A stretch of 53,191 nucleotides of DNA from an uncultured archaeon. GTDB lineage: Archaea; Thermoplasmatota; Penumbrarchaeia; JASLWR01. The translations under genes and the position numbers were made by a program. Location: positions 1 to 53,191 of the forward strand of contig CAYSHM010000022.1 in NCBI GenBank assembly GCA_964430885.1, written 5' to 3'. A model generated the notes under the pieces. It had not been told where the DNA came from, ran no database searches, and saw only the letters and a program-made list of their open reading frames with translations. The number at the start of each line of letters is the position of its first letter. Position 1 is the first letter of the stretch. Below are positions 1 to 53,191 of the stretch, piece by piece.

Positions 1-206
1 TAGGCGGGGAGGGATGAGCAGGGGTTTGATATTGGATTACTCAGGCGGGCTCTAAGGCAGGAGAACTATCAGGAGTTTGGTTTTTTCTGTCATCATTTGA
101 GGAATTTAATGTATATTTTTCATCCCGGTCGGTCTTGTCTTCCATAAACAGGTTATGAGTATATTGATATTAATTACTTTATTGTATTTTGGCAGGCGAC
201 GGAACG

Positions 207-473
207 ATGGTAACAAAGCCTATTAAACCAGTTTTGCATGATATCCTTGTCGAAATGGGCGCCTACTGGGTATGCTGTGATGGATATGTGATGTATGATC
301 CTCTGGTAGGTATTCCAGTATACATGTCTGATTTCGACGATAGGACTTTTGACGAGTATATTTCGGTCAGGTTCAACACCGAAAAAGAAAGATCCGCCAT
401 TGATGAGATATTTAGGTTTGTTGACTACAGTTCTATGTGCCAATATTTCGGTCTTACCTTTAATTGCGGATAA
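207..473 (+). CDS. small hypothetical protein (88 aa)
   Basis: ATG at 207 lies in the track ORF 189..473. Composition is protein-like and it converges on the NYN gene. No recognisable motif. Confidence 0.4.
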   Translation: MVTKPIKPVLHDILVEMGAYWVCCDGYVMYDPLVGIPVYMSDFDDRTFDEYISVRFNTEKERSAIDEIFRFVDYSSMCQYFGLTFNCG

Positions 474-506
474 TTATTTATTGAATTCTAACCGGTCTTC
501 AAGACT

Positions 507-1403
507 TTATTTTTTCTTATCCAGATCTTTTACAGCCTTCTTCACAGCATCGTGTTTCTTGTTTAGCTTGAAAACAAAGAAAGGGGCACCCCAAGGGTAG
601 TATTCCGTATCAAGTTCGATGGCATCAACTTCCACCAACGTTGAGAATATCTCCTTTCTTTCCATATGGCTTTTCTGAGGCAGGGTCTTTTCAAGCATAT
701 CCTTTACGAATCCGCTTAATTTAACATTTCCGAATTTTTGCCCGTACTCCCTGTCGGCCTCAATTGCCGCCTGGAGCGCCTTCATCTGGTTCTTGGATAA
801 TGAATTCTTGGCTGAAACCTTGCCTTTACTTTTTTTCTTGCCAACTATGCTCTTTGTCTTTTTGCTTTTTTTCTTATCCTTTTTTGAAACTATGGTGTTC
901 TTGTGGGGTTCTATATAGTAATAACTCTGCTTTCCAACCAGTTTTTTCAGATCGCCTGAAAGTGCTCTTTTAAACGAATAGAAGATTATTTCCTTGCCCC
1001 GCTCGTGTACACGTCTTGCAACAGGAAGATAATCTCGGTCCCCTGCCACAACCAGAAGTACGTCAATATCATCTCTTGTCAGCATTATCTCGAGAAGGGT
1101 AAGAGAGAGTTCAATATCTGCACTGTTCTTTCCCCGCATGGCCTTTACATGAGATATCTGTACTCCCATTGTATAGAGTTCGTTGGGTATATCCGGGTAC
1201 ATTGACCAGTCCGCAAACGATCCTCTAATGATCGGGGATACTCCTAGTTCTTCCTCTATATGCTCTATGGTGTTGTCAATTATGGATATTACCTTGATCT
1301 GGGCATCAGATTGACTGTACTTGTAATCAGATATGAGTGAAACATATATGTTATCGAAATCTATAAGAAGCGCACCAAATTTATTCTTTTTTTTCTTTTC
1401 CAT
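507..1403 (-). CDS. NYN (LabA/DUF88, PIN-like) domain protein with Lys-rich linker and helical C-terminal domain
   Basis: Motifs LLIDFDN, GKNSADIEL and VAGDRDY carry the conserved acidic residues of NYN domains. Confidence 0.88.
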   Translation of the reverse strand: MEKKKKNKFGALLIDFDNIYVSLISDYKYSQSDAQIKVISIIDNTIEHIEEELGVSPIIRGSFADWSMYPDIPNELYTMGVQISHVKAMRGKNSADIELSLTLLEIMLTRDDIDVLLVVAGDRDYLPVARRVHERGKEIIFYSFKRALSGDLKKLVGKQSYYYIEPHKNTIVSKKDKKKSKKTKSIVGKKKSKGKVSAKNSLSKNQMKALQAAIEADREYGQKFGNVKLSGFVKDMLEKTLPQKSHMERKEIFSTLVEVDAIELDTEYYPWGAPFFVFKLNKKHDAVKKAVKDLDKKK

Positions 1404-1712
1404 TTTATATCGCCTAATTAACTAGCTTATTATTGTAAATGTGATAATCAGTTCATCCCGCAAATATAATGCATGTTCCGTATGTTCAACATATTCTACA
1501 ATGCGACCTCGAACATATAAGGAAAAAGGTATAAGGACCCCGGCAGTGATTAATTCACATGAGTCTAATCCCACCCCTGATCTTTCCGGTTTATTATCTC
1601 ATTTTGGTCTTAGCAGAATACGTTTTTTGAACTGATTGTTAATAATTATCTACTGCAAGTAACACGTTAATGTTATTTATTAACCTCATACTGCAATTCA
1701 AAGATACGGTTC

Positions 1713-2510
1713 TCACAAAACATCTTCTTTTTCTTCGATCAAGAGAGTCTTGAGCTTACGGCCTAAAGTTGTCTCTCTGAGCTTGGAAATGTTGCTCCTA
1801 TCCATTCTTGTATTGTAGAGCATAAGTTCCTCCAATGAGGGAACTGCCAGTGATTCAAGCAGGAATATGAACAGCACTTCGGGAGTTTTCTGTTCCTGGT
1901 AGTCGGTCATGTAGCTCTCACTGTAATCGGTAAATTCCAATTTTCTTAGGTTGGGAAAGCAGGAAGATTGAACAAGGTTCTGTATGAAATTCTGGTGGTC
2001 ATATCCGGTCTGGACTATAAGTTCCTCCAAAGGATGTGTATCCCGCTGAAAGAAGTTTTCAGAGGGTGCCGAAGGAACCGATAATATTCTGAGTTCGGGC
2101 ATTCGATCCAGAAGCTGTCCCAGAATGCCGTTCTCATCATAAGCGTTGTTTCCGGTAACAATGGTCCTGTTATGATGTCCAGGAAGCGTTCCCTCCACCT
2201 CCAATATTTCAAGGTTTGAAAAAATCGCCTCTCCCTCATCCAAGGGTCCCAGTTCCCAGTTTCTTGTACCATTTGCACCTTCGTCGCTGCCTGTAATGGT
2301 AAGTGCTCTCAGTTGTGGTGCGATTTTCTCTGTATTGATTAACTGCAGGAAATCCTCAAATAGCTCGTATTCACCGCCCCATCCAACGTAATATTCCACC
2401 TCAACAAGTCCGTCTGTTTTCACATGCTTGATCCTGCTTTTTAGACCTATGTTGTTAATTTTTCCCATAATACTTCGGATCTTTTCCATCAGATCATACA
2501 ATTTACTCAC
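1713..2510 (-). CDS. hypothetical protein with leucine-rich-repeat-like segments
   Basis: Recurring LxxLxL strings (PQLRALTI, SNLEILEV, PELRILSV, PNLRKLEF, PSLEELML). GTG start preceded by GAG. Confidence 0.65.
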   Translation of the reverse strand: MSKLYDLMEKIRSIMGKINNIGLKSRIKHVKTDGLVEVEYYVGWGGEYELFEDFLQLINTEKIAPQLRALTITGSDEGANGTRNWELGPLDEGEAIFSNLEILEVEGTLPGHHNRTIVTGNNAYDENGILGQLLDRMPELRILSVPSAPSENFFQRDTHPLEELIVQTGYDHQNFIQNLVQSSCFPNLRKLEFTDYSESYMTDYQEQKTPEVLFIFLLESLAVPSLEELMLYNTRMDRSNISKLRETTLGRKLKTLLIEEKEDVL

Positions 2511-2560
2511 CTCGTTCGTGAATATTCATAAATAATCATAGGATTCGTGGATAGGGTAAT

Positions 2561-5500
2561 TTAAAGATATTCATTTTGATCATATTCTTCAGGAGGATAG
2601 ATTTGAGTTTCATCTGTATCTGCACCAGAGAACTCCACTTCCTTTGAGAGCCTTTCATTTCCCATGTTGCCATCATGGCTGCTTACCTCGTCCTCGCCGT
2701 TTTCATCCTCTCTTCTCTTCCTCTTCCTTATAAAGTACAACAGGGGGAAAACAATCATCAGGGCTATAACGATGATCATGAGCAATATTGAGGGTATTCC
2801 GTAATATGGACCTGAAAAACTGAAGAATCCAGTATCAACGGTGAACTCTATTTTTGCCTGATAGGAATTTCCAGCCTCATCCTCTACCCTGATCACAACA
2901 CTGTGCTTTCCGTTTTCCAATCCCTTCAATGAATGTTCTGAAAGCTCATCCGCTCTAACCGGATCACCAGAATCCAACTCGATCCAGACTTGGTAAACAC
3001 CCGATATTCCGTCGGATGCTCTCCATTCCAATTCAATATTATCCTCTCTTAGGTGTGAAGGTTCATTATTGATGATAAGGGATGGAGGGCCAGTATCCTT
3101 CTTGAAAATTATTTCCCTTTCCGCATAGTTTCCCGCCATGTCAACCAACCTTATTATAACTGAGTTCTCACCCTCATCCATATCCTCCCAGGGCAGATCC
3201 CAATCCTCAGTAAACTGATCTGCATTGTATGGAATATCCACATCCATCAGCAGTAATTCCCCGCTGCCTTCGATATCCTGACTGTAATACAGCTCCTGCA
3301 GGGGGCTTCCGCCTCTGGAAAAAAAGTCAATATCCACAACGTCACCAGGATCTTTGGAGAACCATCCGTACTCAGTGCTGTTTGCCTCAATGACAGGAGC
3401 TTTTGTATCCACCATTAGTTCATGAACAGTGAATATGTCCTTACTTTCACGGTTTCCAGCTTTATCGAAGGATTGGATCCATATCTGAAATACGCCGTTT
3501 CCCGGGTTCTGGAATAGTAAGTTTCCTGTGGGCTGCAGCTCATCTCCGCTTATCCAATCCATTTCTCCCATGCGTCTATAATGAAGAACCACTCCAGCTA
3601 CCCCGCTTCCGCTGCCGTCCATGGCCGTGTAATTCAGCAGTATTTCCGGCTTGTTCACGTATTCCGGGAGCTCATGTATTTTCGTTTCCGGAGGGTCGGT
3701 ATCCAACATTATTCCCGGTGAAACATCGCTCCAGGCTCCGGTAGAACCTGCACCGTTTACTGCTCTTAACCTGAACCTTATTGTATCAGGAGACCTGAAA
3801 TCACCGGAGATATTCAGGGCAGCACCTGTCATATTGTTTTCCGAGGATATGCTTGTGATATCTACCGATGAGGGATCATCACCGCTGGCAAAGACTTGGA
3901 GCTGGAAAACATCGATGCCGCAGATATCTGATACCTCATCCCAGGAAGGATGCAGAATAGTTGAATTGGAATAACTGCCCCCTTCCCAGAACAGCCTTTC
4001 CGGAGCGGATGGGGGGGTAGGGTCATATTTCAGTTCGGTAATAGAATAAGCGGTATGATCGACATTTCCTGCATCATCCTGAAGCCAAACATAGATTGGA
4101 TTGACACCCTCTGCCTGCACGTTAATATTTTCAATAAATGATAAATTCCATTTTTCTACTCTTATCCCGTCTTCTTCAAAAGCAGGTTCAACATTGGTCT
4201 TGTAATAAGCACCAGTTATTCCCGAGACATCCCTGGGATTCTGCCAAAATACGTCGAATACTGGATCCTTGGACCATTCTTCGGGTATTGATGTTAAATT
4301 CACCGGTGCCAATATGCTGGTGTCCACTCCCAATCGGAAGTGAGCGGTATCACCCCAATTGCCAGTTTCATCAACTGCCCGCAAATGAAAGAACCATTCA
4401 CCGTCATCCAGAGCGGTAAAAGTCAAGGTATCGGTTAGTGAGTTGTCCAAATCTTCAGGTGGTATGGTTAGTTCAGAATGGTCAAGGACGTAATTGTAAC
4501 CCTCTATCCTGTGATTGTCGTGAGTTTCATTCCACCCTAGATGCGCATCGTCAATTGAGTAGTTCAATTCGGGGTCGGAATGTGAGTTGGAAAAAATTCC
4601 TGGAGCCAATGGCGGTGTGGTATCCACCGGGGTAATATCAGCATATATGGGTCCTTTTGAAAAACTCTCTCCATAGCAATTGGATGATATGGAAGCACTG
4701 ACCTCAAGGGCAGTCGGTTCCGCAGCCTCAACAAGAAATGGCATTGGGAATGTTCCATTACTGCCGTCAAGGGAGGATAGGAATTCTGTTTCATTCCCGG
4801 AAAGAAGCTCAAGGCTGGTGGGAATGTTCATCTGTATTTGGATATCATGAGCTCTCAGACCTCCGGTATTGCTAATATTCACCCATATGTAGAATTCTTC
4901 ACCCACCTCAACGGTATCAGGATGCTGTATATCCAAATCAAGCTCTGGTTCTGTCACCTTTATGAAATCCTCCTCGGTTGCCAAGGCGAACCTCTCCTGA
5001 TCTACTCCTGACATGTCTCCCTCCAACTTCACCTTGTATACTGCCGATTCACAGTCCCTGGTGGCCTTTGACATCTCAATGCTGTCAATAAGGGAATTGG
5101 ATACATTCAGGGTGCTTCCATCTGATTCGTCGTATGTGTAGAGATCAAGATTGCTCAGATCATAGAAGGTTTCCGGAGCTGCATTATCGTTATAGATGAG
5201 ATGCCTCTGCCATACCAGAGTAGCCCTGTTGTTTACAGAGAGAGGTCCTTTGAAGAAGACATATCCTGGACTGTCATCGATCACTTCTTCAAAAACATCA
5301 TCCCTATGGTAATAGGCATGGTCCAGGTCCATGTAGCCCGCCCCTGTCCTATTGTCCATTCCTGGATCGCCCATCTCAATGGCTGTGTTCATAAGAAGGG
5401 CTTTATAGCGGGCTGGGAAATCCGTGAGACTGTAATCCATCAAAAGGAGAATGGACCCTGCAATCAAAGGGGATGACATGCTGGTGCCGCTCTTTGATAT

Positions 5501-6823
5501 CCAGTCGTTCTCGGTCTCCCAATCGTTATTGCAGGATATGACATGGGTGCCTGGTGCTGTGAGATCGGGTTTCTTTCTCCCATCTGTAGTTGGGCCTCTG
5601 CTGCTGCTCTGTACCAGATAATCGTCCATTGGGTCTGTGGTTCCGCGGTCATAACCGTTCCCCGCGGTCATAAGGTTATATCCGTCGGCCGGAATGGACA
5701 ATGTACTCGAATTCGGTCCGTTGTTGCCTGCTGAATTGGTCACAGGAACGCCCAGGGAATCCACAACAGCATCGAAGTATCTTGTCAAGGCGCTATTACC
5801 GTTCTTTTCGCCACCTACACCGAAGCTCGTGCTGATAACATCTGCTCCATCACCTCCGCCTGGCTGGTTGATTGACCAATCTCCTCCATTCATTTTGGCC
5901 TGCTGTGTGGAAAAAACACACTTTGCATTGAAGAGTTTATCGTGGCCGTAAGCAACGCCTCGATAAATGCTGTCAGTGCTGGAAATTATCCCTGCTACAT
6001 GGGTTCCATGGCTGTAAGTGTCGTCGGGTGTGCCGTCCTCAGTGAAGTCCTCCTCGATTATCTCATGTCCTGAGAAAGCAGGATGGTTTTTATCTATGCC
6101 AGTATCAAGAACTGCTATGTCCTGCACTCCTCCGGTAATACCCTCGTTCCAAAGTGTCTCCGCACCTGTGGAAGGCACACTAACGTTCATGTCGGTCCAT
6201 GAAATAGCAGGTAATTCAAGGAACGCCACATCCTCATGCTTTTGTAATTTTGGCAGGAGGTTTTCAGGTATCTCGATCATCAGATAATTTAGAAGAAAAC
6301 CCCTATCAATGATTTTACCACCATTGTTTGAGATGAAATCGGTTATACTTTCTTGGTTTTCTTTTCCCTCCTTTTCACACCGCAGATATATTTCATTGCG
6401 GGCTTGGGTCCTGATCATATCGAATTTTTCGAGAATTCCCTTCCAGGTTTCGATATCTTCCAGGGTTAGGTTTTCTTCGATCCTTTTATTGTAAAGTGCA
6501 GGATTTTGGAGGAATTCCTTTTCCCCTATTTCCCTTAGTGATCGGGTGATATTTCCAGTAATTTCTTTAAGTTCATGATTCAGTTCATCAACCGCTCCAG
6601 AATAATCACCCCAAACATCACGGCTTATCCGGTAGGCTTTCTGCTCTTTTAGAACCGCGAAAATAATGACTAGTTCATCTTGCTCGGGAAGGTCATTCCT
6701 GCTGTGATTCGGAAAAGGACCCGAAACTGGATTTGCCAGGGGCAATAGAAAAAGGATCAGAACAATGACTAGTAATATGGCATGGCCGGACCTTTTCATG
6801 AATAGGTTAAACCCTTCAATCAT
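2561..6823 (-). CDS. membrane-anchored subtilisin-like (S8) serine protease with Ig/FnIII-like stalk
   Basis: N-terminal hydrophobic signal and catalytic triad motifs VLDTGID, HGTHVAG and GTSMSSP. Repeated beta-rich modules (DxTPP...A.D.AGN) follow, then a C-terminal TM helix with RKRKRR and an acidic tail. Confidence 0.93.
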   Translation of the reverse strand: MIEGFNLFMKRSGHAILLVIVLILFLLPLANPVSGPFPNHSRNDLPEQDELVIIFAVLKEQKAYRISRDVWGDYSGAVDELNHELKEITGNITRSLREIGEKEFLQNPALYNKRIEENLTLEDIETWKGILEKFDMIRTQARNEIYLRCEKEGKENQESITDFISNNGGKIIDRGFLLNYLMIEIPENLLPKLQKHEDVAFLELPAISWTDMNVSVPSTGAETLWNEGITGGVQDIAVLDTGIDKNHPAFSGHEIIEEDFTEDGTPDDTYSHGTHVAGIISSTDSIYRGVAYGHDKLFNAKCVFSTQQAKMNGGDWSINQPGGGDGADVISTSFGVGGEKNGNSALTRYFDAVVDSLGVPVTNSAGNNGPNSSTLSIPADGYNLMTAGNGYDRGTTDPMDDYLVQSSSRGPTTDGRKKPDLTAPGTHVISCNNDWETENDWISKSGTSMSSPLIAGSILLLMDYSLTDFPARYKALLMNTAIEMGDPGMDNRTGAGYMDLDHAYYHRDDVFEEVIDDSPGYVFFKGPLSVNNRATLVWQRHLIYNDNAAPETFYDLSNLDLYTYDESDGSTLNVSNSLIDSIEMSKATRDCESAVYKVKLEGDMSGVDQERFALATEEDFIKVTEPELDLDIQHPDTVEVGEEFYIWVNISNTGGLRAHDIQIQMNIPTSLELLSGNETEFLSSLDGSNGTFPMPFLVEAAEPTALEVSASISSNCYGESFSKGPIYADITPVDTTPPLAPGIFSNSHSDPELNYSIDDAHLGWNETHDNHRIEGYNYVLDHSELTIPPEDLDNSLTDTLTFTALDDGEWFFHLRAVDETGNWGDTAHFRLGVDTSILAPVNLTSIPEEWSKDPVFDVFWQNPRDVSGITGAYYKTNVEPAFEEDGIRVEKWNLSFIENINVQAEGVNPIYVWLQDDAGNVDHTAYSITELKYDPTPPSAPERLFWEGGSYSNSTILHPSWDEVSDICGIDVFQLQVFASGDDPSSVDITSISSENNMTGAALNISGDFRSPDTIRFRLRAVNGAGSTGAWSDVSPGIMLDTDPPETKIHELPEYVNKPEILLNYTAMDGSGSGVAGVVLHYRRMGEMDWISGDELQPTGNLLFQNPGNGVFQIWIQSFDKAGNRESKDIFTVHELMVDTKAPVIEANSTEYGWFSKDPGDVVDIDFFSRGGSPLQELYYSQDIEGSGELLLMDVDIPYNADQFTEDWDLPWEDMDEGENSVIIRLVDMAGNYAEREIIFKKDTGPPSLIINNEPSHLREDNIELEWRASDGISGVYQVWIELDSGDPVRADELSEHSLKGLENGKHSVVIRVEDEAGNSYQAKIEFTVDTGFFSFSGPYYGIPSILLMIIVIALMIVFPLLYFIRKRKRREDENGEDEVSSHDGNMGNERLSKEVEFSGADTDETQIYPPEEYDQNEYL

Positions 6824-6976
6824 GTAAAAATCTTTTCTGTATTAATCCCATTTAGATATGCAATATGTACTAATGGAAGTTGTTTTTAATACCGCGGGAG
6901 TTTCCGAAGCCAAATCAACTGTTCAGTCTTCGTTCCTGAAAATATTATAATATTTGAAATCCAATTCCCGAAGAAT

Positions 6977-7426
6977 ATGGTGTTTTTAACATTAAAAAAC
7001 ATTCAAACGAGCATTAGGTGTTTGGTTCTTACTATCAATAACTGCAATTTTCAACGGTATATTGAGGAACGAAGTATACGGCCCAAAACTCTCTTCAGAG
7101 CTTTTCGCTCATCAGTTAAGCGCAGTTTCCGGCACTTTTCTATTTGCAATTGTTATATGGGCTTTTCTTTATTTCACAAAGGCCAAATTTAACACAAAGG
7201 ACCTTCTTTTAATAGGGGTCATTTGGCTGTCAATGACCATTGGATTTGAGTTTCTTTTCGGTCATTTTGTGGCTGGTCACTCGTGGAAAAGTCTGTTTAG
7301 TGACTACAATATTTTAGCCGGTAGAATATGGATAATTGTTCTGCTTTTCACACTATTGGGCCATATCTGATTGGAAAATATCTTGTTCTGAATCGAAAGA
7401 AATATCAAGGGAAAACACAAAGGTGA
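6977..7426 (+). pseudogene. small multi-pass membrane protein interrupted by two single-base frameshifts
   Basis: The frame of 7062..7370 is open upstream to 6996 (KTFKRALGVWFLLSITAIFNGILRNE) with no canonical start. Removing one A from A6 at 6994-6999 joins it to ATG 6977. Adding one G to GGG 7358-7360 gives a natural end (LLGPYLIGKYLVLNRKKYQGKTQR*, TGA 7424-7426). Confidence 0.6.
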
Positions 7427-7448
7427 ATGAACAAAATCTGTATGGGAT

Positions 7449-8006
7449 TCAATATTTGTATCCCTTGACTTCGGCAGAATCCCATTCTACATCCAGACCC
7501 AGAGCGATACGGTTGACAAAATTGAAGTAGCTTACAATGAGGTTCAATGCCAGAATGTCCTTCTGGGAAAATCCGATATTAATTAGTCTGGAGATATCAG
7601 TTTCATCTAGATTATTAGGCTCTCTTGTCAGTTTCAAAGCGTACCTGACCAGTTCTTCTTCCTTGCGGGTCAGATCAACCGAATCAGGATCAATGATATA
7701 TGACCTGATCTTATTTCTATCCCTCCAGTAAGTATTGAGGGCTTCAGCGTGATGGTTTATGCAGTATTCACAACCATTCTCCCTGGATACCACCACCGCC
7801 ACAAATTCCCGCTCAGCTCTTGAAAGCCCGCCCTTTCTGAACATTATCTCCATGTAGAGACCAAGATGCTTCTCCATGGCCATGGGATGAAGACTGTGTA
7901 CTTTCATAATATTAGCAACAGCCCCTCGGTCATTCATTATCCTTTTATAGACGTCTGCAAGTTCTCCTTCAGCGTCATTGGGTTCAATTGTATCTATCCA
8001 AGCCAT
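7449..8006 (-). CDS. AhpD/carboxymuconolactone-decarboxylase-like peroxidase-related protein
   Basis: LSRAERE...VSRENGCEYCINHH (CxxC) and YFNFVNRIALGL. ATG at 8006 has GGAGA upstream and lies 1 nt after the stop of the J-domain gene. Confidence 0.88.
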   Translation of the reverse strand: MAWIDTIEPNDAEGELADVYKRIMNDRGAVANIMKVHSLHPMAMEKHLGLYMEIMFRKGGLSRAEREFVAVVVSRENGCEYCINHHAEALNTYWRDRNKIRSYIIDPDSVDLTRKEEELVRYALKLTREPNNLDETDISRLINIGFSQKDILALNLIVSYFNFVNRIALGLDVEWDSAEVKGYKY

Positions 8007-8007
8007 A

Positions 8008-11000
8008 TCAGAATATCTCCTGGTCATCCTTATCGGTTGGGTTGTAGGGCGCTAAACAGTTATCTATGTCAGAGAAACCTGGCTCTCCCTGAGGTGGTGG
8101 AGGAAGTATTTTTTTTCCTTCCATCACTGGCTCATCCTCTTTTCTGGGGGGTGTAAAAATACCCATTTCCAAGTTGTAATCCTCCCTAGTCCCACTATCC
8201 TTCAGTACGGAGTATGCCTCGTTAATGGACTTCATCTTCTCGTTGAGCATCTCCCTGATCTCCTCATTGGTACCTGAATACTTGTCCGGGTGAAACTCCT
8301 GAATCTTGATCCTGAAGGCCTTCTTGATCTCCTTCTGTGTGGCATTGGAAGGTATGTCCAGGACCTCATAATAGTTAGTTCTTTTTCTCCGGGCCTCTAT
8401 CTCTTCCCGCACCTGTTCCTTGTTAGCCTGTTCAATGTTGAAGACCGCGATAACTCCTCTCACCTCTTCGCATATGTCCATTGTCTGCTGGTAATCACCC
8501 ATTGAGAAAAGGTATTTGGCATGGACCAAGAGGTTCTTTGTATCGCTATTCCTGAATCCCGTTTTCTCTGCATTGCCCATTAGTTCCATGGTAAGGCTGA
8601 GTGTTACCTCGGCAGAGCGTTTCCATGCTTTATTTTCATCTCGTATACTGCTGCCGAAAGAAGGGGCGGGAGGTGGAATGCTGTCGATGCCAATTGTTGG
8701 TACTTTCTCTTCATCGGAATCAGTTTTTTTCCCATGGTCCTCATATTCATCCTCATCATAATCATATCTTCGTCTTTTTCTTCTGGCCAGAACAATAATG
8801 ATAATAAAAAGCAGAGTTCCAAAACAAACAGCCAAAATTATGATCCAGAGGAAATCAGCAGCACCTTTTTTCTCCGGATCATCACTCCTGCCGGTAGTAT
8901 CGTCACCATCAGCTGTAATGTTTCTTTCCAGAACCTTGATCTCAACTTTCATCTGGACCTTGGTTCCGTCAAGTTCCGATAAGCCGATAAAAAATATATC
9001 GTAACGATCAGGGTCAAGGTCTGCAGGTACCATTATTGTTGCGGCAATTTCATATTGTCCTTTATTTGGAACTAGAAATCTTGTTTCACTCAGGGTTGTA
9101 TGGCCAGAGAGCGCTCCCTGCTGAACAAATAAATTTATCATATGTGATGACGTATAGGTATTGGAAAGGGTAATATCCAAATCCTCTGATTCACCCTGTC
9201 TTATTATTAGAGTTGATTCCTCAGCATTCATTGACAGGTCCTCGGATATGGGTATTTCTCCCGGATCCATGTCCTCCGGGCTTTCCATTGTTCTGAAGGT
9301 AAAACTGCCGTTGAGGCATTCACCACTAATGTTATCATAAAACGGGATCACGGTCCAGTAGTAGGTAGTGTTTTTCTCAAGCCCTGTAAGGGTATAGCTG
9401 AAAGTTTTCAGTCCCTTTACTAGAGCAGTTAAGGGATATTTTGTTCCAAAGTAAAGATCATATTCAATTTCAGATATGTTTGTATCAACATCCCTCCCTT
9501 CCCAGTTCAGTGTGAGATTGGGTCCTGGGACCGTAGTATTGTTTTTAGGTGTCTTCAGAATGGTTAAAGGCAGATCGTCCTCTGATTTTGTTTCGATGGT
9601 GATGTTTTTCTGTATGGAAGCCCCATCCAAATCCTTTAATTCAAGTATTATCTTTGATCCCCGTGTACAGTTATCCCACGGAGTTATTATTAGGACATTA
9701 TCCTCAAGGATGATATTTTTCATATAAAAGCAGATGTTAGAGTGGATCAGTATTTCCATAGGGTAGCCAACGTAACTCCATTGGAGTTCATTTGATGGGT
9801 CCTCTACATCCATTCCGTAGGGTGTGAGGTCCAGTACATATTCTTTATCCTCTATTATCACGATGTTATCTATATCATTCAGAATGACTGGAGGATTGTT
9901 GTTGACTCTAAGTGGATCTTCCAGATCTGTCCATTCCGTTGCTGGTCCACCATTGATTTCCAGCATTGTTCTCAGGCTGTAATTTCCGATGCTGGTATCC
10001 TTGGGAGGATTGATGTACGCAGTAATGGTGTTTGATGCAAATTCATACTCGACGCTATCTGTTAAAATAGGGTTCCATGCTCTGGTATCCAAACTCCACT
10101 CAACAACAGGATCCATATCTACGATTTGGTACGAACCCGGATTGACCGAAATATTCAGAAGTACAGACGAGTTTCTGAATACATTTACAGAGGATATGTT
10201 TATATCTAAAATCTTTGGATCTTCAAGATCCCAATGTATTGACCATGAATCAATTTCTGGGAATGAAGTGTTATCGGCCACCAGTTCAGCTTTCAGATAA
10301 AGTGCGGAATGTTTATTGCTTGATAGACCGGTGATATCTATATTACTCCCTGAAAAGTTTAAGAAGGGGTCTATGGGTTCTTGAGTTCCGCCATCCAATA
10401 TTGTCACAGACATTGTGGTGTTCTCAGGAATAGTTCGTGTTATATTTATAGATGACCATTCAGCGCTAGGAGGCCGTTCTATCAATTCGGATATAACAAT
10501 ACCGTCAGTTCTGAATTTTTCCCTTCTGCCCACATATACTGTCAATCCTGAATCTCGGTTATGTGATCTTCTGGTGATCTCTCTGGGGTATAGGTTAGGA
10601 TTATGGAAATAGAGATGCATCGTAGCGGTTCTGTTCCCTGCCAAAGAGGGAATAATGACCTGCAGAGTAGTATCGTCGATAATTTCACCAACAGTATCTT
10701 CCTCCTGCATCTCTAGGGGGTTCCAGTATTTCCATACTAGGTCACTCATGTCCGGTGGTCCGAAAGACCAGTTCCAACGCCAGCTGACTTCAGTTTCGTT
10801 GATGCATCTATTAAGGATACGGACCTCATCCAATAGACCGTACATATTGTCTCCCATTTGTAGATTGCCAGTTTCGGTAAAAGTAATGTTTTCAGAAAGC
10901 AGCATTCCTACCAGGTTACCGTCCACATAGATAATGAGTTTTCTTGAGTCATAGGTGAGGACGATATGGTGCCATCCTGAGCTCATTAGGGCCCATAGAC

Positions 11001-12783
11001 CAGTATTTCCATTAAATTCGCTGTCACTTGCTGAAAATAGAGTTGTTTCCCTGCCTGCATTTAAGTAACCAAGCAGAGAATTTCCCTGTATCGCCAGACC
11101 TAAAACATCTCCCAGTCCGATAATATTGGCACCTATTCTTCCTGACCATATATGCTGGTTCTGTATCCACATATAATACCCTTTTCCACCAACATATCTC
11201 ATAGATGGTGCTTCCATGTTTGTACCGCCGCTTGTGATCTTTGAGGCCGACCATCCGCTACCATCCGTCCCTACTTGACCTGATACGACATAATCCGTAA
11301 CTCCTTCCCTCTGTTCCCAGAGCACGAATATTCTATTCCCTATTACCTGTATGTCAGGGAATCTTTTCTGAATGTTGGTATTTGTACTCTTGATATTTGT
11401 CCAGCTGGTTCCATCCGTATTCATACTGCTGATATGAATCTGATAATCGTTAGGATGTTTCACCGTACCCCATACATAATAGACCTGTTGGCCAGAAACC
11501 TGAAGCCTAGGCCAGAACTTGCTGTCACCTCCTGATGTCTGCAAGGTTTCGATCCAACCGGTCCCATCGGTCAGGGAGCGGGCTGTCACAATTTGCCCTT
11601 TACCGCTTACATCGCGTCTCCAGATATAATGTATAACACCGTCGGCAATATATAATTGAGGGTACTGGTCGGTCTTTGTGTCCTCTGTCATTCCCTGGTT
11701 TGAGATCATATTTCCAGCTGTGCTCACTGTTCCCAAATAGATATGGATATTTCCGCTGTTATCCTCCTGATCCCATACTAGGTAAAGGGTATTGTTCACG
11801 ACCTGAAATTGGACATTTTCTTTGTTATTGGAGCTTGTAGTTATTTTCTTGTCAGTCCACCCGTGACCGTCAATATGGGAACTTCCCCAGTATATCTGGA
11901 TATAGCTGCCGTCGTATCCGGTCCAAATATAATATATACTATCTTCGACCACCTGAAGGTGGGGGTCGAGCTGATTATTATCGTATGAGGTCCGTTTCTG
12001 AGCGGTCCATCCGGTTCCATTGGTGTACATGGTTCCGGTCCATATCTGGAAATCACTGCCGTCGTGTTCCCTCCAGACACAGTAGATTCTATCACCAACC
12101 ACCTGGTAGGATATGCCCTCACGGTTGACGGCATCAGAGGTTTGCTTTTCATAGGTGAATCCTCTTCCGCTGCCGTTAATCCAGCATTCAAGAGTAAATT
12201 CACCGCTGCTTCCGATATCACAATCACCTTCATAATAGGCCTTTGAACCCAGATCGAACTCCATCCCGCTACCTGAGATACCTGCTGTCCAATCATCAGA
12301 TTGAATAACCGCATCCCGTCCGTTTCCGGAGCTGTCCTCTGCTAATGTACCGTTTCCTTCACTGAAATGCCAGCTGCCCCAAAGGCCAGTATTGTTGTAA
12401 TATTGATCTGAAATATTGATATCCACTTCAACATTGTCTCGGGGGATGCCATCGGTCTCTGTTATGGTAACTGGGATCCGATACTTCCAATCTGTATCCC
12501 ACCAAGAACTGTCAACGGTAGCCTTTCCGCTATCGATAATGATATTGTCCAGAAGAGATACCTTGCTCATATCCGAGAAATCATCACTCCAGTTCTGTTG
12601 AGGAACATTTCGAAGTTTTTTGATAGAATTCTGATGGTCAATATCCTCATTCTCATTATTGGGAATATTTTGGTCTACTGAACTGTCCGACATACTTGAA
12701 TACCACACAGGTATATTCTGTATTGAAGCAGATAATAGGAGGATCAGAACGAAAATAACCGGTGTGATATTACCCTTTTTCAT
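8008..12783 (-). CDS. 1591-aa type I membrane protein: DUF2341/LamG/beta-propeller/Ig/FnIII ectodomain, TM helix, cytoplasmic helical unit and J (DnaJ) domain
   Basis: Signal peptide, WWDTDWKYRIPVTI, LamG motifs (WHFSEGNG...DSSGNG; WHHIVLTYD...YVDG...DEVRI) and FnIII TYYWTV. The TM helix ends in RRKRRR and is followed by NYYEVL...HPDK...INEAYSVL...REDYN. Confidence 0.9.
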   Translation of the reverse strand: MKKGNITPVIFVLILLLSASIQNIPVWYSSMSDSSVDQNIPNNENEDIDHQNSIKKLRNVPQQNWSDDFSDMSKVSLLDNIIIDSGKATVDSSWWDTDWKYRIPVTITETDGIPRDNVEVDINISDQYYNNTGLWGSWHFSEGNGTLAEDSSGNGRDAVIQSDDWTAGISGSGMEFDLGSKAYYEGDCDIGSSGEFTLECWINGSGRGFTYEKQTSDAVNREGISYQVVGDRIYCVWREHDGSDFQIWTGTMYTNGTGWTAQKRTSYDNNQLDPHLQVVEDSIYYIWTGYDGSYIQIYWGSSHIDGHGWTDKKITTSSNNKENVQFQVVNNTLYLVWDQEDNSGNIHIYLGTVSTAGNMISNQGMTEDTKTDQYPQLYIADGVIHYIWRRDVSGKGQIVTARSLTDGTGWIETLQTSGGDSKFWPRLQVSGQQVYYVWGTVKHPNDYQIHISSMNTDGTSWTNIKSTNTNIQKRFPDIQVIGNRIFVLWEQREGVTDYVVSGQVGTDGSGWSASKITSGGTNMEAPSMRYVGGKGYYMWIQNQHIWSGRIGANIIGLGDVLGLAIQGNSLLGYLNAGRETTLFSASDSEFNGNTGLWALMSSGWHHIVLTYDSRKLIIYVDGNLVGMLLSENITFTETGNLQMGDNMYGLLDEVRILNRCINETEVSWRWNWSFGPPDMSDLVWKYWNPLEMQEEDTVGEIIDDTTLQVIIPSLAGNRTATMHLYFHNPNLYPREITRRSHNRDSGLTVYVGRREKFRTDGIVISELIERPPSAEWSSINITRTIPENTTMSVTILDGGTQEPIDPFLNFSGSNIDITGLSSNKHSALYLKAELVADNTSFPEIDSWSIHWDLEDPKILDINISSVNVFRNSSVLLNISVNPGSYQIVDMDPVVEWSLDTRAWNPILTDSVEYEFASNTITAYINPPKDTSIGNYSLRTMLEINGGPATEWTDLEDPLRVNNNPPVILNDIDNIVIIEDKEYVLDLTPYGMDVEDPSNELQWSYVGYPMEILIHSNICFYMKNIILEDNVLIITPWDNCTRGSKIILELKDLDGASIQKNITIETKSEDDLPLTILKTPKNNTTVPGPNLTLNWEGRDVDTNISEIEYDLYFGTKYPLTALVKGLKTFSYTLTGLEKNTTYYWTVIPFYDNISGECLNGSFTFRTMESPEDMDPGEIPISEDLSMNAEESTLIIRQGESEDLDITLSNTYTSSHMINLFVQQGALSGHTTLSETRFLVPNKGQYEIAATIMVPADLDPDRYDIFFIGLSELDGTKVQMKVEIKVLERNITADGDDTTGRSDDPEKKGAADFLWIIILAVCFGTLLFIIIIVLARRKRRRYDYDEDEYEDHGKKTDSDEEKVPTIGIDSIPPPAPSFGSSIRDENKAWKRSAEVTLSLTMELMGNAEKTGFRNSDTKNLLVHAKYLFSMGDYQQTMDICEEVRGVIAVFNIEQANKEQVREEIEARRKRTNYYEVLDIPSNATQKEIKKAFRIKIQEFHPDKYSGTNEEIREMLNEKMKSINEAYSVLKDSGTREDYNLEMGIFTPPRKEDEPVMEGKKILPPPPQGEPGFSDIDNCLAPYNPTDKDDQEIF
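11141..12123 (-). repeat. six full plus one partial ~50-aa repeats, probable beta-propeller blades
   Basis: Consensus P.LQV.G..IYYVW....G..QI.......DGTGW....T read from the translation. Confidence 0.8.
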
Positions 12784-12958
12784 TTGGACCAGTTTTATGA
12801 AGAAGTTATGACGAATAATAAATTAACTGATATATTCCCCTTTCAGGCCATTGATTCAATAATAATTATTCATTTTCTTTATCATGAACAATTGATTGAA
12901 ATAAAATCAATAACGAGTAATATAATTAGAATTATCTCGGGATAAAATGGTGAATTGT

Positions 12959-13453
12959 ATGAAAATAGCTCTAGTTTACTTCTCAAGGACTGGTAATGCA
13001 AAGATCATTGCAGAATTACTGAAAGACAAATTGGTCAAAAATAATGCAGAGTGCGATGTGATAGAAGTGATTCCAGAGAAGAAACGCGGTTTTTTCAGAT
13101 CCATATTTGCAGGGTTAAAACAGAAACCACTTCCTATTAAGAACGGTTCAATTGATCTTTCTGAATACAAGAATATAATTGCAGGTGCACCCATCTGGGC
13201 AGGGAGACCCTCTCCCTATATCAAGTCCTTCTTCATTAAGGCTATGAATACGAAGGGAAAAAAGGTTTATTGTTTTTACACATGCGGAGGGAGTTCGGAC
13301 CAGCAGCAAAAGGCCTTAGAGACTTACAAAGAGAATCTGAAAGCTTTAGGTATGAAGGTTTCCAAACATCATCTCGGATTGAAGATGGATAAGAAGCACA
13401 ACATCAAAGAGGGTGAGGACCAAATTGGAAAATTCATAGACAAAGTGCGATAG
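12959..13453 (+). CDS. flavodoxin-like protein
   Basis: MKIALVYFSRTGN (FMN phosphate loop), GAPIWAG and FYTCGG. Confidence 0.88.
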   Translation: MKIALVYFSRTGNAKIIAELLKDKLVKNNAECDVIEVIPEKKRGFFRSIFAGLKQKPLPIKNGSIDLSEYKNIIAGAPIWAGRPSPYIKSFFIKAMNTKGKKVYCFYTCGGSSDQQQKALETYKENLKALGMKVSKHHLGLKMDKKHNIKEGEDQIGKFIDKVR

Positions 13454-13481
13454 CTCCATTTGAAGTTTGTTAAATTTTGGA

Positions 13482-14207
13482 TTACATATTCGGGGGCATT
13501 GAGTAAGTATCATAGTCCAGTACTGGCGCCTGTATCTTCGGCTTTATGATTCCGTTCTTGACACCTTTGTAGGTTCCATAATACGCCATGAGCATGAATA
13601 TTGCACTGCCTATACCCATTAGTCCGGCGACTGCCGCCATACCTCCTAGAAGAAATTCATTCTCAACTTTCACCAAAGCCATAACAGTGTTTACTGCATT
13701 GGCAATGGCCCCGAATATACCAATTACAAAACCAATCCAAAGAAAAGTCCTCTGGGTCGTAGGTGCCAATTTGATTATGAGAAACACCATTCCCAGGGAT
13801 GTCAAAATGCCACCTATAATACCGAGAAAAGGAATGAAACTTACGCATACACCAACTATCAATAATATTCCACCGGTTCTTGCTTTTTCAGCATGTTCTT
13901 CTCCAAATTCGTTTCTACCCTGGTATATGAACACAATTCCTAATACTTGTATAATGAATAATGCGAGGCCTAGCAGACACAGTAATCCTACTAATGCACA
14001 TAACGCTCCCAGTCCTGCCATTACCTCCTCATCACTGAATACATCTGTTTGGGTCCCGCCTCCCGCAGAGCCCAGATATGCAATAGTCCCCACTATGAAC
14101 AGTATTGCAGATATTATTACTACAAGGCTCAATATCAATGATATCAATTGAGAGATAAGTACAAGTTTTAAACCTTTTTCAGTCTGCAGTTGGGTCAATA
14201 TTATCAC
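13482..14207 (-). CDS. multi-pass membrane protein of unknown function
   Basis: About six hydrophobic segments and a loop GRNEFGEEHAEKA. Confidence 0.75.
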   Translation of the reverse strand: MIILTQLQTEKGLKLVLISQLISLILSLVVIISAILFIVGTIAYLGSAGGGTQTDVFSDEEVMAGLGALCALVGLLCLLGLALFIIQVLGIVFIYQGRNEFGEEHAEKARTGGILLIVGVCVSFIPFLGIIGGILTSLGMVFLIIKLAPTTQRTFLWIGFVIGIFGAIANAVNTVMALVKVENEFLLGGMAAVAGLMGIGSAIFMLMAYYGTYKGVKNGIIKPKIQAPVLDYDTYSMPPNM

Positions 14208-14339
14208 CTATCACGTTAATTTCATTTATGAATAATCGATTTCAATTTGGGGTTTATTATTTATCGTAGATTATTTTATAATGCAAATTTTATGTATCAG
14301 CTATTTGTTGAGATTTTTAGAAGTGTAAAAATATATATG

Positions 14340-14351
14340 TTATACGTATAA
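14340..14351. promoter_or_regulatory. perfect 12-bp palindrome TTATACGTATAA in the divergent promoter region
   Basis: Read directly. It lies next to AT-rich TATA-like boxes, about 20 nt upstream of ATG 14372. Confidence 0.3.
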
Positions 14352-14371
14352 ATGTTCAACAGGTCGATAAT

Positions 14372-15169
14372 ATGGGAGCAAAGGTAGGTTATATATTACT
14401 GGGAATGGGAATAATTTGTACGGGTTTAGTACTTCTCTTCCCAGTAGGTTCATCCGCTGGAAATTCAACAAGTATGGAGGCAGGGGCCGCTCAGGCAGGT
14501 CTATCCTGTTTTGCAGGACTGTTTGCATATGCGGGACTAGGACTCACGGTGGGCGGTGACATAGTCCTGTTTGTAAAACGAAATGAAATGACCAAGGATA
14601 AAAAGAGAGGTACCATAGCAGGTCTCGCTGGTGCAATTTCCATCGGTGTATTCTTCATTGTTTCATTCATTATCAGTATTGTAATGATAGCTAGTGTTTT
14701 CATGACATTGACATCTCAGGGATCGGATCCCGATATTGGTGCTACTATGGACCGACTGTTCGGCTGGGTTTTCATACTGGCGGTATTCGGTATTTTTCAA
14801 GGAGCAGCTCAGGTAGTTGCAGAAGGAGGACCTGCATTTTTCGATAAGAAGAAAGCAGTTAAGGTTCTTGGTATTGTTGGTGGGACCATAGTAATTATAC
14901 TTACCATAGTTCAGGTTGTCATAACTCAATCGATAATCGACGATGTGAGAACTGAATATGCAGAGACTGATTTCGAGAACGAGGTGGAAGTGGAGGAGCT
15001 GCAGACCTCATTCTTTACTGGAGAGTTGTATGCCGCTAGGGCTGCAACATCAATAGGCCATTTTTTAATGGCGGTTGCGGTTTTCCTCATGGCTACCAGG
15101 TACAAGGAGCCCGAACCCAAAGTTGAAGAACAGTTACCTATTGAGAATATGAATTATCAGCAGTATTAG
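14372..15169 (+). CDS. multi-pass membrane protein of unknown function
   Basis: About six hydrophobic segments. Divergent from the preceding membrane-protein gene. Confidence 0.75.
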   Translation: MGAKVGYILLGMGIICTGLVLLFPVGSSAGNSTSMEAGAAQAGLSCFAGLFAYAGLGLTVGGDIVLFVKRNEMTKDKKRGTIAGLAGAISIGVFFIVSFIISIVMIASVFMTLTSQGSDPDIGATMDRLFGWVFILAVFGIFQGAAQVVAEGGPAFFDKKKAVKVLGIVGGTIVIILTIVQVVITQSIIDDVRTEYAETDFENEVEVEELQTSFFTGELYAARAATSIGHFLMAVAVFLMATRYKEPEPKVEEQLPIENMNYQQY

Positions 15170-15201
15170 TATTATAACCAATAAATAAAAAAGTGCTTTT
15201 C

Positions 15202-16617
15202 ATGAACAATGAGGATTTCAGGGAATGGGGCCACAGGATGGTCGATTGGTTATACGAATACATGTCGAATATAAAGGAATATTCCGTCAGTGCTCAGGTT
15301 GAACCGGGTGAAATAAGATCTAAACTGCTTGCCGAACCACCGGAGATAGGGGAGGATATGGAGGCCATATTCAAAGATTTCAAGGATATAATAATGCCCG
15401 GAGTAACCCATTGGCAGCATCCCAACTGGTATGCGTATTTCCCTGCAAACAACAGCCCTCCTTCTGTCCTTGCGGAGCTCCTCACTGCAGGGTTGGGGGC
15501 TCAGTGCATGGTATGGAAGACCACCCCTTCAGGAACAGAGCTGGAAGAGGTTGTAATGGATTGGCTGAAGCAGATGCTTGGCCTGCCTGAAGATTGGTCG
15601 GGGGTGATACAGGGAACAGCATCCACATCTTCTCTTGTAGGGCTGTTAACGGCCAGGGAGTGGAAGACCGATTTTCGATCCAATTTGGATGGAATCAAGG
15701 ATAAAATGACCATATATGTCTCGGAGGAATCCCATTCCAGTGTAGAAAAGGGTGCCAAGATAGCGGGCTTCGGTAAGAATAATATCCGAAAGATACCAAC
15801 GGATGATACTTTTTCTATGATCCCAGGTGAACTTGAGAAAGCAGTTGAGAAGGACATCGAAAACGGTTTTGTTCCTACCTGTACTGCAGCTACATTGGGT
15901 ACCACTTCATCCTGTGGAGTAGATTCATTGGATAAGATAGGTCCCATTTGTAAGAAATATAAATTGTGGCTTCATGTTGATGCGGCCTATGCTGGAAGTG
16001 CGGCGATTCTACCCGAGCTGAGATGGATACTCAAAGGTATAGAATATGTTGATTCCTTCGTTTTCAATCCACATAAATGGCTTCTGATCAATTTCGACTG
16101 TTCAGCATACTTCGTTAAGGATGAGGGCCTTCTTATCAGAACATTCGAGATATTTCCTGAGTACCTGAAAACGGGTGTGGATTCCGAGGTGAAGAACTTC
16201 AGGGACTGGGGGATTCCTTTAGGCAGAAGGTTCCGGGCGCTGAAACTATGGTTCGTCATCAGAAGTTACGGTGTGAATGGTCTGAGAAAGATGGTTTCTG
16301 AGCATATTCAGATGGCACAATGGATGAAGGATCAAATTGAGGGACATCCTAAATTAGAGCTGATGGCTCCAGTCTATTTTGGTCTTGTGTGTTTCAGATT
16401 GAATCCGGGAAATATGGATGAAGAAAAGTTGAATGATCTGAATGCTGAGTTTTTGGATCGTATAAACAAAAGCGGAAAGGTCTTTCTGACACATACAACA
16501 CTCAAGGGAAAATACGTAGTGAGAATGTCCATTGGGTCCAGAACTACTGGGTGGGAAGAGGTAAAGGGAGCATGGGTGCATATTTCAGATACCACAGATG
16601 TACTTGGTAGCAAATAG
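15202..16617 (+). CDS. group II PLP-dependent decarboxylase, aromatic-L-amino-acid (DOPA/Trp/Tyr) decarboxylase-like
   Basis: IMPGVTHWQHP, AYFPA, HSSVEK, LHVDAAYAG, FNPHKW (PLP lysine) and GRRFRALKLWFV. Confidence 0.93.
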   Translation: MNNEDFREWGHRMVDWLYEYMSNIKEYSVSAQVEPGEIRSKLLAEPPEIGEDMEAIFKDFKDIIMPGVTHWQHPNWYAYFPANNSPPSVLAELLTAGLGAQCMVWKTTPSGTELEEVVMDWLKQMLGLPEDWSGVIQGTASTSSLVGLLTAREWKTDFRSNLDGIKDKMTIYVSEESHSSVEKGAKIAGFGKNNIRKIPTDDTFSMIPGELEKAVEKDIENGFVPTCTAATLGTTSSCGVDSLDKIGPICKKYKLWLHVDAAYAGSAAILPELRWILKGIEYVDSFVFNPHKWLLINFDCSAYFVKDEGLLIRTFEIFPEYLKTGVDSEVKNFRDWGIPLGRRFRALKLWFVIRSYGVNGLRKMVSEHIQMAQWMKDQIEGHPKLELMAPVYFGLVCFRLNPGNMDEEKLNDLNAEFLDRINKSGKVFLTHTTLKGKYVVRMSIGSRTTGWEEVKGAWVHISDTTDVLGSK

Positions 16618-16727
16618 GGAAAGTATAACTCCTATATCATTTTTTGATTCTACTTTGTTTTCTAGGTGTATCACTAAAGATAAAACCATGCAAAACATTT
16701 TTATTATTTAGGTCCTATATTATTATC

Positions 16728-17189
16728 ATGGGCGATCTAACGTATACAGAAATATTAGATTTCATGGTTCGTTTTGAACAGATAATCAATAGGATGAAAT
16801 CCTATCAGGCAAAACCTCAGGATTATGGTACCGGGGATCAGATCTACCATTCAGAGTTGCAGCTGATCAAAGCTATAAACAATCATCCCAATTACAATAT
16901 CAGCGATTTTTCAGAGATGTTTTCCATAACAAAGGGAGCGGTATCCCAGACCACCAATAAGCTGGTCGATCGTGGGTATATACGTAAATTCAAGTATGAA
17001 GATAATAAAAAAGAGGTTTTCCTGAAATTGACTGACAAGGGCAAGATAGTCTATGATGGCGCCTATGCTTCATATAGTGATATAATCAACAATATCATCG
17101 AATTTGCAGGTGAAGACGGAAGTAACCTTAAAGCAATCTATGAATTCTTCGATTTTGTGGATGATATATTGGATGAAGTAGATGATTAA
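16728..17189 (+). CDS. MarR-family transcriptional regulator
   Basis: Winged HTH ITKGAVSQTTNKLVDRGYI...DNKKEVFLKLTDKG. ATG 16728 has a TTTATTA box about 27 nt upstream and no SD, so it is probably leaderless. Confidence 0.9.
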   Translation: MGDLTYTEILDFMVRFEQIINRMKSYQAKPQDYGTGDQIYHSELQLIKAINNHPNYNISDFSEMFSITKGAVSQTTNKLVDRGYIRKFKYEDNKKEVFLKLTDKGKIVYDGAYASYSDIINNIIEFAGEDGSNLKAIYEFFDFVDDILDEVDD

Positions 17190-17280
17190 ATTTTTTAAAC
17201 TGATTATTGTTTAGCTACTGAATGAAGATTATATTTATATACTTATAAGGCACATTATATAATCGTGGTTTAGGGGGCGA

Positions 17281-18116
17281 ATGAAATAAAATCTAAAAAC
17301 ACGAAAAAGGTCGTACTCATCACTGGAGCTTCATCCGGTATCGGTGAAGCCACAGCCCAACTACTGCTGGAGGAGGGATATGCAGTGTATGCTGCAGCCC
17401 GAAGAGTGGAGAAAATGAAGGACCTTGAAAAGAAAGGTGCAAAGATACTGAAATTGGATGTTACGGATGAGAAATCCATGTTTGAAGGTGTAAATAGAGT
17501 GATCAAGGAGCAGGGGAGAATAGATGTCCTTTTCAACAATGCTGGATACGGCCAATACGGTACCGTAGAGGAAACACCTTTGGATAAAGCCCGGTACCAG
17601 TTCGATGTGAACGTTTTTGGATTGGCAAGGATGACCCAGCTTGTGCTCCCTCATATGAGAAAGCAGAGGTCAGGAAAGATCATCAACACCTCTTCCGTTG
17701 GTGGTAAGGTCTATACACCCCTGGGTGCCTGGTACCATGCAACTAAACACGCTATTGAAGGTTGGTCGGACAGTCTCAGGCTTGAGTTGAAAGAATTTGG
17801 AATAGATGTGGTGATAATCGAACCAGGTCTCATAAAGACCGAATTCGGAGATGTGGTGGAAAAACAGCTTGCATCATCGACCAAAGGTCCATATAGAAAA
17901 CTGGTGAATGCTTTTATCAGATCTGCAAAGAAATCCTATGAAAAAGGAAATGCATCACCACCTTCAGTTATTGCTAAGGTTGTCCATAAGGCTATAAAGA
18001 AAAAGAAGCCCAAGACCAGGTATTCCGCAGGTAAGATGGCCAAACCTATATTATTTTTCAGAAAAAGGTTCAGCGACCGGATATTCGACAGGATAATAAT
18101 GAGCCAGTTGAAGTGA
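17281..18116 (+). CDS. short-chain dehydrogenase/reductase (SDR) with anomalous start
   Basis: TGASSGIG, NNAG and YHATK. The Rossmann motif lies upstream of the track start (17385) in a frame with no ATG/GTG/TTG after stop 17271-17273. ATG 17281 is out of frame by one base. Confidence 0.85.
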
Positions 18117-18226
18117 TGATCAGAGGGAATCTAGTTCGAAATATATTGAATTATCACTGTAATAAACAATTGAAGAAGTAAGTATATTGATTTTAAAGTT
18201 GTTTTACATAGGTCAATAAAAGGTCG

Positions 18227-19402
18227 ATGCTGATGATATTGGAGATAATAATCGGGATACTGTTTTTTGCTATTTTCGTAGGGCTTCTGATATACGTCTC
18301 TTGGAGATTGAAATACCTATTCAGTATATCCAAGAAAAGGAATGTTTTTATTCCTGTGATATCCCTGACAATTGGATCAATTATAGTCTATATTCTACTG
18401 AATCTGACATCAAATATGTTGTATTATATTCTGTACCGGATAATGTCCATTTGGATAGGCATATTTCTCTATTTGATATGCTATCTTGCTCTGTTCGAGT
18501 TGGCATATGGATTTTTCAAATTGTTCAGGAATAGAAGGGCACCTGAAAAAATTAGGATCCCCCATCAAGTTTCGGTCCCAAAAAGGACGATAGGAATTAT
18601 TATCGTGATATTGACACTCTTAACCTCATCCTATGGTATATGGAATGCATATGACGTTGATATCAAGTATGTGGATCTGGAAATGAATGGATTGAATGAA
18701 ACCGTGAAGATAGCGGTTTTGGCAGATGTTCATGTGGGCAGTTCAGGCGGGAAGGGACATCTTGAAAAATTGGTAAAGATGACAAATGAACTGGAGCCAG
18801 ATATAGTACTTCTACCGGGAGATCTGACCGATAGCAGAGCTTTTCTCACCGAAGATATTTTCAGTCCCTTTAAGGATCTGACCGCACCCGCTTTTTTCGT
18901 CAATGGCAATCATGAGATGTATACTGGCGAAGATGAATTGAACGATCTGCTGAATAGTAGCGGTATCCGAGTTCTGGAGAATGAAGTGGTAAACGTTCAT
19001 GGGGTCCAGCTGGTGGGTCTTAGGTATATGAGTGAAGACGGCAGCAATGCTGAGATGCATAGTGCTGAAGAAAATATGACCATTAAAAAGTTCATGCCCA
19101 CTCTGAACCTATCGGATGATAAACCTGCAGTTCTGATGCACCACAGTCCGGTAGGTATTTCCTACGCTCAGGAAGCAGGAGTCGATCTCTTTATTGCAGG
19201 ACACACTCATGGAGGTGGTCAGATGTTTCCTTTCACAATTCTAGGCGGACCCATGGCCTATGAACACTACAAGGGCCTTTCCAGTCATAAGGATATGAAG
19301 GTTTATGTCAGCGAGGGGGTTGGATTTTGGTTTGTTCCTATGCGTGTTGGTACAGACAGCGAGATCACATTGATTACACTTCAGAGCGGCGTTAATAATT
19401 AG
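18227..19402 (+). CDS. membrane-bound metallophosphoesterase (YkuE-like)
   Basis: N-terminal TM helices, then DVH, GDLTD, GNHE, MHH and GHTHGG motifs. Confidence 0.92.
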   Translation: MLMILEIIIGILFFAIFVGLLIYVSWRLKYLFSISKKRNVFIPVISLTIGSIIVYILLNLTSNMLYYILYRIMSIWIGIFLYLICYLALFELAYGFFKLFRNRRAPEKIRIPHQVSVPKRTIGIIIVILTLLTSSYGIWNAYDVDIKYVDLEMNGLNETVKIAVLADVHVGSSGGKGHLEKLVKMTNELEPDIVLLPGDLTDSRAFLTEDIFSPFKDLTAPAFFVNGNHEMYTGEDELNDLLNSSGIRVLENEVVNVHGVQLVGLRYMSEDGSNAEMHSAEENMTIKKFMPTLNLSDDKPAVLMHHSPVGISYAQEAGVDLFIAGHTHGGGQMFPFTILGGPMAYEHYKGLSSHKDMKVYVSEGVGFWFVPMRVGTDSEITLITLQSGVNN

Positions 19403-19422
19403 AGTAATATTGTGGTGAAAAT

Positions 19423-20463
19423 ATGTCAAAGGTCTATTATAAAACATTCTCTGGCAAGGAAAAGGTAAAGGATATTCAAAAGATATCCCGAAAGCTCCTT
19501 GAAAAGGTGATCAGAGAAGAGAACGTCCAGCTTGAAAAAGAAATACCCCTCAAAGTCCATTTTGGGGAAGCGGGCAATGTCACCTACCTTAAGCAAAAGA
19601 ACTTTGACGGGGTAATAGATTATCTCGAGGATAATGACATCAAAGCTTTCTTTATCGAGACAAACGTCCTCTACGGCGGGAAGCGGTATAAAGAGGAATT
19701 TCACAGGAGAACTGCAATGAAACACGGGTTCACACGGCTACCGGTAGTTATAGCTGACGGCAGTCACGGCCAGGATTATTATTATGTTGAAATTAATAAA
19801 AAACACTTTGATAAATGCAAGCTCGGGAATGAGTTTTCAAAGTATTCTCAGCTGATAGTACTGGCTCATTTCAAGGGACATGCTTTGGCGGGTTTCGGCG
19901 GTGCTATAAAACAGCTCTCCATGGGGTATGCATCAAAGGGCGGTAAACTGGCGATGCATCTAGGTATCAAACCGCAGATAAAGAATCGAAAATGTGACCG
20001 GTGCCGTCTATGTCAAGAAAGATGTGCCGAAGATGCGATTATATTAGGTAAAAAATCCTATATTGATCATTCTAAATGTGTAGGATGCGGGGCATGCGTT
20101 GCTATATGTCCCCACAGAGCGGTTTCCATTTTTTCCATTAGGGGCATTGGTAAGGCACTGAACTTTTCAGGGTTCCGGGAGAAGCTCGTGGAATATGCCT
20201 ATGCCGCCCAGAAGGGAAAGGACAATATTTATGTCAACTTCGTCATGAACGTCACTTCAGGTTGCGACTGCGAGGGAAAGAAAATGAAGGTGTTGATCCC
20301 GGATGTGGGAATATTGGCCTCCACTGACCCCGTGGCAATAGACAAGGCATGTTTTGACATGGTAAAAAAAGCGGGCAAGAAGTTTCGGGGAATAAAGATC
20401 TTTGCTTATGCAGAAAAGATAGGGCTTGGATCTGCAGATTATGAACTGGTGAAGGTAAATTGA
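19423..20463 (+). CDS. DUF362-domain protein with 2x[4Fe-4S] ferredoxin insert
   Basis: KVHFGE, HFKGH..GFGGAIKQL, CDRCRLCQERCA, CVGCGACVAICP, GCDC and STDPVAIDKA. Confidence 0.9.
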   Translation: MSKVYYKTFSGKEKVKDIQKISRKLLEKVIREENVQLEKEIPLKVHFGEAGNVTYLKQKNFDGVIDYLEDNDIKAFFIETNVLYGGKRYKEEFHRRTAMKHGFTRLPVVIADGSHGQDYYYVEINKKHFDKCKLGNEFSKYSQLIVLAHFKGHALAGFGGAIKQLSMGYASKGGKLAMHLGIKPQIKNRKCDRCRLCQERCAEDAIILGKKSYIDHSKCVGCGACVAICPHRAVSIFSIRGIGKALNFSGFREKLVEYAYAAQKGKDNIYVNFVMNVTSGCDCEGKKMKVLIPDVGILASTDPVAIDKACFDMVKKAGKKFRGIKIFAYAEKIGLGSADYELVKVN

Positions 20464-20547
20464 TTAATCGTCACAATAAAGCGGTTGATTGATCCATGAA
20501 GAATGTTAAAATAACGGTGTGACCGAAATGCTGTTTGGAGAATAAAC

Positions 20548-20808
20548 ATGGAAGAGATTAGTGCAGAACTTGATCTTGGCAAAGGTTTAGACGAGTATGA
20601 ATTCAGCATTGAAAGGAGTGAGAATCCTCCGATCCTGCACATACCGGGAGATCACAGGGGCCCCGATCTCCGCTTTCCCAGGAGACCTGAGCAGGAGAAA
20701 TGGCTGAACAGTCAGGAGCGTTTCATGAAACCCTACTGGTACTGCCAGTGGAAATTCCATGACTTGACCCCATGCCTGGCCTTCGTTGATTACTTGGTGA
20801 AAAAATGA
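20548..20808 (+). CDS. small hypothetical protein or gene fragment
   Basis: ATG with upstream GGAGA. Its stop overlaps the next ATG (ATGA at 20805-20808). No recognisable family. Confidence 0.4.
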   Translation: MEEISAELDLGKGLDEYEFSIERSENPPILHIPGDHRGPDLRFPRRPEQEKWLNSQERFMKPYWYCQWKFHDLTPCLAFVDYLVKK

Positions 20809-21278
20809 AAAGTTTGGTAGTATATTACTCGCGCACAGGGAATACTGAACTTGTGGCCAAAGAGCTTGCGAAAGAACTGGGTTCGGATATTGAAGAGATA
20901 GTTGATATTAAAAAACGGTCAGGATTGATAGGACTTACCGGAGCAGTCATCAATCCTAGGGGTAAGACCGCCATAAAGGAGACTAGGAAAGATCCTAGAG
21001 ATTATGATATTGTAATAATCGGTACACCTATATGGTGGTATACCTGTGCCCCGGGGGTGACGGAATATCTCAAACATAACAGGGATCGTATAAGGAAAAC
21101 TGCCTTTTTCTATACCTGCGGAGCTGACAAAAAGATAAACGCTCTGAAAGATATGGAAGACCATTTGGGAAAGGCTCCAATATGCTATATGGGCATTGAG
21201 AAACCCAAGAAGAATAAAGAAAAATTGGATAAAAAGGTAAAGGATTTCGTCGGGAAACTGAGATCCAAAGCGGTGTAA
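20805..21278 (+). CDS. flavodoxin-like protein
   Basis: MKSLVVYYSRTGNT, GTPIWW and FFYTCG. Paralog of the protein at 12959. Confidence 0.9.
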   Translation: MKSLVVYYSRTGNTELVAKELAKELGSDIEEIVDIKKRSGLIGLTGAVINPRGKTAIKETRKDPRDYDIVIIGTPIWWYTCAPGVTEYLKHNRDRIRKTAFFYTCGADKKINALKDMEDHLGKAPICYMGIEKPKKNKEKLDKKVKDFVGKLRSKAV

Positions 21279-21281
21279 AAA

Positions 21282-21405
21282 TTGGGCAAGAATGTGATAA
21301 TAACCAGTGCAATCGGTATGATAGGCAGAACGGCACTTAAATACGCCTTGAAAAGGAAGGATGTGGACAAGGTAACCATCCTAACAAGGCGCAAAACTGG
21401 AATCC
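21282..21405 (+). pseudogene. N-terminal remnant of an NAD(P)-binding epimerase/oxidoreductase
   Basis: Translates as LGKNVIITSAIGMIGRTALKYALKRKDVDKVTILTRRKTGI, a decayed TGATGMIG Rossmann start. Homology appears to be lost after about 21405 (frame stops at 21449). Confidence 0.65.
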
Positions 21406-21561
21406 AAAGGCGATTTTGTTCTGGAGGATCTCACTTGTCCCGGCCATAATACCAACAGTTTTCTCAAGTTTTTCGGAGGCCTGAACAAGGGAAGACCGAA
21501 TAAGGCGGACCTGAAAAAGGCAGAACTTTTTTCTTTGGATATGATAAAAAGTATTCAATAA
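21406..21561 (+). pseudogene. C-terminal remnant of a flavodoxin-family gene
   Basis: Translates as KGDFVLEDLTCPGHNTNSFLKFFGGLNKGRPNKADLKKAELFSLDMIKSIQ*, matching the C.G......K..GG.NKGRP...DL..A..F ending of flavodoxins. No start codon. Confidence 0.7.
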
Positions 21562-21711
21562 TGATTCAAACCGTCATCATCCAAACCGCCCTCGTTTTCA
21601 TTTTTACTTTCTCGTGCATAATAATATATATCACCATTTCTTACAAGGTATTACATAGTTATTTGAATAATTATTAATGCGTGTTTGAAAAGAAGACTAG
21701 GAGATGAAAAA

Positions 21712-23736
21712 ATGAAAAAGATACTGCCTGCGCTTTTGATAGTGATTTTGTTATTATTGAGCACCTTCATGACAGGGTGCACGGATGATGACGATGAAGA
21801 AGAAGGTGATGAAAATGGAGATGACGGGGATGACGACGACGATAACGGTAATGATGACCCAGGGATCGGAAAACTCGGTGAGGACCTGAGGGATAGACTG
21901 GGAACTACCTACATATTCGGTCTTGAGGAGGTCGAGTACGAGATGATGGCGGACGATATCGACGGCTGGTATTCAAATGCGGTAGACCGTGGGATCACTA
22001 TTGTAGGATTCGAGCTGTTCACAACCGATGGATACACTGTGATAGATTCCGATGTGCTCCGCAGTGCCGGTTTCTCGAAGGATGAGGATTACGGTTATCT
22101 CTTCGGAGACCTTCTGGAGGGCGCGGCAAAATACAACATAACCTTACTGATCATGCTGGAGACCATCGGACACATAGTGGAAGGGTCCAAGGATTATGAT
22201 GAGGACAAAATAGATGATGAGAAGCTGACCACCGATGCATTGAAGGATCTGATAACCGAAATAACCGATGAGGCCAAGAGATACGGTGCCTCCATAGTGG
22301 TTAACGAGGAAGCAATGGTGGATAATTACATGGATGCTGTTAGGGAAGGTGCCACAGCCAATGGAATTCCCTATATGCATTTTTTCGACGACCTTAAGAA
22401 CAGACCCGATATATTCCTTTCAGAGGATTACGGCTACTACCCCTTGGATGCCAAGAATAACAATGCTGATAAGCAGTACTTGACAGACATATACGAATGG
22501 GGCGCCTATCTATGTGAGCTAGGTATGCTTAACATCATGTACGGCAACGCATTTGCAGCCGGAAAGGATTACGGAGTGCTGACGGCCGGTGGATGGGGTA
22601 TGGGCGAGAAGACCCACCAGAACATTGCTCTGCTGCGTGCTGTTCAGTTCGGGGCCCAGGTCTATTTCTTTGTGGCAGCCACAAATGACGACGGTCCCGA
22701 GTTCGCGGGAGAACAGGCCTATGTGGACGGATACAATTTCAAGACCCAGCTTCTGCCCCTTCTCGAGGAGTACGGCCGTGAGGACACGGACAAGGCTAAA
22801 CCCATAGCTAACCTTATCCTAGATACCCCTCCTTTACCCGCAAGCGAGGATGAATCCGATGCATATGATTTCTTCTATGAATCCCGACTCAGTTCTGCAG
22901 GGGCCATAACCAATGCCATGCTTGCAGCCGGTTATGACATAAGGGTGACCCAGCGGACACCTTTTGCTGGTGCTGATCTTTATTATGTTCTTTCATGCGG
23001 TTTGATATGGGGAGACGGTCCTGACATGACCAAGAGCCTCGCAGATCTGGCAGATGGCTCAACTCCTGTTTACTATCAGGCAGCTGGAGAGGTCCCAGAT
23101 GATCAGGACGGCTATCCCAACTGGCATAAGGTTATGAACAAACTCGGATACAGCGATTATTATCCACTGGCCTATGATGAGAATGCCAACGCGAATTTCT
23201 TCGATCCTATACCGCAAACTGTAAGCTATAATTTCACTGCCGGAACGTCCGATGTTAGATACGGAGGCTACACCTTTGGAGTCTGGGATAGTTCAGAGAT
23301 AGGTGAGTTCTCCTGGGAACATTATATCAATTATATGTGGTATGATGATTATGAGGGAGATGTACTGTTAAAGGGTAAAACATGTGCAGATGGCGATGAC
23401 CAGTTCGATGATGATGTGGCTTTGATCTTCAAGGAGGGTAATGTCTATTTCGTTAATGGCGGTTATTTGCATTTGGCAGCATCGTCCATATTGGCCAATA
23501 TCATGGCTGGTGAAACGATCTACAATAAACCCTCATACGGTTACTTTACCAATGGTGAGAGCAGATCTGTCTTCTACGCTCCTTATGATGTGGATATAGA
23601 CCTCAATGTCATGGGCGGTACCAATGTGACAGAATTCGACGAGTCCGGAAACGAGGTGGCCAGCACAGCTGTGAAATTAGAGAACGGCAGGCTCCACGGG
23701 TCCGTTGACAAGTTCCATCTGATAATAGTGAAATAG
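21712..23736 (+). CDS. highly acidic secreted lipoprotein of unknown function
   Basis: SD GGAGA, MKK + hydrophobic core + MTGC lipobox, then an Asp-rich linker and a large globular region. Confidence 0.8.
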   Translation: MKKILPALLIVILLLLSTFMTGCTDDDDEEEGDENGDDGDDDDDNGNDDPGIGKLGEDLRDRLGTTYIFGLEEVEYEMMADDIDGWYSNAVDRGITIVGFELFTTDGYTVIDSDVLRSAGFSKDEDYGYLFGDLLEGAAKYNITLLIMLETIGHIVEGSKDYDEDKIDDEKLTTDALKDLITEITDEAKRYGASIVVNEEAMVDNYMDAVREGATANGIPYMHFFDDLKNRPDIFLSEDYGYYPLDAKNNNADKQYLTDIYEWGAYLCELGMLNIMYGNAFAAGKDYGVLTAGGWGMGEKTHQNIALLRAVQFGAQVYFFVAATNDDGPEFAGEQAYVDGYNFKTQLLPLLEEYGREDTDKAKPIANLILDTPPLPASEDESDAYDFFYESRLSSAGAITNAMLAAGYDIRVTQRTPFAGADLYYVLSCGLIWGDGPDMTKSLADLADGSTPVYYQAAGEVPDDQDGYPNWHKVMNKLGYSDYYPLAYDENANANFFDPIPQTVSYNFTAGTSDVRYGGYTFGVWDSSEIGEFSWEHYINYMWYDDYEGDVLLKGKTCADGDDQFDDDVALIFKEGNVYFVNGGYLHLAASSILANIMAGETIYNKPSYGYFTNGESRSVFYAPYDVDIDLNVMGGTNVTEFDESGNEVASTAVKLENGRLHGSVDKFHLIIVK

Positions 23737-23741
23737 ATAGG

Positions 23742-24926
23742 TCAGACTGAATGGTCCGGCTTTTCCATTCTATTTTTATTTTTCAATAGCAGTACAGTCA
23801 GTATGACAGCGGCAATGCCCATTAGACCGACAAATACTGCAAAGGGCACCTTGAATCCCCATTTATCCGCAGTATAACCAACGAAAAAAGCGGTGTTGCT
23901 TCCAGCAAGAATATTGATAGTCCTGTAGAAACCCAGTTTACCGCCTCTTTCATCATCCTCCCAGTGGCCCATGAGCTGGTAGTTGAACACTACAAATGAA
24001 GCCCCTCCAAGGGATAGAACAAAACTGAACATCAGCATCAGTATGAAGGATTCCAGGTACACAAGAAGGCTCAGGCCGATGATGTTTATGGCGATTATCA
24101 CCAGAAGTATCGCCCTTTGATTGAATTTATCGCACAGCGGCCCTACCACGGATTTGAACAGTATCCCTCCCAGGGAAAGCAGGGCGAAACATATTCCCGA
24201 CTGAAATTCGGAAAGGTTCTTGGTTTCCTGTAAGAAGGTGGGGTAAAAGGAAAGAAAACCCATCCATATGAATGCCATGATGAAGTTAACTAGAAAAACC
24301 GATATGATGAATGGATCAAGCATTGCTTTGGCACTGTTCTTGAGATTGTTCTTCACACTGCCTTTGGTAGGCTGACTTCGTTTGCAGGTGTCCAAGAAAT
24401 GGAACCTGAGGCCTATGAATATCCCGAATATTCCAAAGATCAACAGAATTATACGCCAGTGCAGTACCAATACCAACAGCGGAGCGGTAAATGCCATAAG
24501 TCCCGATAGAGAACCCACGCTGGACTGGATACCTAATGCTCGTCCTCTGTTCTTCCGGTAGAGGTCGGATACAAAGGCTATACCGATGGTCTGGTAGAAA
24601 CCTGTACTAATACCCACAAGGATCATCACACCGAAAAACATGAATGAATTGGCTGAGGCTCCAATGAGCATGAAGGCAATGGAAAATACCAGAACGGCCC
24701 AGGTGAGCACCTTCTGCTTTCCCACCCTGTCCCCCACCACTCCAGATGGAAACTGCATCATACCATAGAAAAGCCACATGGCGGTCATAGCAGCACCGGC
24801 CATAGCGTGGTCCATATGCAGGGTTCCCTCTATCCTTATCAGAAGAACAGAAACAATATGTCTTCCTGCCAGAACCAGAAACCATCCCAGAGAGGCCAAT
24901 GCAAGTGCCAATGTTCTTCTCTTCAT
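23742..24926 (-). CDS. MFS transporter
   Basis: About 12 TM helices, motif A-like GVVGDRVGKQ and GPLCDKFNQR. ATG 24926 has GGGGA upstream. Confidence 0.92.
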   Translation of the reverse strand: MKRRTLALALASLGWFLVLAGRHIVSVLLIRIEGTLHMDHAMAGAAMTAMWLFYGMMQFPSGVVGDRVGKQKVLTWAVLVFSIAFMLIGASANSFMFFGVMILVGISTGFYQTIGIAFVSDLYRKNRGRALGIQSSVGSLSGLMAFTAPLLVLVLHWRIILLIFGIFGIFIGLRFHFLDTCKRSQPTKGSVKNNLKNSAKAMLDPFIISVFLVNFIMAFIWMGFLSFYPTFLQETKNLSEFQSGICFALLSLGGILFKSVVGPLCDKFNQRAILLVIIAINIIGLSLLVYLESFILMLMFSFVLSLGGASFVVFNYQLMGHWEDDERGGKLGFYRTINILAGSNTAFFVGYTADKWGFKVPFAVFVGLMGIAAVILTVLLLKNKNRMEKPDHSV

Positions 24927-24942
24927 GGCAGGTCCCCGGGTT

Positions 24943-25563
24943 CTATCTCTCACCTATCTTCTCTGCAGGATTACCCGCCGCAACAGTGAAAGGTTCCACA
25001 TCCTTTGTCACTACCGATCCAGCCCCCACAACAGCTCCGTCTCCTATTGTCACCCCGGGCATGATTATACTTCGTATTCCAACCCAGCAATCCTTTCCTA
25101 TGATCACAGGTTTTCCGTCGATTGCCCCCTGTTTCAAGAAATGAACATTGGGGTCCCTGAACTGGTGATATCTTGTCATTATTACAGAGAAAGCACTGAT
25201 GCCGCTGTTGTCCCCCATTTTTATAATATTTCCTTCTCCCCCTGGGGCCCAGAGTACTGAGTAAGCGCCTATGACCACATTGTTTCCAAGTTCAATATTT
25301 CCGCTGAGGGATACGTTCCTTCTGAATCTTACCTTTTTTCCCAGCTTAATGTTAGGAGGATAGCCGAAATCGTATTCAGGATATAGAAATGTGACTCCTC
25401 TTTCAATAAGCAGGGGTCTGCTGCTGCCCTTTCTAAGGGGTGCATATCTTTTACGCAGGGAGTGGGCGGTGTTGCCTGGGAGGTTTTTGAAGAAGTTATA
25501 CCACCTAACCTGTTTAGCGATATTTTTATCGTAACCTCCTTTCAGGAGTTTCTTCTCAGCCAC
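24943..25563 (-). CDS. hexapeptide-repeat (LbH) O-acyltransferase
   Basis: PVIIGKDCWVG...PGVTIGDGAVVGAGSVVTKDV...AGNPA. GTG start with SD GGGAGGT. Confidence 0.92.
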   Translation of the reverse strand: MAEKKLLKGGYDKNIAKQVRWYNFFKNLPGNTAHSLRKRYAPLRKGSSRPLLIERGVTFLYPEYDFGYPPNIKLGKKVRFRRNVSLSGNIELGNNVVIGAYSVLWAPGGEGNIIKMGDNSGISAFSVIMTRYHQFRDPNVHFLKQGAIDGKPVIIGKDCWVGIRSIIMPGVTIGDGAVVGAGSVVTKDVEPFTVAAGNPAEKIGER

Positions 25564-25638
25564 TTCATTCAGACCTCCCGTTTCATTTAGGTTTACAGCT
25601 ACCAGTTAGCAAACAAAGTTCATTTGATGCCGCAGGTA

Positions 25639-26883
25639 TTATTTTTTATCCCTGTAGAGTTCTTTTTTAAGTTTTTTTAGTGCATGAATATTACCCTTGA
25701 TTATTCCCTGGTTCCGTATCAGTTCCACATACTGCCTGGCGACTTCTGGGTCGAGTTTCAATACATCCGAGAGGCCCAATTTTTTCTCCATTATTATCTG
25801 GTTATCCCTTGAACCGTGAATAAGATTGCAGTTCCTACATTTCTCCCTGAACTCTCCTGTGATAAGCTCCCTTCTTAGCTTCATCATCTCTGAACAGTTC
25901 CAGAGCTTATCAAGGGAATGGTCATTCAGTGTCCTTTCCAGCTCGATCCCGCCACAGCATACCTGAATACTCCCGTCGGTCCTGACGGTCATTGATGTGA
26001 AGGGCTCCAGGCAGTTATACTTCTGGAGTTTTTCATTGAACCTATGGTCGTCCCCGTACCTGCGGTCCTCAGTTAAGGCGCATCTTCTAGCGGAGAAAAT
26101 TATATCTCTGCTTTTCGCATAATCCCCGGCTTTCTCAAGAAGTTCTCTGGTTCTATCCGGATCACCATAGATGTTCTGCTCCATCATTTCCTCAAAACAT
26201 ATTTGAAGGGGCTGAACCCTAATCTCCCTGGCTCCTATCTCCACAGCCAAGTCAATTAGGTCCGGAAGTTCTAAGAGAGTATCCTTCATGGCAGTATAGC
26301 TCAGGTCGATAACGGGATTGTCACTTCCAAGCTTCTTCTTCATTTTAGAAAGGTCAACAAGGTTCTTCTTCAGCTTCTCAAAGGAAGCGCCTCTGATTTT
26401 TTCATAGCTTTCTTTCCCGTCAACAGATATCTCAATATAGCTCAGTCCGGATAATACCAGTTCCCTAGAGAGGTTCTTGGTAAGAAGCTGTGCGTTCGTG
26501 GTAATTACCGTTGGAATCCCCAATTCGGAGATCCCATTGACCATTTCCGGAAGGTCTGTCTTCAGGAGAGGTTCTCCGCCTCCGCAGAGAGGTACTAGTT
26601 CTGCCTCTTTAACAAATGACATGGCCTTCTCAAAAAGCTTATTGGAAATATCTTTCCCAATGATTGGCTCCTTTCTATATTTGGAATGAAATCCGCACAT
26701 GATGCATCGGATATTGCATCTGGAGGTTACCTCGATAGAAAAAATATGTGGATACGACTGGGCATATCCACTTTCCTCATTTATTCTGATATCATGCTTG
26801 ATATGAGGAGTAGTTCCCGCATGGGACCAATTGCCTTTTTTATCAGGGTTCTTGCCCCCCCGCTCCTGTGTGATGGTATTCAC
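25639..26883 (-). CDS. radical SAM protein with SPASM/twitch domain
   Basis: CNIRCIMC, GGGEP and C-terminal CLEPF...DG...VCC...CRNC. Confidence 0.92.
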   Translation of the reverse strand: MNTITQERGGKNPDKKGNWSHAGTTPHIKHDIRINEESGYAQSYPHIFSIEVTSRCNIRCIMCGFHSKYRKEPIIGKDISNKLFEKAMSFVKEAELVPLCGGGEPLLKTDLPEMVNGISELGIPTVITTNAQLLTKNLSRELVLSGLSYIEISVDGKESYEKIRGASFEKLKKNLVDLSKMKKKLGSDNPVIDLSYTAMKDTLLELPDLIDLAVEIGAREIRVQPLQICFEEMMEQNIYGDPDRTRELLEKAGDYAKSRDIIFSARRCALTEDRRYGDDHRFNEKLQKYNCLEPFTSMTVRTDGSIQVCCGGIELERTLNDHSLDKLWNCSEMMKLRRELITGEFREKCRNCNLIHGSRDNQIIMEKKLGLSDVLKLDPEVARQYVELIRNQGIIKGNIHALKKLKKELYRDKK

Positions 26884-26903
26884 CCTTATATTTCATTGAA
26901 TGC

Positions 26904-29900
26904 TCACATTGGAGGAGGCGGAAGATCGTCCTCATCCAGAGGCACAGGAATTTCAGGTGCTCCTGGGGCCATTGGTTCAGGTGACATTGGAACCTCTGCC
27001 GGAGGTGAATCAGGCGGGATCTCACCGGGAGGCATCATCGCAGGATCGGACATGGGTATCGGTGGTTCGCCCATGGGCTGTTCCTCTGCCATTCCAGGAG
27101 GGGCTTCTGGTGCAGCCGGACCCTGGGGGATCGATTCCAGGGGTGCAGTCATATCCGAAGGGATCTCCTGATCTAAGGGAGCCGTTCCACTTTTATTCCG
27201 TTCAATATCTGAATTTTGCACATCTCCATCATATAATTGTGAGTCTTCGTGGGCAGGATATTGCTCTTCCTCTTGACCGCTAATCTCGTCTTCAATACCG
27301 GTTGTCTGTTCATCTTCTTCTGGGGGATTTTTTCCATCTGAAGTTCCTCTGCTCTCACCTATCAATTCATCACTTTCTTTAAGGCTTTCTTCTCCTTTAT
27401 CTCCGCCTTTCTTCTTCATGAGGATAAATACTATTACCACTATGACGAGAACCACAACAATTATTATAACAATAAGTAGACCTGTGGATAAACCGCCCTC
27501 GTCATCCTTGCCAGTATCCCCTGGTGTGTCATCGTCATCATCTTCTCCGATCTGGGCTTCGATCACGGTTACCAAGACATCATCCTGAGAAGTCAAACCT
27601 GCACCGTCTTTCACAATAAGTGTGACGGTGTAGTTTCCAGGAGTTGAAAATATATATTTGGCTGTAACTCCGAATAGGGTAATTGTTGTATTACCGTAAT
27701 TGAAGGACCAGGTGTAATTCACTATACCCACATTGTCTGAGCTGAAGAAACCGTCAAAGGTAGCATTCTTATACTGTTCCACAGTGAAATTTGTCCCTGC
27801 ATTTGCTTCAGGTGCCGCGGTGTCCAACACGGTTATGGTCAGGTTATCCGTTATGAATCGTCCCGTTCCGTCGCTGATGTTCAATGTCACCAGATATATA
27901 CCTGGAATATCAAATGTGAAATTTACCTCAGTTCCGATAAGACTCATTTCCAAGTCATTATACATAAAGGTCCATTTATAGCTGAAGTCCTCGTCGATTG
28001 CAGCTCCAGAGGCATCCATGAAGCTAGTATCTCCCTGATTCAATGTAATATCGGCCCCGGCTTCGGCCGTTGGCATTTCAGCAACTGGACTTGTAATATT
28101 AAGATTGATGAAGAATCCATCAAGGTTGTCCTCTGCATCTGTCACATTCAGTGTCAATCCATAGATACCAGGGATATTAAAAGTGAAATTGAATATGGGC
28201 CCGTAGATCTTAACCATGCCGCCGTCATAATAGAAGGACCAGGTATAATTGGTAATCCCCAGATTATCGGTGCTTCCCGAAGCGTCAAGCCAGATTGCTT
28301 GGGTTACAGTAAAGTTCAGGACCTTTTCCACAGGACCGGTGGAATTGATAACAATGGCCGAAGGTCTTACAATGTCCAATACGTCTATTTGGAAATTACC
28401 GTTTGATATGGAGGTATCAAGAATATTTCCCAAGGCGTCCTGTGCCCAAATATGATAAAGTAGCTGGGTGGTGTTAATGGGGACGTCTATCAATACACCC
28501 CAGAGATCATCAGCCAGAAACACCATGTCTGCGGATGTATGATTGTTCCCGAAGAATGTGTAATTTGCTTTAACGCTGGTGATGTTGGAGTCGTCAGTGA
28601 TCTTTACTATCAGCTGGAATTCCTGTCCCGTTTGTGGTTCGTTAACTGAGGCTTCCTCTACGAATATTGGTGCATCCATATCGGACTGAACCACATGATC
28701 GATAGATGTTGTTATGTGATTTCCTGATGTATCAGATATATAGAAGCTGTAACTGATATCTCCAAGTATATTACCCACATTGTATGAATGGGTCCAGTTG
28801 CCGCTGTCAATTGCCATTGATTCATTGTACTGATCCCCGCCGTGCACATACCTGACATACACATTATTTAGTTGAATATTATCCCTGCAATTGATCTTGA
28901 AGGTGACATTGTCACCTGCAAAGAAAATCTTTGGGGTATAATCCTGTCCAACAGTGGGTTCATCGTTATCTGTCACTGGGATGCTCACCTGGTTGCTGGT
29001 AACCAGATGACCTGCAAGATCCGTGATATAGAAAGTATAGTTCAATGGTGACAATGAATGTTTGGCACTAATTCCTCTTGACCAAAGGTCATTGAAGAAT
29101 TGCAGGGTTTCATTACCCCCATTTTCCCCATGAGTCCAGTTGACCATCAGAGTATCAAGGAGGAAATTATCTGATGCATTCAATCTGAACCAGAATAGAT
29201 CTCCCGTGGTTGCGGTATCATCGCTCTGGTCATTATTTATCACTGGTTGAGTATTGTCCACAGCAGCATACATCAGGTCATTCAGGCCACTCTGCTTGTA
29301 ATAGGCAATCTGGGGCAGATGGTCGCTTCCCAGGGCCAAGGAATTATATTTTCCTTCGCTTTCCCCAGAATCCACAATGGTGAACTGCCACTCACCCCCT
29401 CCGGCATTGAATGCATACTCCAGATCACCGCTTGTTCCGTTCTGATAAGTGATATGAGGCATATCAAGAATATCAAGGCTCAGGGATGTTGTTCTGCCTG
29501 CTTCTCCCAGTATTTTAACGGTCTCCATCTCCCATTGGGTCATATTGTAGAATGCATATTTGATTTCTCCATTTGTCTCATCGAAATAGCTGATTCTTGG
29601 ATGTTCTGTGGAATTCAGCTCCAAGGAAGCACCCCATCCCACCTCGTCATCTGAATCAACAGCCTCCTTGTGCCAGGCTGCACCGTCCCAATATGCGTAT
29701 TTAAGGTCTCCGTTGTCATTGTCGAAATATGCAATTGCAGGATAACCGCTATCGTTCAGTTCCAGTGATGTGTCAAATCCAACGGCCGCATCTGAATCTA
29801 TGGTGGTGTTTACCCATGCAGCTCCATTGTAATAAACATATTTCAAGGTCAAGTTGTCCCCGTCATGATAGCTTATGTGGGGTTTTCCTGTTTCATTGAT

Positions 29901-30410
29901 CTTTATGGAGGTGTATTCTCCCACGTCCCAGCCTGGATCGGCAACTTCAGTCACCCACTGCACTCCGTCGTGATATGCGTATTTAAGGTTCCCCGTTGTC
30001 GCACCAGTGGGATCATAGTAACTGATATGCGGTCGATCCATCATATCCAGATCTATCGAGCAGTAGAGTCCTGCACCATTTTCCACAACATTCCTTACCC
30101 ATTGTTCACCATCGAAATAGGTGTACTTGAGATTTGTATTTGTGTGGTCGTAATATGCTATGTGTGGTCTGTTCTGAGAGTCAACGTCCAATGAACAGTA
30201 TTCACCTTGATCGCCTAGATTATCCACGGTCATATTGAACCAGCCGTCACCTGCTCTGGTGCGCATATCTGAGAAGGATATCCTTCCCTTTTGCCCTATG
30301 CTTTTTGATTCTAAGGTTATATTGAAGTCCATTCCGTAAATTAATGCCATAACGCTTCCTGAAATCAATAGAATTATCATTACAAAAGATAGATGTTTTC
30401 TGTTAATCAT
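26904..30410 (-). CDS. type I membrane surface protein: 7-repeat beta-propeller, Ig-like modules, three PKD domains, TM helix, acidic Pro-rich tail
   Basis: Signal sequence from MINRKHLS, PKD motifs (DASGSTDN..ITNYTWSF...PG.Y..TL.V.D), a TM helix followed by KKK, and a tail ending DDLPPPPM. Confidence 0.9.
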   Translation of the reverse strand: MINRKHLSFVMIILLISGSVMALIYGMDFNITLESKSIGQKGRISFSDMRTRAGDGWFNMTVDNLGDQGEYCSLDVDSQNRPHIAYYDHTNTNLKYTYFDGEQWVRNVVENGAGLYCSIDLDMMDRPHISYYDPTGATTGNLKYAYHDGVQWVTEVADPGWDVGEYTSIKINETGKPHISYHDGDNLTLKYVYYNGAAWVNTTIDSDAAVGFDTSLELNDSGYPAIAYFDNDNGDLKYAYWDGAAWHKEAVDSDDEVGWGASLELNSTEHPRISYFDETNGEIKYAFYNMTQWEMETVKILGEAGRTTSLSLDILDMPHITYQNGTSGDLEYAFNAGGGEWQFTIVDSGESEGKYNSLALGSDHLPQIAYYKQSGLNDLMYAAVDNTQPVINNDQSDDTATTGDLFWFRLNASDNFLLDTLMVNWTHGENGGNETLQFFNDLWSRGISAKHSLSPLNYTFYITDLAGHLVTSNQVSIPVTDNDEPTVGQDYTPKIFFAGDNVTFKINCRDNIQLNNVYVRYVHGGDQYNESMAIDSGNWTHSYNVGNILGDISYSFYISDTSGNHITTSIDHVVQSDMDAPIFVEEASVNEPQTGQEFQLIVKITDDSNITSVKANYTFFGNNHTSADMVFLADDLWGVLIDVPINTTQLLYHIWAQDALGNILDTSISNGNFQIDVLDIVRPSAIVINSTGPVEKVLNFTVTQAIWLDASGSTDNLGITNYTWSFYYDGGMVKIYGPIFNFTFNIPGIYGLTLNVTDAEDNLDGFFINLNITSPVAEMPTAEAGADITLNQGDTSFMDASGAAIDEDFSYKWTFMYNDLEMSLIGTEVNFTFDIPGIYLVTLNISDGTGRFITDNLTITVLDTAAPEANAGTNFTVEQYKNATFDGFFSSDNVGIVNYTWSFNYGNTTITLFGVTAKYIFSTPGNYTVTLIVKDGAGLTSQDDVLVTVIEAQIGEDDDDDTPGDTGKDDEGGLSTGLLIVIIIVVVLVIVVIVFILMKKKGGDKGEESLKESDELIGESRGTSDGKNPPEEDEQTTGIEDEISGQEEEQYPAHEDSQLYDGDVQNSDIERNKSGTAPLDQEIPSDMTAPLESIPQGPAAPEAPPGMAEEQPMGEPPIPMSDPAMMPPGEIPPDSPPAEVPMSPEPMAPGAPEIPVPLDEDDLPPPPM
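29265..30224 (-). repeat. seven ~47-aa repeats, probable beta-propeller blades
   Basis: Consensus G.Y.SL.LD....PHISYYD....LKYA...G..W....V. Confidence 0.85.
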
Positions 30411-30664
30411 ACAATCCCTCCGAGAGATGAATTGGTCAATTCGTTTTGCACTATTTAATAATTCCGACAATGTTACCAATTGTCCAATACCTTATGGTAA
30501 GGGGAAATTATCGAAAAATTCAATATCCTTTGAAGTATTTGATGATTAATAATTTTCATGAGATGCAGTTCATTTTTTATTAACGAACGATATTGTTTTA
30601 TACTGGTAATCCATTTTGATTGACAAATCCATACATAATTACAATCTTAATGGATGGTGCTTTC

Positions 30665-31474
30665 ATGCCGATAATAAACATTTTTTCCAGAACCCATGTG
30701 GGAATGCACAGGGAGAACAATGAGGATTCCACAGCTACACTATCTATCAAGACCTCCGATGAGAGGGGCGAGATAAAATATCATGTTCTCATATTGGCTG
30801 ATGGCATGGGGGGTTACGAAAGAGGTGAGGCCGCCAGCCAATTGGCATGCCGAGAACTAGGAATGTTCGCAGTATCAGAGGTGTCGGATATTCTATTATC
30901 CCATAAGGATGATAAAACCAGATTTGAAAATTTCAGGGATAGATGTACCTGTATTGCATCAAAGATAAATACTGAGATCAGAGGGATGGTCTCAAACGAT
31001 GAATCCCGAATTGGTTCCACCTTTGTTATGGCAGTGATCTACAATGATATTTTCAATTTGGCCTATATGGGTGACAGTCGCGCCTACCTTATACAGAATG
31101 GTGGAATTGAGCAGATAACCAGAGACCATTCCTATGTGGAAGCCCTGCTTGAGAACAAGGCCATAACCCCAGAGGAGGCCCTGGATCATCCTATGAAGAA
31201 CGTCATAACCAAAGGATTGGGAATAAATGAAAAGGCCGAACCAGATTTTATCCACGGTAAATTCTCTACTGATTCAGCCCTTATCCTATGCAGTGACGGA
31301 GTAACGGATATGCTCATTGATGGGGAGATCAAGGAAATAGCCCATGAATCCAAACCCTTTGAGATGTGTGATAGAATAGTGGAAGCATCCAATGCCAAAG
31401 GAGGCAAGGATAACATATCCATAGTTATGGCCCGATTGATCTTTTCAAAGGTTAAAAAGAACAAACACCGTTAA
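30665..31474 (+). CDS. PP2C/PPM-family Ser/Thr protein phosphatase
   Basis: VG.HRENNEDS, LADGMGG, GDSRAY, TRDHS, LCSDG and GGKDNI. Confidence 0.95.
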   Translation: MPIINIFSRTHVGMHRENNEDSTATLSIKTSDERGEIKYHVLILADGMGGYERGEAASQLACRELGMFAVSEVSDILLSHKDDKTRFENFRDRCTCIASKINTEIRGMVSNDESRIGSTFVMAVIYNDIFNLAYMGDSRAYLIQNGGIEQITRDHSYVEALLENKAITPEEALDHPMKNVITKGLGINEKAEPDFIHGKFSTDSALILCSDGVTDMLIDGEIKEIAHESKPFEMCDRIVEASNAKGGKDNISIVMARLIFSKVKKNKHR

Positions 31475-31619
31475 ATTTATCAGGTTTTATTAATAATTTC
31501 AAATAAATCATAGCAAGATATAATGAAATGAACATTTAATTATGAAATATTGATTATTATTGGATTTCAGCGTCATCTCATTTAGATTTATAATTTCTAG
31601 TTAAATAAGGATTGGTACA

Positions 31620-32738
31620 ATGCCCAGGTTCAAAGCAAAGCTGGTTTTTGAAAGGGATGAGGAAGTTCCGAAACAGATCGAGATAGATGATTTCATATTG
31701 ATCAAGCGAACCGCTCAGGGTGTGGTTTGCCAGGACGAATGCGACGAATATCCTCTGGGAGTTTTTGATCTTTCAGTAAGCGGAGGGCCGGGCCACGTTA
31801 AGATATTCTGGGAGGGAGATGGTCTCTATTTACAGGATCTCGGGAGCAGGAACGGGACCTTCATCATACGGGGAGGGGTCACAAAACCATTGAAAGGTTG
31901 GATTAGAGACCCTGGAACAGGGAATGGAACTACCAGCCAAAAAGTCAGAGTAAAGAAGACAACTCGGATAAAGGTAGGTCGTTCTCTTTTCTCCTTGGAA
32001 ATTGAACCTATCCAGACAGTTATAGAACACAAGGGCAGCGGGGATATTCGTGTTACAGAAGTTGCAGGTGATTATCAGAATATTGAGATCCGCGACAGTA
32101 TCATACAGCGGTCCAACATAGGGACTGTGAGCCATGGTATTGATGAAAAAGAGTTCAGAAAAGCTGTTAAATGGCTAGATCAGCGTTCTGAGGACCGGGC
32201 AGCCCTCCTGTCGAAAGCACAGGAGGAAATGGCAGGAATGACCGCCGAGCTTTATAACCGCGTGGTTAGTGGTTTGGGGGCTCTTCTTAAGGAGTTCCCG
32301 CTTCCAGCCAGCATGGAGAAGAAAAGGGCAGAGATGCACCTTACTTACAACTGTACTGAATGTAGGACGGAAATTGGTAAAATAATTGATCGGAAATGGA
32401 AGAAATGGCTGATGTTGGGAGTAACAGGGGGTCTTGTGGGTTTGGGTATTGCAACTGTGAGTGTTACCAGTATTACAAAAGCACCAGGGTCGGATATTGG
32501 CCTTAAAGCCATGGGACGCTTGTTCCAGGATTTCACAGGTAAAACATTGGATCAGATTCCCTCTGAAAAATTCTTGCTAACTGATAATGAAAGGAATAAT
32601 CTTGTCATGGAACTAAGAAATGCAGGTATCATTGATAAGTTGAATTACTGCCCGGTTTGTGCAAGATGGGTTTGTAGCGATTGTTTTGAATATCAGGAGA
32701 GGATGTGTATATTGGATAGCCAGAAGAAAGGATGGTGA
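31620..32738 (+). CDS. FHA-domain protein with coiled coil, hydrophobic helix and Cys-rich Zn-binding C-terminus
   Basis: FHA motifs VS....H and LQDLGSRNGTF, then CTEC, a hydrophobic segment and CPVCARWVCSDC...C. Confidence 0.8.
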   Translation: MPRFKAKLVFERDEEVPKQIEIDDFILIKRTAQGVVCQDECDEYPLGVFDLSVSGGPGHVKIFWEGDGLYLQDLGSRNGTFIIRGGVTKPLKGWIRDPGTGNGTTSQKVRVKKTTRIKVGRSLFSLEIEPIQTVIEHKGSGDIRVTEVAGDYQNIEIRDSIIQRSNIGTVSHGIDEKEFRKAVKWLDQRSEDRAALLSKAQEEMAGMTAELYNRVVSGLGALLKEFPLPASMEKKRAEMHLTYNCTECRTEIGKIIDRKWKKWLMLGVTGGLVGLGIATVSVTSITKAPGSDIGLKAMGRLFQDFTGKTLDQIPSEKFLLTDNERNNLVMELRNAGIIDKLNYCPVCARWVCSDCFEYQERMCILDSQKKGW

Positions 32739-32868
32739 TATGCTGCCAAATCTGCTCCGCCCTTCAAATGGCTTTTTTGGGTGATAAGCGAAAAATAACC
32801 AAATAACTATTGTAATAAGTAATCAATACCTGCTCTGAATTATTTATTGTAGCAAGGAGGAATATTCT

Positions 32869-33441
32869 ATGGAATTGAAAGGTAGCAGAACCGAAGAAAA
32901 CCTATTGAAAGCTTTTGCAGGAGAATCCCAGGCAAGGAACAGATATACATATTTCGCTTCCAAGGCCAGCAAGGAAGGTTATGTACAGATCTCCAAAATA
33001 TTTCTGGAGACCGCGGATCAGGAGAAGGAACATGCCAAGCGTCTGTTCAAATTTCTGAAAGGCGGGGAGCTGGAAATCACTGCATCATTCCCCGCTGGGA
33101 AGATAGGGACGACAATAGAAAATCTCATGGAATCCGCTGGTGGTGAGAACTATGAGTGGACTGAGATGTATCCTGATTTCGCAAAGGTGGCAAGAGAAGA
33201 GGGTTTCATGGATATTGCAGATGTGTTTGAATCAATAGGTGTGGCCGAAAAGCAGCATGAAAAACGATACTTGGGAGTTTTGGAAAATATAAAGAACGAT
33301 ACGGTTTTCAAGAAGGATAAGAAGGTGGTATGGCGCTGTTTGAACTGCGGATATGTTCACGAGGGCGAGGAAGCACCGGAACTTTGTCCGGCTTGTGCCC
33401 ATGCACAGAAGTATTTTGAACTCCTGGCAGAAAATTGGTGA
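32869..33441 (+). CDS. rbr: rubrerythrin
   Basis: NLLKAFAGESQARNRY, EKEHA, EKQHE, WRCLNCGY and CPAC. SD AGGAGG. Confidence 0.97.
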   Translation: MELKGSRTEENLLKAFAGESQARNRYTYFASKASKEGYVQISKIFLETADQEKEHAKRLFKFLKGGELEITASFPAGKIGTTIENLMESAGGENYEWTEMYPDFAKVAREEGFMDIADVFESIGVAEKQHEKRYLGVLENIKNDTVFKKDKKVVWRCLNCGYVHEGEEAPELCPACAHAQKYFELLAENW

Positions 33442-33466
33442 TGAAATAGTAGTTCAAAATCATATG

Positions 33467-33503
33467 GGGCTGTGTTAAATACAGCCCTTTTATACTTTTT
33501 TTT
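33467..33503 (+). terminator. hairpin plus T-tracts downstream of rbr
   Basis: GGGCTGT-gttaaat-ACAGCCC followed by TTTT and T8, between convergent genes. Confidence 0.65.
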
Positions 33504-33509
33504 AAGAAA

Positions 33510-36470
33510 TCACCTGAACTCACCAAGATATACTTTCTCCCATCGAGCTGAACTGTTGCTCTCCAGAGCATTTACTCCAAATTTGTTCATAACCCAGTTC
33601 TGAGCGAATAAAAATGCTTCCCTAACTGAAACATGATCATTTCCTTCAATATCCGAGAAGCCGTATTTTTTATCCGCTATATCAAATTTTATTAGGTCCA
33701 ATCCCTGTGAATCAGTAAAATTATAATGAAATCTTCCATTTGAGAGCTGTTGGCTGTTCACAGCTGTGTATGTCACTCTTGGGCAGGGATTATCCCCGTC
33801 GTCCAGATGAGGTATTGCGCTCCCAGAATGGCATGCATCTATCGAAATGATCAGGTCCGAACAGTTTATCTCATCAAGCCAGCTGTCAAGAGTTGAATAA
33901 TGAATATTTTTATCCCTGCACAGCATGATGTTGTTTCCACCATGAGTTCCAATACTGATATAAACTGTATCATTTATATCGGCGATTTCAGCAATCTCCA
34001 TTATGGAGTTCTCAAGGGCGTTTGAGGTGGCGTCGTGAAACTCGTACTTCCATATTGTTGATTCATTATAGGAATAATTTTTAGTCAGAAGACGATTCAT
34101 TTTTTGGGAATCCAACCATTCTGGATCATTGGGATTTCCCCAATTGAATAGAAGGGCGTACCGATTGTTCTCGACCAATGGATCTGAATTGGACGTTTTT
34201 ACTTCAAAACCATCAGTAAGATTGTCATTGTCAGAATCGGGATTCCAGGGATCGGTATTATTGATGAATTCATGAATATTTGAAAGTCCGTCATTATCGG
34301 GGTCCTCTAAGCTATCATCTATAAGGGGATCTAGATCATTATTTATTTCCCAATCATCAGTTAGCAGATCTCCATCAGTATCGCGGGTCTGTGGATTCAA
34401 ATCAAGAATATATTCCTCAATGTTTGTCAGGTTATCGCCATCCGAATCCATAGTTGCGTCACTGCTATCGGTTGGATCTAAATTTCTCCATATTTCCCAA
34501 CCGTCGGGAATTCCATCGAGATCCGTATCGTTATTGTTAGGATCTGTGTTATAAATAAACTCAAGTTCATTGCTGAACCTGCAGTATTTAGTGGTTCGGT
34601 TCCCTCTATCTGAGAAAACAATAAGGTTATACCCGTCCCCGTCGTTATCTTCATCAGGGTCATGTACACCGTTCCCGTTAGAATCCATCAAAATGGGGTT
34701 CAAATTCCAGCTTCCGTTAATCATTATTCTGTTCTCAAGTTCCCATCCATCATCCAATCTATCCCTATCAGTATCTGTTATCAATGGATCAGTACCGTTT
34801 TCGAACTCCTGAATATTATTGAGACGGTCGTTGTCATTATCAATAAATGAATCGTTTTCAAGAAGATTCAAATTAAATTTATACTCCCAGCCGTCAGGCA
34901 TCAAATCGCCGTCTGTATCACTGCTCAGGGGATTTGATGTCAATTCAAATTCCATCAGATTGGTCAAAGAATCATTATCCGGATCATTTCCGCCATTAGG
35001 GTAATTGGGATCTAGGGAGTAATCGAATTCCCATCCATCAGGTAGACCATCTCGGTCGGAGTCCTGGTGAAAAGGAGATGTATTGAAGGCAAACTCAACT
35101 ATATTCATCAAACCGTCGACATCAGGATCCTCCATGCTGTCATTTCTCAAAGGATCAGTTCCGATATTTACCTCCCATGAATCAGGAATAAGATCACAAT
35201 CCGTGTCAGGAGAGTTGGGGTCCGTTCCTAAAAGGTGTTCCTGTATATTGGCTATACCGTCCCCATCAACATCATAATAGGAATCATAAGGTTCATTGGG
35301 GTTCAATCCATTGATTATTTCCCATTTGTCATCCAATCCGTCAAAATCGGAATCCTCGAATCGGGGGTCAGTTGAATTAATACATTCTTCCAAGTTGTCC
35401 AGGCCGTCAAGGTCTAGATCCAAATGAGAATCCTCTGAATAAGGATCCAACCCAAACATGATCTCCCATCCATCAGACATCCCGTCGCCATCAGAATCCT
35501 CACGGTTAGGATCAAGGTTCAAGATGAACTCCTTCAGGTTATTTAATCCGTCGAGATCGCTATCTAATTCTGAGTTGTGCACCATGGCTCCAATATTAAA
35601 ATAAACCTCCCATCCATCAGATATTTTATCATCATCTGAATCATAATCATGCGGGTCAGTACCTAAATAGATCTCCTGCAGATTTGTGAAGGGTATATAT
35701 TGGTAATTTCTTCCGGCGGATATCAATATCATCCCATCCTGATCAAAATCCTCTTCCCCATCATAAACTCCGTCTCCATCGGTATCATTTTTGGTGGGGT
35801 CCAGATCCCAAAGAGATCCTGATAATGCCCTGAAATCTATCTCCTGCTGATCGGTGATCCCATCTCCATCAGTATCGGGATCAAAGGGATTACAATCGAA
35901 GTATAGCTCACGTCTATTTACCATCCCATCGGCATCGTTATCATCCCATGAGTCATTCATCAAGGGATCCAGCCCCTTGGAAACTTCCCATAGGTCCGGC
36001 AATCGGTCCCTATCCGAATCCCTGGTATTTGGGTTAGTTCCCTCTATGAATTCCTGAACATTGCACAAACCGTCATTGTCTAGGTCTGAAATATTGTCCG
36101 AAGGGTCGCAGGGGTGAAGACTATTGTTTACCTCCCATTGGTCGGGCATTCCGTCCAGATCGGTATCTGAAAGATTGGGATCAGTTCCAAGGGAATATTC
36201 CAGAGCATTGCTCAATGTATCGTTGTCATTGTCCATGGTGGCATCATTTGAATTGTTGGAGTCAAGTCCATTTTCATTTTCCCACAAGTCCGGCAATCCG
36301 TCCTTGTCCCTATCATCGGTGAGAACAATAATAATTACATCTTCATCCCTGGTTTCCACATTTGATCTGTGGGTCTTTCTGTTGATCCCTGTGGCTATTA
36401 AAGAGAATATTATGATAAATAATAATATGAAAATAGTAATACGGCGGCAGGTATTTTTCCCTATTTTCAT
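33510..36470 (-). CDS. membrane-anchored/secreted protein with TSP3-like Ca2+-binding repeats and a C-terminal clan-CD (caspase/legumain-like) cysteine peptidase domain
   Basis: N-terminal hydrophobic helix and DxDxDGxxDxWE repeats. The C-terminus has [14 protein letters not shown] and [10 protein letters not shown] (His-Gly / Ala-Cys dyad motifs). Confidence 0.85.
34165..36314 (-). repeat. 13 full plus one partial ~48-49-aa acidic repeats
   Basis: Unit D.D.DG..D.WE...GL.P...D...D.D.DGL.N..E....T.P counted in the translation. Confidence 0.9.
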
Positions 36471-36634
36471 AGATTTCCCTCTCTAACATAGATACAATAT
36501 CAGAATCCCATCTAGATTTTTTCAATAGAATTACTCTAAATGATTCATTAAAAGATTTTGTATTATTCTCCTTATTTAAATAAAGAGATGAGAAGGAATA
36601 TGGTATTTGTTTTACATAATGTTTTGAATAATTT

Positions 36635-36662
36635 AAAAAAAGGGAGGATAAATATTCCTCCC
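36635..36662 (-). terminator. hairpin plus T7 terminator of acs
   Basis: GGGAGGA-taaatat-TCCTCCC preceded by A7 on the + strand (T7 after the stem on the - strand), about 50 nt past the acs stop. Confidence 0.7.
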
Positions 36663-36710
36663 CGAATTTATTTTGCAGATATTTTACGCAGTATATCACC
36701 TATTAGGAGT

Positions 36711-38672
36711 TCACACCTTCTTAGCGCCATCAATAAGTTTCTCAACTACTGACGGATCCGCTAATGTGCTCGTGTCACCTAGATCATCGGTTTCGCTTTT
36801 AGCGATCTTCCTCAAAATACGCCGCATGATCTTTCCGGATCTTGTCTTAGGCATGTCCTCCACGAACTGAATCTTGTCTGGTTTTGCTATGGGTCCTATT
36901 TGCACCTGGACCACCTTTCGGATCTCATCCGCGAGGTCGTCGGTTACCTCTTCGCCCTTAATTAGGCTTACATAGGCATAGATCCCTTCACCCTTGATTT
37001 CGTGAGGGAAACCGGCAACAGCGGCCTCTGCTACCTTGGGGTGGTGTCCAATTGCACCTTCCACTTCAGCACTACCTATTCTGTGACCGGAAACGTTAAG
37101 AACATCATCGATTCTTCCAGTGATCCAGTAGTAACCGTCTTCGTCCCTATGGACGCCATCTCCGGCGAAATAATACCCGGGATAATCAGTGAAATAGGTT
37201 TTCTTGAATCGCTCGGGGTCTCCATATATGGTTCTGAGCATTCCAGGCCATCCCTCTTTGATCGTTAGGTTGCCTGAGATACCATTTCCTTCCATTTCTT
37301 CTTTGTTCTCATCCATAATGGCTGGTTGGATCCCGAAGAACGGGAAAGTTGCGGAGCCCGGCTTAAGTGTTGTTACACCCGGTAGCGGTGTGATCATGAT
37401 CCCGCCGGTTTCGGTCTGCCACCATGTGTCGACGATGGGGCATTTCTTGTTACCTATGATTCTATAGTACCATTTCCATTCTGGTTCCTTGATGGGTTCA
37501 CCCACGGTTCCAAGAAGGTCTAGTGAACTGAGGTCATATTTGGTTGGCCATTCGTCTCCCTGCTTCATAAGTGCTCTGATCGCGGTCGGCGCCGTGTAGA
37601 ATATATTGACTTTATGGTCCTGGACTATCTTCCAGAATCTCCCGTAGTCAGGATAATTGGGTACACCTTCGTACATCATTGTGGTTGCTCTGTTTGCAAG
37701 AGGCCCGTAGATGATATAGGAATGTCCGGTGATCCATCCTATGTCTGCTGTGCACCAGTATATGTCACCGGGATGATAATCAAATACGTATTTATGGGTG
37801 ATGGCAGTATAAACCATATAGCCGCCGGTGGTGTGAAGTACTCCCTTAGGTTTTCCGGTTGATCCGGATGTGTAAAGGATGAAAAGAGGATCTTCAGCGT
37901 CCATTTCTACTGGGTCACATTGATCTGATGACTTATCCATCTCCTCGTGCCACCAGCAGTCCTTATCACCGAATTCCACATTTAGTCCGGTTCTCTGGAC
38001 AACGACAACGGTCTCAATGGAGGGTGCTCCGCTGACAGCCTTGTCTGCATTGGGTTTCATGGGTATTTTCTTTCCTCCTCTCATAGCGCCATCCTGGGTG
38101 ATCAGCATTTTGCACTCAGAATCGTTTATTCGGTCCTTGAGGGCATCTGCGGAAAAACCGCCGAAAACGATAGAATGGATAATTCCGAGTCTGGCACAAG
38201 CAAGCATTGCTATGGACAGTTCCGGTACCATTTGCAGATAGAATGCAACCTTGTCTCCCTTTTTCAGTCCCTTTGCTTTCAGGACATTGGCGAATTTGTT
38301 CACTTCGACAAGCAGTTGTTTGAAAGTGTATTTCTTTACCTCTCCGGGAGAGTTTCCTTCCCAGATGATGGCTATTTCATCGCCGTGTCCGTTCTCAATG
38401 TGTCGATCTACACAGTTATAACAGGCGTTCAGTTTTCCGCCCAAGAACCACTGAATATCCTGGGTCTTTAGGTCTACCTTTTTAACTGAGTCCCATTTCT
38501 TGTACCAAGTGATGAATTCATCTGCCATCTCGGCCCAGAATCCTTCCGGGTCAGTTATGGAACGCTGATATATCTCCTTATACTCATCCATGCTTTTAAT
38601 ATAAGCTTTGGAAACAAATTCTTTCGGGGGTGCTACAGGTCCAAATTTTGCCTCTGCATCATTTTGTGTCAT
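36711..38672 (-). CDS. acs: acetyl-CoA synthetase (AMP-forming)
   Basis: YTSGSTGKPKG, TADIGWITGHSY, DTWWQTETG and PKTRSGKIMRR. Confidence 0.97.
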   Translation of the reverse strand: MTQNDAEAKFGPVAPPKEFVSKAYIKSMDEYKEIYQRSITDPEGFWAEMADEFITWYKKWDSVKKVDLKTQDIQWFLGGKLNACYNCVDRHIENGHGDEIAIIWEGNSPGEVKKYTFKQLLVEVNKFANVLKAKGLKKGDKVAFYLQMVPELSIAMLACARLGIIHSIVFGGFSADALKDRINDSECKMLITQDGAMRGGKKIPMKPNADKAVSGAPSIETVVVVQRTGLNVEFGDKDCWWHEEMDKSSDQCDPVEMDAEDPLFILYTSGSTGKPKGVLHTTGGYMVYTAITHKYVFDYHPGDIYWCTADIGWITGHSYIIYGPLANRATTMMYEGVPNYPDYGRFWKIVQDHKVNIFYTAPTAIRALMKQGDEWPTKYDLSSLDLLGTVGEPIKEPEWKWYYRIIGNKKCPIVDTWWQTETGGIMITPLPGVTTLKPGSATFPFFGIQPAIMDENKEEMEGNGISGNLTIKEGWPGMLRTIYGDPERFKKTYFTDYPGYYFAGDGVHRDEDGYYWITGRIDDVLNVSGHRIGSAEVEGAIGHHPKVAEAAVAGFPHEIKGEGIYAYVSLIKGEEVTDDLADEIRKVVQVQIGPIAKPDKIQFVEDMPKTRSGKIMRRILRKIAKSETDDLGDTSTLADPSVVEKLIDGAKKV

Positions 38673-38830
38673 TTTTTTCCTCCTTGTGGTATGGTCATAT
38701 TTTGTTCAAATCAATATGATCTAATTGATGAAAATAAGTGTGAGGGGAATACAAATGAAGTTATTTATAATTTATTGTTAAACCCGATTTAAATCATTTC
38801 ATATGAGAAATCGGCATTATTAAAAGAAGA

Positions 38831-39487
38831 TTATTCACGGCCATATTTTTCTCTAGTGATGGACTTGAGAGTTTTCATACATTCAGATGAATTTTTCTGA
38901 TTCAGCTCAAGTATTGTCCAATCATAAGGGAATTCGATGACCATGCTTTCCATTAAAAATCCTCTTACTGCTACTATCAGAATTCCAGAAAAACGATCTG
39001 TCAGGTTTTTTAATAGGTTCATAATTCCAACAATACCCTTTCCATTAAATTCCAAGGGACCTATGTCATCAATGATCAATATGTCAATATCAAGTAAATT
39101 ACTAGTAATATCAAGATACCAGTCATTTGCCGATTCGAAACCCCCTTTAATAAAATAATATTTGCATCCATTGGATCCAGGTCTTTCTATTGAAGCGGGA
39201 TTCATTTTCAATTCAAAAAGATCATCCTGGCTGTAATTTGTTTTGTTTTCTTCAACCAGTAGCTTGTTGACGGCAATGTCTGCTCTTATTTTGTCTGATA
39301 ATCTGATGATAGAATAACCTCTGTTTTTTCTGCCATCCGGGATTCTCAGGGATAATGTACCGTCCAATTTCAATCCTGAACACTGTTTATTTATCCATTC
39401 GGTATATGTTCTTAAAAGTGATGTTTTTCCAATTCCTATATCACCGGAGATTAAGAGTGATACCATTGAAGAAGGTGCGTTGTTCAT
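38831..39487 (-). CDS. P-loop NTPase (NTPase_1/DUF2478-like)
   Basis: Walker A GDIGIGKT and Walker B-like LIIDDIGPLE..G.G. Confidence 0.8.
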   Translation of the reverse strand: MNNAPSSMVSLLISGDIGIGKTSLLRTYTEWINKQCSGLKLDGTLSLRIPDGRKNRGYSIIRLSDKIRADIAVNKLLVEENKTNYSQDDLFELKMNPASIERPGSNGCKYYFIKGGFESANDWYLDITSNLLDIDILIIDDIGPLEFNGKGIVGIMNLLKNLTDRFSGILIVAVRGFLMESMVIEFPYDWTILELNQKNSSECMKTLKSITREKYGRE

Positions 39488-39502
39488 ATCTATTCCTTTT
39501 AA

Positions 39503-40780
39503 TCATTTATTTGTTCTATAATAATAGATCACAACAAGGATGAATACCGCAGATATAATAAATCCATTCAAATCTGGCACTTCCTTTACCCAAGTTGCCT
39601 CTGAATTTTCATTATCGTATGTCACAGATCCTGAGGTCTTATAGTATATGGTGTTGAATTCCTCGTCCTCAAAGACCCTTGGAGGGGGACGTGATTTGTA
39701 GTTATATTCGAAATAATAATAATATTCCGCAAGATGGCTCTTGGTCCAAACACCTCCTTCAAAACTGTCCTTTATTCCATCGTCGGACCATTCCGCCAGA
39801 TGATGGCAGGTCCTGAATAGGAACAGTTCATTGACTACATCAATGGTGGCTACCTCGTAACTGCCGTCCTTTAAAGGTATGTAGACATTAGTCCAAGCAT
39901 GACCGAACCACTCTCCGGATTTTTCATCATACAGAAGACCTAAAGTTAACCATGAAGGAATTTCCAAACTTCTAAGTATGGATATCATCAATATTGACTG
40001 GTCATCACAATCCCCTTTTTTGGTAAGTATTGTTTCACTTGCCCTTGCCGGAGTTCCCTGTCTCCCAAGGGAATATTCGAAACCACCGCTGACTGTCATG
40101 TAGTTGTATACGTCCCACACAATATCATATACGTTCTGCTGGTTATCCGCAATCATTTCAGCGGCGCTTTTAATATGTGGGTTGCTGGGCTCTATCATGT
40201 GATTGTCAAATACGCCGTCGCTGTCTAAGTCATCAGGTCTTTTATCGTTGTTGGTATCCATGGCCCATTGATCTCCAAGATATTGGTCGCGGAGCGCTTC
40301 ATTGTCTATATCTGCCAGGGTGCCTGAATCACTTGTATCAATATTCCATTTCACAGTGTTGATGTCAACCTCATAACGAATTGTTATGGTATCTGTACCT
40401 AGATGATTTTTTTTCTGCCAGATCATTCGTTCTCCCATTTCGAGGGGAGTATCGGGGCTAGGGGTACACTGCAGCGACCTAATAAGTTGAATGTTGCCCT
40501 CTTGAGCAGTTCCTTCAGGCGGAAGGTCCGGGGGGAAATAAGTGCGTAAGATATAATCAATAGAGGATCTTTGAGCAGTTATGGTCTCTGTTCTGTCAAA
40601 TTCGAACTTGGCTGAGGCGGGGATGGTTTTGGACTTTCCATTCAATTCGCCGTCAAAGAGATCTGAAATTATGAAAATAGAAATAATTATTATACCCACT
40701 ACCAGTACATAGAAGAAGGGAGAATACCATTTCAGAGCAGTTAGGTCTGTTCTGATTCTTTTTATTCCTTTTTGTTTCAA
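39503..40780 (-). CDS. membrane-anchored transglutaminase-like (Cys-His-Asp) domain protein
   Basis: KGDCDDQS...LRSLEIPS, GHAW and IDV. Hydrophobic helices at both termini. Confidence 0.87.
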   Translation of the reverse strand: MKQKGIKRIRTDLTALKWYSPFFYVLVVGIIIISIFIISDLFDGELNGKSKTIPASAKFEFDRTETITAQRSSIDYILRTYFPPDLPPEGTAQEGNIQLIRSLQCTPSPDTPLEMGERMIWQKKNHLGTDTITIRYEVDINTVKWNIDTSDSGTLADIDNEALRDQYLGDQWAMDTNNDKRPDDLDSDGVFDNHMIEPSNPHIKSAAEMIADNQQNVYDIVWDVYNYMTVSGGFEYSLGRQGTPARASETILTKKGDCDDQSILMISILRSLEIPSWLTLGLLYDEKSGEWFGHAWTNVYIPLKDGSYEVATIDVVNELFLFRTCHHLAEWSDDGIKDSFEGGVWTKSHLAEYYYYFEYNYKSRPPPRVFEDEEFNTIYYKTSGSVTYDNENSEATWVKEVPDLNGFIISAVFILVVIYYYRTNK

Positions 40781-40870
40781 ATCGGTTTCCTCAATTTATT
40801 TCTGTGATAATTGGTTGTATTTTGAATTTTTAATTCTTTTAATGATGGGAGAAGGCATTTTAGGGATATT

Positions 40871-41743
40871 TCAACTGTTGTTCATCTGTTCAAGTATAAC
40901 ATCAAGTATCTTGACAAGCTGGGTTCGTTCCATTCCTTTTTCCCTAGCAAGCTTCTTTGCCTTCTTAAGGTCCTTCAGAGCGTAATCCTCAAGACCGGAA
41001 TAATGGTAAATGATGCCCCTCAGCCCCAATGCTCTTAAGCTATCATTATCATTGGTCAGTATACCGTCACATATTTCCTTGGCTTTTCCCAATTTACCCA
41101 TGCCCAAATATATTTCTGCTTTGCTGAGTGTCAATTCCTTTTTATTTTCATAACCGATATTCTCTGCCTTCTGGAACACATCCAATGATTCCTGGAATAT
41201 TTTCATTTCCATGAGAATCAAACCCTTTCTATAGAATATCTCTGCCTTTTCAATGCCACCATCCAAACATCTGTTGAAATCCACTAATGCTCTTTCTAGA
41301 TTTCCAATTTCATACAGAACGTATCCCCTGTTCTCAAAAACCTTCAAGTTGTCCTTTATCGATGCCGCATTGTCGAATGCTCTTAGAGCGTCCACCAAAT
41401 TACCGCATGAGGCTAAATAACATCCCATATTTATCAAGGCAGGCTGATATCGGTTGTTCAGTTCCAAGATTCTGTTGAAAAGATCCATTATCTCCTTATG
41501 GGAGCTGTAAAGTCCCGCCCTCAGCATACATAGGGTCATATTGAAGATGATATCCGGATCCTCTGGACTCTGACTGCTGGCTCTACGGAACAGATCCAAT
41601 GCTCCTTTGAAATCGGAATCCCGATATCTTTCCATCGCTTCCTTGATGATATTATTTCCATCTCCTTCAAATTGAATTTCCGCTGGAGAAGTTTCCAAAC
41701 CCTGCTTATCACCTATGCATACATCCAAATTCTTTTCAGTCAT
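40871..41743 (-). CDS. tetratricopeptide-repeat protein
   Basis: Several 34-aa-spaced units (N[MR]G..L...G....AL..F..A). Confidence 0.85.
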   Translation of the reverse strand: MTEKNLDVCIGDKQGLETSPAEIQFEGDGNNIIKEAMERYRDSDFKGALDLFRRASSQSPEDPDIIFNMTLCMLRAGLYSSHKEIMDLFNRILELNNRYQPALINMGCYLASCGNLVDALRAFDNAASIKDNLKVFENRGYVLYEIGNLERALVDFNRCLDGGIEKAEIFYRKGLILMEMKIFQESLDVFQKAENIGYENKKELTLSKAEIYLGMGKLGKAKEICDGILTNDNDSLRALGLRGIIYHYSGLEDYALKDLKKAKKLAREKGMERTQLVKILDVILEQMNNS

Positions 41744-41809
41744 TATTCTACTTCCTTGATGCTTTTTTATCAATCGTTGGTTTATTATTAATTTGGAGGT
41801 TCCTATTTT

Positions 41810-43072
41810 TTATTCCAGTGACGGAACCAAAGCCGTGGCCATTGGCATTATCAGAACCTTTGAGTCTGGCCCTTCCTCCTGTATACTCAAATCGAGGGCA
41901 TCTTGTACCGAATCCAAAGGCCTCATGTGGATCTTCTTTACCACGGAAGGTTCTAGGGTTGTGACTAGCATAATTTTGAATCTTTTTATCGCTTCAATAA
42001 ACTTTGCAGTCTTCTGGTAACCGAGTTTGTAGTTATTGGAAATGTGGTTTTCAATACTATCCAGATCATTTGATGAAGATAGAAGATCATAGAAAACAGG
42101 ATCGCCGATACCCTTTCTTGTCTTGCTCACGAAAATCATTGTCCCACCATCTTTCAGTGCCCGTTTGGAGTTCTCAAGGGCTTTCTGCGACTGATAGAGA
42201 CTGATATCCAAGGGATATTCCGCCACTGCCACCATTATGTCTGATTTCTGGGAAATCATTATTGAATTAAGCCTTTTGCATTCGGGAACTGCCGATAAAA
42301 ATGAGTTCTCCAGGCTTCCGCCAAAAGCTTTCCGGATCATTCCATCTCCCCCCAATACAAGCTGTATGCTGTAAATCCTTTTATTTTCGATCAAACCGCA
42401 GGCTTCCATCATATCCAAGTGAACCGGATTTGAATCCAGCTTCAGCAGTTTTGCTTCGGGATCCAATGAAAAGGAATGATTGTTCTCAATTGTATTGAAA
42501 AAGGACAGTCCTGGCAGGAATGCTTTTCGGCCACCAGTATATCCCGCAAAGTAATGAGGTTCAACAGAACCTATAACTAGAACATTATTGTAATTATCCA
42601 GGATTTTATCTAAGAAAACCTCGGTGCCCCTAGAAGTTCTGCCGTAATATCTATGTTGGTCCTTTTCCCTGGCTCGATGAATATGCAGCAGATCCTTAAA
42701 AGTATCATAGCTGTTTCCCAACAGGGATTGGATCTCATTTTCATTTGGAGGTGAATGGCTTCCAGTTGCAATTGATACACAAACTTTGTTAAAGTCGGAG
42801 ACCACCCACATCAATTGTTCCAGTATAACGAAAGAAGGGGTGGGACGGTTAGCATCATTCATTATGATCAAAAGGTCCCCATTTTCACTGTTTTTAATAT
42901 CGGCCAGGAATTTATCCAGTGAAAAATACTTATCTTCTTCAATGAGGGAATCCATAATTTTATAATCTGACTGATCTGCGAGTTTATCAACCGATGGCGG
43001 TAACAAAATTCCTTGCAGGTTATTCTCCGGAATTATTATATCATCGTGACCTGATCCTAGTTGAACTTTCAT
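41810..43072 (-). CDS. larA: nickel-pincer-dependent lactate racemase (LarA)-family protein
   Basis: ND..RPTP, IATGSH, EPHYFAGYTGGRK..LPG and YQSQKAL. SD GAGGTG upstream of ATG 43072. Substrate cannot be determined. Confidence 0.88.
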   Translation of the reverse strand: MKVQLGSGHDDIIIPENNLQGILLPPSVDKLADQSDYKIMDSLIEEDKYFSLDKFLADIKNSENGDLLIIMNDANRPTPSFVILEQLMWVVSDFNKVCVSIATGSHSPPNENEIQSLLGNSYDTFKDLLHIHRAREKDQHRYYGRTSRGTEVFLDKILDNYNNVLVIGSVEPHYFAGYTGGRKAFLPGLSFFNTIENNHSFSLDPEAKLLKLDSNPVHLDMMEACGLIENKRIYSIQLVLGGDGMIRKAFGGSLENSFLSAVPECKRLNSIMISQKSDIMVAVAEYPLDISLYQSQKALENSKRALKDGGTMIFVSKTRKGIGDPVFYDLLSSSNDLDSIENHISNNYKLGYQKTAKFIEAIKRFKIMLVTTLEPSVVKKIHMRPLDSVQDALDLSIQEEGPDSKVLIMPMATALVPSLE

Positions 43073-43776
43073 AACATCCACCTCAAATTATGTATATCGG
43101 GCCGTTAACTAAAGACGATAAATGCTCTTGGTCAGATATTCATCATTAATCTGATCTGAATTTAATCCTTCTATATGGAGTATTATTGATTGAAGTTATA
43201 CTGCACCAATATAATATCAAATATACCCGTATTATTATCCCGGATATTTTTTTTTATCAAGGATATGTAAATCTCAAGGAAAAATCTAACCTAATAAACC
43301 CTTATTAAAACCCCTAAAAATACTGCTTTATGAGAATAACTGTGGAACCTGCTTTCAATATCATCAAAAGTATTATTAATAATTTGATAATTGGGCGATA
43401 AAGTTCTATTGTTGAAAATATCATGAAAACAATTAGGATAACCATTAGATTACATACAAAATATAAAAAGGATGTAGAAAGGAGTATACCTTCCAATATC
43501 CCTGCACATGAACATATTGTTCATTAATAAATTTAAATCATCTATGGATAAAAATAACAGGAACACCATAACCTAAATAATGGGACTGAATTGAAATTCA
43601 TTCTAATTCACCTTAGAATCAATATTACTAGTAACTAGATATAATGAACCCGAACATGTTCTGATTCATTTATGAATCATCCTATGAAAAATCATCTGAC
43701 CCGATAAGAATTGCAATTATCCCTAGAGATCGCTCATTATCAGATCGGGATAATAAAAACAAAACGAGGAATCATA

Positions 43777-46700
43777 ATGGCGGAAGAAAATATAAGGCCA
43801 CAAGAATTGCTTAGGGGATCATCCGATCAAAGTGGCAAAAAAAATTCTCGAGTAATGAACGCACTAAAGGACCTGCAGTCGGTTATGGATGGGAAGATCC
43901 ATACACACATACGGGATATAAGTGAAGAACGGCTTAGATACGCCAACTCTACACTTAATAAACTTGAGCAGGATACAGGACAGGAGTTTCAAGATATCCG
44001 TTTCTATTTGGAAAAGGCCCAGGAAGCCCTCGATTCCAATGATTATACCAATATGGAGAAAATGCTTCAGGCTTTCAGCACAGCTGCTGAAAAACATAAG
44101 AAAGAACTCCTTACTGGCAGGTTGAGAACGGAGATAGATGAAGCTCGCTCTGACCTGGAGGTGCTCGATGAAGCGGGTGTGAATGTTTCATCGGGAATGG
44201 ATTATCTTGAAGATGCCCAGAGAAAGGTGGCTCTTGAAGATTATGTGAAAGCAGAGCAGATAATTCAGGATCTTTTTGATTTTATCAAACGGTGCAAGGA
44301 AAGGGATATCAAAGATATTGTCCAGGCCAGATTCGTTCGTGTTAAAAGAGAATATGAACGACTAATGAAATCCGATATAGATATCAGCGCTGAGAGAGGG
44401 ATATTCAAAGAAGCAGTACTGGCCATCAGAGAAATGGATTATCTGGGAGGAAGCATTCTCCTGAAGGACGTCAGTGAAAGGCTTAAACAGGCAGAGAAGG
44501 GATATATTGTTGAGAAGGGCCGCCAACTTCTAAACGAATATAGATCTACCTTTTCCTACCTAAAGGAAACTGATCATTTTGAAGAGGATTATTTATCGAG
44601 GATAGAAGCGGTCCTTGACCGGTTGAATGGGTCCCTGGCAGCCGGAAATGTTGATAGGATTCTTCCTGAAATGGAGATCGCCGAACGTGTTATGGAAGAG
44701 GTTGTCGCAAAGAAAGATAAGGTTGTGAAGGCCAAAAATCTCAGGAAAGATATCCGAGCATTGATTACAAGTGCGGAACAGCAGGACATTGATGTCAGAG
44801 AAGAAAGATGGACATTGGATGAGACCGACAGAATGTACGAACTTGATCTAGTGGATAAAATGCTTGTTAGACTTGAGGAGGCAAAAGGTTCCCTGGCTAA
44901 AAAGATAAGTATGAAGAAAATGATGGAAGCCCAGCATCATTTGGATCTGTTGAAGAGCGCTTTGGAATCCGAACCGCAGGCCATAAGGGATCACCCTGCC
45001 ATTAGAGCTCAATTAGAAGAAGCTGAGACCGCATTTGCTAATGAGAAATATTTAACTGTCATTGAAACATGCAAGGACATTTCCTCTCTCGTGGACCAAG
45101 TTCAATCGGAACACAAGATCAAGAGCATTGAGGCAAGGTTCCCGAAAGTAAAGGACAGGATCAATAGGAACAAGGAACTGAAGATCAAGACATCCAAGGC
45201 AGAAGCTCTTTATTACCAGGCGAAGCTATATTTTGAGAAAAAAGATCTGGATTCCACCCTGGAATGTTTGAGAATGTCCGAAGAGAACCTGAAAGAGTCC
45301 AGAATTAAGTGGGAAAGAAGGTCTCTTGAAGCTCCGTTTGCGGAAGTGAACGATCTTCTTGTTAAGGCTAGGAGCATGGGGGGAACGGTGAAGGATATCG
45401 TGAAATTACTGAAGAGTGTCAATGAAAATATCGAGAATCAGGAATTCGAAACTGCCCACAAGGAACTTGCCGGGGCTAAGGATGCGTTGAAGGTGATAAT
45501 CGAGAAGAGGTGGGACCAGCTTATCAAAAGGAAGATAAGTGAGATCAGAAAGAAGATGGAGGAAGGCAGTGAATTGGGTATCAGTATCAAGAATGAAAAG
45601 GAAGGAATACCCACCGTAAGAAAGTATCTTCATGATAATAATTATGAAAAGGCCTACGATTCCATAAAGGTTATCGAAACCTCACTGGATGGCAATATTC
45701 ACGGCTTCAAGAAGAAGATAAATGGCCCCAAAGTGGAGAAGGCAAGGGAAGACCTGGAGGCCTTTGAGAAAAAGTGGGGTAAGAAAATAGCTGCTCTTGA
45801 CCAATACGTTACAATGGCAATAGCCTGCCTTGAAGAGGGTGCCCATGATGTGCTTCTAAATCATTTGACCAATTTCTATGATATCAAGGAAAAATACGAA
45901 TCATCCCTGCAGCTGAATGCTTTCAGAAAACGGCTGGATGAGATTTCTGAAGAATTAGATAATTATGAAAACCTTGGCTTGGATGTTGCCAAAGGAAGAT
46001 CCCTGATAGGCGATGCTACCATTCACATGTCCAAGGAGGATGTTGTCTCATCTTCCGCCGTAATGGAGGAGCTTGAGAACTACACTGAAAAACTCAAAAC
46101 CGAGGAAGCCAAGGCCATAGCTAAAAGGAAATTCTCGGATGTGAAGAACCAGTTACTGGAAATGAAAAATGAAGGAATTCCCCTTGACAACGGGAAGAAA
46201 TGGATGAAGAGAGCTATTAGGGCAGTGGATGAGGAGGATTATATCAAGGTTATTTACTATGTGAACAGTGCGGATGATGCTCTAAAAGAGGATAGGAGAA
46301 TGGCTGATAGGCGCTTAACCATTCAAATACTCAAGGAGTTAACTGGATTGATATCTGAATCTGAAGAACTGGGAATCAATATCTCGGTTATCAAGGGTAT
46401 GATGAAGGAATCGGGCATGAATCTTGAGCTTGACCGCAACAAAAAAGCCCATATTATTGCAACTGACGCTCGCAATATACTTCAGGAGAAGATGAAGGAC
46501 CGGTACATGATGAAGGTCCAAAGGAGCATATCAGAGACTGAACGTATCATGGAAAGAGCCCAGGAAATGGGTGTGGATACCGGTGAGGAGAACAAGGCCC
46601 TTATTGTGGCCCGAAAACTCAGTGATAAACAGCAGTTCGGCTCTGCTGTCAGAGAGCTTGATAGTGTAGAAATATCATTAAAACGAAAGATCACCTATCA

Positions 46701-49700
46701 GGAAAAGGAATTGAACAGCAGAAAAATATCGGCCGCTCTGGATAATTATTTAAAATTACAGGAAATGACCGGCCGTCCCCTGAAGGACCTGAATAGTTTC
46801 TTGGATCGAGCCCGAAATGCCCTGGAAAGATATGACTATGACACCATGGACCACCACCTTCTGATGTACAAGGAACAGAGCGACCACTACAGGAAGAGAT
46901 TTTTAAGTGCTAAATACAAGAATCAGATAGATCAGTTCAGGACCAGGGCGGGAGCACTTGAATTCATCGGACTGGAAGCTGAAGGTGTGGCCGAAATGGT
47001 GGATTCGGCGGAAGGTTTCCTTTCCAGTGACAGATATGATGACCTGACCGAGATTTTAGATATCATTCAATCGTCCCTTGATCAAGCCGGGGAAAAAGAT
47101 GCCAAAGAGCTTGCAGTTGCTCTGCTTTCCGAAGCAGGGATGAAATTGAAAAAACTATCGGGTTCTGAGTACTCCATATCCTCAGAGTTGAAAAGTGTAG
47201 AAGAAGCAAAATCGTTATTCGATTCGGGTGAATTTGTTGATTCCTGCTCATCCCTTGTTAATGCTTTAAAGGATATCGATCTCATGATGGAACGTTACAA
47301 CAGGGCAAAAGTTATGAAGAGCATAAAGAAGGCCACTGTTTTCCTTGAGGGTCATTTGGAACACTCCTACTTCACTGATGATAAACAGCTTCAGTTCAAG
47401 GATATATTGGGTGAATTGAGGATATTGTATGAAGAGGATAGCATTCCCGAAGCTCTTGAAAAGACCGTAATCCTGAAGGAAAAGATAGATGAGTATCAAA
47501 ATGGTATCCAGTTACTTGATGACTTCAATAAACTGAATGATGAATGGGTGGAATTGGTAAATTTTGCTCACAAGGTGAACATCAAAATTGCCGCATTGGA
47601 GAAATCTTATCACCGAGCTCAATCCCTGGCTTCCGACGAACGTTTGGATGCCGCCATAGACATAGCGGGAAGAGTTATTAATAAACTACAGGATGAGATC
47701 AAAGACAAGCGGGCCAAGTACGCCCATTCCCTGCTAAAGAAGATCAGAGAAGACCTGGATAAGTACGGAAGATTACTGGATGACACCACGGAAATAAAGA
47801 AGGGTCTGAAAAAGGGCCTTGCACTTCTGGAAGAGAAAAAGCATGAAGATGCCATTCAGATAATGGATCCCCTTCATGATGAGATAGTGGAGAAAAGGAA
47901 TCGTTATCTAAAGGATAAGCTGAATGATATTCTCACTGAGAATGAGAGGATCATGATAGAGAATGAGGATATGGGGATTGACACCTCTGATATGGAAGTG
48001 GCATTTTATAAGGCCAAGTATAATTTCGAGAAGGGTAAATATGTTCTGGCCAAGGATTTCTGTGTGGAAGCTAAGAAAGTAGGTATGGAACAGAGAGAAC
48101 TGTATCACAAGGATAGGGCTGGGAGCCTTCTGGGTGAGGTCAGTTCTAAATACAAGAGAAATATGAAATTAAAGATAAGCGATGCCAAATTGAAGGATCA
48201 ATTGGATAAGGCCGCACAGCAGCTTGATTCCAAGGAATTCGCCAAATCCGTGGAGATTATCCAGAAGATTGAATCCATACTTGTGGAGGACCATAATCAA
48301 TATCTAAGGAACAAGATGGAGAAGGAACTTTCAGGTGTGAAGGACCTGATAACCGATCTTCAAAGCCACCATCATTATCCAGACGAGGAACTGAAACCCA
48401 TAGAGAGCTTATATTTGGAGATGAAGGGCCTTCTCGCAGGGGGTCAATTCATTGAATTGGAAAATAGAATAAAAGATTTCAATGGACGCATACCTTCAAT
48501 AAAGGAGTCCCTGGAATACTACGATCATTTGGATAGACTCGGTGAGGAGATCAAGAACACCGAACACAATTTCAGAGAAACAGGAATCGACCTTGTTAAA
48601 GAGAGAAGATTATTGAAGAAAGCAAAGCTTCTTGTGAAGGACCGAGACTTCAGGGAAGTAAAGGAACTGCTCAATTCTATTGACCAATCTATCAAGGATA
48701 AGGTAGAAGTAGCCAATATGAAAGAAGCCCAGTATATGCTCAGGAGAGCATCCGATATTATAGAAGAGAATCATGATCTGATAAAGGATGTTCTGCCTGT
48801 TGAGAAATATTTTGCCAAGGCCAGCGATCTAATAGACAAGAAGGAATACCGAAAAGCCACAGCTTCTCTCAGGACGTTGATGGACCAGATTATCAAGATA
48901 AAGGATGAATCAAGAAAAAAGAAGCTCAGGTCCTCTATTGAAACCGTCAAGGGAATAATAAAGGCCTTGGAGGATTTCGGTGAAAAGGTCACCTATTTCA
49001 ACGATCTTCTGGATCAGGCAGAGGCTGCTATGGACCGAAAGAATTATGATCTTTCCCAGAGGTTCATAACTAAGGCAAAGGACGCAGCCGTCAAGACCCG
49101 GGATGACCATTACAGATCGGAAACATATTCACTGCTTCCTGAAATACAGAAGATAGTTGGTGAAATATCCAGCTTCGGTTTTGACACTTCAGACATTGAG
49201 GGTGAGATACAATCAATCCATTCACTTCTGAAGGAATCTAGTTATTTCAAGGCACGTGTAAAGGCCCTGAAGACGCTGCAGAGATTGAAGGTTGTTAAGA
49301 AGGATCAGGCCAAGAACAAATTGGATCAGTCAACAAGTGAATTGAGTGTGAAACTGGATACCGCGGTGGAGTTCGGAATTGATATAGAGGATTTCAGGGC
49401 GGATTTTGATGAGAAGAACCGCCTGTTGGATGAGGAGAATTACGTAGAGGCACTGGACCTTATGGAAAGGGTGAAGGTCCAACTGGACAGCAATATAATC
49501 CAGGCAGTGCAAGAAAAGGCAGATAAGGAACTTTTGTCCTTTATGGAGTTATTGGATAATGCAGAATATTTGGGAATTGATATAATTGATCAAAGGGCTC
49601 TAATAACTAAGTTTGAGGAGAAGATTTCTCTAGGCAAATCGGAAGAAGTAATCAGGGCGCTTTATGAACAATCTCTAACAATAAGGAACAGCATACTGAA

Positions 49701-52700
49701 CAATGATATTGTACTTCTAAATTCCGAACTTGACGAATTGGAAGAAGAGACCCACCGGGTTTTATCCGATATACGCGAGCTTGTTCAGAATTTGAAGATA
49801 GATATTGAATACGGCAATATTGAAAAAGCCGAGAAAGAATTATCTGACGTACAGAAATTATTTGAAAAAAGGAACATATCTGTTAAACTTGAGTATTACA
49901 CCAACGCTATTTCCCAGTCCGAGTCCCGCCTTGTCAGGCTGAAGGGTTTATCTGTTGAATGCTCATTATTCGAGGATACCCTGAACCTGTCCAAAGAGCA
50001 TCTAAAACGATATGAATTCTCAGAACTCAAGGCACTATTGGCTGAATTGGGTGAATTGGCAGAGGAATGTGAGGGTGTCAGGGCCAAGGATAGGGCCAAT
50101 GAGATCTACAGCAATATTAGGCAATGGTCAGAACAAATTGGTTTGGATGGATTGAGTGAAGGGCTGGCGGATGACATTCTCAAGGTGGAAGAACTGATAA
50201 CTTCCAAGAGATATATCAGGGCTTGTGAGGTGGGGGAGGATCTTTTAGGTTCATTGAAAGGCCAATATGATGTTTTCCTTAGAGAACAGGTGAATCTCAA
50301 AATGAGTCAGGCAGAGGGATTCCTGGTATCCATTTCTGACAACCAGAATTTCCATACAGATTTTATATCCGAATTCAGAAAAACCATAAAGGAAACAAAG
50401 GATTTCATAAATGAAAATGAGCTCGAAAAGGCAAGTGAACATTTGATAATTGTTGATGAACGATTATCTGAAACCCAGAATCGTTTGGACATATACGCCG
50501 AGAACGAGAAATACCTGGAACTGATAGCGGTTCTCATGGATTCAGCGGAAGAATTGGAAATCGGGCTGGAGGAAGAACTCACTACAATGGAAGGAATAAA
50601 GGTTCAGAAGGAGTCAGGGGAGTTCCATTTATCCTTAGGATTGTTGGAAGGGATAAAGGAAAGTCTGGAGAATAAGATTGACCTCAAGAAGATGAAAAAT
50701 GCCGGAGGACTGTTTCAACAGATGCTGTCTTTGATTGAATCCAGCGGGGATATAGTGGACAATATCGAGGGTATTGAGGAATGGATATCCCAGGCCAAGG
50801 ATCATCTGGAGAATAAACGGTTTTCCGATTTCTCGGATGTCAGCAATAGAATAATCACAACATTGAACGCAGCCAAGGAAAAGGCCAGTTACGGAGAGAT
50901 CAGTTCATTGATTGAATCAACAATGTCTCAGATGAAAGAAGCGGAAGCTTTGGGTATTTCAATTGAAAATGCTGAGGACGTATTGAATAAGGCCATCGAT
51001 TATCTTGAGAAAATGGAATATGACACAGCTAGAAAATATGTTCTGCGTACCAAGGAAATAATCTATCAGAACCGGTCAGAATATTATGAAAAGGAAGCTC
51101 AAAAGTCTATTGAAGACCTCAAAGGTCTTGTGGAAGAGATGGATTCTGCCGGCGCCGATACAACCAAATTCCAGGTAATACTGAAGGATACCATTAAGAA
51201 ATTCAACAATAAACTATTCGAGGAGTCGCTGGTTCATTCCAAAGAAGGTTTACGTCAATCCGGAGATCATCTGAAGAATCATTATTTTGAAAAGGTTACT
51301 GCTCTTCTTAAAGAACTCCAGATCGCCTTCCAAAGTGCTGTGGAGATAGGAATCGATGTGAGTCAATCTCAGGAATTGCAAAAGGACAGCAATTCTTATC
51401 TGGAAGAAGAAAATTTCGCCAAAGCTGAAGAGACCGCCAAAAAAGCTATTGAAATTCTTAGGTCCGGCATGGATGATAAACTGAAAAGGGAAACTCTCAA
51501 GAGATTGGATAGGATCACTGAGTTATTGGACAAAGCCAACGAATTGGGAATACTGCTTGATAAGGAGATGAATACTGCATCATCAGCTAGGGAAGAGCTT
51601 GATGCTGGTAGACCATCCGTGGCATTGGAAATCTCCGAGGGCTTGATAAAGATTCTTGAAGAAAGGATATTGGAGGGTGTTAAATGGGATTTCAGAAGGC
51701 GTATTGACCAAGGTAGAAGAGAAGTAGACAGTATCGACTTGGAAATTTTGGAGAAGGATGAAATTGAGAAATTGTCAGTTCTGAATTCCCTTCTTGATAC
51801 CTTGGAAGGCCATTTTACCAGAGAGGATTTCAAACTGCTTGATGAGAGTTTTGTTGAATTCCAATCCATTTTGGATGATTTCAGCAGGGCTGAAGTTGTG
51901 AGAAGATATTCACGGTCAATTGTGGAACTAAAGGAATCTGCCGAACAGTATCAGAAACTTGGGATCCAAACGGATGAAAGTCTTTCCCTGATAGAGAAAG
52001 CAAGGGAATGTCTTTATGATGACAAACTCAAGGAGACATCGGAATTAATTGAAGAAGTAAATGCGTTTATGGAAAGCTGCTCCGTAAAGGGAGAGGCCGA
52101 GGTCAGTAAGATTATCTCTTCCATGAAGAAGGATATTGAAGATGCCATTTCCCTTAATGTAGATGTACCCGATATATCGGGGATAGAAAAATTAGTTCAG
52201 GTTTTGCTCGAGGAAAGGCGGATCATCGAAGCGCTGTCAACGGCTAGAAATGAGTGGAATAGGGTAATTGAGATACTAAGGGAGAAAGGCCGCGGCATAA
52301 TCCAGAAAGAAGTTAAGAAGCTCAACGTCCTATTGGAAGAGAGCATGAGTTTAGGAATTGATGTCCAGAAGGTGATGGGTGTTCTTTCTAAAATGGAAGG
52401 CATCCGTAGAAAGAAGAACATCAAGGAATCCCTTGAAATGGTGAAGAACGCCAGAGAGGACCTGGAATCCAGAATCGAAGTAGCAAAGGATAGGAAGGAA
52501 GCTGAATTAAGATCACGTTTAAATGAGTATAGACATGAACTAGTCAAATGGGCCGAGGAAGCCGATGCAGATGTGTCAGCTCTTCTCACCATGCTGGGTG
52601 AGATAGAGGGTATACTTGACAGCAAATTCATATTTGAAGCAGAATCGAGAATTGAGAGCTATAATGCTGCCTATGAGGACTTCAAGAAGACCATTGATAA

Positions 52701-53191
52701 AGAAGACCGGAGGAAAATCAAGTACGAATTGGCGGAGGAAAAGAGGAGAGTTGAAGAGGAATTCACTAAGACCAGAGAGCAGATCGAGAGAAAGATATTG
52801 CCTGTGGAAAGGGAGGAAGTGTCAAGTGAAGACGAATTAGATCTGGAATCTGCTTCCAAGGCTGAAATTGACAATGTTGAAAAGCTTCTTGAACAGATCA
52901 AGGAGCAGGGGGAGGATATCCTTCATTTTGAAACGGTTCTGTTCGAGGCTAAATTTTCCTTTGATAACGAGAAGTACCAGGAAGCACTTGATTACTGTGA
53001 TACCATCAAAGAGATGATTTCGGATTATATTGATGTTGAGGAAGAAGAAGAGGTGGAAGAGGAAATCGAAGAAGAGGTGGAAGAGGAAATCGAAGAAGAG
53101 GTTGAAGAGGAAGTCGAAGAAGAGGTTGAAGAGGACGTCGAAGAAGAGATGGAAGAGGAAGTCGAAGAAGAGATGGAAGAGGAAGTCGAAG
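43777..53191 (+). CDS. giant (at least 3138 aa, 3'-truncated) cytoplasmic alpha-helical repeat protein, absent from the ORF track
   Basis: ATG 43777 with SD GAGGA at 43766-43770. The frame reads MAEENIRPQELL... and stays open to the window end. It is E/K/L/I-rich with no signal peptide and no TM segment noticed. Confidence 0.93.
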   Translation, partial: MAEENIRPQELLRGSSDQSGKKNSRVMNALKDLQSVMDGKIHTHIRDISEERLRYANSTLNKLEQDTGQEFQDIRFYLEKAQEALDSNDYTNMEKMLQAFSTAAEKHKKELLTGRLRTEIDEARSDLEVLDEAGVNVSSGMDYLEDAQRKVALEDYVKAEQIIQDLFDFIKRCKERDIKDIVQARFVRVKREYERLMKSDIDISAERGIFKEAVLAIREMDYLGGSILLKDVSERLKQAEKGYIVEKGRQLLNEYRSTFSYLKETDHFEEDYLSRIEAVLDRLNGSLAAGNVDRILPEMEIAERVMEEVVAKKDKVVKAKNLRKDIRALITSAEQQDIDVREERWTLDETDRMYELDLVDKMLVRLEEAKGSLAKKISMKKMMEAQHHLDLLKSALESEPQAIRDHPAIRAQLEEAETAFANEKYLTVIETCKDISSLVDQVQSEHKIKSIEARFPKVKDRINRNKELKIKTSKAEALYYQAKLYFEKKDLDSTLECLRMSEENLKESRIKWERRSLEAPFAEVNDLLVKARSMGGTVKDIVKLLKSVNENIENQEFETAHKELAGAKDALKVIIEKRWDQLIKRKISEIRKKMEEGSELGISIKNEKEGIPTVRKYLHDNNYEKAYDSIKVIETSLDGNIHGFKKKINGPKVEKAREDLEAFEKKWGKKIAALDQYVTMAIACLEEGAHDVLLNHLTNFYDIKEKYESSLQLNAFRKRLDEISEELDNYENLGLDVAKGRSLIGDATIHMSKEDVVSSSAVMEELENYTEKLKTEEAKAIAKRKFSDVKNQLLEMKNEGIPLDNGKKWMKRAIRAVDEEDYIKVIYYVNSADDALKEDRRMADRRLTIQILKELTGLISESEELGINISVIKGMMKESGMNLELDRNKKAHIIATDARNILQEKMKDRYMMKVQRSISETERIMERAQEMGVDTGEENKALIVARKLSDKQQFGSAVRELDSVEISLKRKITYQEKELNSRKISAALDNYLKLQEMTGRPLKDLNSFLDRARNALERYDYDTMDHHLLMYKEQSDHYRKRFLSAKYKNQIDQFRTRAGALEFIGLEAEGVAEMVDSAEGFLSSDRYDDLTEILDIIQSSLDQAGEKDAKELAVALLSEAGMKLKKLSGSEYSISSELKSVEEAKSLFDSGEFVDSCSSLVNALKDIDLMMERYNRAKVMKSIKKATVFLEGHLEHSYFTDDKQLQFKDILGELRILYEEDSIPEALEKTVILKEKIDEYQNGIQLLDDFNKLNDEWVELVNFAHKVNIKIAALEKSYHRAQSLASDERLDAAIDIAGRVINKLQDEIKDKRAKYAHSLLKKIREDLDKYGRLLDDTTEIKKGLKKGLALLEEKKHEDAIQIMDPLHDEIVEKRNRYLKDKLNDILTENERIMIENEDMGIDTSDMEVAFYKAKYNFEKGKYVLAKDFCVEAKKVGMEQRELYHKDRAGSLLGEVSSKYKRNMKLKISDAKLKDQLDKAAQQLDSKEFAKSVEIIQKIESILVEDHNQYLRNKMEKELSGVKDLITDLQSHHHYPDEELKPIESLYLEMKGLLAGGQFIELENRIKDFNGRIPSIKESLEYYDHLDRLGEEIKNTEHNFRETGIDLVKERRLLKKAKLLVKDRDFREVKELLNSIDQSIKDKVEVANMKEAQYMLRRASDIIEENHDLIKDVLPVEKYFAKASDLIDKKEYRKATASLRTLMDQIIKIKDESRKKKLRSSIETVKGIIKALEDFGEKVTYFNDLLDQAEAAMDRKNYDLSQRFITKAKDAAVKTRDDHYRSETYSLLPEIQKIVGEISSFGFDTSDIEGEIQSIHSLLKESSYFKARVKALKTLQRLKVVKKDQAKNKLDQSTSELSVKLDTAVEFGIDIEDFRADFDEKNRLLDEENYVEALDLMERVKVQLDSNIIQAVQEKADKELLSFMELLDNAEYLGIDIIDQRALITKFEEKISLGKSEEVIRALYEQSLTIRNSILNNDIVLLNSELDELEEETHRVLSDIRELVQNLKIDIEYGNIEKAEKELSDVQKLFEKRNISVKLEYYTNAISQSESRLVRLKGLSVECSLFEDTLNLSKEHLKRYEFSELKALLAELGELAEECEGVRAKDRANEIYSNIRQWSEQIGLDGLSEGLADDILKVEELITSKRYIRACEVGEDLLGSLKGQYDVFLREQVNLKMSQAEGFLVSISDNQNFHTDFISEFRKTIKETKDFINENELEKASEHLIIVDERLSETQNRLDIYAENEKYLELIAVLMDSAEELEIGLEEELTTMEGIKVQKESGEFHLSLGLLEGIKESLENKIDLKKMKNAGGLFQQMLSLIESSGDIVDNIEGIEEWISQAKDHLENKRFSDFSDVSNRIITTLNAAKEKASYGEISSLIESTMSQMKEAEALGISIENAEDVLNKAIDYLEKMEYDTARKYVLRTKEIIYQNRSEYYEKEAQKSIEDLKGLVEEMDSAGADTTKFQVILKDTIKKFNNKLFEESLVHSKEGLRQSGDHLKNHYFEKVTALLKELQIAFQSAVEIGIDVSQSQELQKDSNSYLEEENFAKAEETAKKAIEILRSGMDDKLKRETLKRLDRITELLDKANELGILLDKEMNTASSAREELDAGRPSVALEISEGLIKILEERILEGVKWDFRRRIDQGRREVDSIDLEILEKDEIEKLSVLNSLLDTLEGHFTREDFKLLDESFVEFQSILDDFSRAEVVRRYSRSIVELKESAEQYQKLGIQTDESLSLIEKARECLYDDKLKETSELIEEVNAFMESCSVKGEAEVSKIISSMKKDIEDAISLNVDVPDISGIEKLVQVLLEERRIIEALSTARNEWNRVIEILREKGRGIIQKEVKKLNVLLEESMSLGIDVQKVMGVLSKMEGIRRKKNIKESLEMVKNAREDLESRIEVAKDRKEAELRSRLNEYRHELVKWAEEADADVSALLTMLGEIEGILDSKFIFEAESRIESYNAAYEDFKKTIDKEDRRKIKYELAEEKRRVEEEFTKTREQIERKILPVEREEVSSEDELDLESASKAEIDNVEKLLEQIKEQGEDILHFETVLFEAKFSFDNEKYQEALDYCDTIKEMISDYIDVEEEEEVEEEIEEEVEEEIEEEVEEEVEEEVEEDVEEEMEEEVEEEMEEEVE
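43920..53022 (+). repeat. about 45 tandem ~66-aa helical units
   Basis: Turn codons of the [LM]G[IV]D-type motif fall at 43978, 44176, 44374, 44572, 44785, 44983, 45181, 45379, 45577 and so on to 52354, 52564 and 52909, mostly exactly 198 nt apart. Confidence 0.88.
53044..53191 (+). repeat. 24-nt tandem repeat (six copies plus partial) encoding (EEE[VIM])n
   Basis: Unit GAAGAAGAG(GTG/GTT/ATG)GAAGAGGA(A/C)(A/G)TC running to the window end. Confidence 0.95.

Follow-up and report, generated by a model that had tools for sequence, protein, structure and literature searches.

Why does the tail of an archaeal surface protein hold, between its membrane helix and a J domain, a segment resembling the repeat of a giant rod protein? 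J-domain proteins set where and on what Hsp70 works, and archaeal J-proteins other than DnaJ are, to our knowledge, almost unstudied. The window analysed here, the whole contig of 53,191 nucleotides from an uncultured member of the Thermoplasmatota, encodes both the surface protein (P0001) and the rod protein (P0002). The original prediction took the tail segment for a lone copy of the giant's repeat unit and proposed that it docks the end of the rod onto a surface protein that also recruits Hsp70.

Architecture of the J-domain surface protein P0001

P0001 begins with an N-terminal signal or anchor; then come a large ectodomain rich in N-x-S/T sequons, a single transmembrane (TM) helix and a tail. 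Pfam matches are to Laminin_G_3 in the ectodomain and DnaJ in the tail. The parts of the gene are as follows.

8008..12783, minus strand: P0001 gene, 1591-aa J-domain surface protein (ORF list and translation)
10783..11073, minus strand: ectodomain region aa 571-667, a concanavalin-like Laminin_G_3 domain (PF13385, 43.4 bits, cut-off 27.6)
8785..8853, minus strand: TM helix FLWIIILAVCFGTLLFIIIIVLA, aa 1311-1333 (read from the translation)
8629..8784, minus strand: acidic and Pro-rich linker, poorly conserved, aa 1334-1385 (16% identity to the ortholog in genome G170)
8434..8628, minus strand: lone rod-repeat unit, aa 1386-1450 (family HMM over aa 1398-1442, hhalign 97%, AF2)
8383..8433, minus strand: 'stalk', the prolonged helix C leading from the unit to the J domain, aa 1451-1467 (one AF2 helix, H47-83)
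8173..8376, minus strand: J domain (aa 1470-1537) containing the HPD tripeptide (PF00226 at 60.1 bits, cut-off 27.8)
8011..8172, minus strand: C-terminal tail, acidic and Pro-rich, aa 1538-1591 (translation; 41% identity to the G170 ortholog)

The TM helix is followed by RRKRRR, which by the positive-inside rule makes a cytoplasmic location of the tail probable. A separate search of the genome sequences also located the J domain at 8173-8376, and the HPD tripeptide lies between J-domain helices II and III (...IQEFHPDKYSG...). At E ≤ 0.1, Pfam found neither DnaJ_C nor a Cys-rich zinc-finger family in P0001; the protein is therefore a class C J-domain protein. In the AF2 model of the tail, the J-domain helices occupy tail-model residues 99-112, 123-144 and 146-156. 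Foldseek comparison of this model with the PDB returned J domains as the best 50 matches, with a TM-score on the target of up to 0.87 and all at E > 0.001. The NCBIfam DjlA equivalog PRK09430 scored 40.6 bits against a cut-off of 162, with a match confined to the J domain and the residues preceding it. Two PF00012 loci (705 and 703 bits) encode DnaK in the same genome. Inspection of the DnaK C-termini for an EEVD-like motif, to which a TPR-like unit could bind, showed that the canonical DnaK has an acidic C-terminus (...DVDYDDLD). Since the J domain carries HPD and two DnaK genes are present, the Hsp70 recruitment that the original prediction ascribed to the tail is plausible.

The G170 ortholog of P0001 has 1773 residues and is 44% identical over 1604 columns. 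Identity reaches 48% in the unit versus 16% and 8% in its flanking linkers, the pattern of a domain under selection. The 8% refers to the stalk region (aa 1446-1469), whose sequence is unconserved; a segment of similar length separates unit and J domain in all four cassettes compared. The C-terminal acidic and Pro-rich tail is much longer in the ortholog than in P0001.

Comparison of the P0001 tail with the rod repeat

Three features of the rod protein enter the comparison.

43711..53190, plus strand: P0002, the giant rod protein, of 3160 aa or more, ORF open at the contig end
52855..53037, plus strand: last in-window unit of P0002, aa 3049-3109 (HMM row, 50.8 bits)
47932..48090, plus strand: internal P0002 unit, aa 1408-1460, nearest of 121 units to the tail unit (BLOSUM62 score 53, 14 identities)

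P0002 probably starts at the ATG at 43777 (MAEENIRPQ...) and is still open, within an acidic repeat, where the contig ends. About 35 of its 66-aa units are clear and up to 8 more are weak. Between aa 70 and 3110 there is room for 46 slots of 66 aa, so that the count of 45 units given originally is close to the number of slots, with 35 units clearly callable.

The tail peptide KTGFRNSDTKNLLVHAKYLFSMGDYQQTMDICEEVRGVI (aa 1407-1445, nt 8449-8565) and the giant's peptide EQGEDILHFETVLFEAKFSFDNEKYQEALDYCDTIKEMI (inside aa 3051-3104, nt 52861-53022) were found where the original prediction had put them, and they align without gaps and with the turn Gly in register, as it had said. They share 10 of 39 residues, namely the turn Gly and the nine identities already listed, with a D.C motif in common. 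A profile HMM of the giant's units alone (43 rows, 35 of them units with i-E < 0.01) matched P0001 at tail aa 1395-1443 with a domain score of 9.9 bits and a full-protein score of 11.4, rank 32 genome-wide at E 0.23, a match that is not significant alone. A family HMM was then made from 91 units of 19 ORFs, with P0001 left out of the building. It gave 13.5 bits for the domain and 15.2 for the whole protein over aa 1398-1442 (HMM positions 4-48 of 53), which placed P0001 at rank 29 among 15,245 six-frame ORFs with a borderline E of 0.015. None of the 15,245 reversed ORFs reached 15.2 bits (maximum 8.1). The comparison with shuffled and TPR sequences called for by the original prediction came out on its side: the isolated 71-aa tail scored 21.1 bits, none of 2000 shuffles reached that value (maximum 8.5), and the best of 153 71-aa TPR windows from the same genome scored 13.7. 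When four aligned tail units were compared with the giant's units, hhalign reported a probability of 97.4% (E 1.3e-11, 53 gapless columns), and the reversed templates gave 6-9%.

The predicted structures agree with this assignment. In P0001, helix A spans residues 1386-1407 and is followed by the turn TGFRN, helix B (1413-1428), the turn GD, and helix C from 1431 onwards. AF2 modelled the tail with helices H2-23, H29-44 and H47-83 at a pLDDT of 92-97 over the unit blocks. The helix lengths show the same pattern in both proteins, about 22 for A and 16 for B with a long C in the tail, and about 19, 15 and 43 (C plus the next A) in the giant's rod. The models of the tail and of three giant units were computed from shallow alignments (4 and 6 rows, respectively), and the weight of both is lessened by the high pLDDT usual for plain helices. 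The pTM of the tail model is 0.50, so that the mutual placement of J domain and unit is undefined.

A generic TPR-like helical hairpin, of the kind found in DNAJC3/DNAJC7-type J-proteins, could produce a match of this sort without homology. The helix B-C hairpin of the unit is TPR-like in appearance, and comparison of the unit profile with PDB sequences gave HOP TPR2A domains as the best matches (E 0.0035-0.017). TPR proteins of the genome reach 16-29 bits full-sequence with the family HMM by summing weak partial matches, and the last TPR of P0076, a eukaryote-type TPR-J protein, alone reaches 18.3 bits. However, single TPR units match only HMM positions ~20-50, at 7.4 bits or less, whereas the tail match takes in helix A and the G-[FI] turn. 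No Pfam TPR model matched P0001 at E ≤ 0.1, the TPR profile of the genome gave the tail units only 2.8-3.5% in hhalign against 97% for the rod units, and other cassette members have canonical units with a G-[IV]-[DN]-T turn that score 20-30 bits. We regard a generic TPR-like resemblance without homology as very unlikely. In P0002, the Pfam model ANAPC3 scored 13.6 bits, below its cut-off of 27.2.

Judged by these sequence comparisons, the P0001 segment is homologous to the rod-repeat unit, of which it represents a diverged single copy. P0001 holds one unit and its relatives one or two, in place of a tandem array; the segment is a member of the domain family, and P0001 is not a rod protein.

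Spread and fold of the 66-residue unit

The unit is a 66-residue, three-helix repeat of the Thermoplasmatota that has no name and is absent from Pfam. In the genome of P0001 it occurs in 122 copies in 25 ORFs. The segment is a true copy of the unit, as originally proposed, but the unit does not belong to the giant alone. Among its carriers, apart from rods, are a YidC/EMC3-like insertase, a beta-helix/PKD surface protein that has a TM helix and a tail, RING and WD40 proteins and two soluble J-proteins. A 2325-aa ORF at C5:98352-105326 was matched by both the giant-only and the family HMMs. A phylum sample of 401 genomes yielded rods in 73; within the class, they were detected in 35 of 36 other genomes. 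The unit serves the whole lineage as a building block and also exists as a free-standing domain, and the earlier description of it as a mobile module is borne out by this range of carriers and by the different ectodomains (Laminin_G_3, Kelch and CARDB/PKD) behind which the cassette described below is found.

In the model of three P0002 units, helix C runs continuously into the next helix A. P0002 is predicted in this way to resemble spectrin-type rods and EzrA (PDB 4uy3, 4uxv), with antiparallel three-helix bundles whose last helix continues into the next unit. Unlike in spectrin-type rods, the unit has 66 residues versus ~106, and Pfam spectrin (PF00435) gave no match. The top VIA match of the rod model was EzrA (Z 10.7, rmsd 13.0 over 128 residues), and generic three-helix bundles scored Z 8-10 at rmsd 1.6-3; on helical bundles a VIA Z below ~13 denotes a common arrangement only. 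Foldseek of the rod model against the PDB gave only matches at E > 0.1, among them designed helical proteins; the weak spectrin matches had E ≥ 2. An MIT domain was neither matched by Pfam at E ≤ 0.1 nor present among the 50 VIA matches listed.

A predicted cytoplasmic TM-unit-J cassette in relatives

Type I surface proteins of 1300-1600 aa with a J domain at their predicted cytoplasmic end occur in this class of Thermoplasmatota. Sequence alignment shows that the predicted cytoplasmic part of P0001 is a conserved cassette of TM helix, linker, unit, helical stalk and J domain. It is carried on different ectodomains by two metagenome proteins and in two related genomes. P0049 (1482 aa) has a Kelch ectodomain, a TM helix, two units and a J domain; P0026 (1282 aa) has a CARDB/PKD ectodomain, a TM helix, a unit and a J domain. 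Both, together with the fragment P0075, align in one register with the P0001 cassette, and the family HMM scored the units of P0049, P0026 and P0075 at 20.2, 12.4 and 15.3 bits, respectively. Of the 401 genomes in the phylum sample, 3 gave full-length cassette matches (G000, G170 and G083, the last with two copies), with unit scores of 14.0, 15.2 and 29.7 bits. Four other ectodomain-TM-J proteins of the same class are without the unit (0/4 score above 8 bits); the unit is therefore dispensable for the basic architecture.

Other searches delimit the set. A near-length homologue search with the P0001 tail region retrieved the query itself only, and a longer search with the cassette alignment found, beyond P0026 and P0049, J-domain matches only. 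Two candidates were rejected: P0153 (122 bits) is a tandem-J protein without the unit, and P0003, the top match of the representative search (223.7 bits), has six tandem J domains and is unrelated to the tail. A related-locus search of genome contigs with J-domain motif patterns yielded 71 bacterial J-domain loci, none spanning the unit.

The same features bear on the idea that the unit is a self-association module. Tails would then dimerise or cluster, and clustering of ectodomains would alter the local density of J domains and so signal across the membrane to Hsp70. P0001 has the architecture of a single-pass receptor, the cassette has been shuffled onto different binding-type ectodomains, and the unit is conserved where the linkers are not. 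However, related proteins of the class lack the unit, and we consider such a mechanism improbable.

Proposed docking of the giant rod onto the surface protein

The original prediction went beyond homology and held that the tail unit pairs, by homotypic contact or helix swap, with the terminal unit of P0002, docking the rod onto P0001. The two genes share one 53-kb contig and the two units are homologous, down to the D.C motif. Against this, 31 kb with ~25 unrelated genes separate the two genes, which are on opposite strands, and the relatives' contigs show no synteny: the three examined have no rod ORF beside the cassette genes or elsewhere. The compared unit is also not singled out by similarity. 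It ranks only fifth of 121 in closeness to the tail unit, behind an internal P0002 unit and units of three other proteins. Nor is it probably the terminal one; the unit at aa 3049-3109 is last only inside the window, since the ORF runs off the contig and a relative of P0002 in another genome (25% identical) is 3840 aa long. Complex prediction for the tail unit (A1 residues 1-86) with P0002 aa 3040-3120 gave 0.00 in two uncontrolled runs, against a mark of 0.32, an outcome that weighs neither for nor against binding. Co-occurrence, which had been suggested as a check, is uninformative with rods in nearly every other genome of the class and the full cassette in so few of the phylum. The case for docking of P0002 onto P0001 is the homology between the units, and we judge this pairing extremely unlikely.

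Proposed role of the cassette

We favour the reading, in our view a probable one, that P0001 is a membrane-anchored class C (type III) J-domain protein in which the rod unit, as part of a conserved cassette, acts as a spacer or adaptor. A large glycosylated ectodomain would face outwards; inwards, the TM helix would be followed by a disordered linker, a single unit (some relatives have two), the prolonged third helix and the HPD J domain. The J domain would draw one of the two DnaK/Hsp70 proteins of the cell to the inner side of the membrane, where it would set off ATP hydrolysis by that chaperone. The unit would serve as a rigid spacer or adaptor, keeping the J domain at a distance from the membrane and perhaps supplying a binding partner.

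Bacterial DjlA is a small, membrane-anchored class C (type III) J-domain protein with an N-terminal anchor and a TerB-type domain. P0001 is like DjlA in having an HPD J domain that a TM helix would hold at the cytoplasmic membrane face, and in being without a G/F region, zinc finger or DnaJ C-terminal domain. Unlike DjlA, it is a type I surface protein of 1591 aa whose J domain stands at the C-terminal end. In TPR-J proteins (DNAJC3/P58IPK, DNAJC7) a helical module picks clients or partners for Hsp70, and P0001 resembles them in that a helical module, TPR-like in its hairpin signature, immediately precedes the J domain. In contrast to these proteins, P0001 has one three-helix bundle and no TPR solenoid, with Pfam TPR unmatched and the TPR profile at 3%. 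A large J-protein census names 'DnaJ-TPR' as one architecture class and lists thousands of class C architectures, so that a new J partner domain is unsurprising in itself (PMC10410713). The literature searched contained no description of an ectodomain-TM-unit-J architecture.

Rod units among J-proteins

Ten ORFs of the P0001 genome contain a J domain, and 3 of the 10 carry rod-repeat units. This is an enrichment with a Fisher p of ~1e-4, or 0.003 when two paralogs are counted once (~3000 genes assumed). Fusions of J domain and unit occur in two unrelated architectures, TM-unit-J and J-units-TerB-like, and were found only in families f1, f4 and f9, where genomes have 78-189 first-look unit candidates versus 20-35 in f3. 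In families where it expanded, the 66-residue repeat has come to stand beside J domains on at least two independent occasions. Together with the cassette, these findings give a testable handle on the role of the giant rods in these archaea and on the purpose of a J domain in a surface protein.

They also raise a broader alternative to the spacer or adaptor role. Auxilin/GAK, a J-protein without relation to P0001 in sequence or fold, binds a structural lattice through one of its domains and thereby directs Hsp70 to it. By analogy, lone units in J-proteins and in membrane-protein tails could bind a rod network and bring DnaK to it; DnaK would then assemble, remodel or detach rods, some of them at surface-protein anchor points. 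The enrichment among J-proteins, the two fusion architectures and their restriction to the expanded families all favour such a link. However, the enrichment may simply reflect frequent domain shuffling in an expanded family, rod genes are absent from beside the cassette genes on all three contigs, and G158, with 199 first-look candidates, has no cassette at E ≤ 1e-25. We see a general link of rods and J-proteins as possible but unlikely.

A wider reading, speculative and quite unlikely in our estimate, would extend this to a cell-cortex scaffold in this lineage of the Thermoplasmatota, made of dozens of mini-spectrin rod proteins and serviced by Hsp70. Unit-bearing J-proteins would plug into it, some of them as cytoplasmic tails of large surface glycoproteins that act as scaffold anchors and local DnaK recruiters. 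If true, this would be an archaeal counterpart of receptor-cytoskeleton-chaperone coupling, auxilin-like in its logic. A search of the proteome for further unit-bearing TM proteins, which the original prediction had recommended, brought up the surface protein C37 (2163 aa); it too has a TM helix and a tail with units, and it adds to the points in favour of the general link.

The membrane-anchored J-protein

The J-protein (P0001), encoded in a genome of 3.13 Mb and 44 contigs (the window being contig C22), is a class C J-domain protein with an HPD motif and a single TM anchor. It is laid out as follows.

8008-12783, minus strand: J-protein gene, 1591 aa
N-terminus: hydrophobic
Ectodomain: long, rich in N-x-S/T sequons; includes a Laminin_G_3 domain
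aa 1311-1333: one TM helix, followed by RRKRRR
Tail: about 260 residues, containing the J domain
aa 1470-1537: J domain, HPD present (PF00226, 60.1 bits)

Upstream of Laminin_G_3, at aa ~215-610 (window ~10950-12150), the ectodomain has some eight repeats, each ~50 residues long, in which the pattern [IV]-[YH]-[YC]-[VI]-W ... DG ... W recurs; they resemble propeller blades and bear no Pfam name. The last 20 nt of the J-protein gene are shared with a CMD/AhpD-like gene (192 aa; 7449-8027, minus strand), an overlap that points to co-transcription. The window also contains, at 30620-32738, a Ser/Thr-phosphorylation signalling pair made up of a PP2C phosphatase gene and, after it, a gene with an FHA domain.

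The rod unit of the giant protein

An HMM iterated to convergence on the giant protein alone (P0002; ORF 43711-53190, plus strand) defined a unit of 66-69 residues with the consensus ..LLeeaeelGIDiskiekllkkAkellekkeYdkAleileeak..; it is present in 35 copies at i-E < 0.01 and in 43 rows in all. AF2 modelling of three consecutive units, using an alignment of 6 paralogous rows, gave a mean pLDDT of 91.7, with helix A of ~19 residues, helix B of ~15 and helix C continuous with helix A of the next unit. As modelled, the giant is a chain of small three-helix bundles. Pfam and NCBIfam contain no model for the unit, and a Foldseek search with the three-unit model returned no match at E <= 0.001. VIA-align placed EzrA on top (Z 10.7) and numerous generic three-helix bundles below it (Z 8-10), values that by the tool's own caution indicate a common arrangement only.

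The giant is cut by the contig end inside an acidic repeat; a 25%-identical relative has 3840 aa. The listed TTG start is probably too early (43711-43776): translation from the ATG at 43777 would begin MAEENIRPQELL..., and the preceding 22 residues resemble upstream read-through. Where the contig runs out (53040-53190), the ORF is still within this acidic repeat, which is imperfect and rich in (E/V/I/M). A further acidic run stands in frame at the start of contig C4 (DDDDDEETGLEED...), perhaps a continuation of the giant, perhaps unrelated. Same-family relatives (G077, G142 and G170) contain unit-matching open frames of 7295, 7294, 7028 and 5393 aa, far longer than the giant of the window.

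The J-protein tail contains a rod unit

The two peptides on which the original prediction was built were located at aa 1407-1445 of the J-protein (nt 8449-8565) and at aa 3066-3104 of the giant ORF, and their gapless alignment was borne out, with 10 of 39 residues identical. The giant-only HMM matched the tail at aa 1395-1443 with 9.9/11.4 bits; the J-protein ranked 32 genome-wide (E 0.23), which is insufficient alone. A family HMM was built from 91 units of 19 ORFs with the J-protein excluded; it gave 13.5/15.2 bits and genome-wide rank 29 (E 0.015). The match spans HMM positions 4-48 of 53 and thus includes helix A and the G-F turn, beyond the hairpin first noticed. None of 2000 shuffles reached the 21.1 bits of the 71-aa tail (maximum 8.5), and none of 15,245 reversed ORFs reached 15.2 bits (maximum 8.1).

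In sequence, the hairpin of helices B and C resembles a TPR; the last TPR of a eukaryote-type TPR-J protein scores 18.3 bits, and the unit profile matched HOP TPR2A domains best among PDB sequences (E 0.0035-0.017). Single TPR units of this genome score at most 7.4 bits and align only to HMM positions ~20-50, and among 153 of its TPR windows, each 71 aa long, the top score was 13.7 bits, below that of the tail. Profile-profile comparison of four aligned tail units with those of the giant gave 97.4% (E 1.3e-11, 53 gapless columns) and still 93-96% with the single tail sequence, compared with 6-9% for reversed templates and ~3% for the genome's own TPR profile. Modelled by AF2 from 4 rows (mean pLDDT 89), the tail forms three helices, aa 1386-1407, 1413-1428 and 1431-1467, ahead of the J domain. 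We regard the homology of the tail segment to the rod unit as established with high confidence.

Spread of the unit in the genome

The unit is not private to the giant. With the family HMM (>= 12 bits, >= 35 columns), 122 units were found in 25 ORFs, at least nine of which encode further multi-unit proteins (850-3300 aa). Proteins with one or two units are diverse and comprise RING, WD40 and CARDB proteins as well as further TM proteins on contigs C19, C9 and C37, found by the proteome scan that the original prediction called for.

C5:98352-105326: multi-unit ORF, 2325 aa
C19:12140-13402 (L002): YidC/EMC3-like insertase (EMC3/TMCO1-type), two units in the C-terminal tail (23.1 and 9.2 bits, giant-only HMM)
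C9: 4-TM protein
C37:303-6791 (L006): surface protein, 2163 aa, with beta-helix/NosD, MAM-like and PKD domains

The C37 protein has one TM at aa ~1836, and its cytoplasmic tail combines two rod units with a long acidic end; its layout is like that of the J-protein, but it lacks a J domain. In P0015, a small metagenomic J-protein (337 aa), a very clear unit (32.9 bits) precedes the TM and follows a signal-peptide-like N-terminus; this unit would be extracellular, unless the N-terminus is an uncleaved anchor.

A conserved cassette and its unit-less counterparts

Searched by HMMER against the full set of 1.84 billion representatives, the 257-aa tail gave mostly J-domain matches. Three of the 150 matches listed have the unit, a ~25-aa helix and the J domain in one register: P0049 (1482 aa; Kelch-type ectodomain, TM, two units, J), P0026 (1282 aa; CARDB/PKD, TM, unit, J) and P0075 (a 245-aa fragment). 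Among 401 sampled genomes of the phylum, full-length cassette matches were found in the genome of the window (G000), in G170 (a 1773-aa ORF) and, as two copies, in G083 (ORFs with 1951 and 1095 aa), with units scoring 14.0, 15.2 and 29.7 bits. The G170 protein is the J-protein ortholog (44% identity over 1604 columns). Identity is 46% in the ectodomain, 23% in the TM, 16% in the linker, 48% in the unit, 8% in the stalk and 66% in the J domain, which makes the unit an island of conservation between variable linkers. Judged from these sequences, the conserved entity is the cassette.

Four large same-class proteins of 1289-1593 aa (L116, L117, L118 and L119, in G194, G047, G119 and G162 of other families) consist of an ectodomain, TM, short acidic tail and J domain; none of the four has a rod unit above 8 bits. 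A fifth kind, the second surface protein of G000 with a cytoplasmic J domain, is a 1236-aa ORF (C32:3433-7140): its PKD-like ectodomain is followed by a TM at aa ~993 and a Cys-rich RING-like finger, the J domain is C-terminal, and the unit is likewise lacking. Ectodomain-TM-J is thus a class-wide theme; the unit is an insertion into it, found in two metagenome proteins and in families f1 and f4. The literature searched describes neither the rod repeat nor an archaeal surface protein whose J domain is cytoplasmic, and a type I surface protein ending in TM, acidic tail and J domain appears to be an undescribed architecture. With 2,712 architectures of class C J-proteins already counted, TerB-DnaJ and DnaJ-TPR being two of the most frequent (PMC10410713), the unit as a new partner domain stays within the known scheme.

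Possible function and Hsp70 link

The rod-homologous unit sits between the membrane and the J domain, and DnaK is encoded in the genome. The tail is probably cytoplasmic, given the positive-inside rule and the cytoplasmic location of DnaK; the J domain would stimulate DnaK at the membrane, and the unit with its prolonged helix C may serve as a rigid spacer or adaptor. The proposal that the tail unit docks the terminal unit of this giant finds no support beyond homology: the similarity is not privileged, and no synteny is seen on the three cassette contigs of relatives examined. The giant's last unit in the window is the fifth of 121 in similarity to the tail unit; three other proteins have units that rank higher, as does one internal to the giant (aa 1408-1460). 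Rods were found in 35 of the 36 other class genomes, so that co-occurrence carries no information.

Three of the ten J-domain ORFs in the genome carry the unit: the surface protein and two soluble paralogs (C1:218033-219340 and C11:4989-6077), each with a J domain, two units and tandem TerB-like repeats (W-[AD]-DG-[IV]-[IV]-T...). In bacterial DjlA, TerB and J are joined in the other order. Among 37 class genomes, full-length relatives of the soluble type turned up only in f1 (G077, G142 and G170) and f9 (G162). Enrichment of the unit in J-proteins (3/10 vs 26/2990, assuming a total of 3000 genes; Fisher p ~1e-4, or 0.003 with paralogs counted once) is a hint only, since related genes are not independent. 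First-look unit candidates number 78-189 in genomes of f1, f4 and f9, the families with J-unit fusions, vs 20-35 in f3; G158 has 199 without the cassette.

Thermoplasmatota are among the archaea with several Hsp70 genes according to a 2026 survey of archaeal KJE systems (PMC12874294), and two DnaK genes are present here. The second (C2:44882-47005) carries a C-terminal extension, read in part as X, in which a CPRC...C..C motif resembles a zinc ribbon, and the canonical one, on C7, has an acidic C-terminus (...DVDYDDLD).

Follow-up and report, generated by a model that had tools for sequence, protein, structure and literature searches.

The window analysed here is one entire contig (C22, 53,191 nucleotides), and its last part is taken up by a single reading frame of repetitive sequence that is still open where the contig stops. 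The question raised by this locus is how such a protein is built, and whether it could be the spectrin-like cytoplasmic rod that an earlier note on this DNA had proposed.

The giant open frame and its 3' end

In the ORF scan of the window, the stop-free frame extends from 43711 to 53190 and runs past the contig end, which is thus the only "end" that the giant ORF has here. Translation from the ATG at 43777 gives 3138 residues with 0 stops, as had been read before, and a Shine-Dalgarno-like GAGG is located at 43766–43769, the ATG lying 7 nt downstream. The GC content of the bin around the start (42001–44000) is 0.368. The features of the region are collected in Table 1.

Table 1. Features of the giant ORF and of its upstream region, in window coordinates.
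Positions	Strand	Feature	Remarks
43082..43776	+	Long A+T-rich intergenic region upstream of the giant ORF, divergent LarA-like gene	GAGG near 3' end
43777..53190	+	Giant ORF, 3138 codons, 3'-truncated by the contig end	Stop-free translation and Logan contigs
43777..43929	+	First 51 residues, hydrophilic and without signal peptide, not part of the repeat register
43930..52713	+	Continuous array, ~44 units of ~66 aa (aa 52–2979)
50707..51696	+	Five-unit block modelled by AlphaFold2 (aa 2311–2640)	Alternating 43- and 15-residue predicted helices
52714..52860	+	Charged E/R/K-rich segment and short non-helical linker interrupting the array (aa 2980–3028)	Linker from low-confidence model
52861..53058	+	Last recognisable unit (aa 3029–3094)	47.7 bits; E 7.3e-16
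53044..53191	+	Acidic tail (EEEV/I/M)n, encoded by a 24-nt tandem DNA repeat (6.2 copies with 95% matches)

An in-frame stop or a misassembly was sought in the reads. The Logan contigs of two runs, which are possibly the source samples, have 0 differences over 43000–53073, and fragments of the region from a third sample likewise have 0 differences. The long contigs of the two runs (X1 and X2) both end at 53073, inside the same 24-nt repeat, and the loose ends near 53088–53170 come from short contigs, which are perhaps those of other organisms. A Logan joint connecting 48305 to 50386 was taken as spurious, one of its sides having only 21 letters. Because the assembly breaks within the acidic repeat, the C-terminus of the protein is missing. 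This repeat was not found at any other contig end of the genome, and the 5'-open edge ORFs at the starts of C4, C43, and C38, the only acidic or zinc-ribbon ones, are unlike a continuation of the giant ORF.

The giant ORF is a genuine, 3'-truncated gene. Its position at a contig end, with the 3' end inside a tandem repeat, could evoke an assembly artefact or a non-functional open frame, but this explanation is hardly credible in view of the 9.4 kb without a stop, the identical contigs of two runs and the fragments of a third sample, the collinear relatives of 3835–3840 aa in sister genomes, and a family counting 1045 representatives.

Repeat array and predicted fold

The autocorrelation of the giant protein (BLOSUM62, against 30 shuffles) has its main peak at lag 66 with a z of 12.3. 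Further peaks are found at lags 132 (z 7.0), 199 (z 6.6), and 265 (z 6.8), and also at lag 7 (z 7.1). The 198-nt period noticed earlier is recovered at the DNA level as well, the identity at lag 198 being 0.326 vs 0.285 ± 0.008 at the other in-frame lags of 150–249 (z 5.1). An HMM iterated on the protein itself, with statistics that are circular for this reason, finds 45 units, of which 42 have an i-E ≤ 0.001, and the units with at least 10 bits span 2639 of the 3138 residues; the earlier count of ~45 tandem 66-aa units is hence borne out. The register is almost unbroken from aa 52 to ~2979 and is followed by an extra unit at 3029–3094, giving ~45 units in total. The few gaps of 133–137 aa in the array each contain one degenerate unit.

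All seven of the turn strings quoted in the earlier note (AGVNV, SDIDI, LGISI, LGLDV, MGVDT, FGIDI, and IGIDV) are present in the translation. On a strict 66-aa grid they fall at phases of 0, 0, 5/15, 6, 6, 17, and 15 aa, a drift that fits a few small indels. The unit-to-unit identity is 9–26%, and the period is nonetheless kept.

A five-unit block was modelled with AlphaFold2 (AF2) on an in-register alignment of 20 non-overlapping repeat blocks, and the model has a pLDDT of 95.1 and a pTM of 0.75. A helix of 43 residues, a loop of 5, a helix of 15, and a loop of 3 are repeated four times, the GxD turn being located between the 43- and 15-residue helices. The predicted unit thus matches the helix-turn-helix-turn arrangement, with one helix continuous between units, that had been proposed from the letters, and the block is predicted to be neither a TPR solenoid nor a plain coiled coil. 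In the unit alignment, an a/d-type pattern of conserved hydrophobic residues begins at unit column 39 and continues without a break up to column 16 of the following unit, a stretch in which no Gly or Pro is conserved. The giant protein is accordingly modelled as serial antiparallel three-helix bundles, in which neighbours are predicted to share a continuous helix. A single-sequence AF2 model of the C-terminal 361 aa (2778–3138), with a pLDDT of 50.8 and a pTM of 0.24, confirms helicity only; the non-helical stretch at its residues 231–245 comes from this low-confidence model.

In a Foldseek search of the five-unit model against the PDB, no match was found at E ≤ 0.001, and the best hits (E 0.11) were designed helical proteins. 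Single units superpose on three-helix bundles with Z-scores of 9.2–10.7 and rmsd values of 1.4–2.8 Å over 71–88 residues, for example 9rgv_A (Z 9.2, rmsd 1.4 over 72 residues), 4fm3_A (Z 10.5, rmsd 1.9 over 88 residues), and 2oo2_A (Z 10.7, rmsd 2.4 over 71 residues) in VIA comparisons. The best of these superpositions, which are DUF4398 (PA2901, 4fm3), DUF357 (AF1782, 2oo2), and designed bundles, are single domains, in contrast to the arrays of the giant protein, and have Z-scores common for helical bundles and no evident sequence relationship to it. For several units, VIA matches the EzrA structures 4uy3_A (131 aligned at an rmsd of 9.2 Å, Z 10.3) and 4uxv_A (311 aligned at 21 Å, Z 9.6), both with less than the Z of ~13 asked for in helical repeats. 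All VIA Z-scores, being at most 10.7, lie in the range common for helical proteins and indicate the fold class, not kinship.

The proposal of a rod of the spectrin or FIVAR/GA type is partly supported, as a predicted architecture, by the AF2 model, the single units superposing on three-helix bundles, and the several units aligning to EzrA. As a statement on homology it is not supported: the giant protein has no Pfam hit to the spectrin repeat (PF00435), EzrA (PF06160), FIVAR, or GA at E ≤ 1, and the spectrin match has a Z of only 6.1.

The family, its end modules, and the probable cellular location

An exhaustive profile search returned 1045 cluster representatives, the longest having 7686 aa. 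Such a search was needed, as a word-indexed protein search gave only 2 hits in the 1738–5530-aa range. The matches are concentrated in the giant protein's own class of Thermoplasmatota. The relatives that carry a name are "hypothetical protein" entries from Thermoplasmatota or Thermoplasmata, some being mislabelled as RpoP via their zinc ribbon. The family is absent from Pfam and NCBIfam, scans of which gave no full-length match to a characterised family; in the Pfam scan of the giant protein at E ≤ 1, only ANAPC3 and TPR_6 appear, where the HMMER filters drop many matches above E ~0.1. No description of such a family was found in the literature searched. This agrees with the earlier note, in which similar G[IV]D repeats were mentioned for Thermoplasmatota hypothetical proteins, with a family that is perhaps widespread and uncharacterised.

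The hallmarks of the family are all found in the giant protein: its tandem units are many, they are spaced by 62–66 aa, and they carry two turns, G-[IV]-D and [DE]x[YF]xxA. A period of 62–66 aa is kept across 151 family proteins, and the unit counts in the family go from 45 to more than 70. Among the best 150 of the 1045 profile hits, 134 are periodic and 146 are net acidic. One match, P0136, was discarded as a false positive of the profile search, being an insect allergen repeat. In the genome itself, at least 10 ORFs match the unit profile at E ≤ 2.5e-10, amounting to 19,063 codons or ~1.8% of 3.13 Mb.

The best collinear relative has 24% identity over 2955 columns. Upstream of the sister-genus relatives there are PHP and inositol monophosphatase genes, and upstream of the giant ORF there are LarA, TPR, and transglutaminase genes; because this upstream synteny is not conserved, orthology is argued solely from the collinear best hits. 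P0005 (3904 aa) was rejected as an ortholog, its identity being 21% and the alignment not being collinear from the N-terminus. Around four paralog loci no shared partner gene is found, and no recurrent neighbour points to a partner when the surroundings of the giant ORF and its relatives are included.

The ends of the paralogs and relatives carry small modules: zinc ribbons, RING-like fingers, a coiled coil, CARDB, and rarely a C-terminal TM helix. By motif, zinc ribbons are present in five paralogs of the genome, with Zn_Ribbon_1 above the cut-off in one of them, and Prok-RING_1 is found in relatives. A terminal CxxC..CxxC (zinc ribbon) occurs in 63 of the 151 family proteins, and a TM-like segment in 5, one of the 5 being a false positive. 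A weak match to DUF4398 was seen in the relative P0003 (E 0.0036).

The giant protein has a net charge of −177, and its highest 19-residue Kyte-Doolittle mean is 1.12. On this measure, neither a TM segment nor a signal peptide is found, and the protein contains no Walker A motif; the same had been said earlier of the signal peptide and of an N-terminal Walker A. No catalytic domain is found with Pfam and NCBIfam. Proteins with terminal Cys4 zinc ribbons and RING-like fingers are typically cytoplasmic, and the giant protein itself is probably cytoplasmic, as judged from its sequence.

Alternative readings, known rods, and the proposed role

We have also considered other readings of the array, and the TPR fold deserves attention here. 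In its sequence pattern, the short helix together with the second turn ([GN]DY..A) resembles a TPR hairpin: the TPR consensus can be aligned to unit columns 24–51, which contain the short helix, the [GDN][DE]Y..A turn, and the first part of the long helix, and over unit columns 24–61 the unit profile matches consensus TPR proteins (E 1.6e-9) and HOP TPR2A (E 4e-4 to 4e-3). The low TPR E-values are, however, sums over identical designed repeats, and the individual copies score only 2.8–7.8 bits. In the giant protein the Pfam TPR families stay below their gathering scores (TPR_6 with 11.4 vs 26.3 bits and ANAPC3 with 13.6 vs 27.2), while ANAPC3 is above the cut-off in the relative P0005 (32.2 vs 27.2 bits). 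A TPR-type superhelical scaffold in place of a three-helix-bundle rod is nevertheless improbable, since the period is 66 aa and not 34, the second helix has 43 residues without a conserved helix breaker, AF2 gives two helices per 66 aa (15 and 43 residues) and not four, and the single units fit three-helix bundles at 1.4–2.8 Å. The lag-7 heptad signal (z 7.1), and the short heptad coiled coil in which the sister-genus relative P0009 ends, would suit a filament-forming coiled coil, like intermediate filaments or crescentin, that pairs with itself along its length. To this reading, too, we give only a small chance: a GxD turn and a short helix recur regularly every 66 aa with a conserved core, and the AF2 monomer folds back on itself at high confidence.

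If the three-helix-bundle rod is accepted, its location and partners can still be read differently. FIVAR/GA modules, Protein A repeats, and BibA are three-helix modules of ~50–70 aa arranged in long arrays, and the Gram-positive surface giants with FIVAR/GA-type modules are secreted and wall-anchored. Exported by an unrecognised route, the giant protein could be a similar extracellular or surface fibre. VIA matches it to the helical domain of the BibA adhesin (Z 8.3, 192 aligned), to BB0323 (Z 10.2), and to a five-module Protein A repeat (Z 6.0), and surface proteins of the PKD, Ig-like, and TSP3 kinds are abundant in the genome. CARDB, which is usually extracellular, is found in the relatives P0013 and P0024 and sub-threshold in the C5 paralog; in P0024, however, Prok-RING comes after it, and no TM segment separates the two. 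We consider a surface fibre unlikely, as the giant protein lacks a signal peptide and a TM segment, 146 of the 151 family proteins have no TM-like segment, and the family carries terminal Cys4 zinc ribbons and RING-like fingers. Another option is that the giant protein regulates or tethers the FtsZ/CetZ cytoskeleton in an EzrA-like way, its end modules binding tubulin-family filaments and the membrane. EzrA is the structure that multi-unit stretches match best, and in the ESM Atlas it is the closest cluster with a name (rank 17, score 0.79, a lead only). The C4 paralog has zinc ribbons at its two ends, and its gene directly follows NfeD and SPFH genes at a distance of ~5 kb from ftsZ. According to a preprint (10.64898/2026.07.16.738847), the membrane and FtsZ1 are bound by the two zinc ribbons of CdpC in Haloferax, and every class of Thermoplasmatota is reported to have remote relatives with multiple zinc ribbons. 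Such a role is quite unlikely for the giant protein: it lacks the EzrA Pfam hit and the N-terminal TM anchor (its N-terminus is hydrophilic), it has 45 units of 66 aa against five of ~100 aa, its gene is not near ftsZ, and the C4 neighbourhood is a single anecdote.

As described in the EzrA paper (PMC4243239), EzrA is a prokaryotic cytoplasmic protein that consists of serial antiparallel triple-helical bundles linked by continuous helices; it is stated there that such interconnected bundles are known from eukaryotic spectrins and EzrA only, EzrA being the sole bacterial protein of that build. Besides its five repeats of ~100 aa, EzrA has a TM anchor at the N-terminus and a four-helix bundle at the C-terminus. 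The giant protein is predicted to follow the same principle, but with ~45 repeats of 66 aa, no TM segment, and an archaeal host. With the spectrin superfamily (spectrin, alpha-actinin, dystrophin, and nesprin), the model shares the tandem three-helix bundles in which the last helix continues as the first of the next repeat, and both have a degenerate heptad-based sequence. The spectrin unit has ~100–106 aa, so that the 66-aa unit is about two-thirds of its size, and the giant protein has no actin-binding or other spectrin accessory domain. The bundles of spectrin are left-handed and those of EzrA right-handed. In the structural comparisons, the modelled multi-unit stretches appear to resemble EzrA best and spectrin weakly (3kbt_A, Z 6.1, rmsd 10.0 over 158 residues; 3edv_A, Foldseek E 3.4), and there is no detectable sequence homology to either.

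Our preferred reading, to which we assign a probability of about one half, is that of a giant, strongly acidic, and probably cytoplasmic spacer or scaffold resembling spectrin and EzrA, which would be anchored via its end modules. Each of the ~45 diverged units would provide one 15-residue and one 43-residue helix, and a small antiparallel bundle of three helices would be formed by the last part of one long helix, the short helix, and the first part of the long helix that follows. As in spectrin and bacterial EzrA, each bundle would be connected to its neighbour by a helix common to both. Helix geometry gives at most 42 Å per unit, from which the contour length of the rod is estimated at some 0.1–0.2 micrometres. 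A structural rather than an enzymatic role is suggested because no catalytic domain is found and the period is kept despite the low identity of the units, and also because the period is kept family-wide and the best 150 hits are mostly periodic and acidic. We infer that the rod would act as a passive mechanical spacer or scaffold, the repeats setting distance and stiffness, while function would reside in small end modules such as the zinc ribbons of the paralogs and relatives, the C-terminal one being cut off here.

A wider proposal, which we regard as doubtful, is that Thermoplasmatota have built a spectrin-type cytoskeleton independently of eukaryotes and of EzrA. It would consist of multi-paralog cytoplasmic rods of 0.1–0.5 micrometres, made of miniature 66-aa three-helix repeats that perhaps arose from a TPR-like hairpin. 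Through zinc-ribbon, RING-like, or coiled-coil end modules, these rods would be attached at the membrane, at SPFH microdomains, or at the division machinery, giving the cells mechanical support or a spatial ruler.

If the predicted fold holds, an archaeal phylum possesses a whole family of serial triple-helical-bundle rods with a smaller repeat. Such rods would be a new class of cytoskeletal or scaffold elements in archaea; they would make the organisation of cytoplasm and membrane in largely uncultured archaea more accessible to tests, and they would provide protein engineering with a natural modular rod. As the family is missing from Pfam and NCBIfam, its members are currently annotated as hypothetical or, through the zinc ribbon, as RpoP.

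As to the host, a methanogen or ANME archaeon was rejected, McrA being absent from the 91.6%-complete genome. Expression evidence for the giant ORF is provided by one metatranscriptome contig of 199 nt.

The giant reading frame and its repeat

The window is the whole of contig C22, one of 44 in a genome of 3.13 Mb with ~43% GC. Its frame without stop codons spans 43711 to the final base, and translation from the ATG at 43777 yields 3138 residues with no stop, as the earlier note had claimed. The giant protein is rich in Glu (14%), Leu (11%), and Lys (10%), is acidic overall (net charge −177), and contains 20 Pro and 12 Cys. It has no hydrophobic segment, its Kyte-Doolittle mean over 19 residues not rising above 1.12, and a motif search finds no Walker A, which agrees with the same note on the lack of a signal peptide and of an N-terminal Walker A.

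The BLOSUM62 autocorrelation (30 shuffles) shows the period at lag 66 (z 12.3), its harmonics at 132, 199, and 265 (z 7.0, 6.6, and 6.8, respectively), and a heptad signal at lag 7 (z 7.1). The DNA identity at lag 198 is 0.326, as compared to 0.285 ± 0.008 for the remaining in-frame lags between 150 and 249. Tandem Repeats Finder detects no 198-nt array in the giant gene, and the units are therefore old and diverged. A self-iterated HMM places 45 units, 42 of them at i-E ≤ 0.001; the unit statistics of such a model are circular, whereas the spacing between units is not. Units of at least 10 bits span 2639 of the 3138 residues, in a near-unbroken register from aa 52 to 2979, and all seven of the turn strings quoted in the earlier note lie near the 66-aa grid. 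The giant periodic ORF, its 198-nt period, and its ~45 tandem units are thus confirmed.

In the alignment of 27 units used as the profile query, where identity to the first row is 9–26%, the first turn reads G17-[IV]18-D19-[IVT]20 and the second [DE]35..[NDE]38-[YF]39..A42. A hydrophobic pattern of the a/d type runs from column 39 through 66 to column 16 of the following unit, uninterrupted by any conserved Gly or Pro, while the short stretch at columns 23–34 has a separate core at 27, 30, and 34.

Logan contigs from two sequencing runs, which might be the source samples themselves and hence non-independent, span 43000–53073 with 0 differences; fragments from a third sample of the same study also show 0 differences. 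The long contigs of both runs end within the 24-nt repeat that closes the contig, so the 3′ end is not recoverable from them, and no other contig end in the genome carries a continuation of the gene. One 199-nt metatranscriptome contig (n = 1) maps to 51065–51259, a weak hint that the gene is transcribed.

Features of the contig and family-related loci elsewhere (G000, genome of the window; C, contig; L, analysed locus)
Feature	Position	Strand	Remark
GAGG	43766-43769	+	precedes ATG 43777 of the giant gene
Charged segment and linker	aa 2980-3028	+	after the continuous array
Final unit	aa 3029-3094	+	beyond the charged segment and linker
(EEEV/I/M)n tail	C-terminal to the final unit	+	runs to the contig end
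24-nt tandem repeat, 6.2 copies, 95% matches	53044-53191	+	encodes the (EEEV/I/M)n tail
PP2C phosphatase and FHA-domain genes, adjacent	30620-32738		~11 kb upstream of the giant gene
PKD-domain protein, 1191 aa	26904-30479	-	probable surface protein
986-aa protein with bacterial TSP3 repeats and C13 (legumain-type) peptidase domain	33510-36470	-	probable surface protein
Gap-split paralog and separate 1512-codon member	G000 C17:38914-52296 (L002)		run of N divides the former into 2129- and 872-codon frames
Giant tandem paralogs	G000 C18:10469-29073		3282- and 2745-codon frames, zinc ribbon ending each
UQ_con (E2-like) and double-JAB genes	C18:30909-33290 (L012:2010-4391)		~2 kb upstream of the tandem giants
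956-aa family member, zinc ribbons at both ends	G000 C4:69097-73714 (L017:10098-11704, L004:448-3315)		directly downstream, same strand, of NfeD and SPFH/Band 7 genes; ftsZ ~5 kb upstream
ORF of at least 2712 aa	G000 C5:108864-117000 (L016:3665-11800)	+	adjoins a giant-repeat paralog
1227-aa protein	G000 C5:89026-92706 (L015:3027-6707)	-	Lamin Tail Domain and two phospholipase D-like domains
3.8-kaa rod gene, ~1300-aa family member, Laminin_G_3 protein	G001:C86:786-4772, G003:C35:42044-45868 (L022, L025)		sister-genus genomes
Single family members (examples)	G131:C1:79539, G213:C21:21401, G288:C1:413942, G297:C11:56279		open frames of ~1440-1610 aa

Predicted fold

The AlphaFold2 model of aa 2311–2640 depends on an alignment built by us from 20 non-overlapping in-register five-unit blocks, 7 from the giant protein and 13 from paralogs of the same genome, and has a mean pLDDT of 95.1 and a pTM of 0.75. 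Long helices of 43 residues each (model residues 39–81, 105–147, 171–213, and 237–279) alternate with short helices of 15 (87–101, 153–167, 219–233, and 285–299) through loops of 5 and 3 residues. A single-sequence fold of aa 2778–3138 (pLDDT 50.8) agrees only on the helicity, the GxD breaks, and a non-helical linker. The giant protein is accordingly predicted to be a chain of three-helix bundles with common continuous helices.

Foldseek returns nothing from the PDB at E ≤ 0.001 for the five-unit model. In VIA-align, against 48,161 chains, single units superimpose on the three-helix bundle 4fzo_A (Z 10.7, rmsd 2.8 over 76 residues), on 2oo2_A (AF1782, DUF357; Z 10.7, 2.4 over 71), on 4fm3_A (DUF4398; Z 10.5, 1.9 over 88), and on a designed three-helix bundle, 9rgv_A (Z 9.2, 1.4 over 72). 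The matched model ranges (56–127, 123–194, 193–282, and 254–329) each run from the end of a long helix through a short one into the beginning of the following long helix. The multi-unit matches are topped by the bacterial spectrin-like rod EzrA (4uy3_A, Z 10.3, 131 aligned, rmsd 9.2; 4uxv_A, Z 9.6, 311 aligned, rmsd 21). Since Z values below ~13 are, by the tool's own warning, common among helical repeats, these matches indicate the fold class and not kinship. Of the spectrin-like three-helix rod proposed earlier, the helix-turn-helix-turn build is borne out by the model, while the match to spectrin itself is weak (3kbt_A, Z 6.1, rmsd 10.0 over 158 residues).

A TPR solenoid is an outcome that, according to the earlier note, would refute the rod. 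In the PDB, the unit profile matches consensus TPR proteins at E 1.6e-9 and the TPR2A domains of HOP at E 4e-4 to 4e-3. Unit columns 24–51 align with the TPR consensus at only 2.8–7.8 bits per copy, and the low E-values arise through the summing of 4–16 identical designed repeats. In Pfam, TPR_6 and ANAPC3 are sub-threshold in the giant protein, and ANAPC3 is above the cut-off in the relative P0005. As judged from the profile, every unit thus holds a TPR-like hairpin motif; a solenoid, however, is disfavoured by the period of 66 aa, by a helix of 43 residues that has no break, and by the superpositions on three-helix bundles.

In the EzrA paper (PMC4243239), linear head-to-tail arrays of interconnected triple-helical bundles are described as known solely in spectrins (4–20 repeats) and EzrA (5), with ~100 aa per repeat. 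The giant protein resembles both in its predicted serial three-helix architecture, but differs in its unit length and in having no profile match to either, and, unlike EzrA, it lacks a TM anchor. From the helix geometry, the rise per unit would be at most (43 − 15) × 1.5 = 42 Å, and the contour length of 45 units on the order of 0.1–0.2 μm; EzrA-type arrays are reported to be able to bend 33–53 degrees per junction (PMC4243239).

Extent of the family

Sequence searches of Pfam, NCBIfam, and the PDB with the giant protein give no match above threshold. In the word-indexed protein search the one strong match is P0002 (4713 aa, E 1e-138, 20% identity), whose N-terminal FHA match is just sub-threshold (19.9 vs 20.7 bits). 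The exhaustive profile search with the unit alignment retrieves 1045 cluster representatives at E ≤ 0.001, 363 at ≤ 1e-10, and 117 at ≤ 1e-30; the largest among the matches listed reach 7686 aa (71 matched stretches) and 7274 aa (74 matched stretches). P0136 was discarded as a false positive of this search. Among the best 150 of the 1045, 134 pass the periodicity criterion and 146 have a net acidic charge; 11 are at least 3000 aa long, and 43 have 1400–1550 aa. Family-wide, the distances between units cluster at 66, 62, 64, and 63 aa.

In a set of 151 proteins (P0002 and P0004–P0153; P0001 and P0003 excluded), a TM-like segment is found in 5 and a terminal CxxC..CxxC motif in 63 (50 C-terminal, 14 N-terminal). 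Pfam mostly has no match in 18 relatives; the exceptions are members of ~1500 aa with CARDB and Prok-RING_1 at the C-terminus, and P0016 with a terminal TPR. The single family members of ~1440–1610 aa listed in the table, from small genomes (1.4–1.8 Mb) of other Thermoplasmatota classes, agree with the 43 proteins of 1400–1550 aa, some of which end in CARDB and Prok-RING, and look like a conserved fixed-length subfamily.

The genome of the window is archaeal, with ribosomal protein S8e present; McrA was not found in it. Unit matches at E ≤ 1e-5 occur in all 31 genomes sampled as relatives from its class, itself included. Across the phylum, at E ≤ 1e-7 per unit, they occur in 34 of 301 genomes (24 of 27 in the class, 10 of 274 elsewhere), the profile being tuned to the subfamily of the giant protein, so that non-matching genomes elsewhere may still carry the family. 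The earlier suggestion of similar repeats in Thermoplasmatota hypothetical proteins holds: of 10 clusters examined, 3 bear source names, all of them "hypothetical protein" of Thermoplasmatota or Thermoplasmata archaea. The P0004 cluster has two fragments named RpoP and two others labelled Planctomycetota MAG. In the ESM Atlas, Thermoplasmatota "hypothetical protein" clusters rank first, and EzrA is the first named family (rank 17, score 0.79). Our literature search, covering mostly listings and abstracts, found no published description of the repeat family. The family and its scale would surprise many archaeal cell biologists; the fold rests on a single prediction.

Paralogs, gene neighborhoods, and possible role

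The unit HMM has matches at E ≤ 2.5e-10 in ten ORFs of the genome, which add up to 19,063 codons or ~1.8% of its length. The paralogs retain the 66-aa spacing and often stand in tandem, with two on C18 and two or three on C17. Five pass through a Pro/Lys/Glu-rich linker into a terminal Cys4 zinc ribbon or RING-like finger; in one of these a zinc ribbon is present at the N-terminus as well. Zn_Ribbon_1 is above the cut-off in a C17 paralog, the others being sub-threshold or recognized by motif; on C17, the gap-split paralog is followed by another, separate member of 1512 codons, which has Zn_Ribbon_1 at its C-terminus.

The best collinear relatives, in the sister genus, have 3840 aa (P0009, genome G001) and 3835 aa (G003), with 28–29% identity over the first 1000 residues. 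P0009 aligns through residues 78–2974 with aa 8–2900 (24% identity, 2955 columns) and extends ~630 residues past the point where the giant protein is cut, ending not in a zinc ribbon but, after a Pro-rich linker, in a short heptad coiled coil. In both sister genomes the ~1300-aa member lies downstream of the rod gene, with the Laminin_G_3 protein next in order, a tandem arrangement conserved in that genus; the ~1300-aa member has a Prok-RING_1 finger near residue 1020–1080. Upstream synteny is not shared with G001 and G003, and no neighbor of the giant gene is found next to the paralogs at the four loci compared. These neighbors, upstream on the opposite strand, are a LarA-like gene and genes for a TPR protein, a transglutaminase-like protein, an NTPase, and acetyl-CoA synthetase; genes at a greater distance encode a C13 peptidase with TSP3 repeats, rubrerythrin, an FHA protein, PP2C, and a PKD protein.

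The giant protein is very long, periodic, and acidic, with no export signals and no catalytic domain in Pfam or NCBIfam; its large, fast-evolving family keeps the period, and many members carry small binding-type modules at their ends. On this basis and that of the predicted fold, it may act as a passive cytoplasmic spacer or scaffold, with distance and stiffness set by the repeat array and attachment to partners provided by the end modules. That the array coats DNA or membrane along its length is made less likely by the negative charge. An EzrA-like tie to FtsZ is a lead only, suggested by the structural likeness to EzrA, by the C4 paralog near ftsZ and beside NfeD/SPFH, and by the zinc ribbons of Haloferax CdpC, which bind membrane and FtsZ1 according to 10.64898/2026.07.16.738847. 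The C4 arrangement itself possibly points to a membrane-microdomain or division link.

The UQ_con and double-JAB genes near the C18 tandem are parts of a ubiquitin-like system, and several family members bear RING-like fingers. The ORF of at least 2712 aa on C5 combines ketoacyl synthase, acyltransferase, phosphopantetheine-binding, and ketoreductase domains, the make-up of a megasynthase like the type I polyketide or fatty-acid synthases, which is unusual in an archaeal genome.
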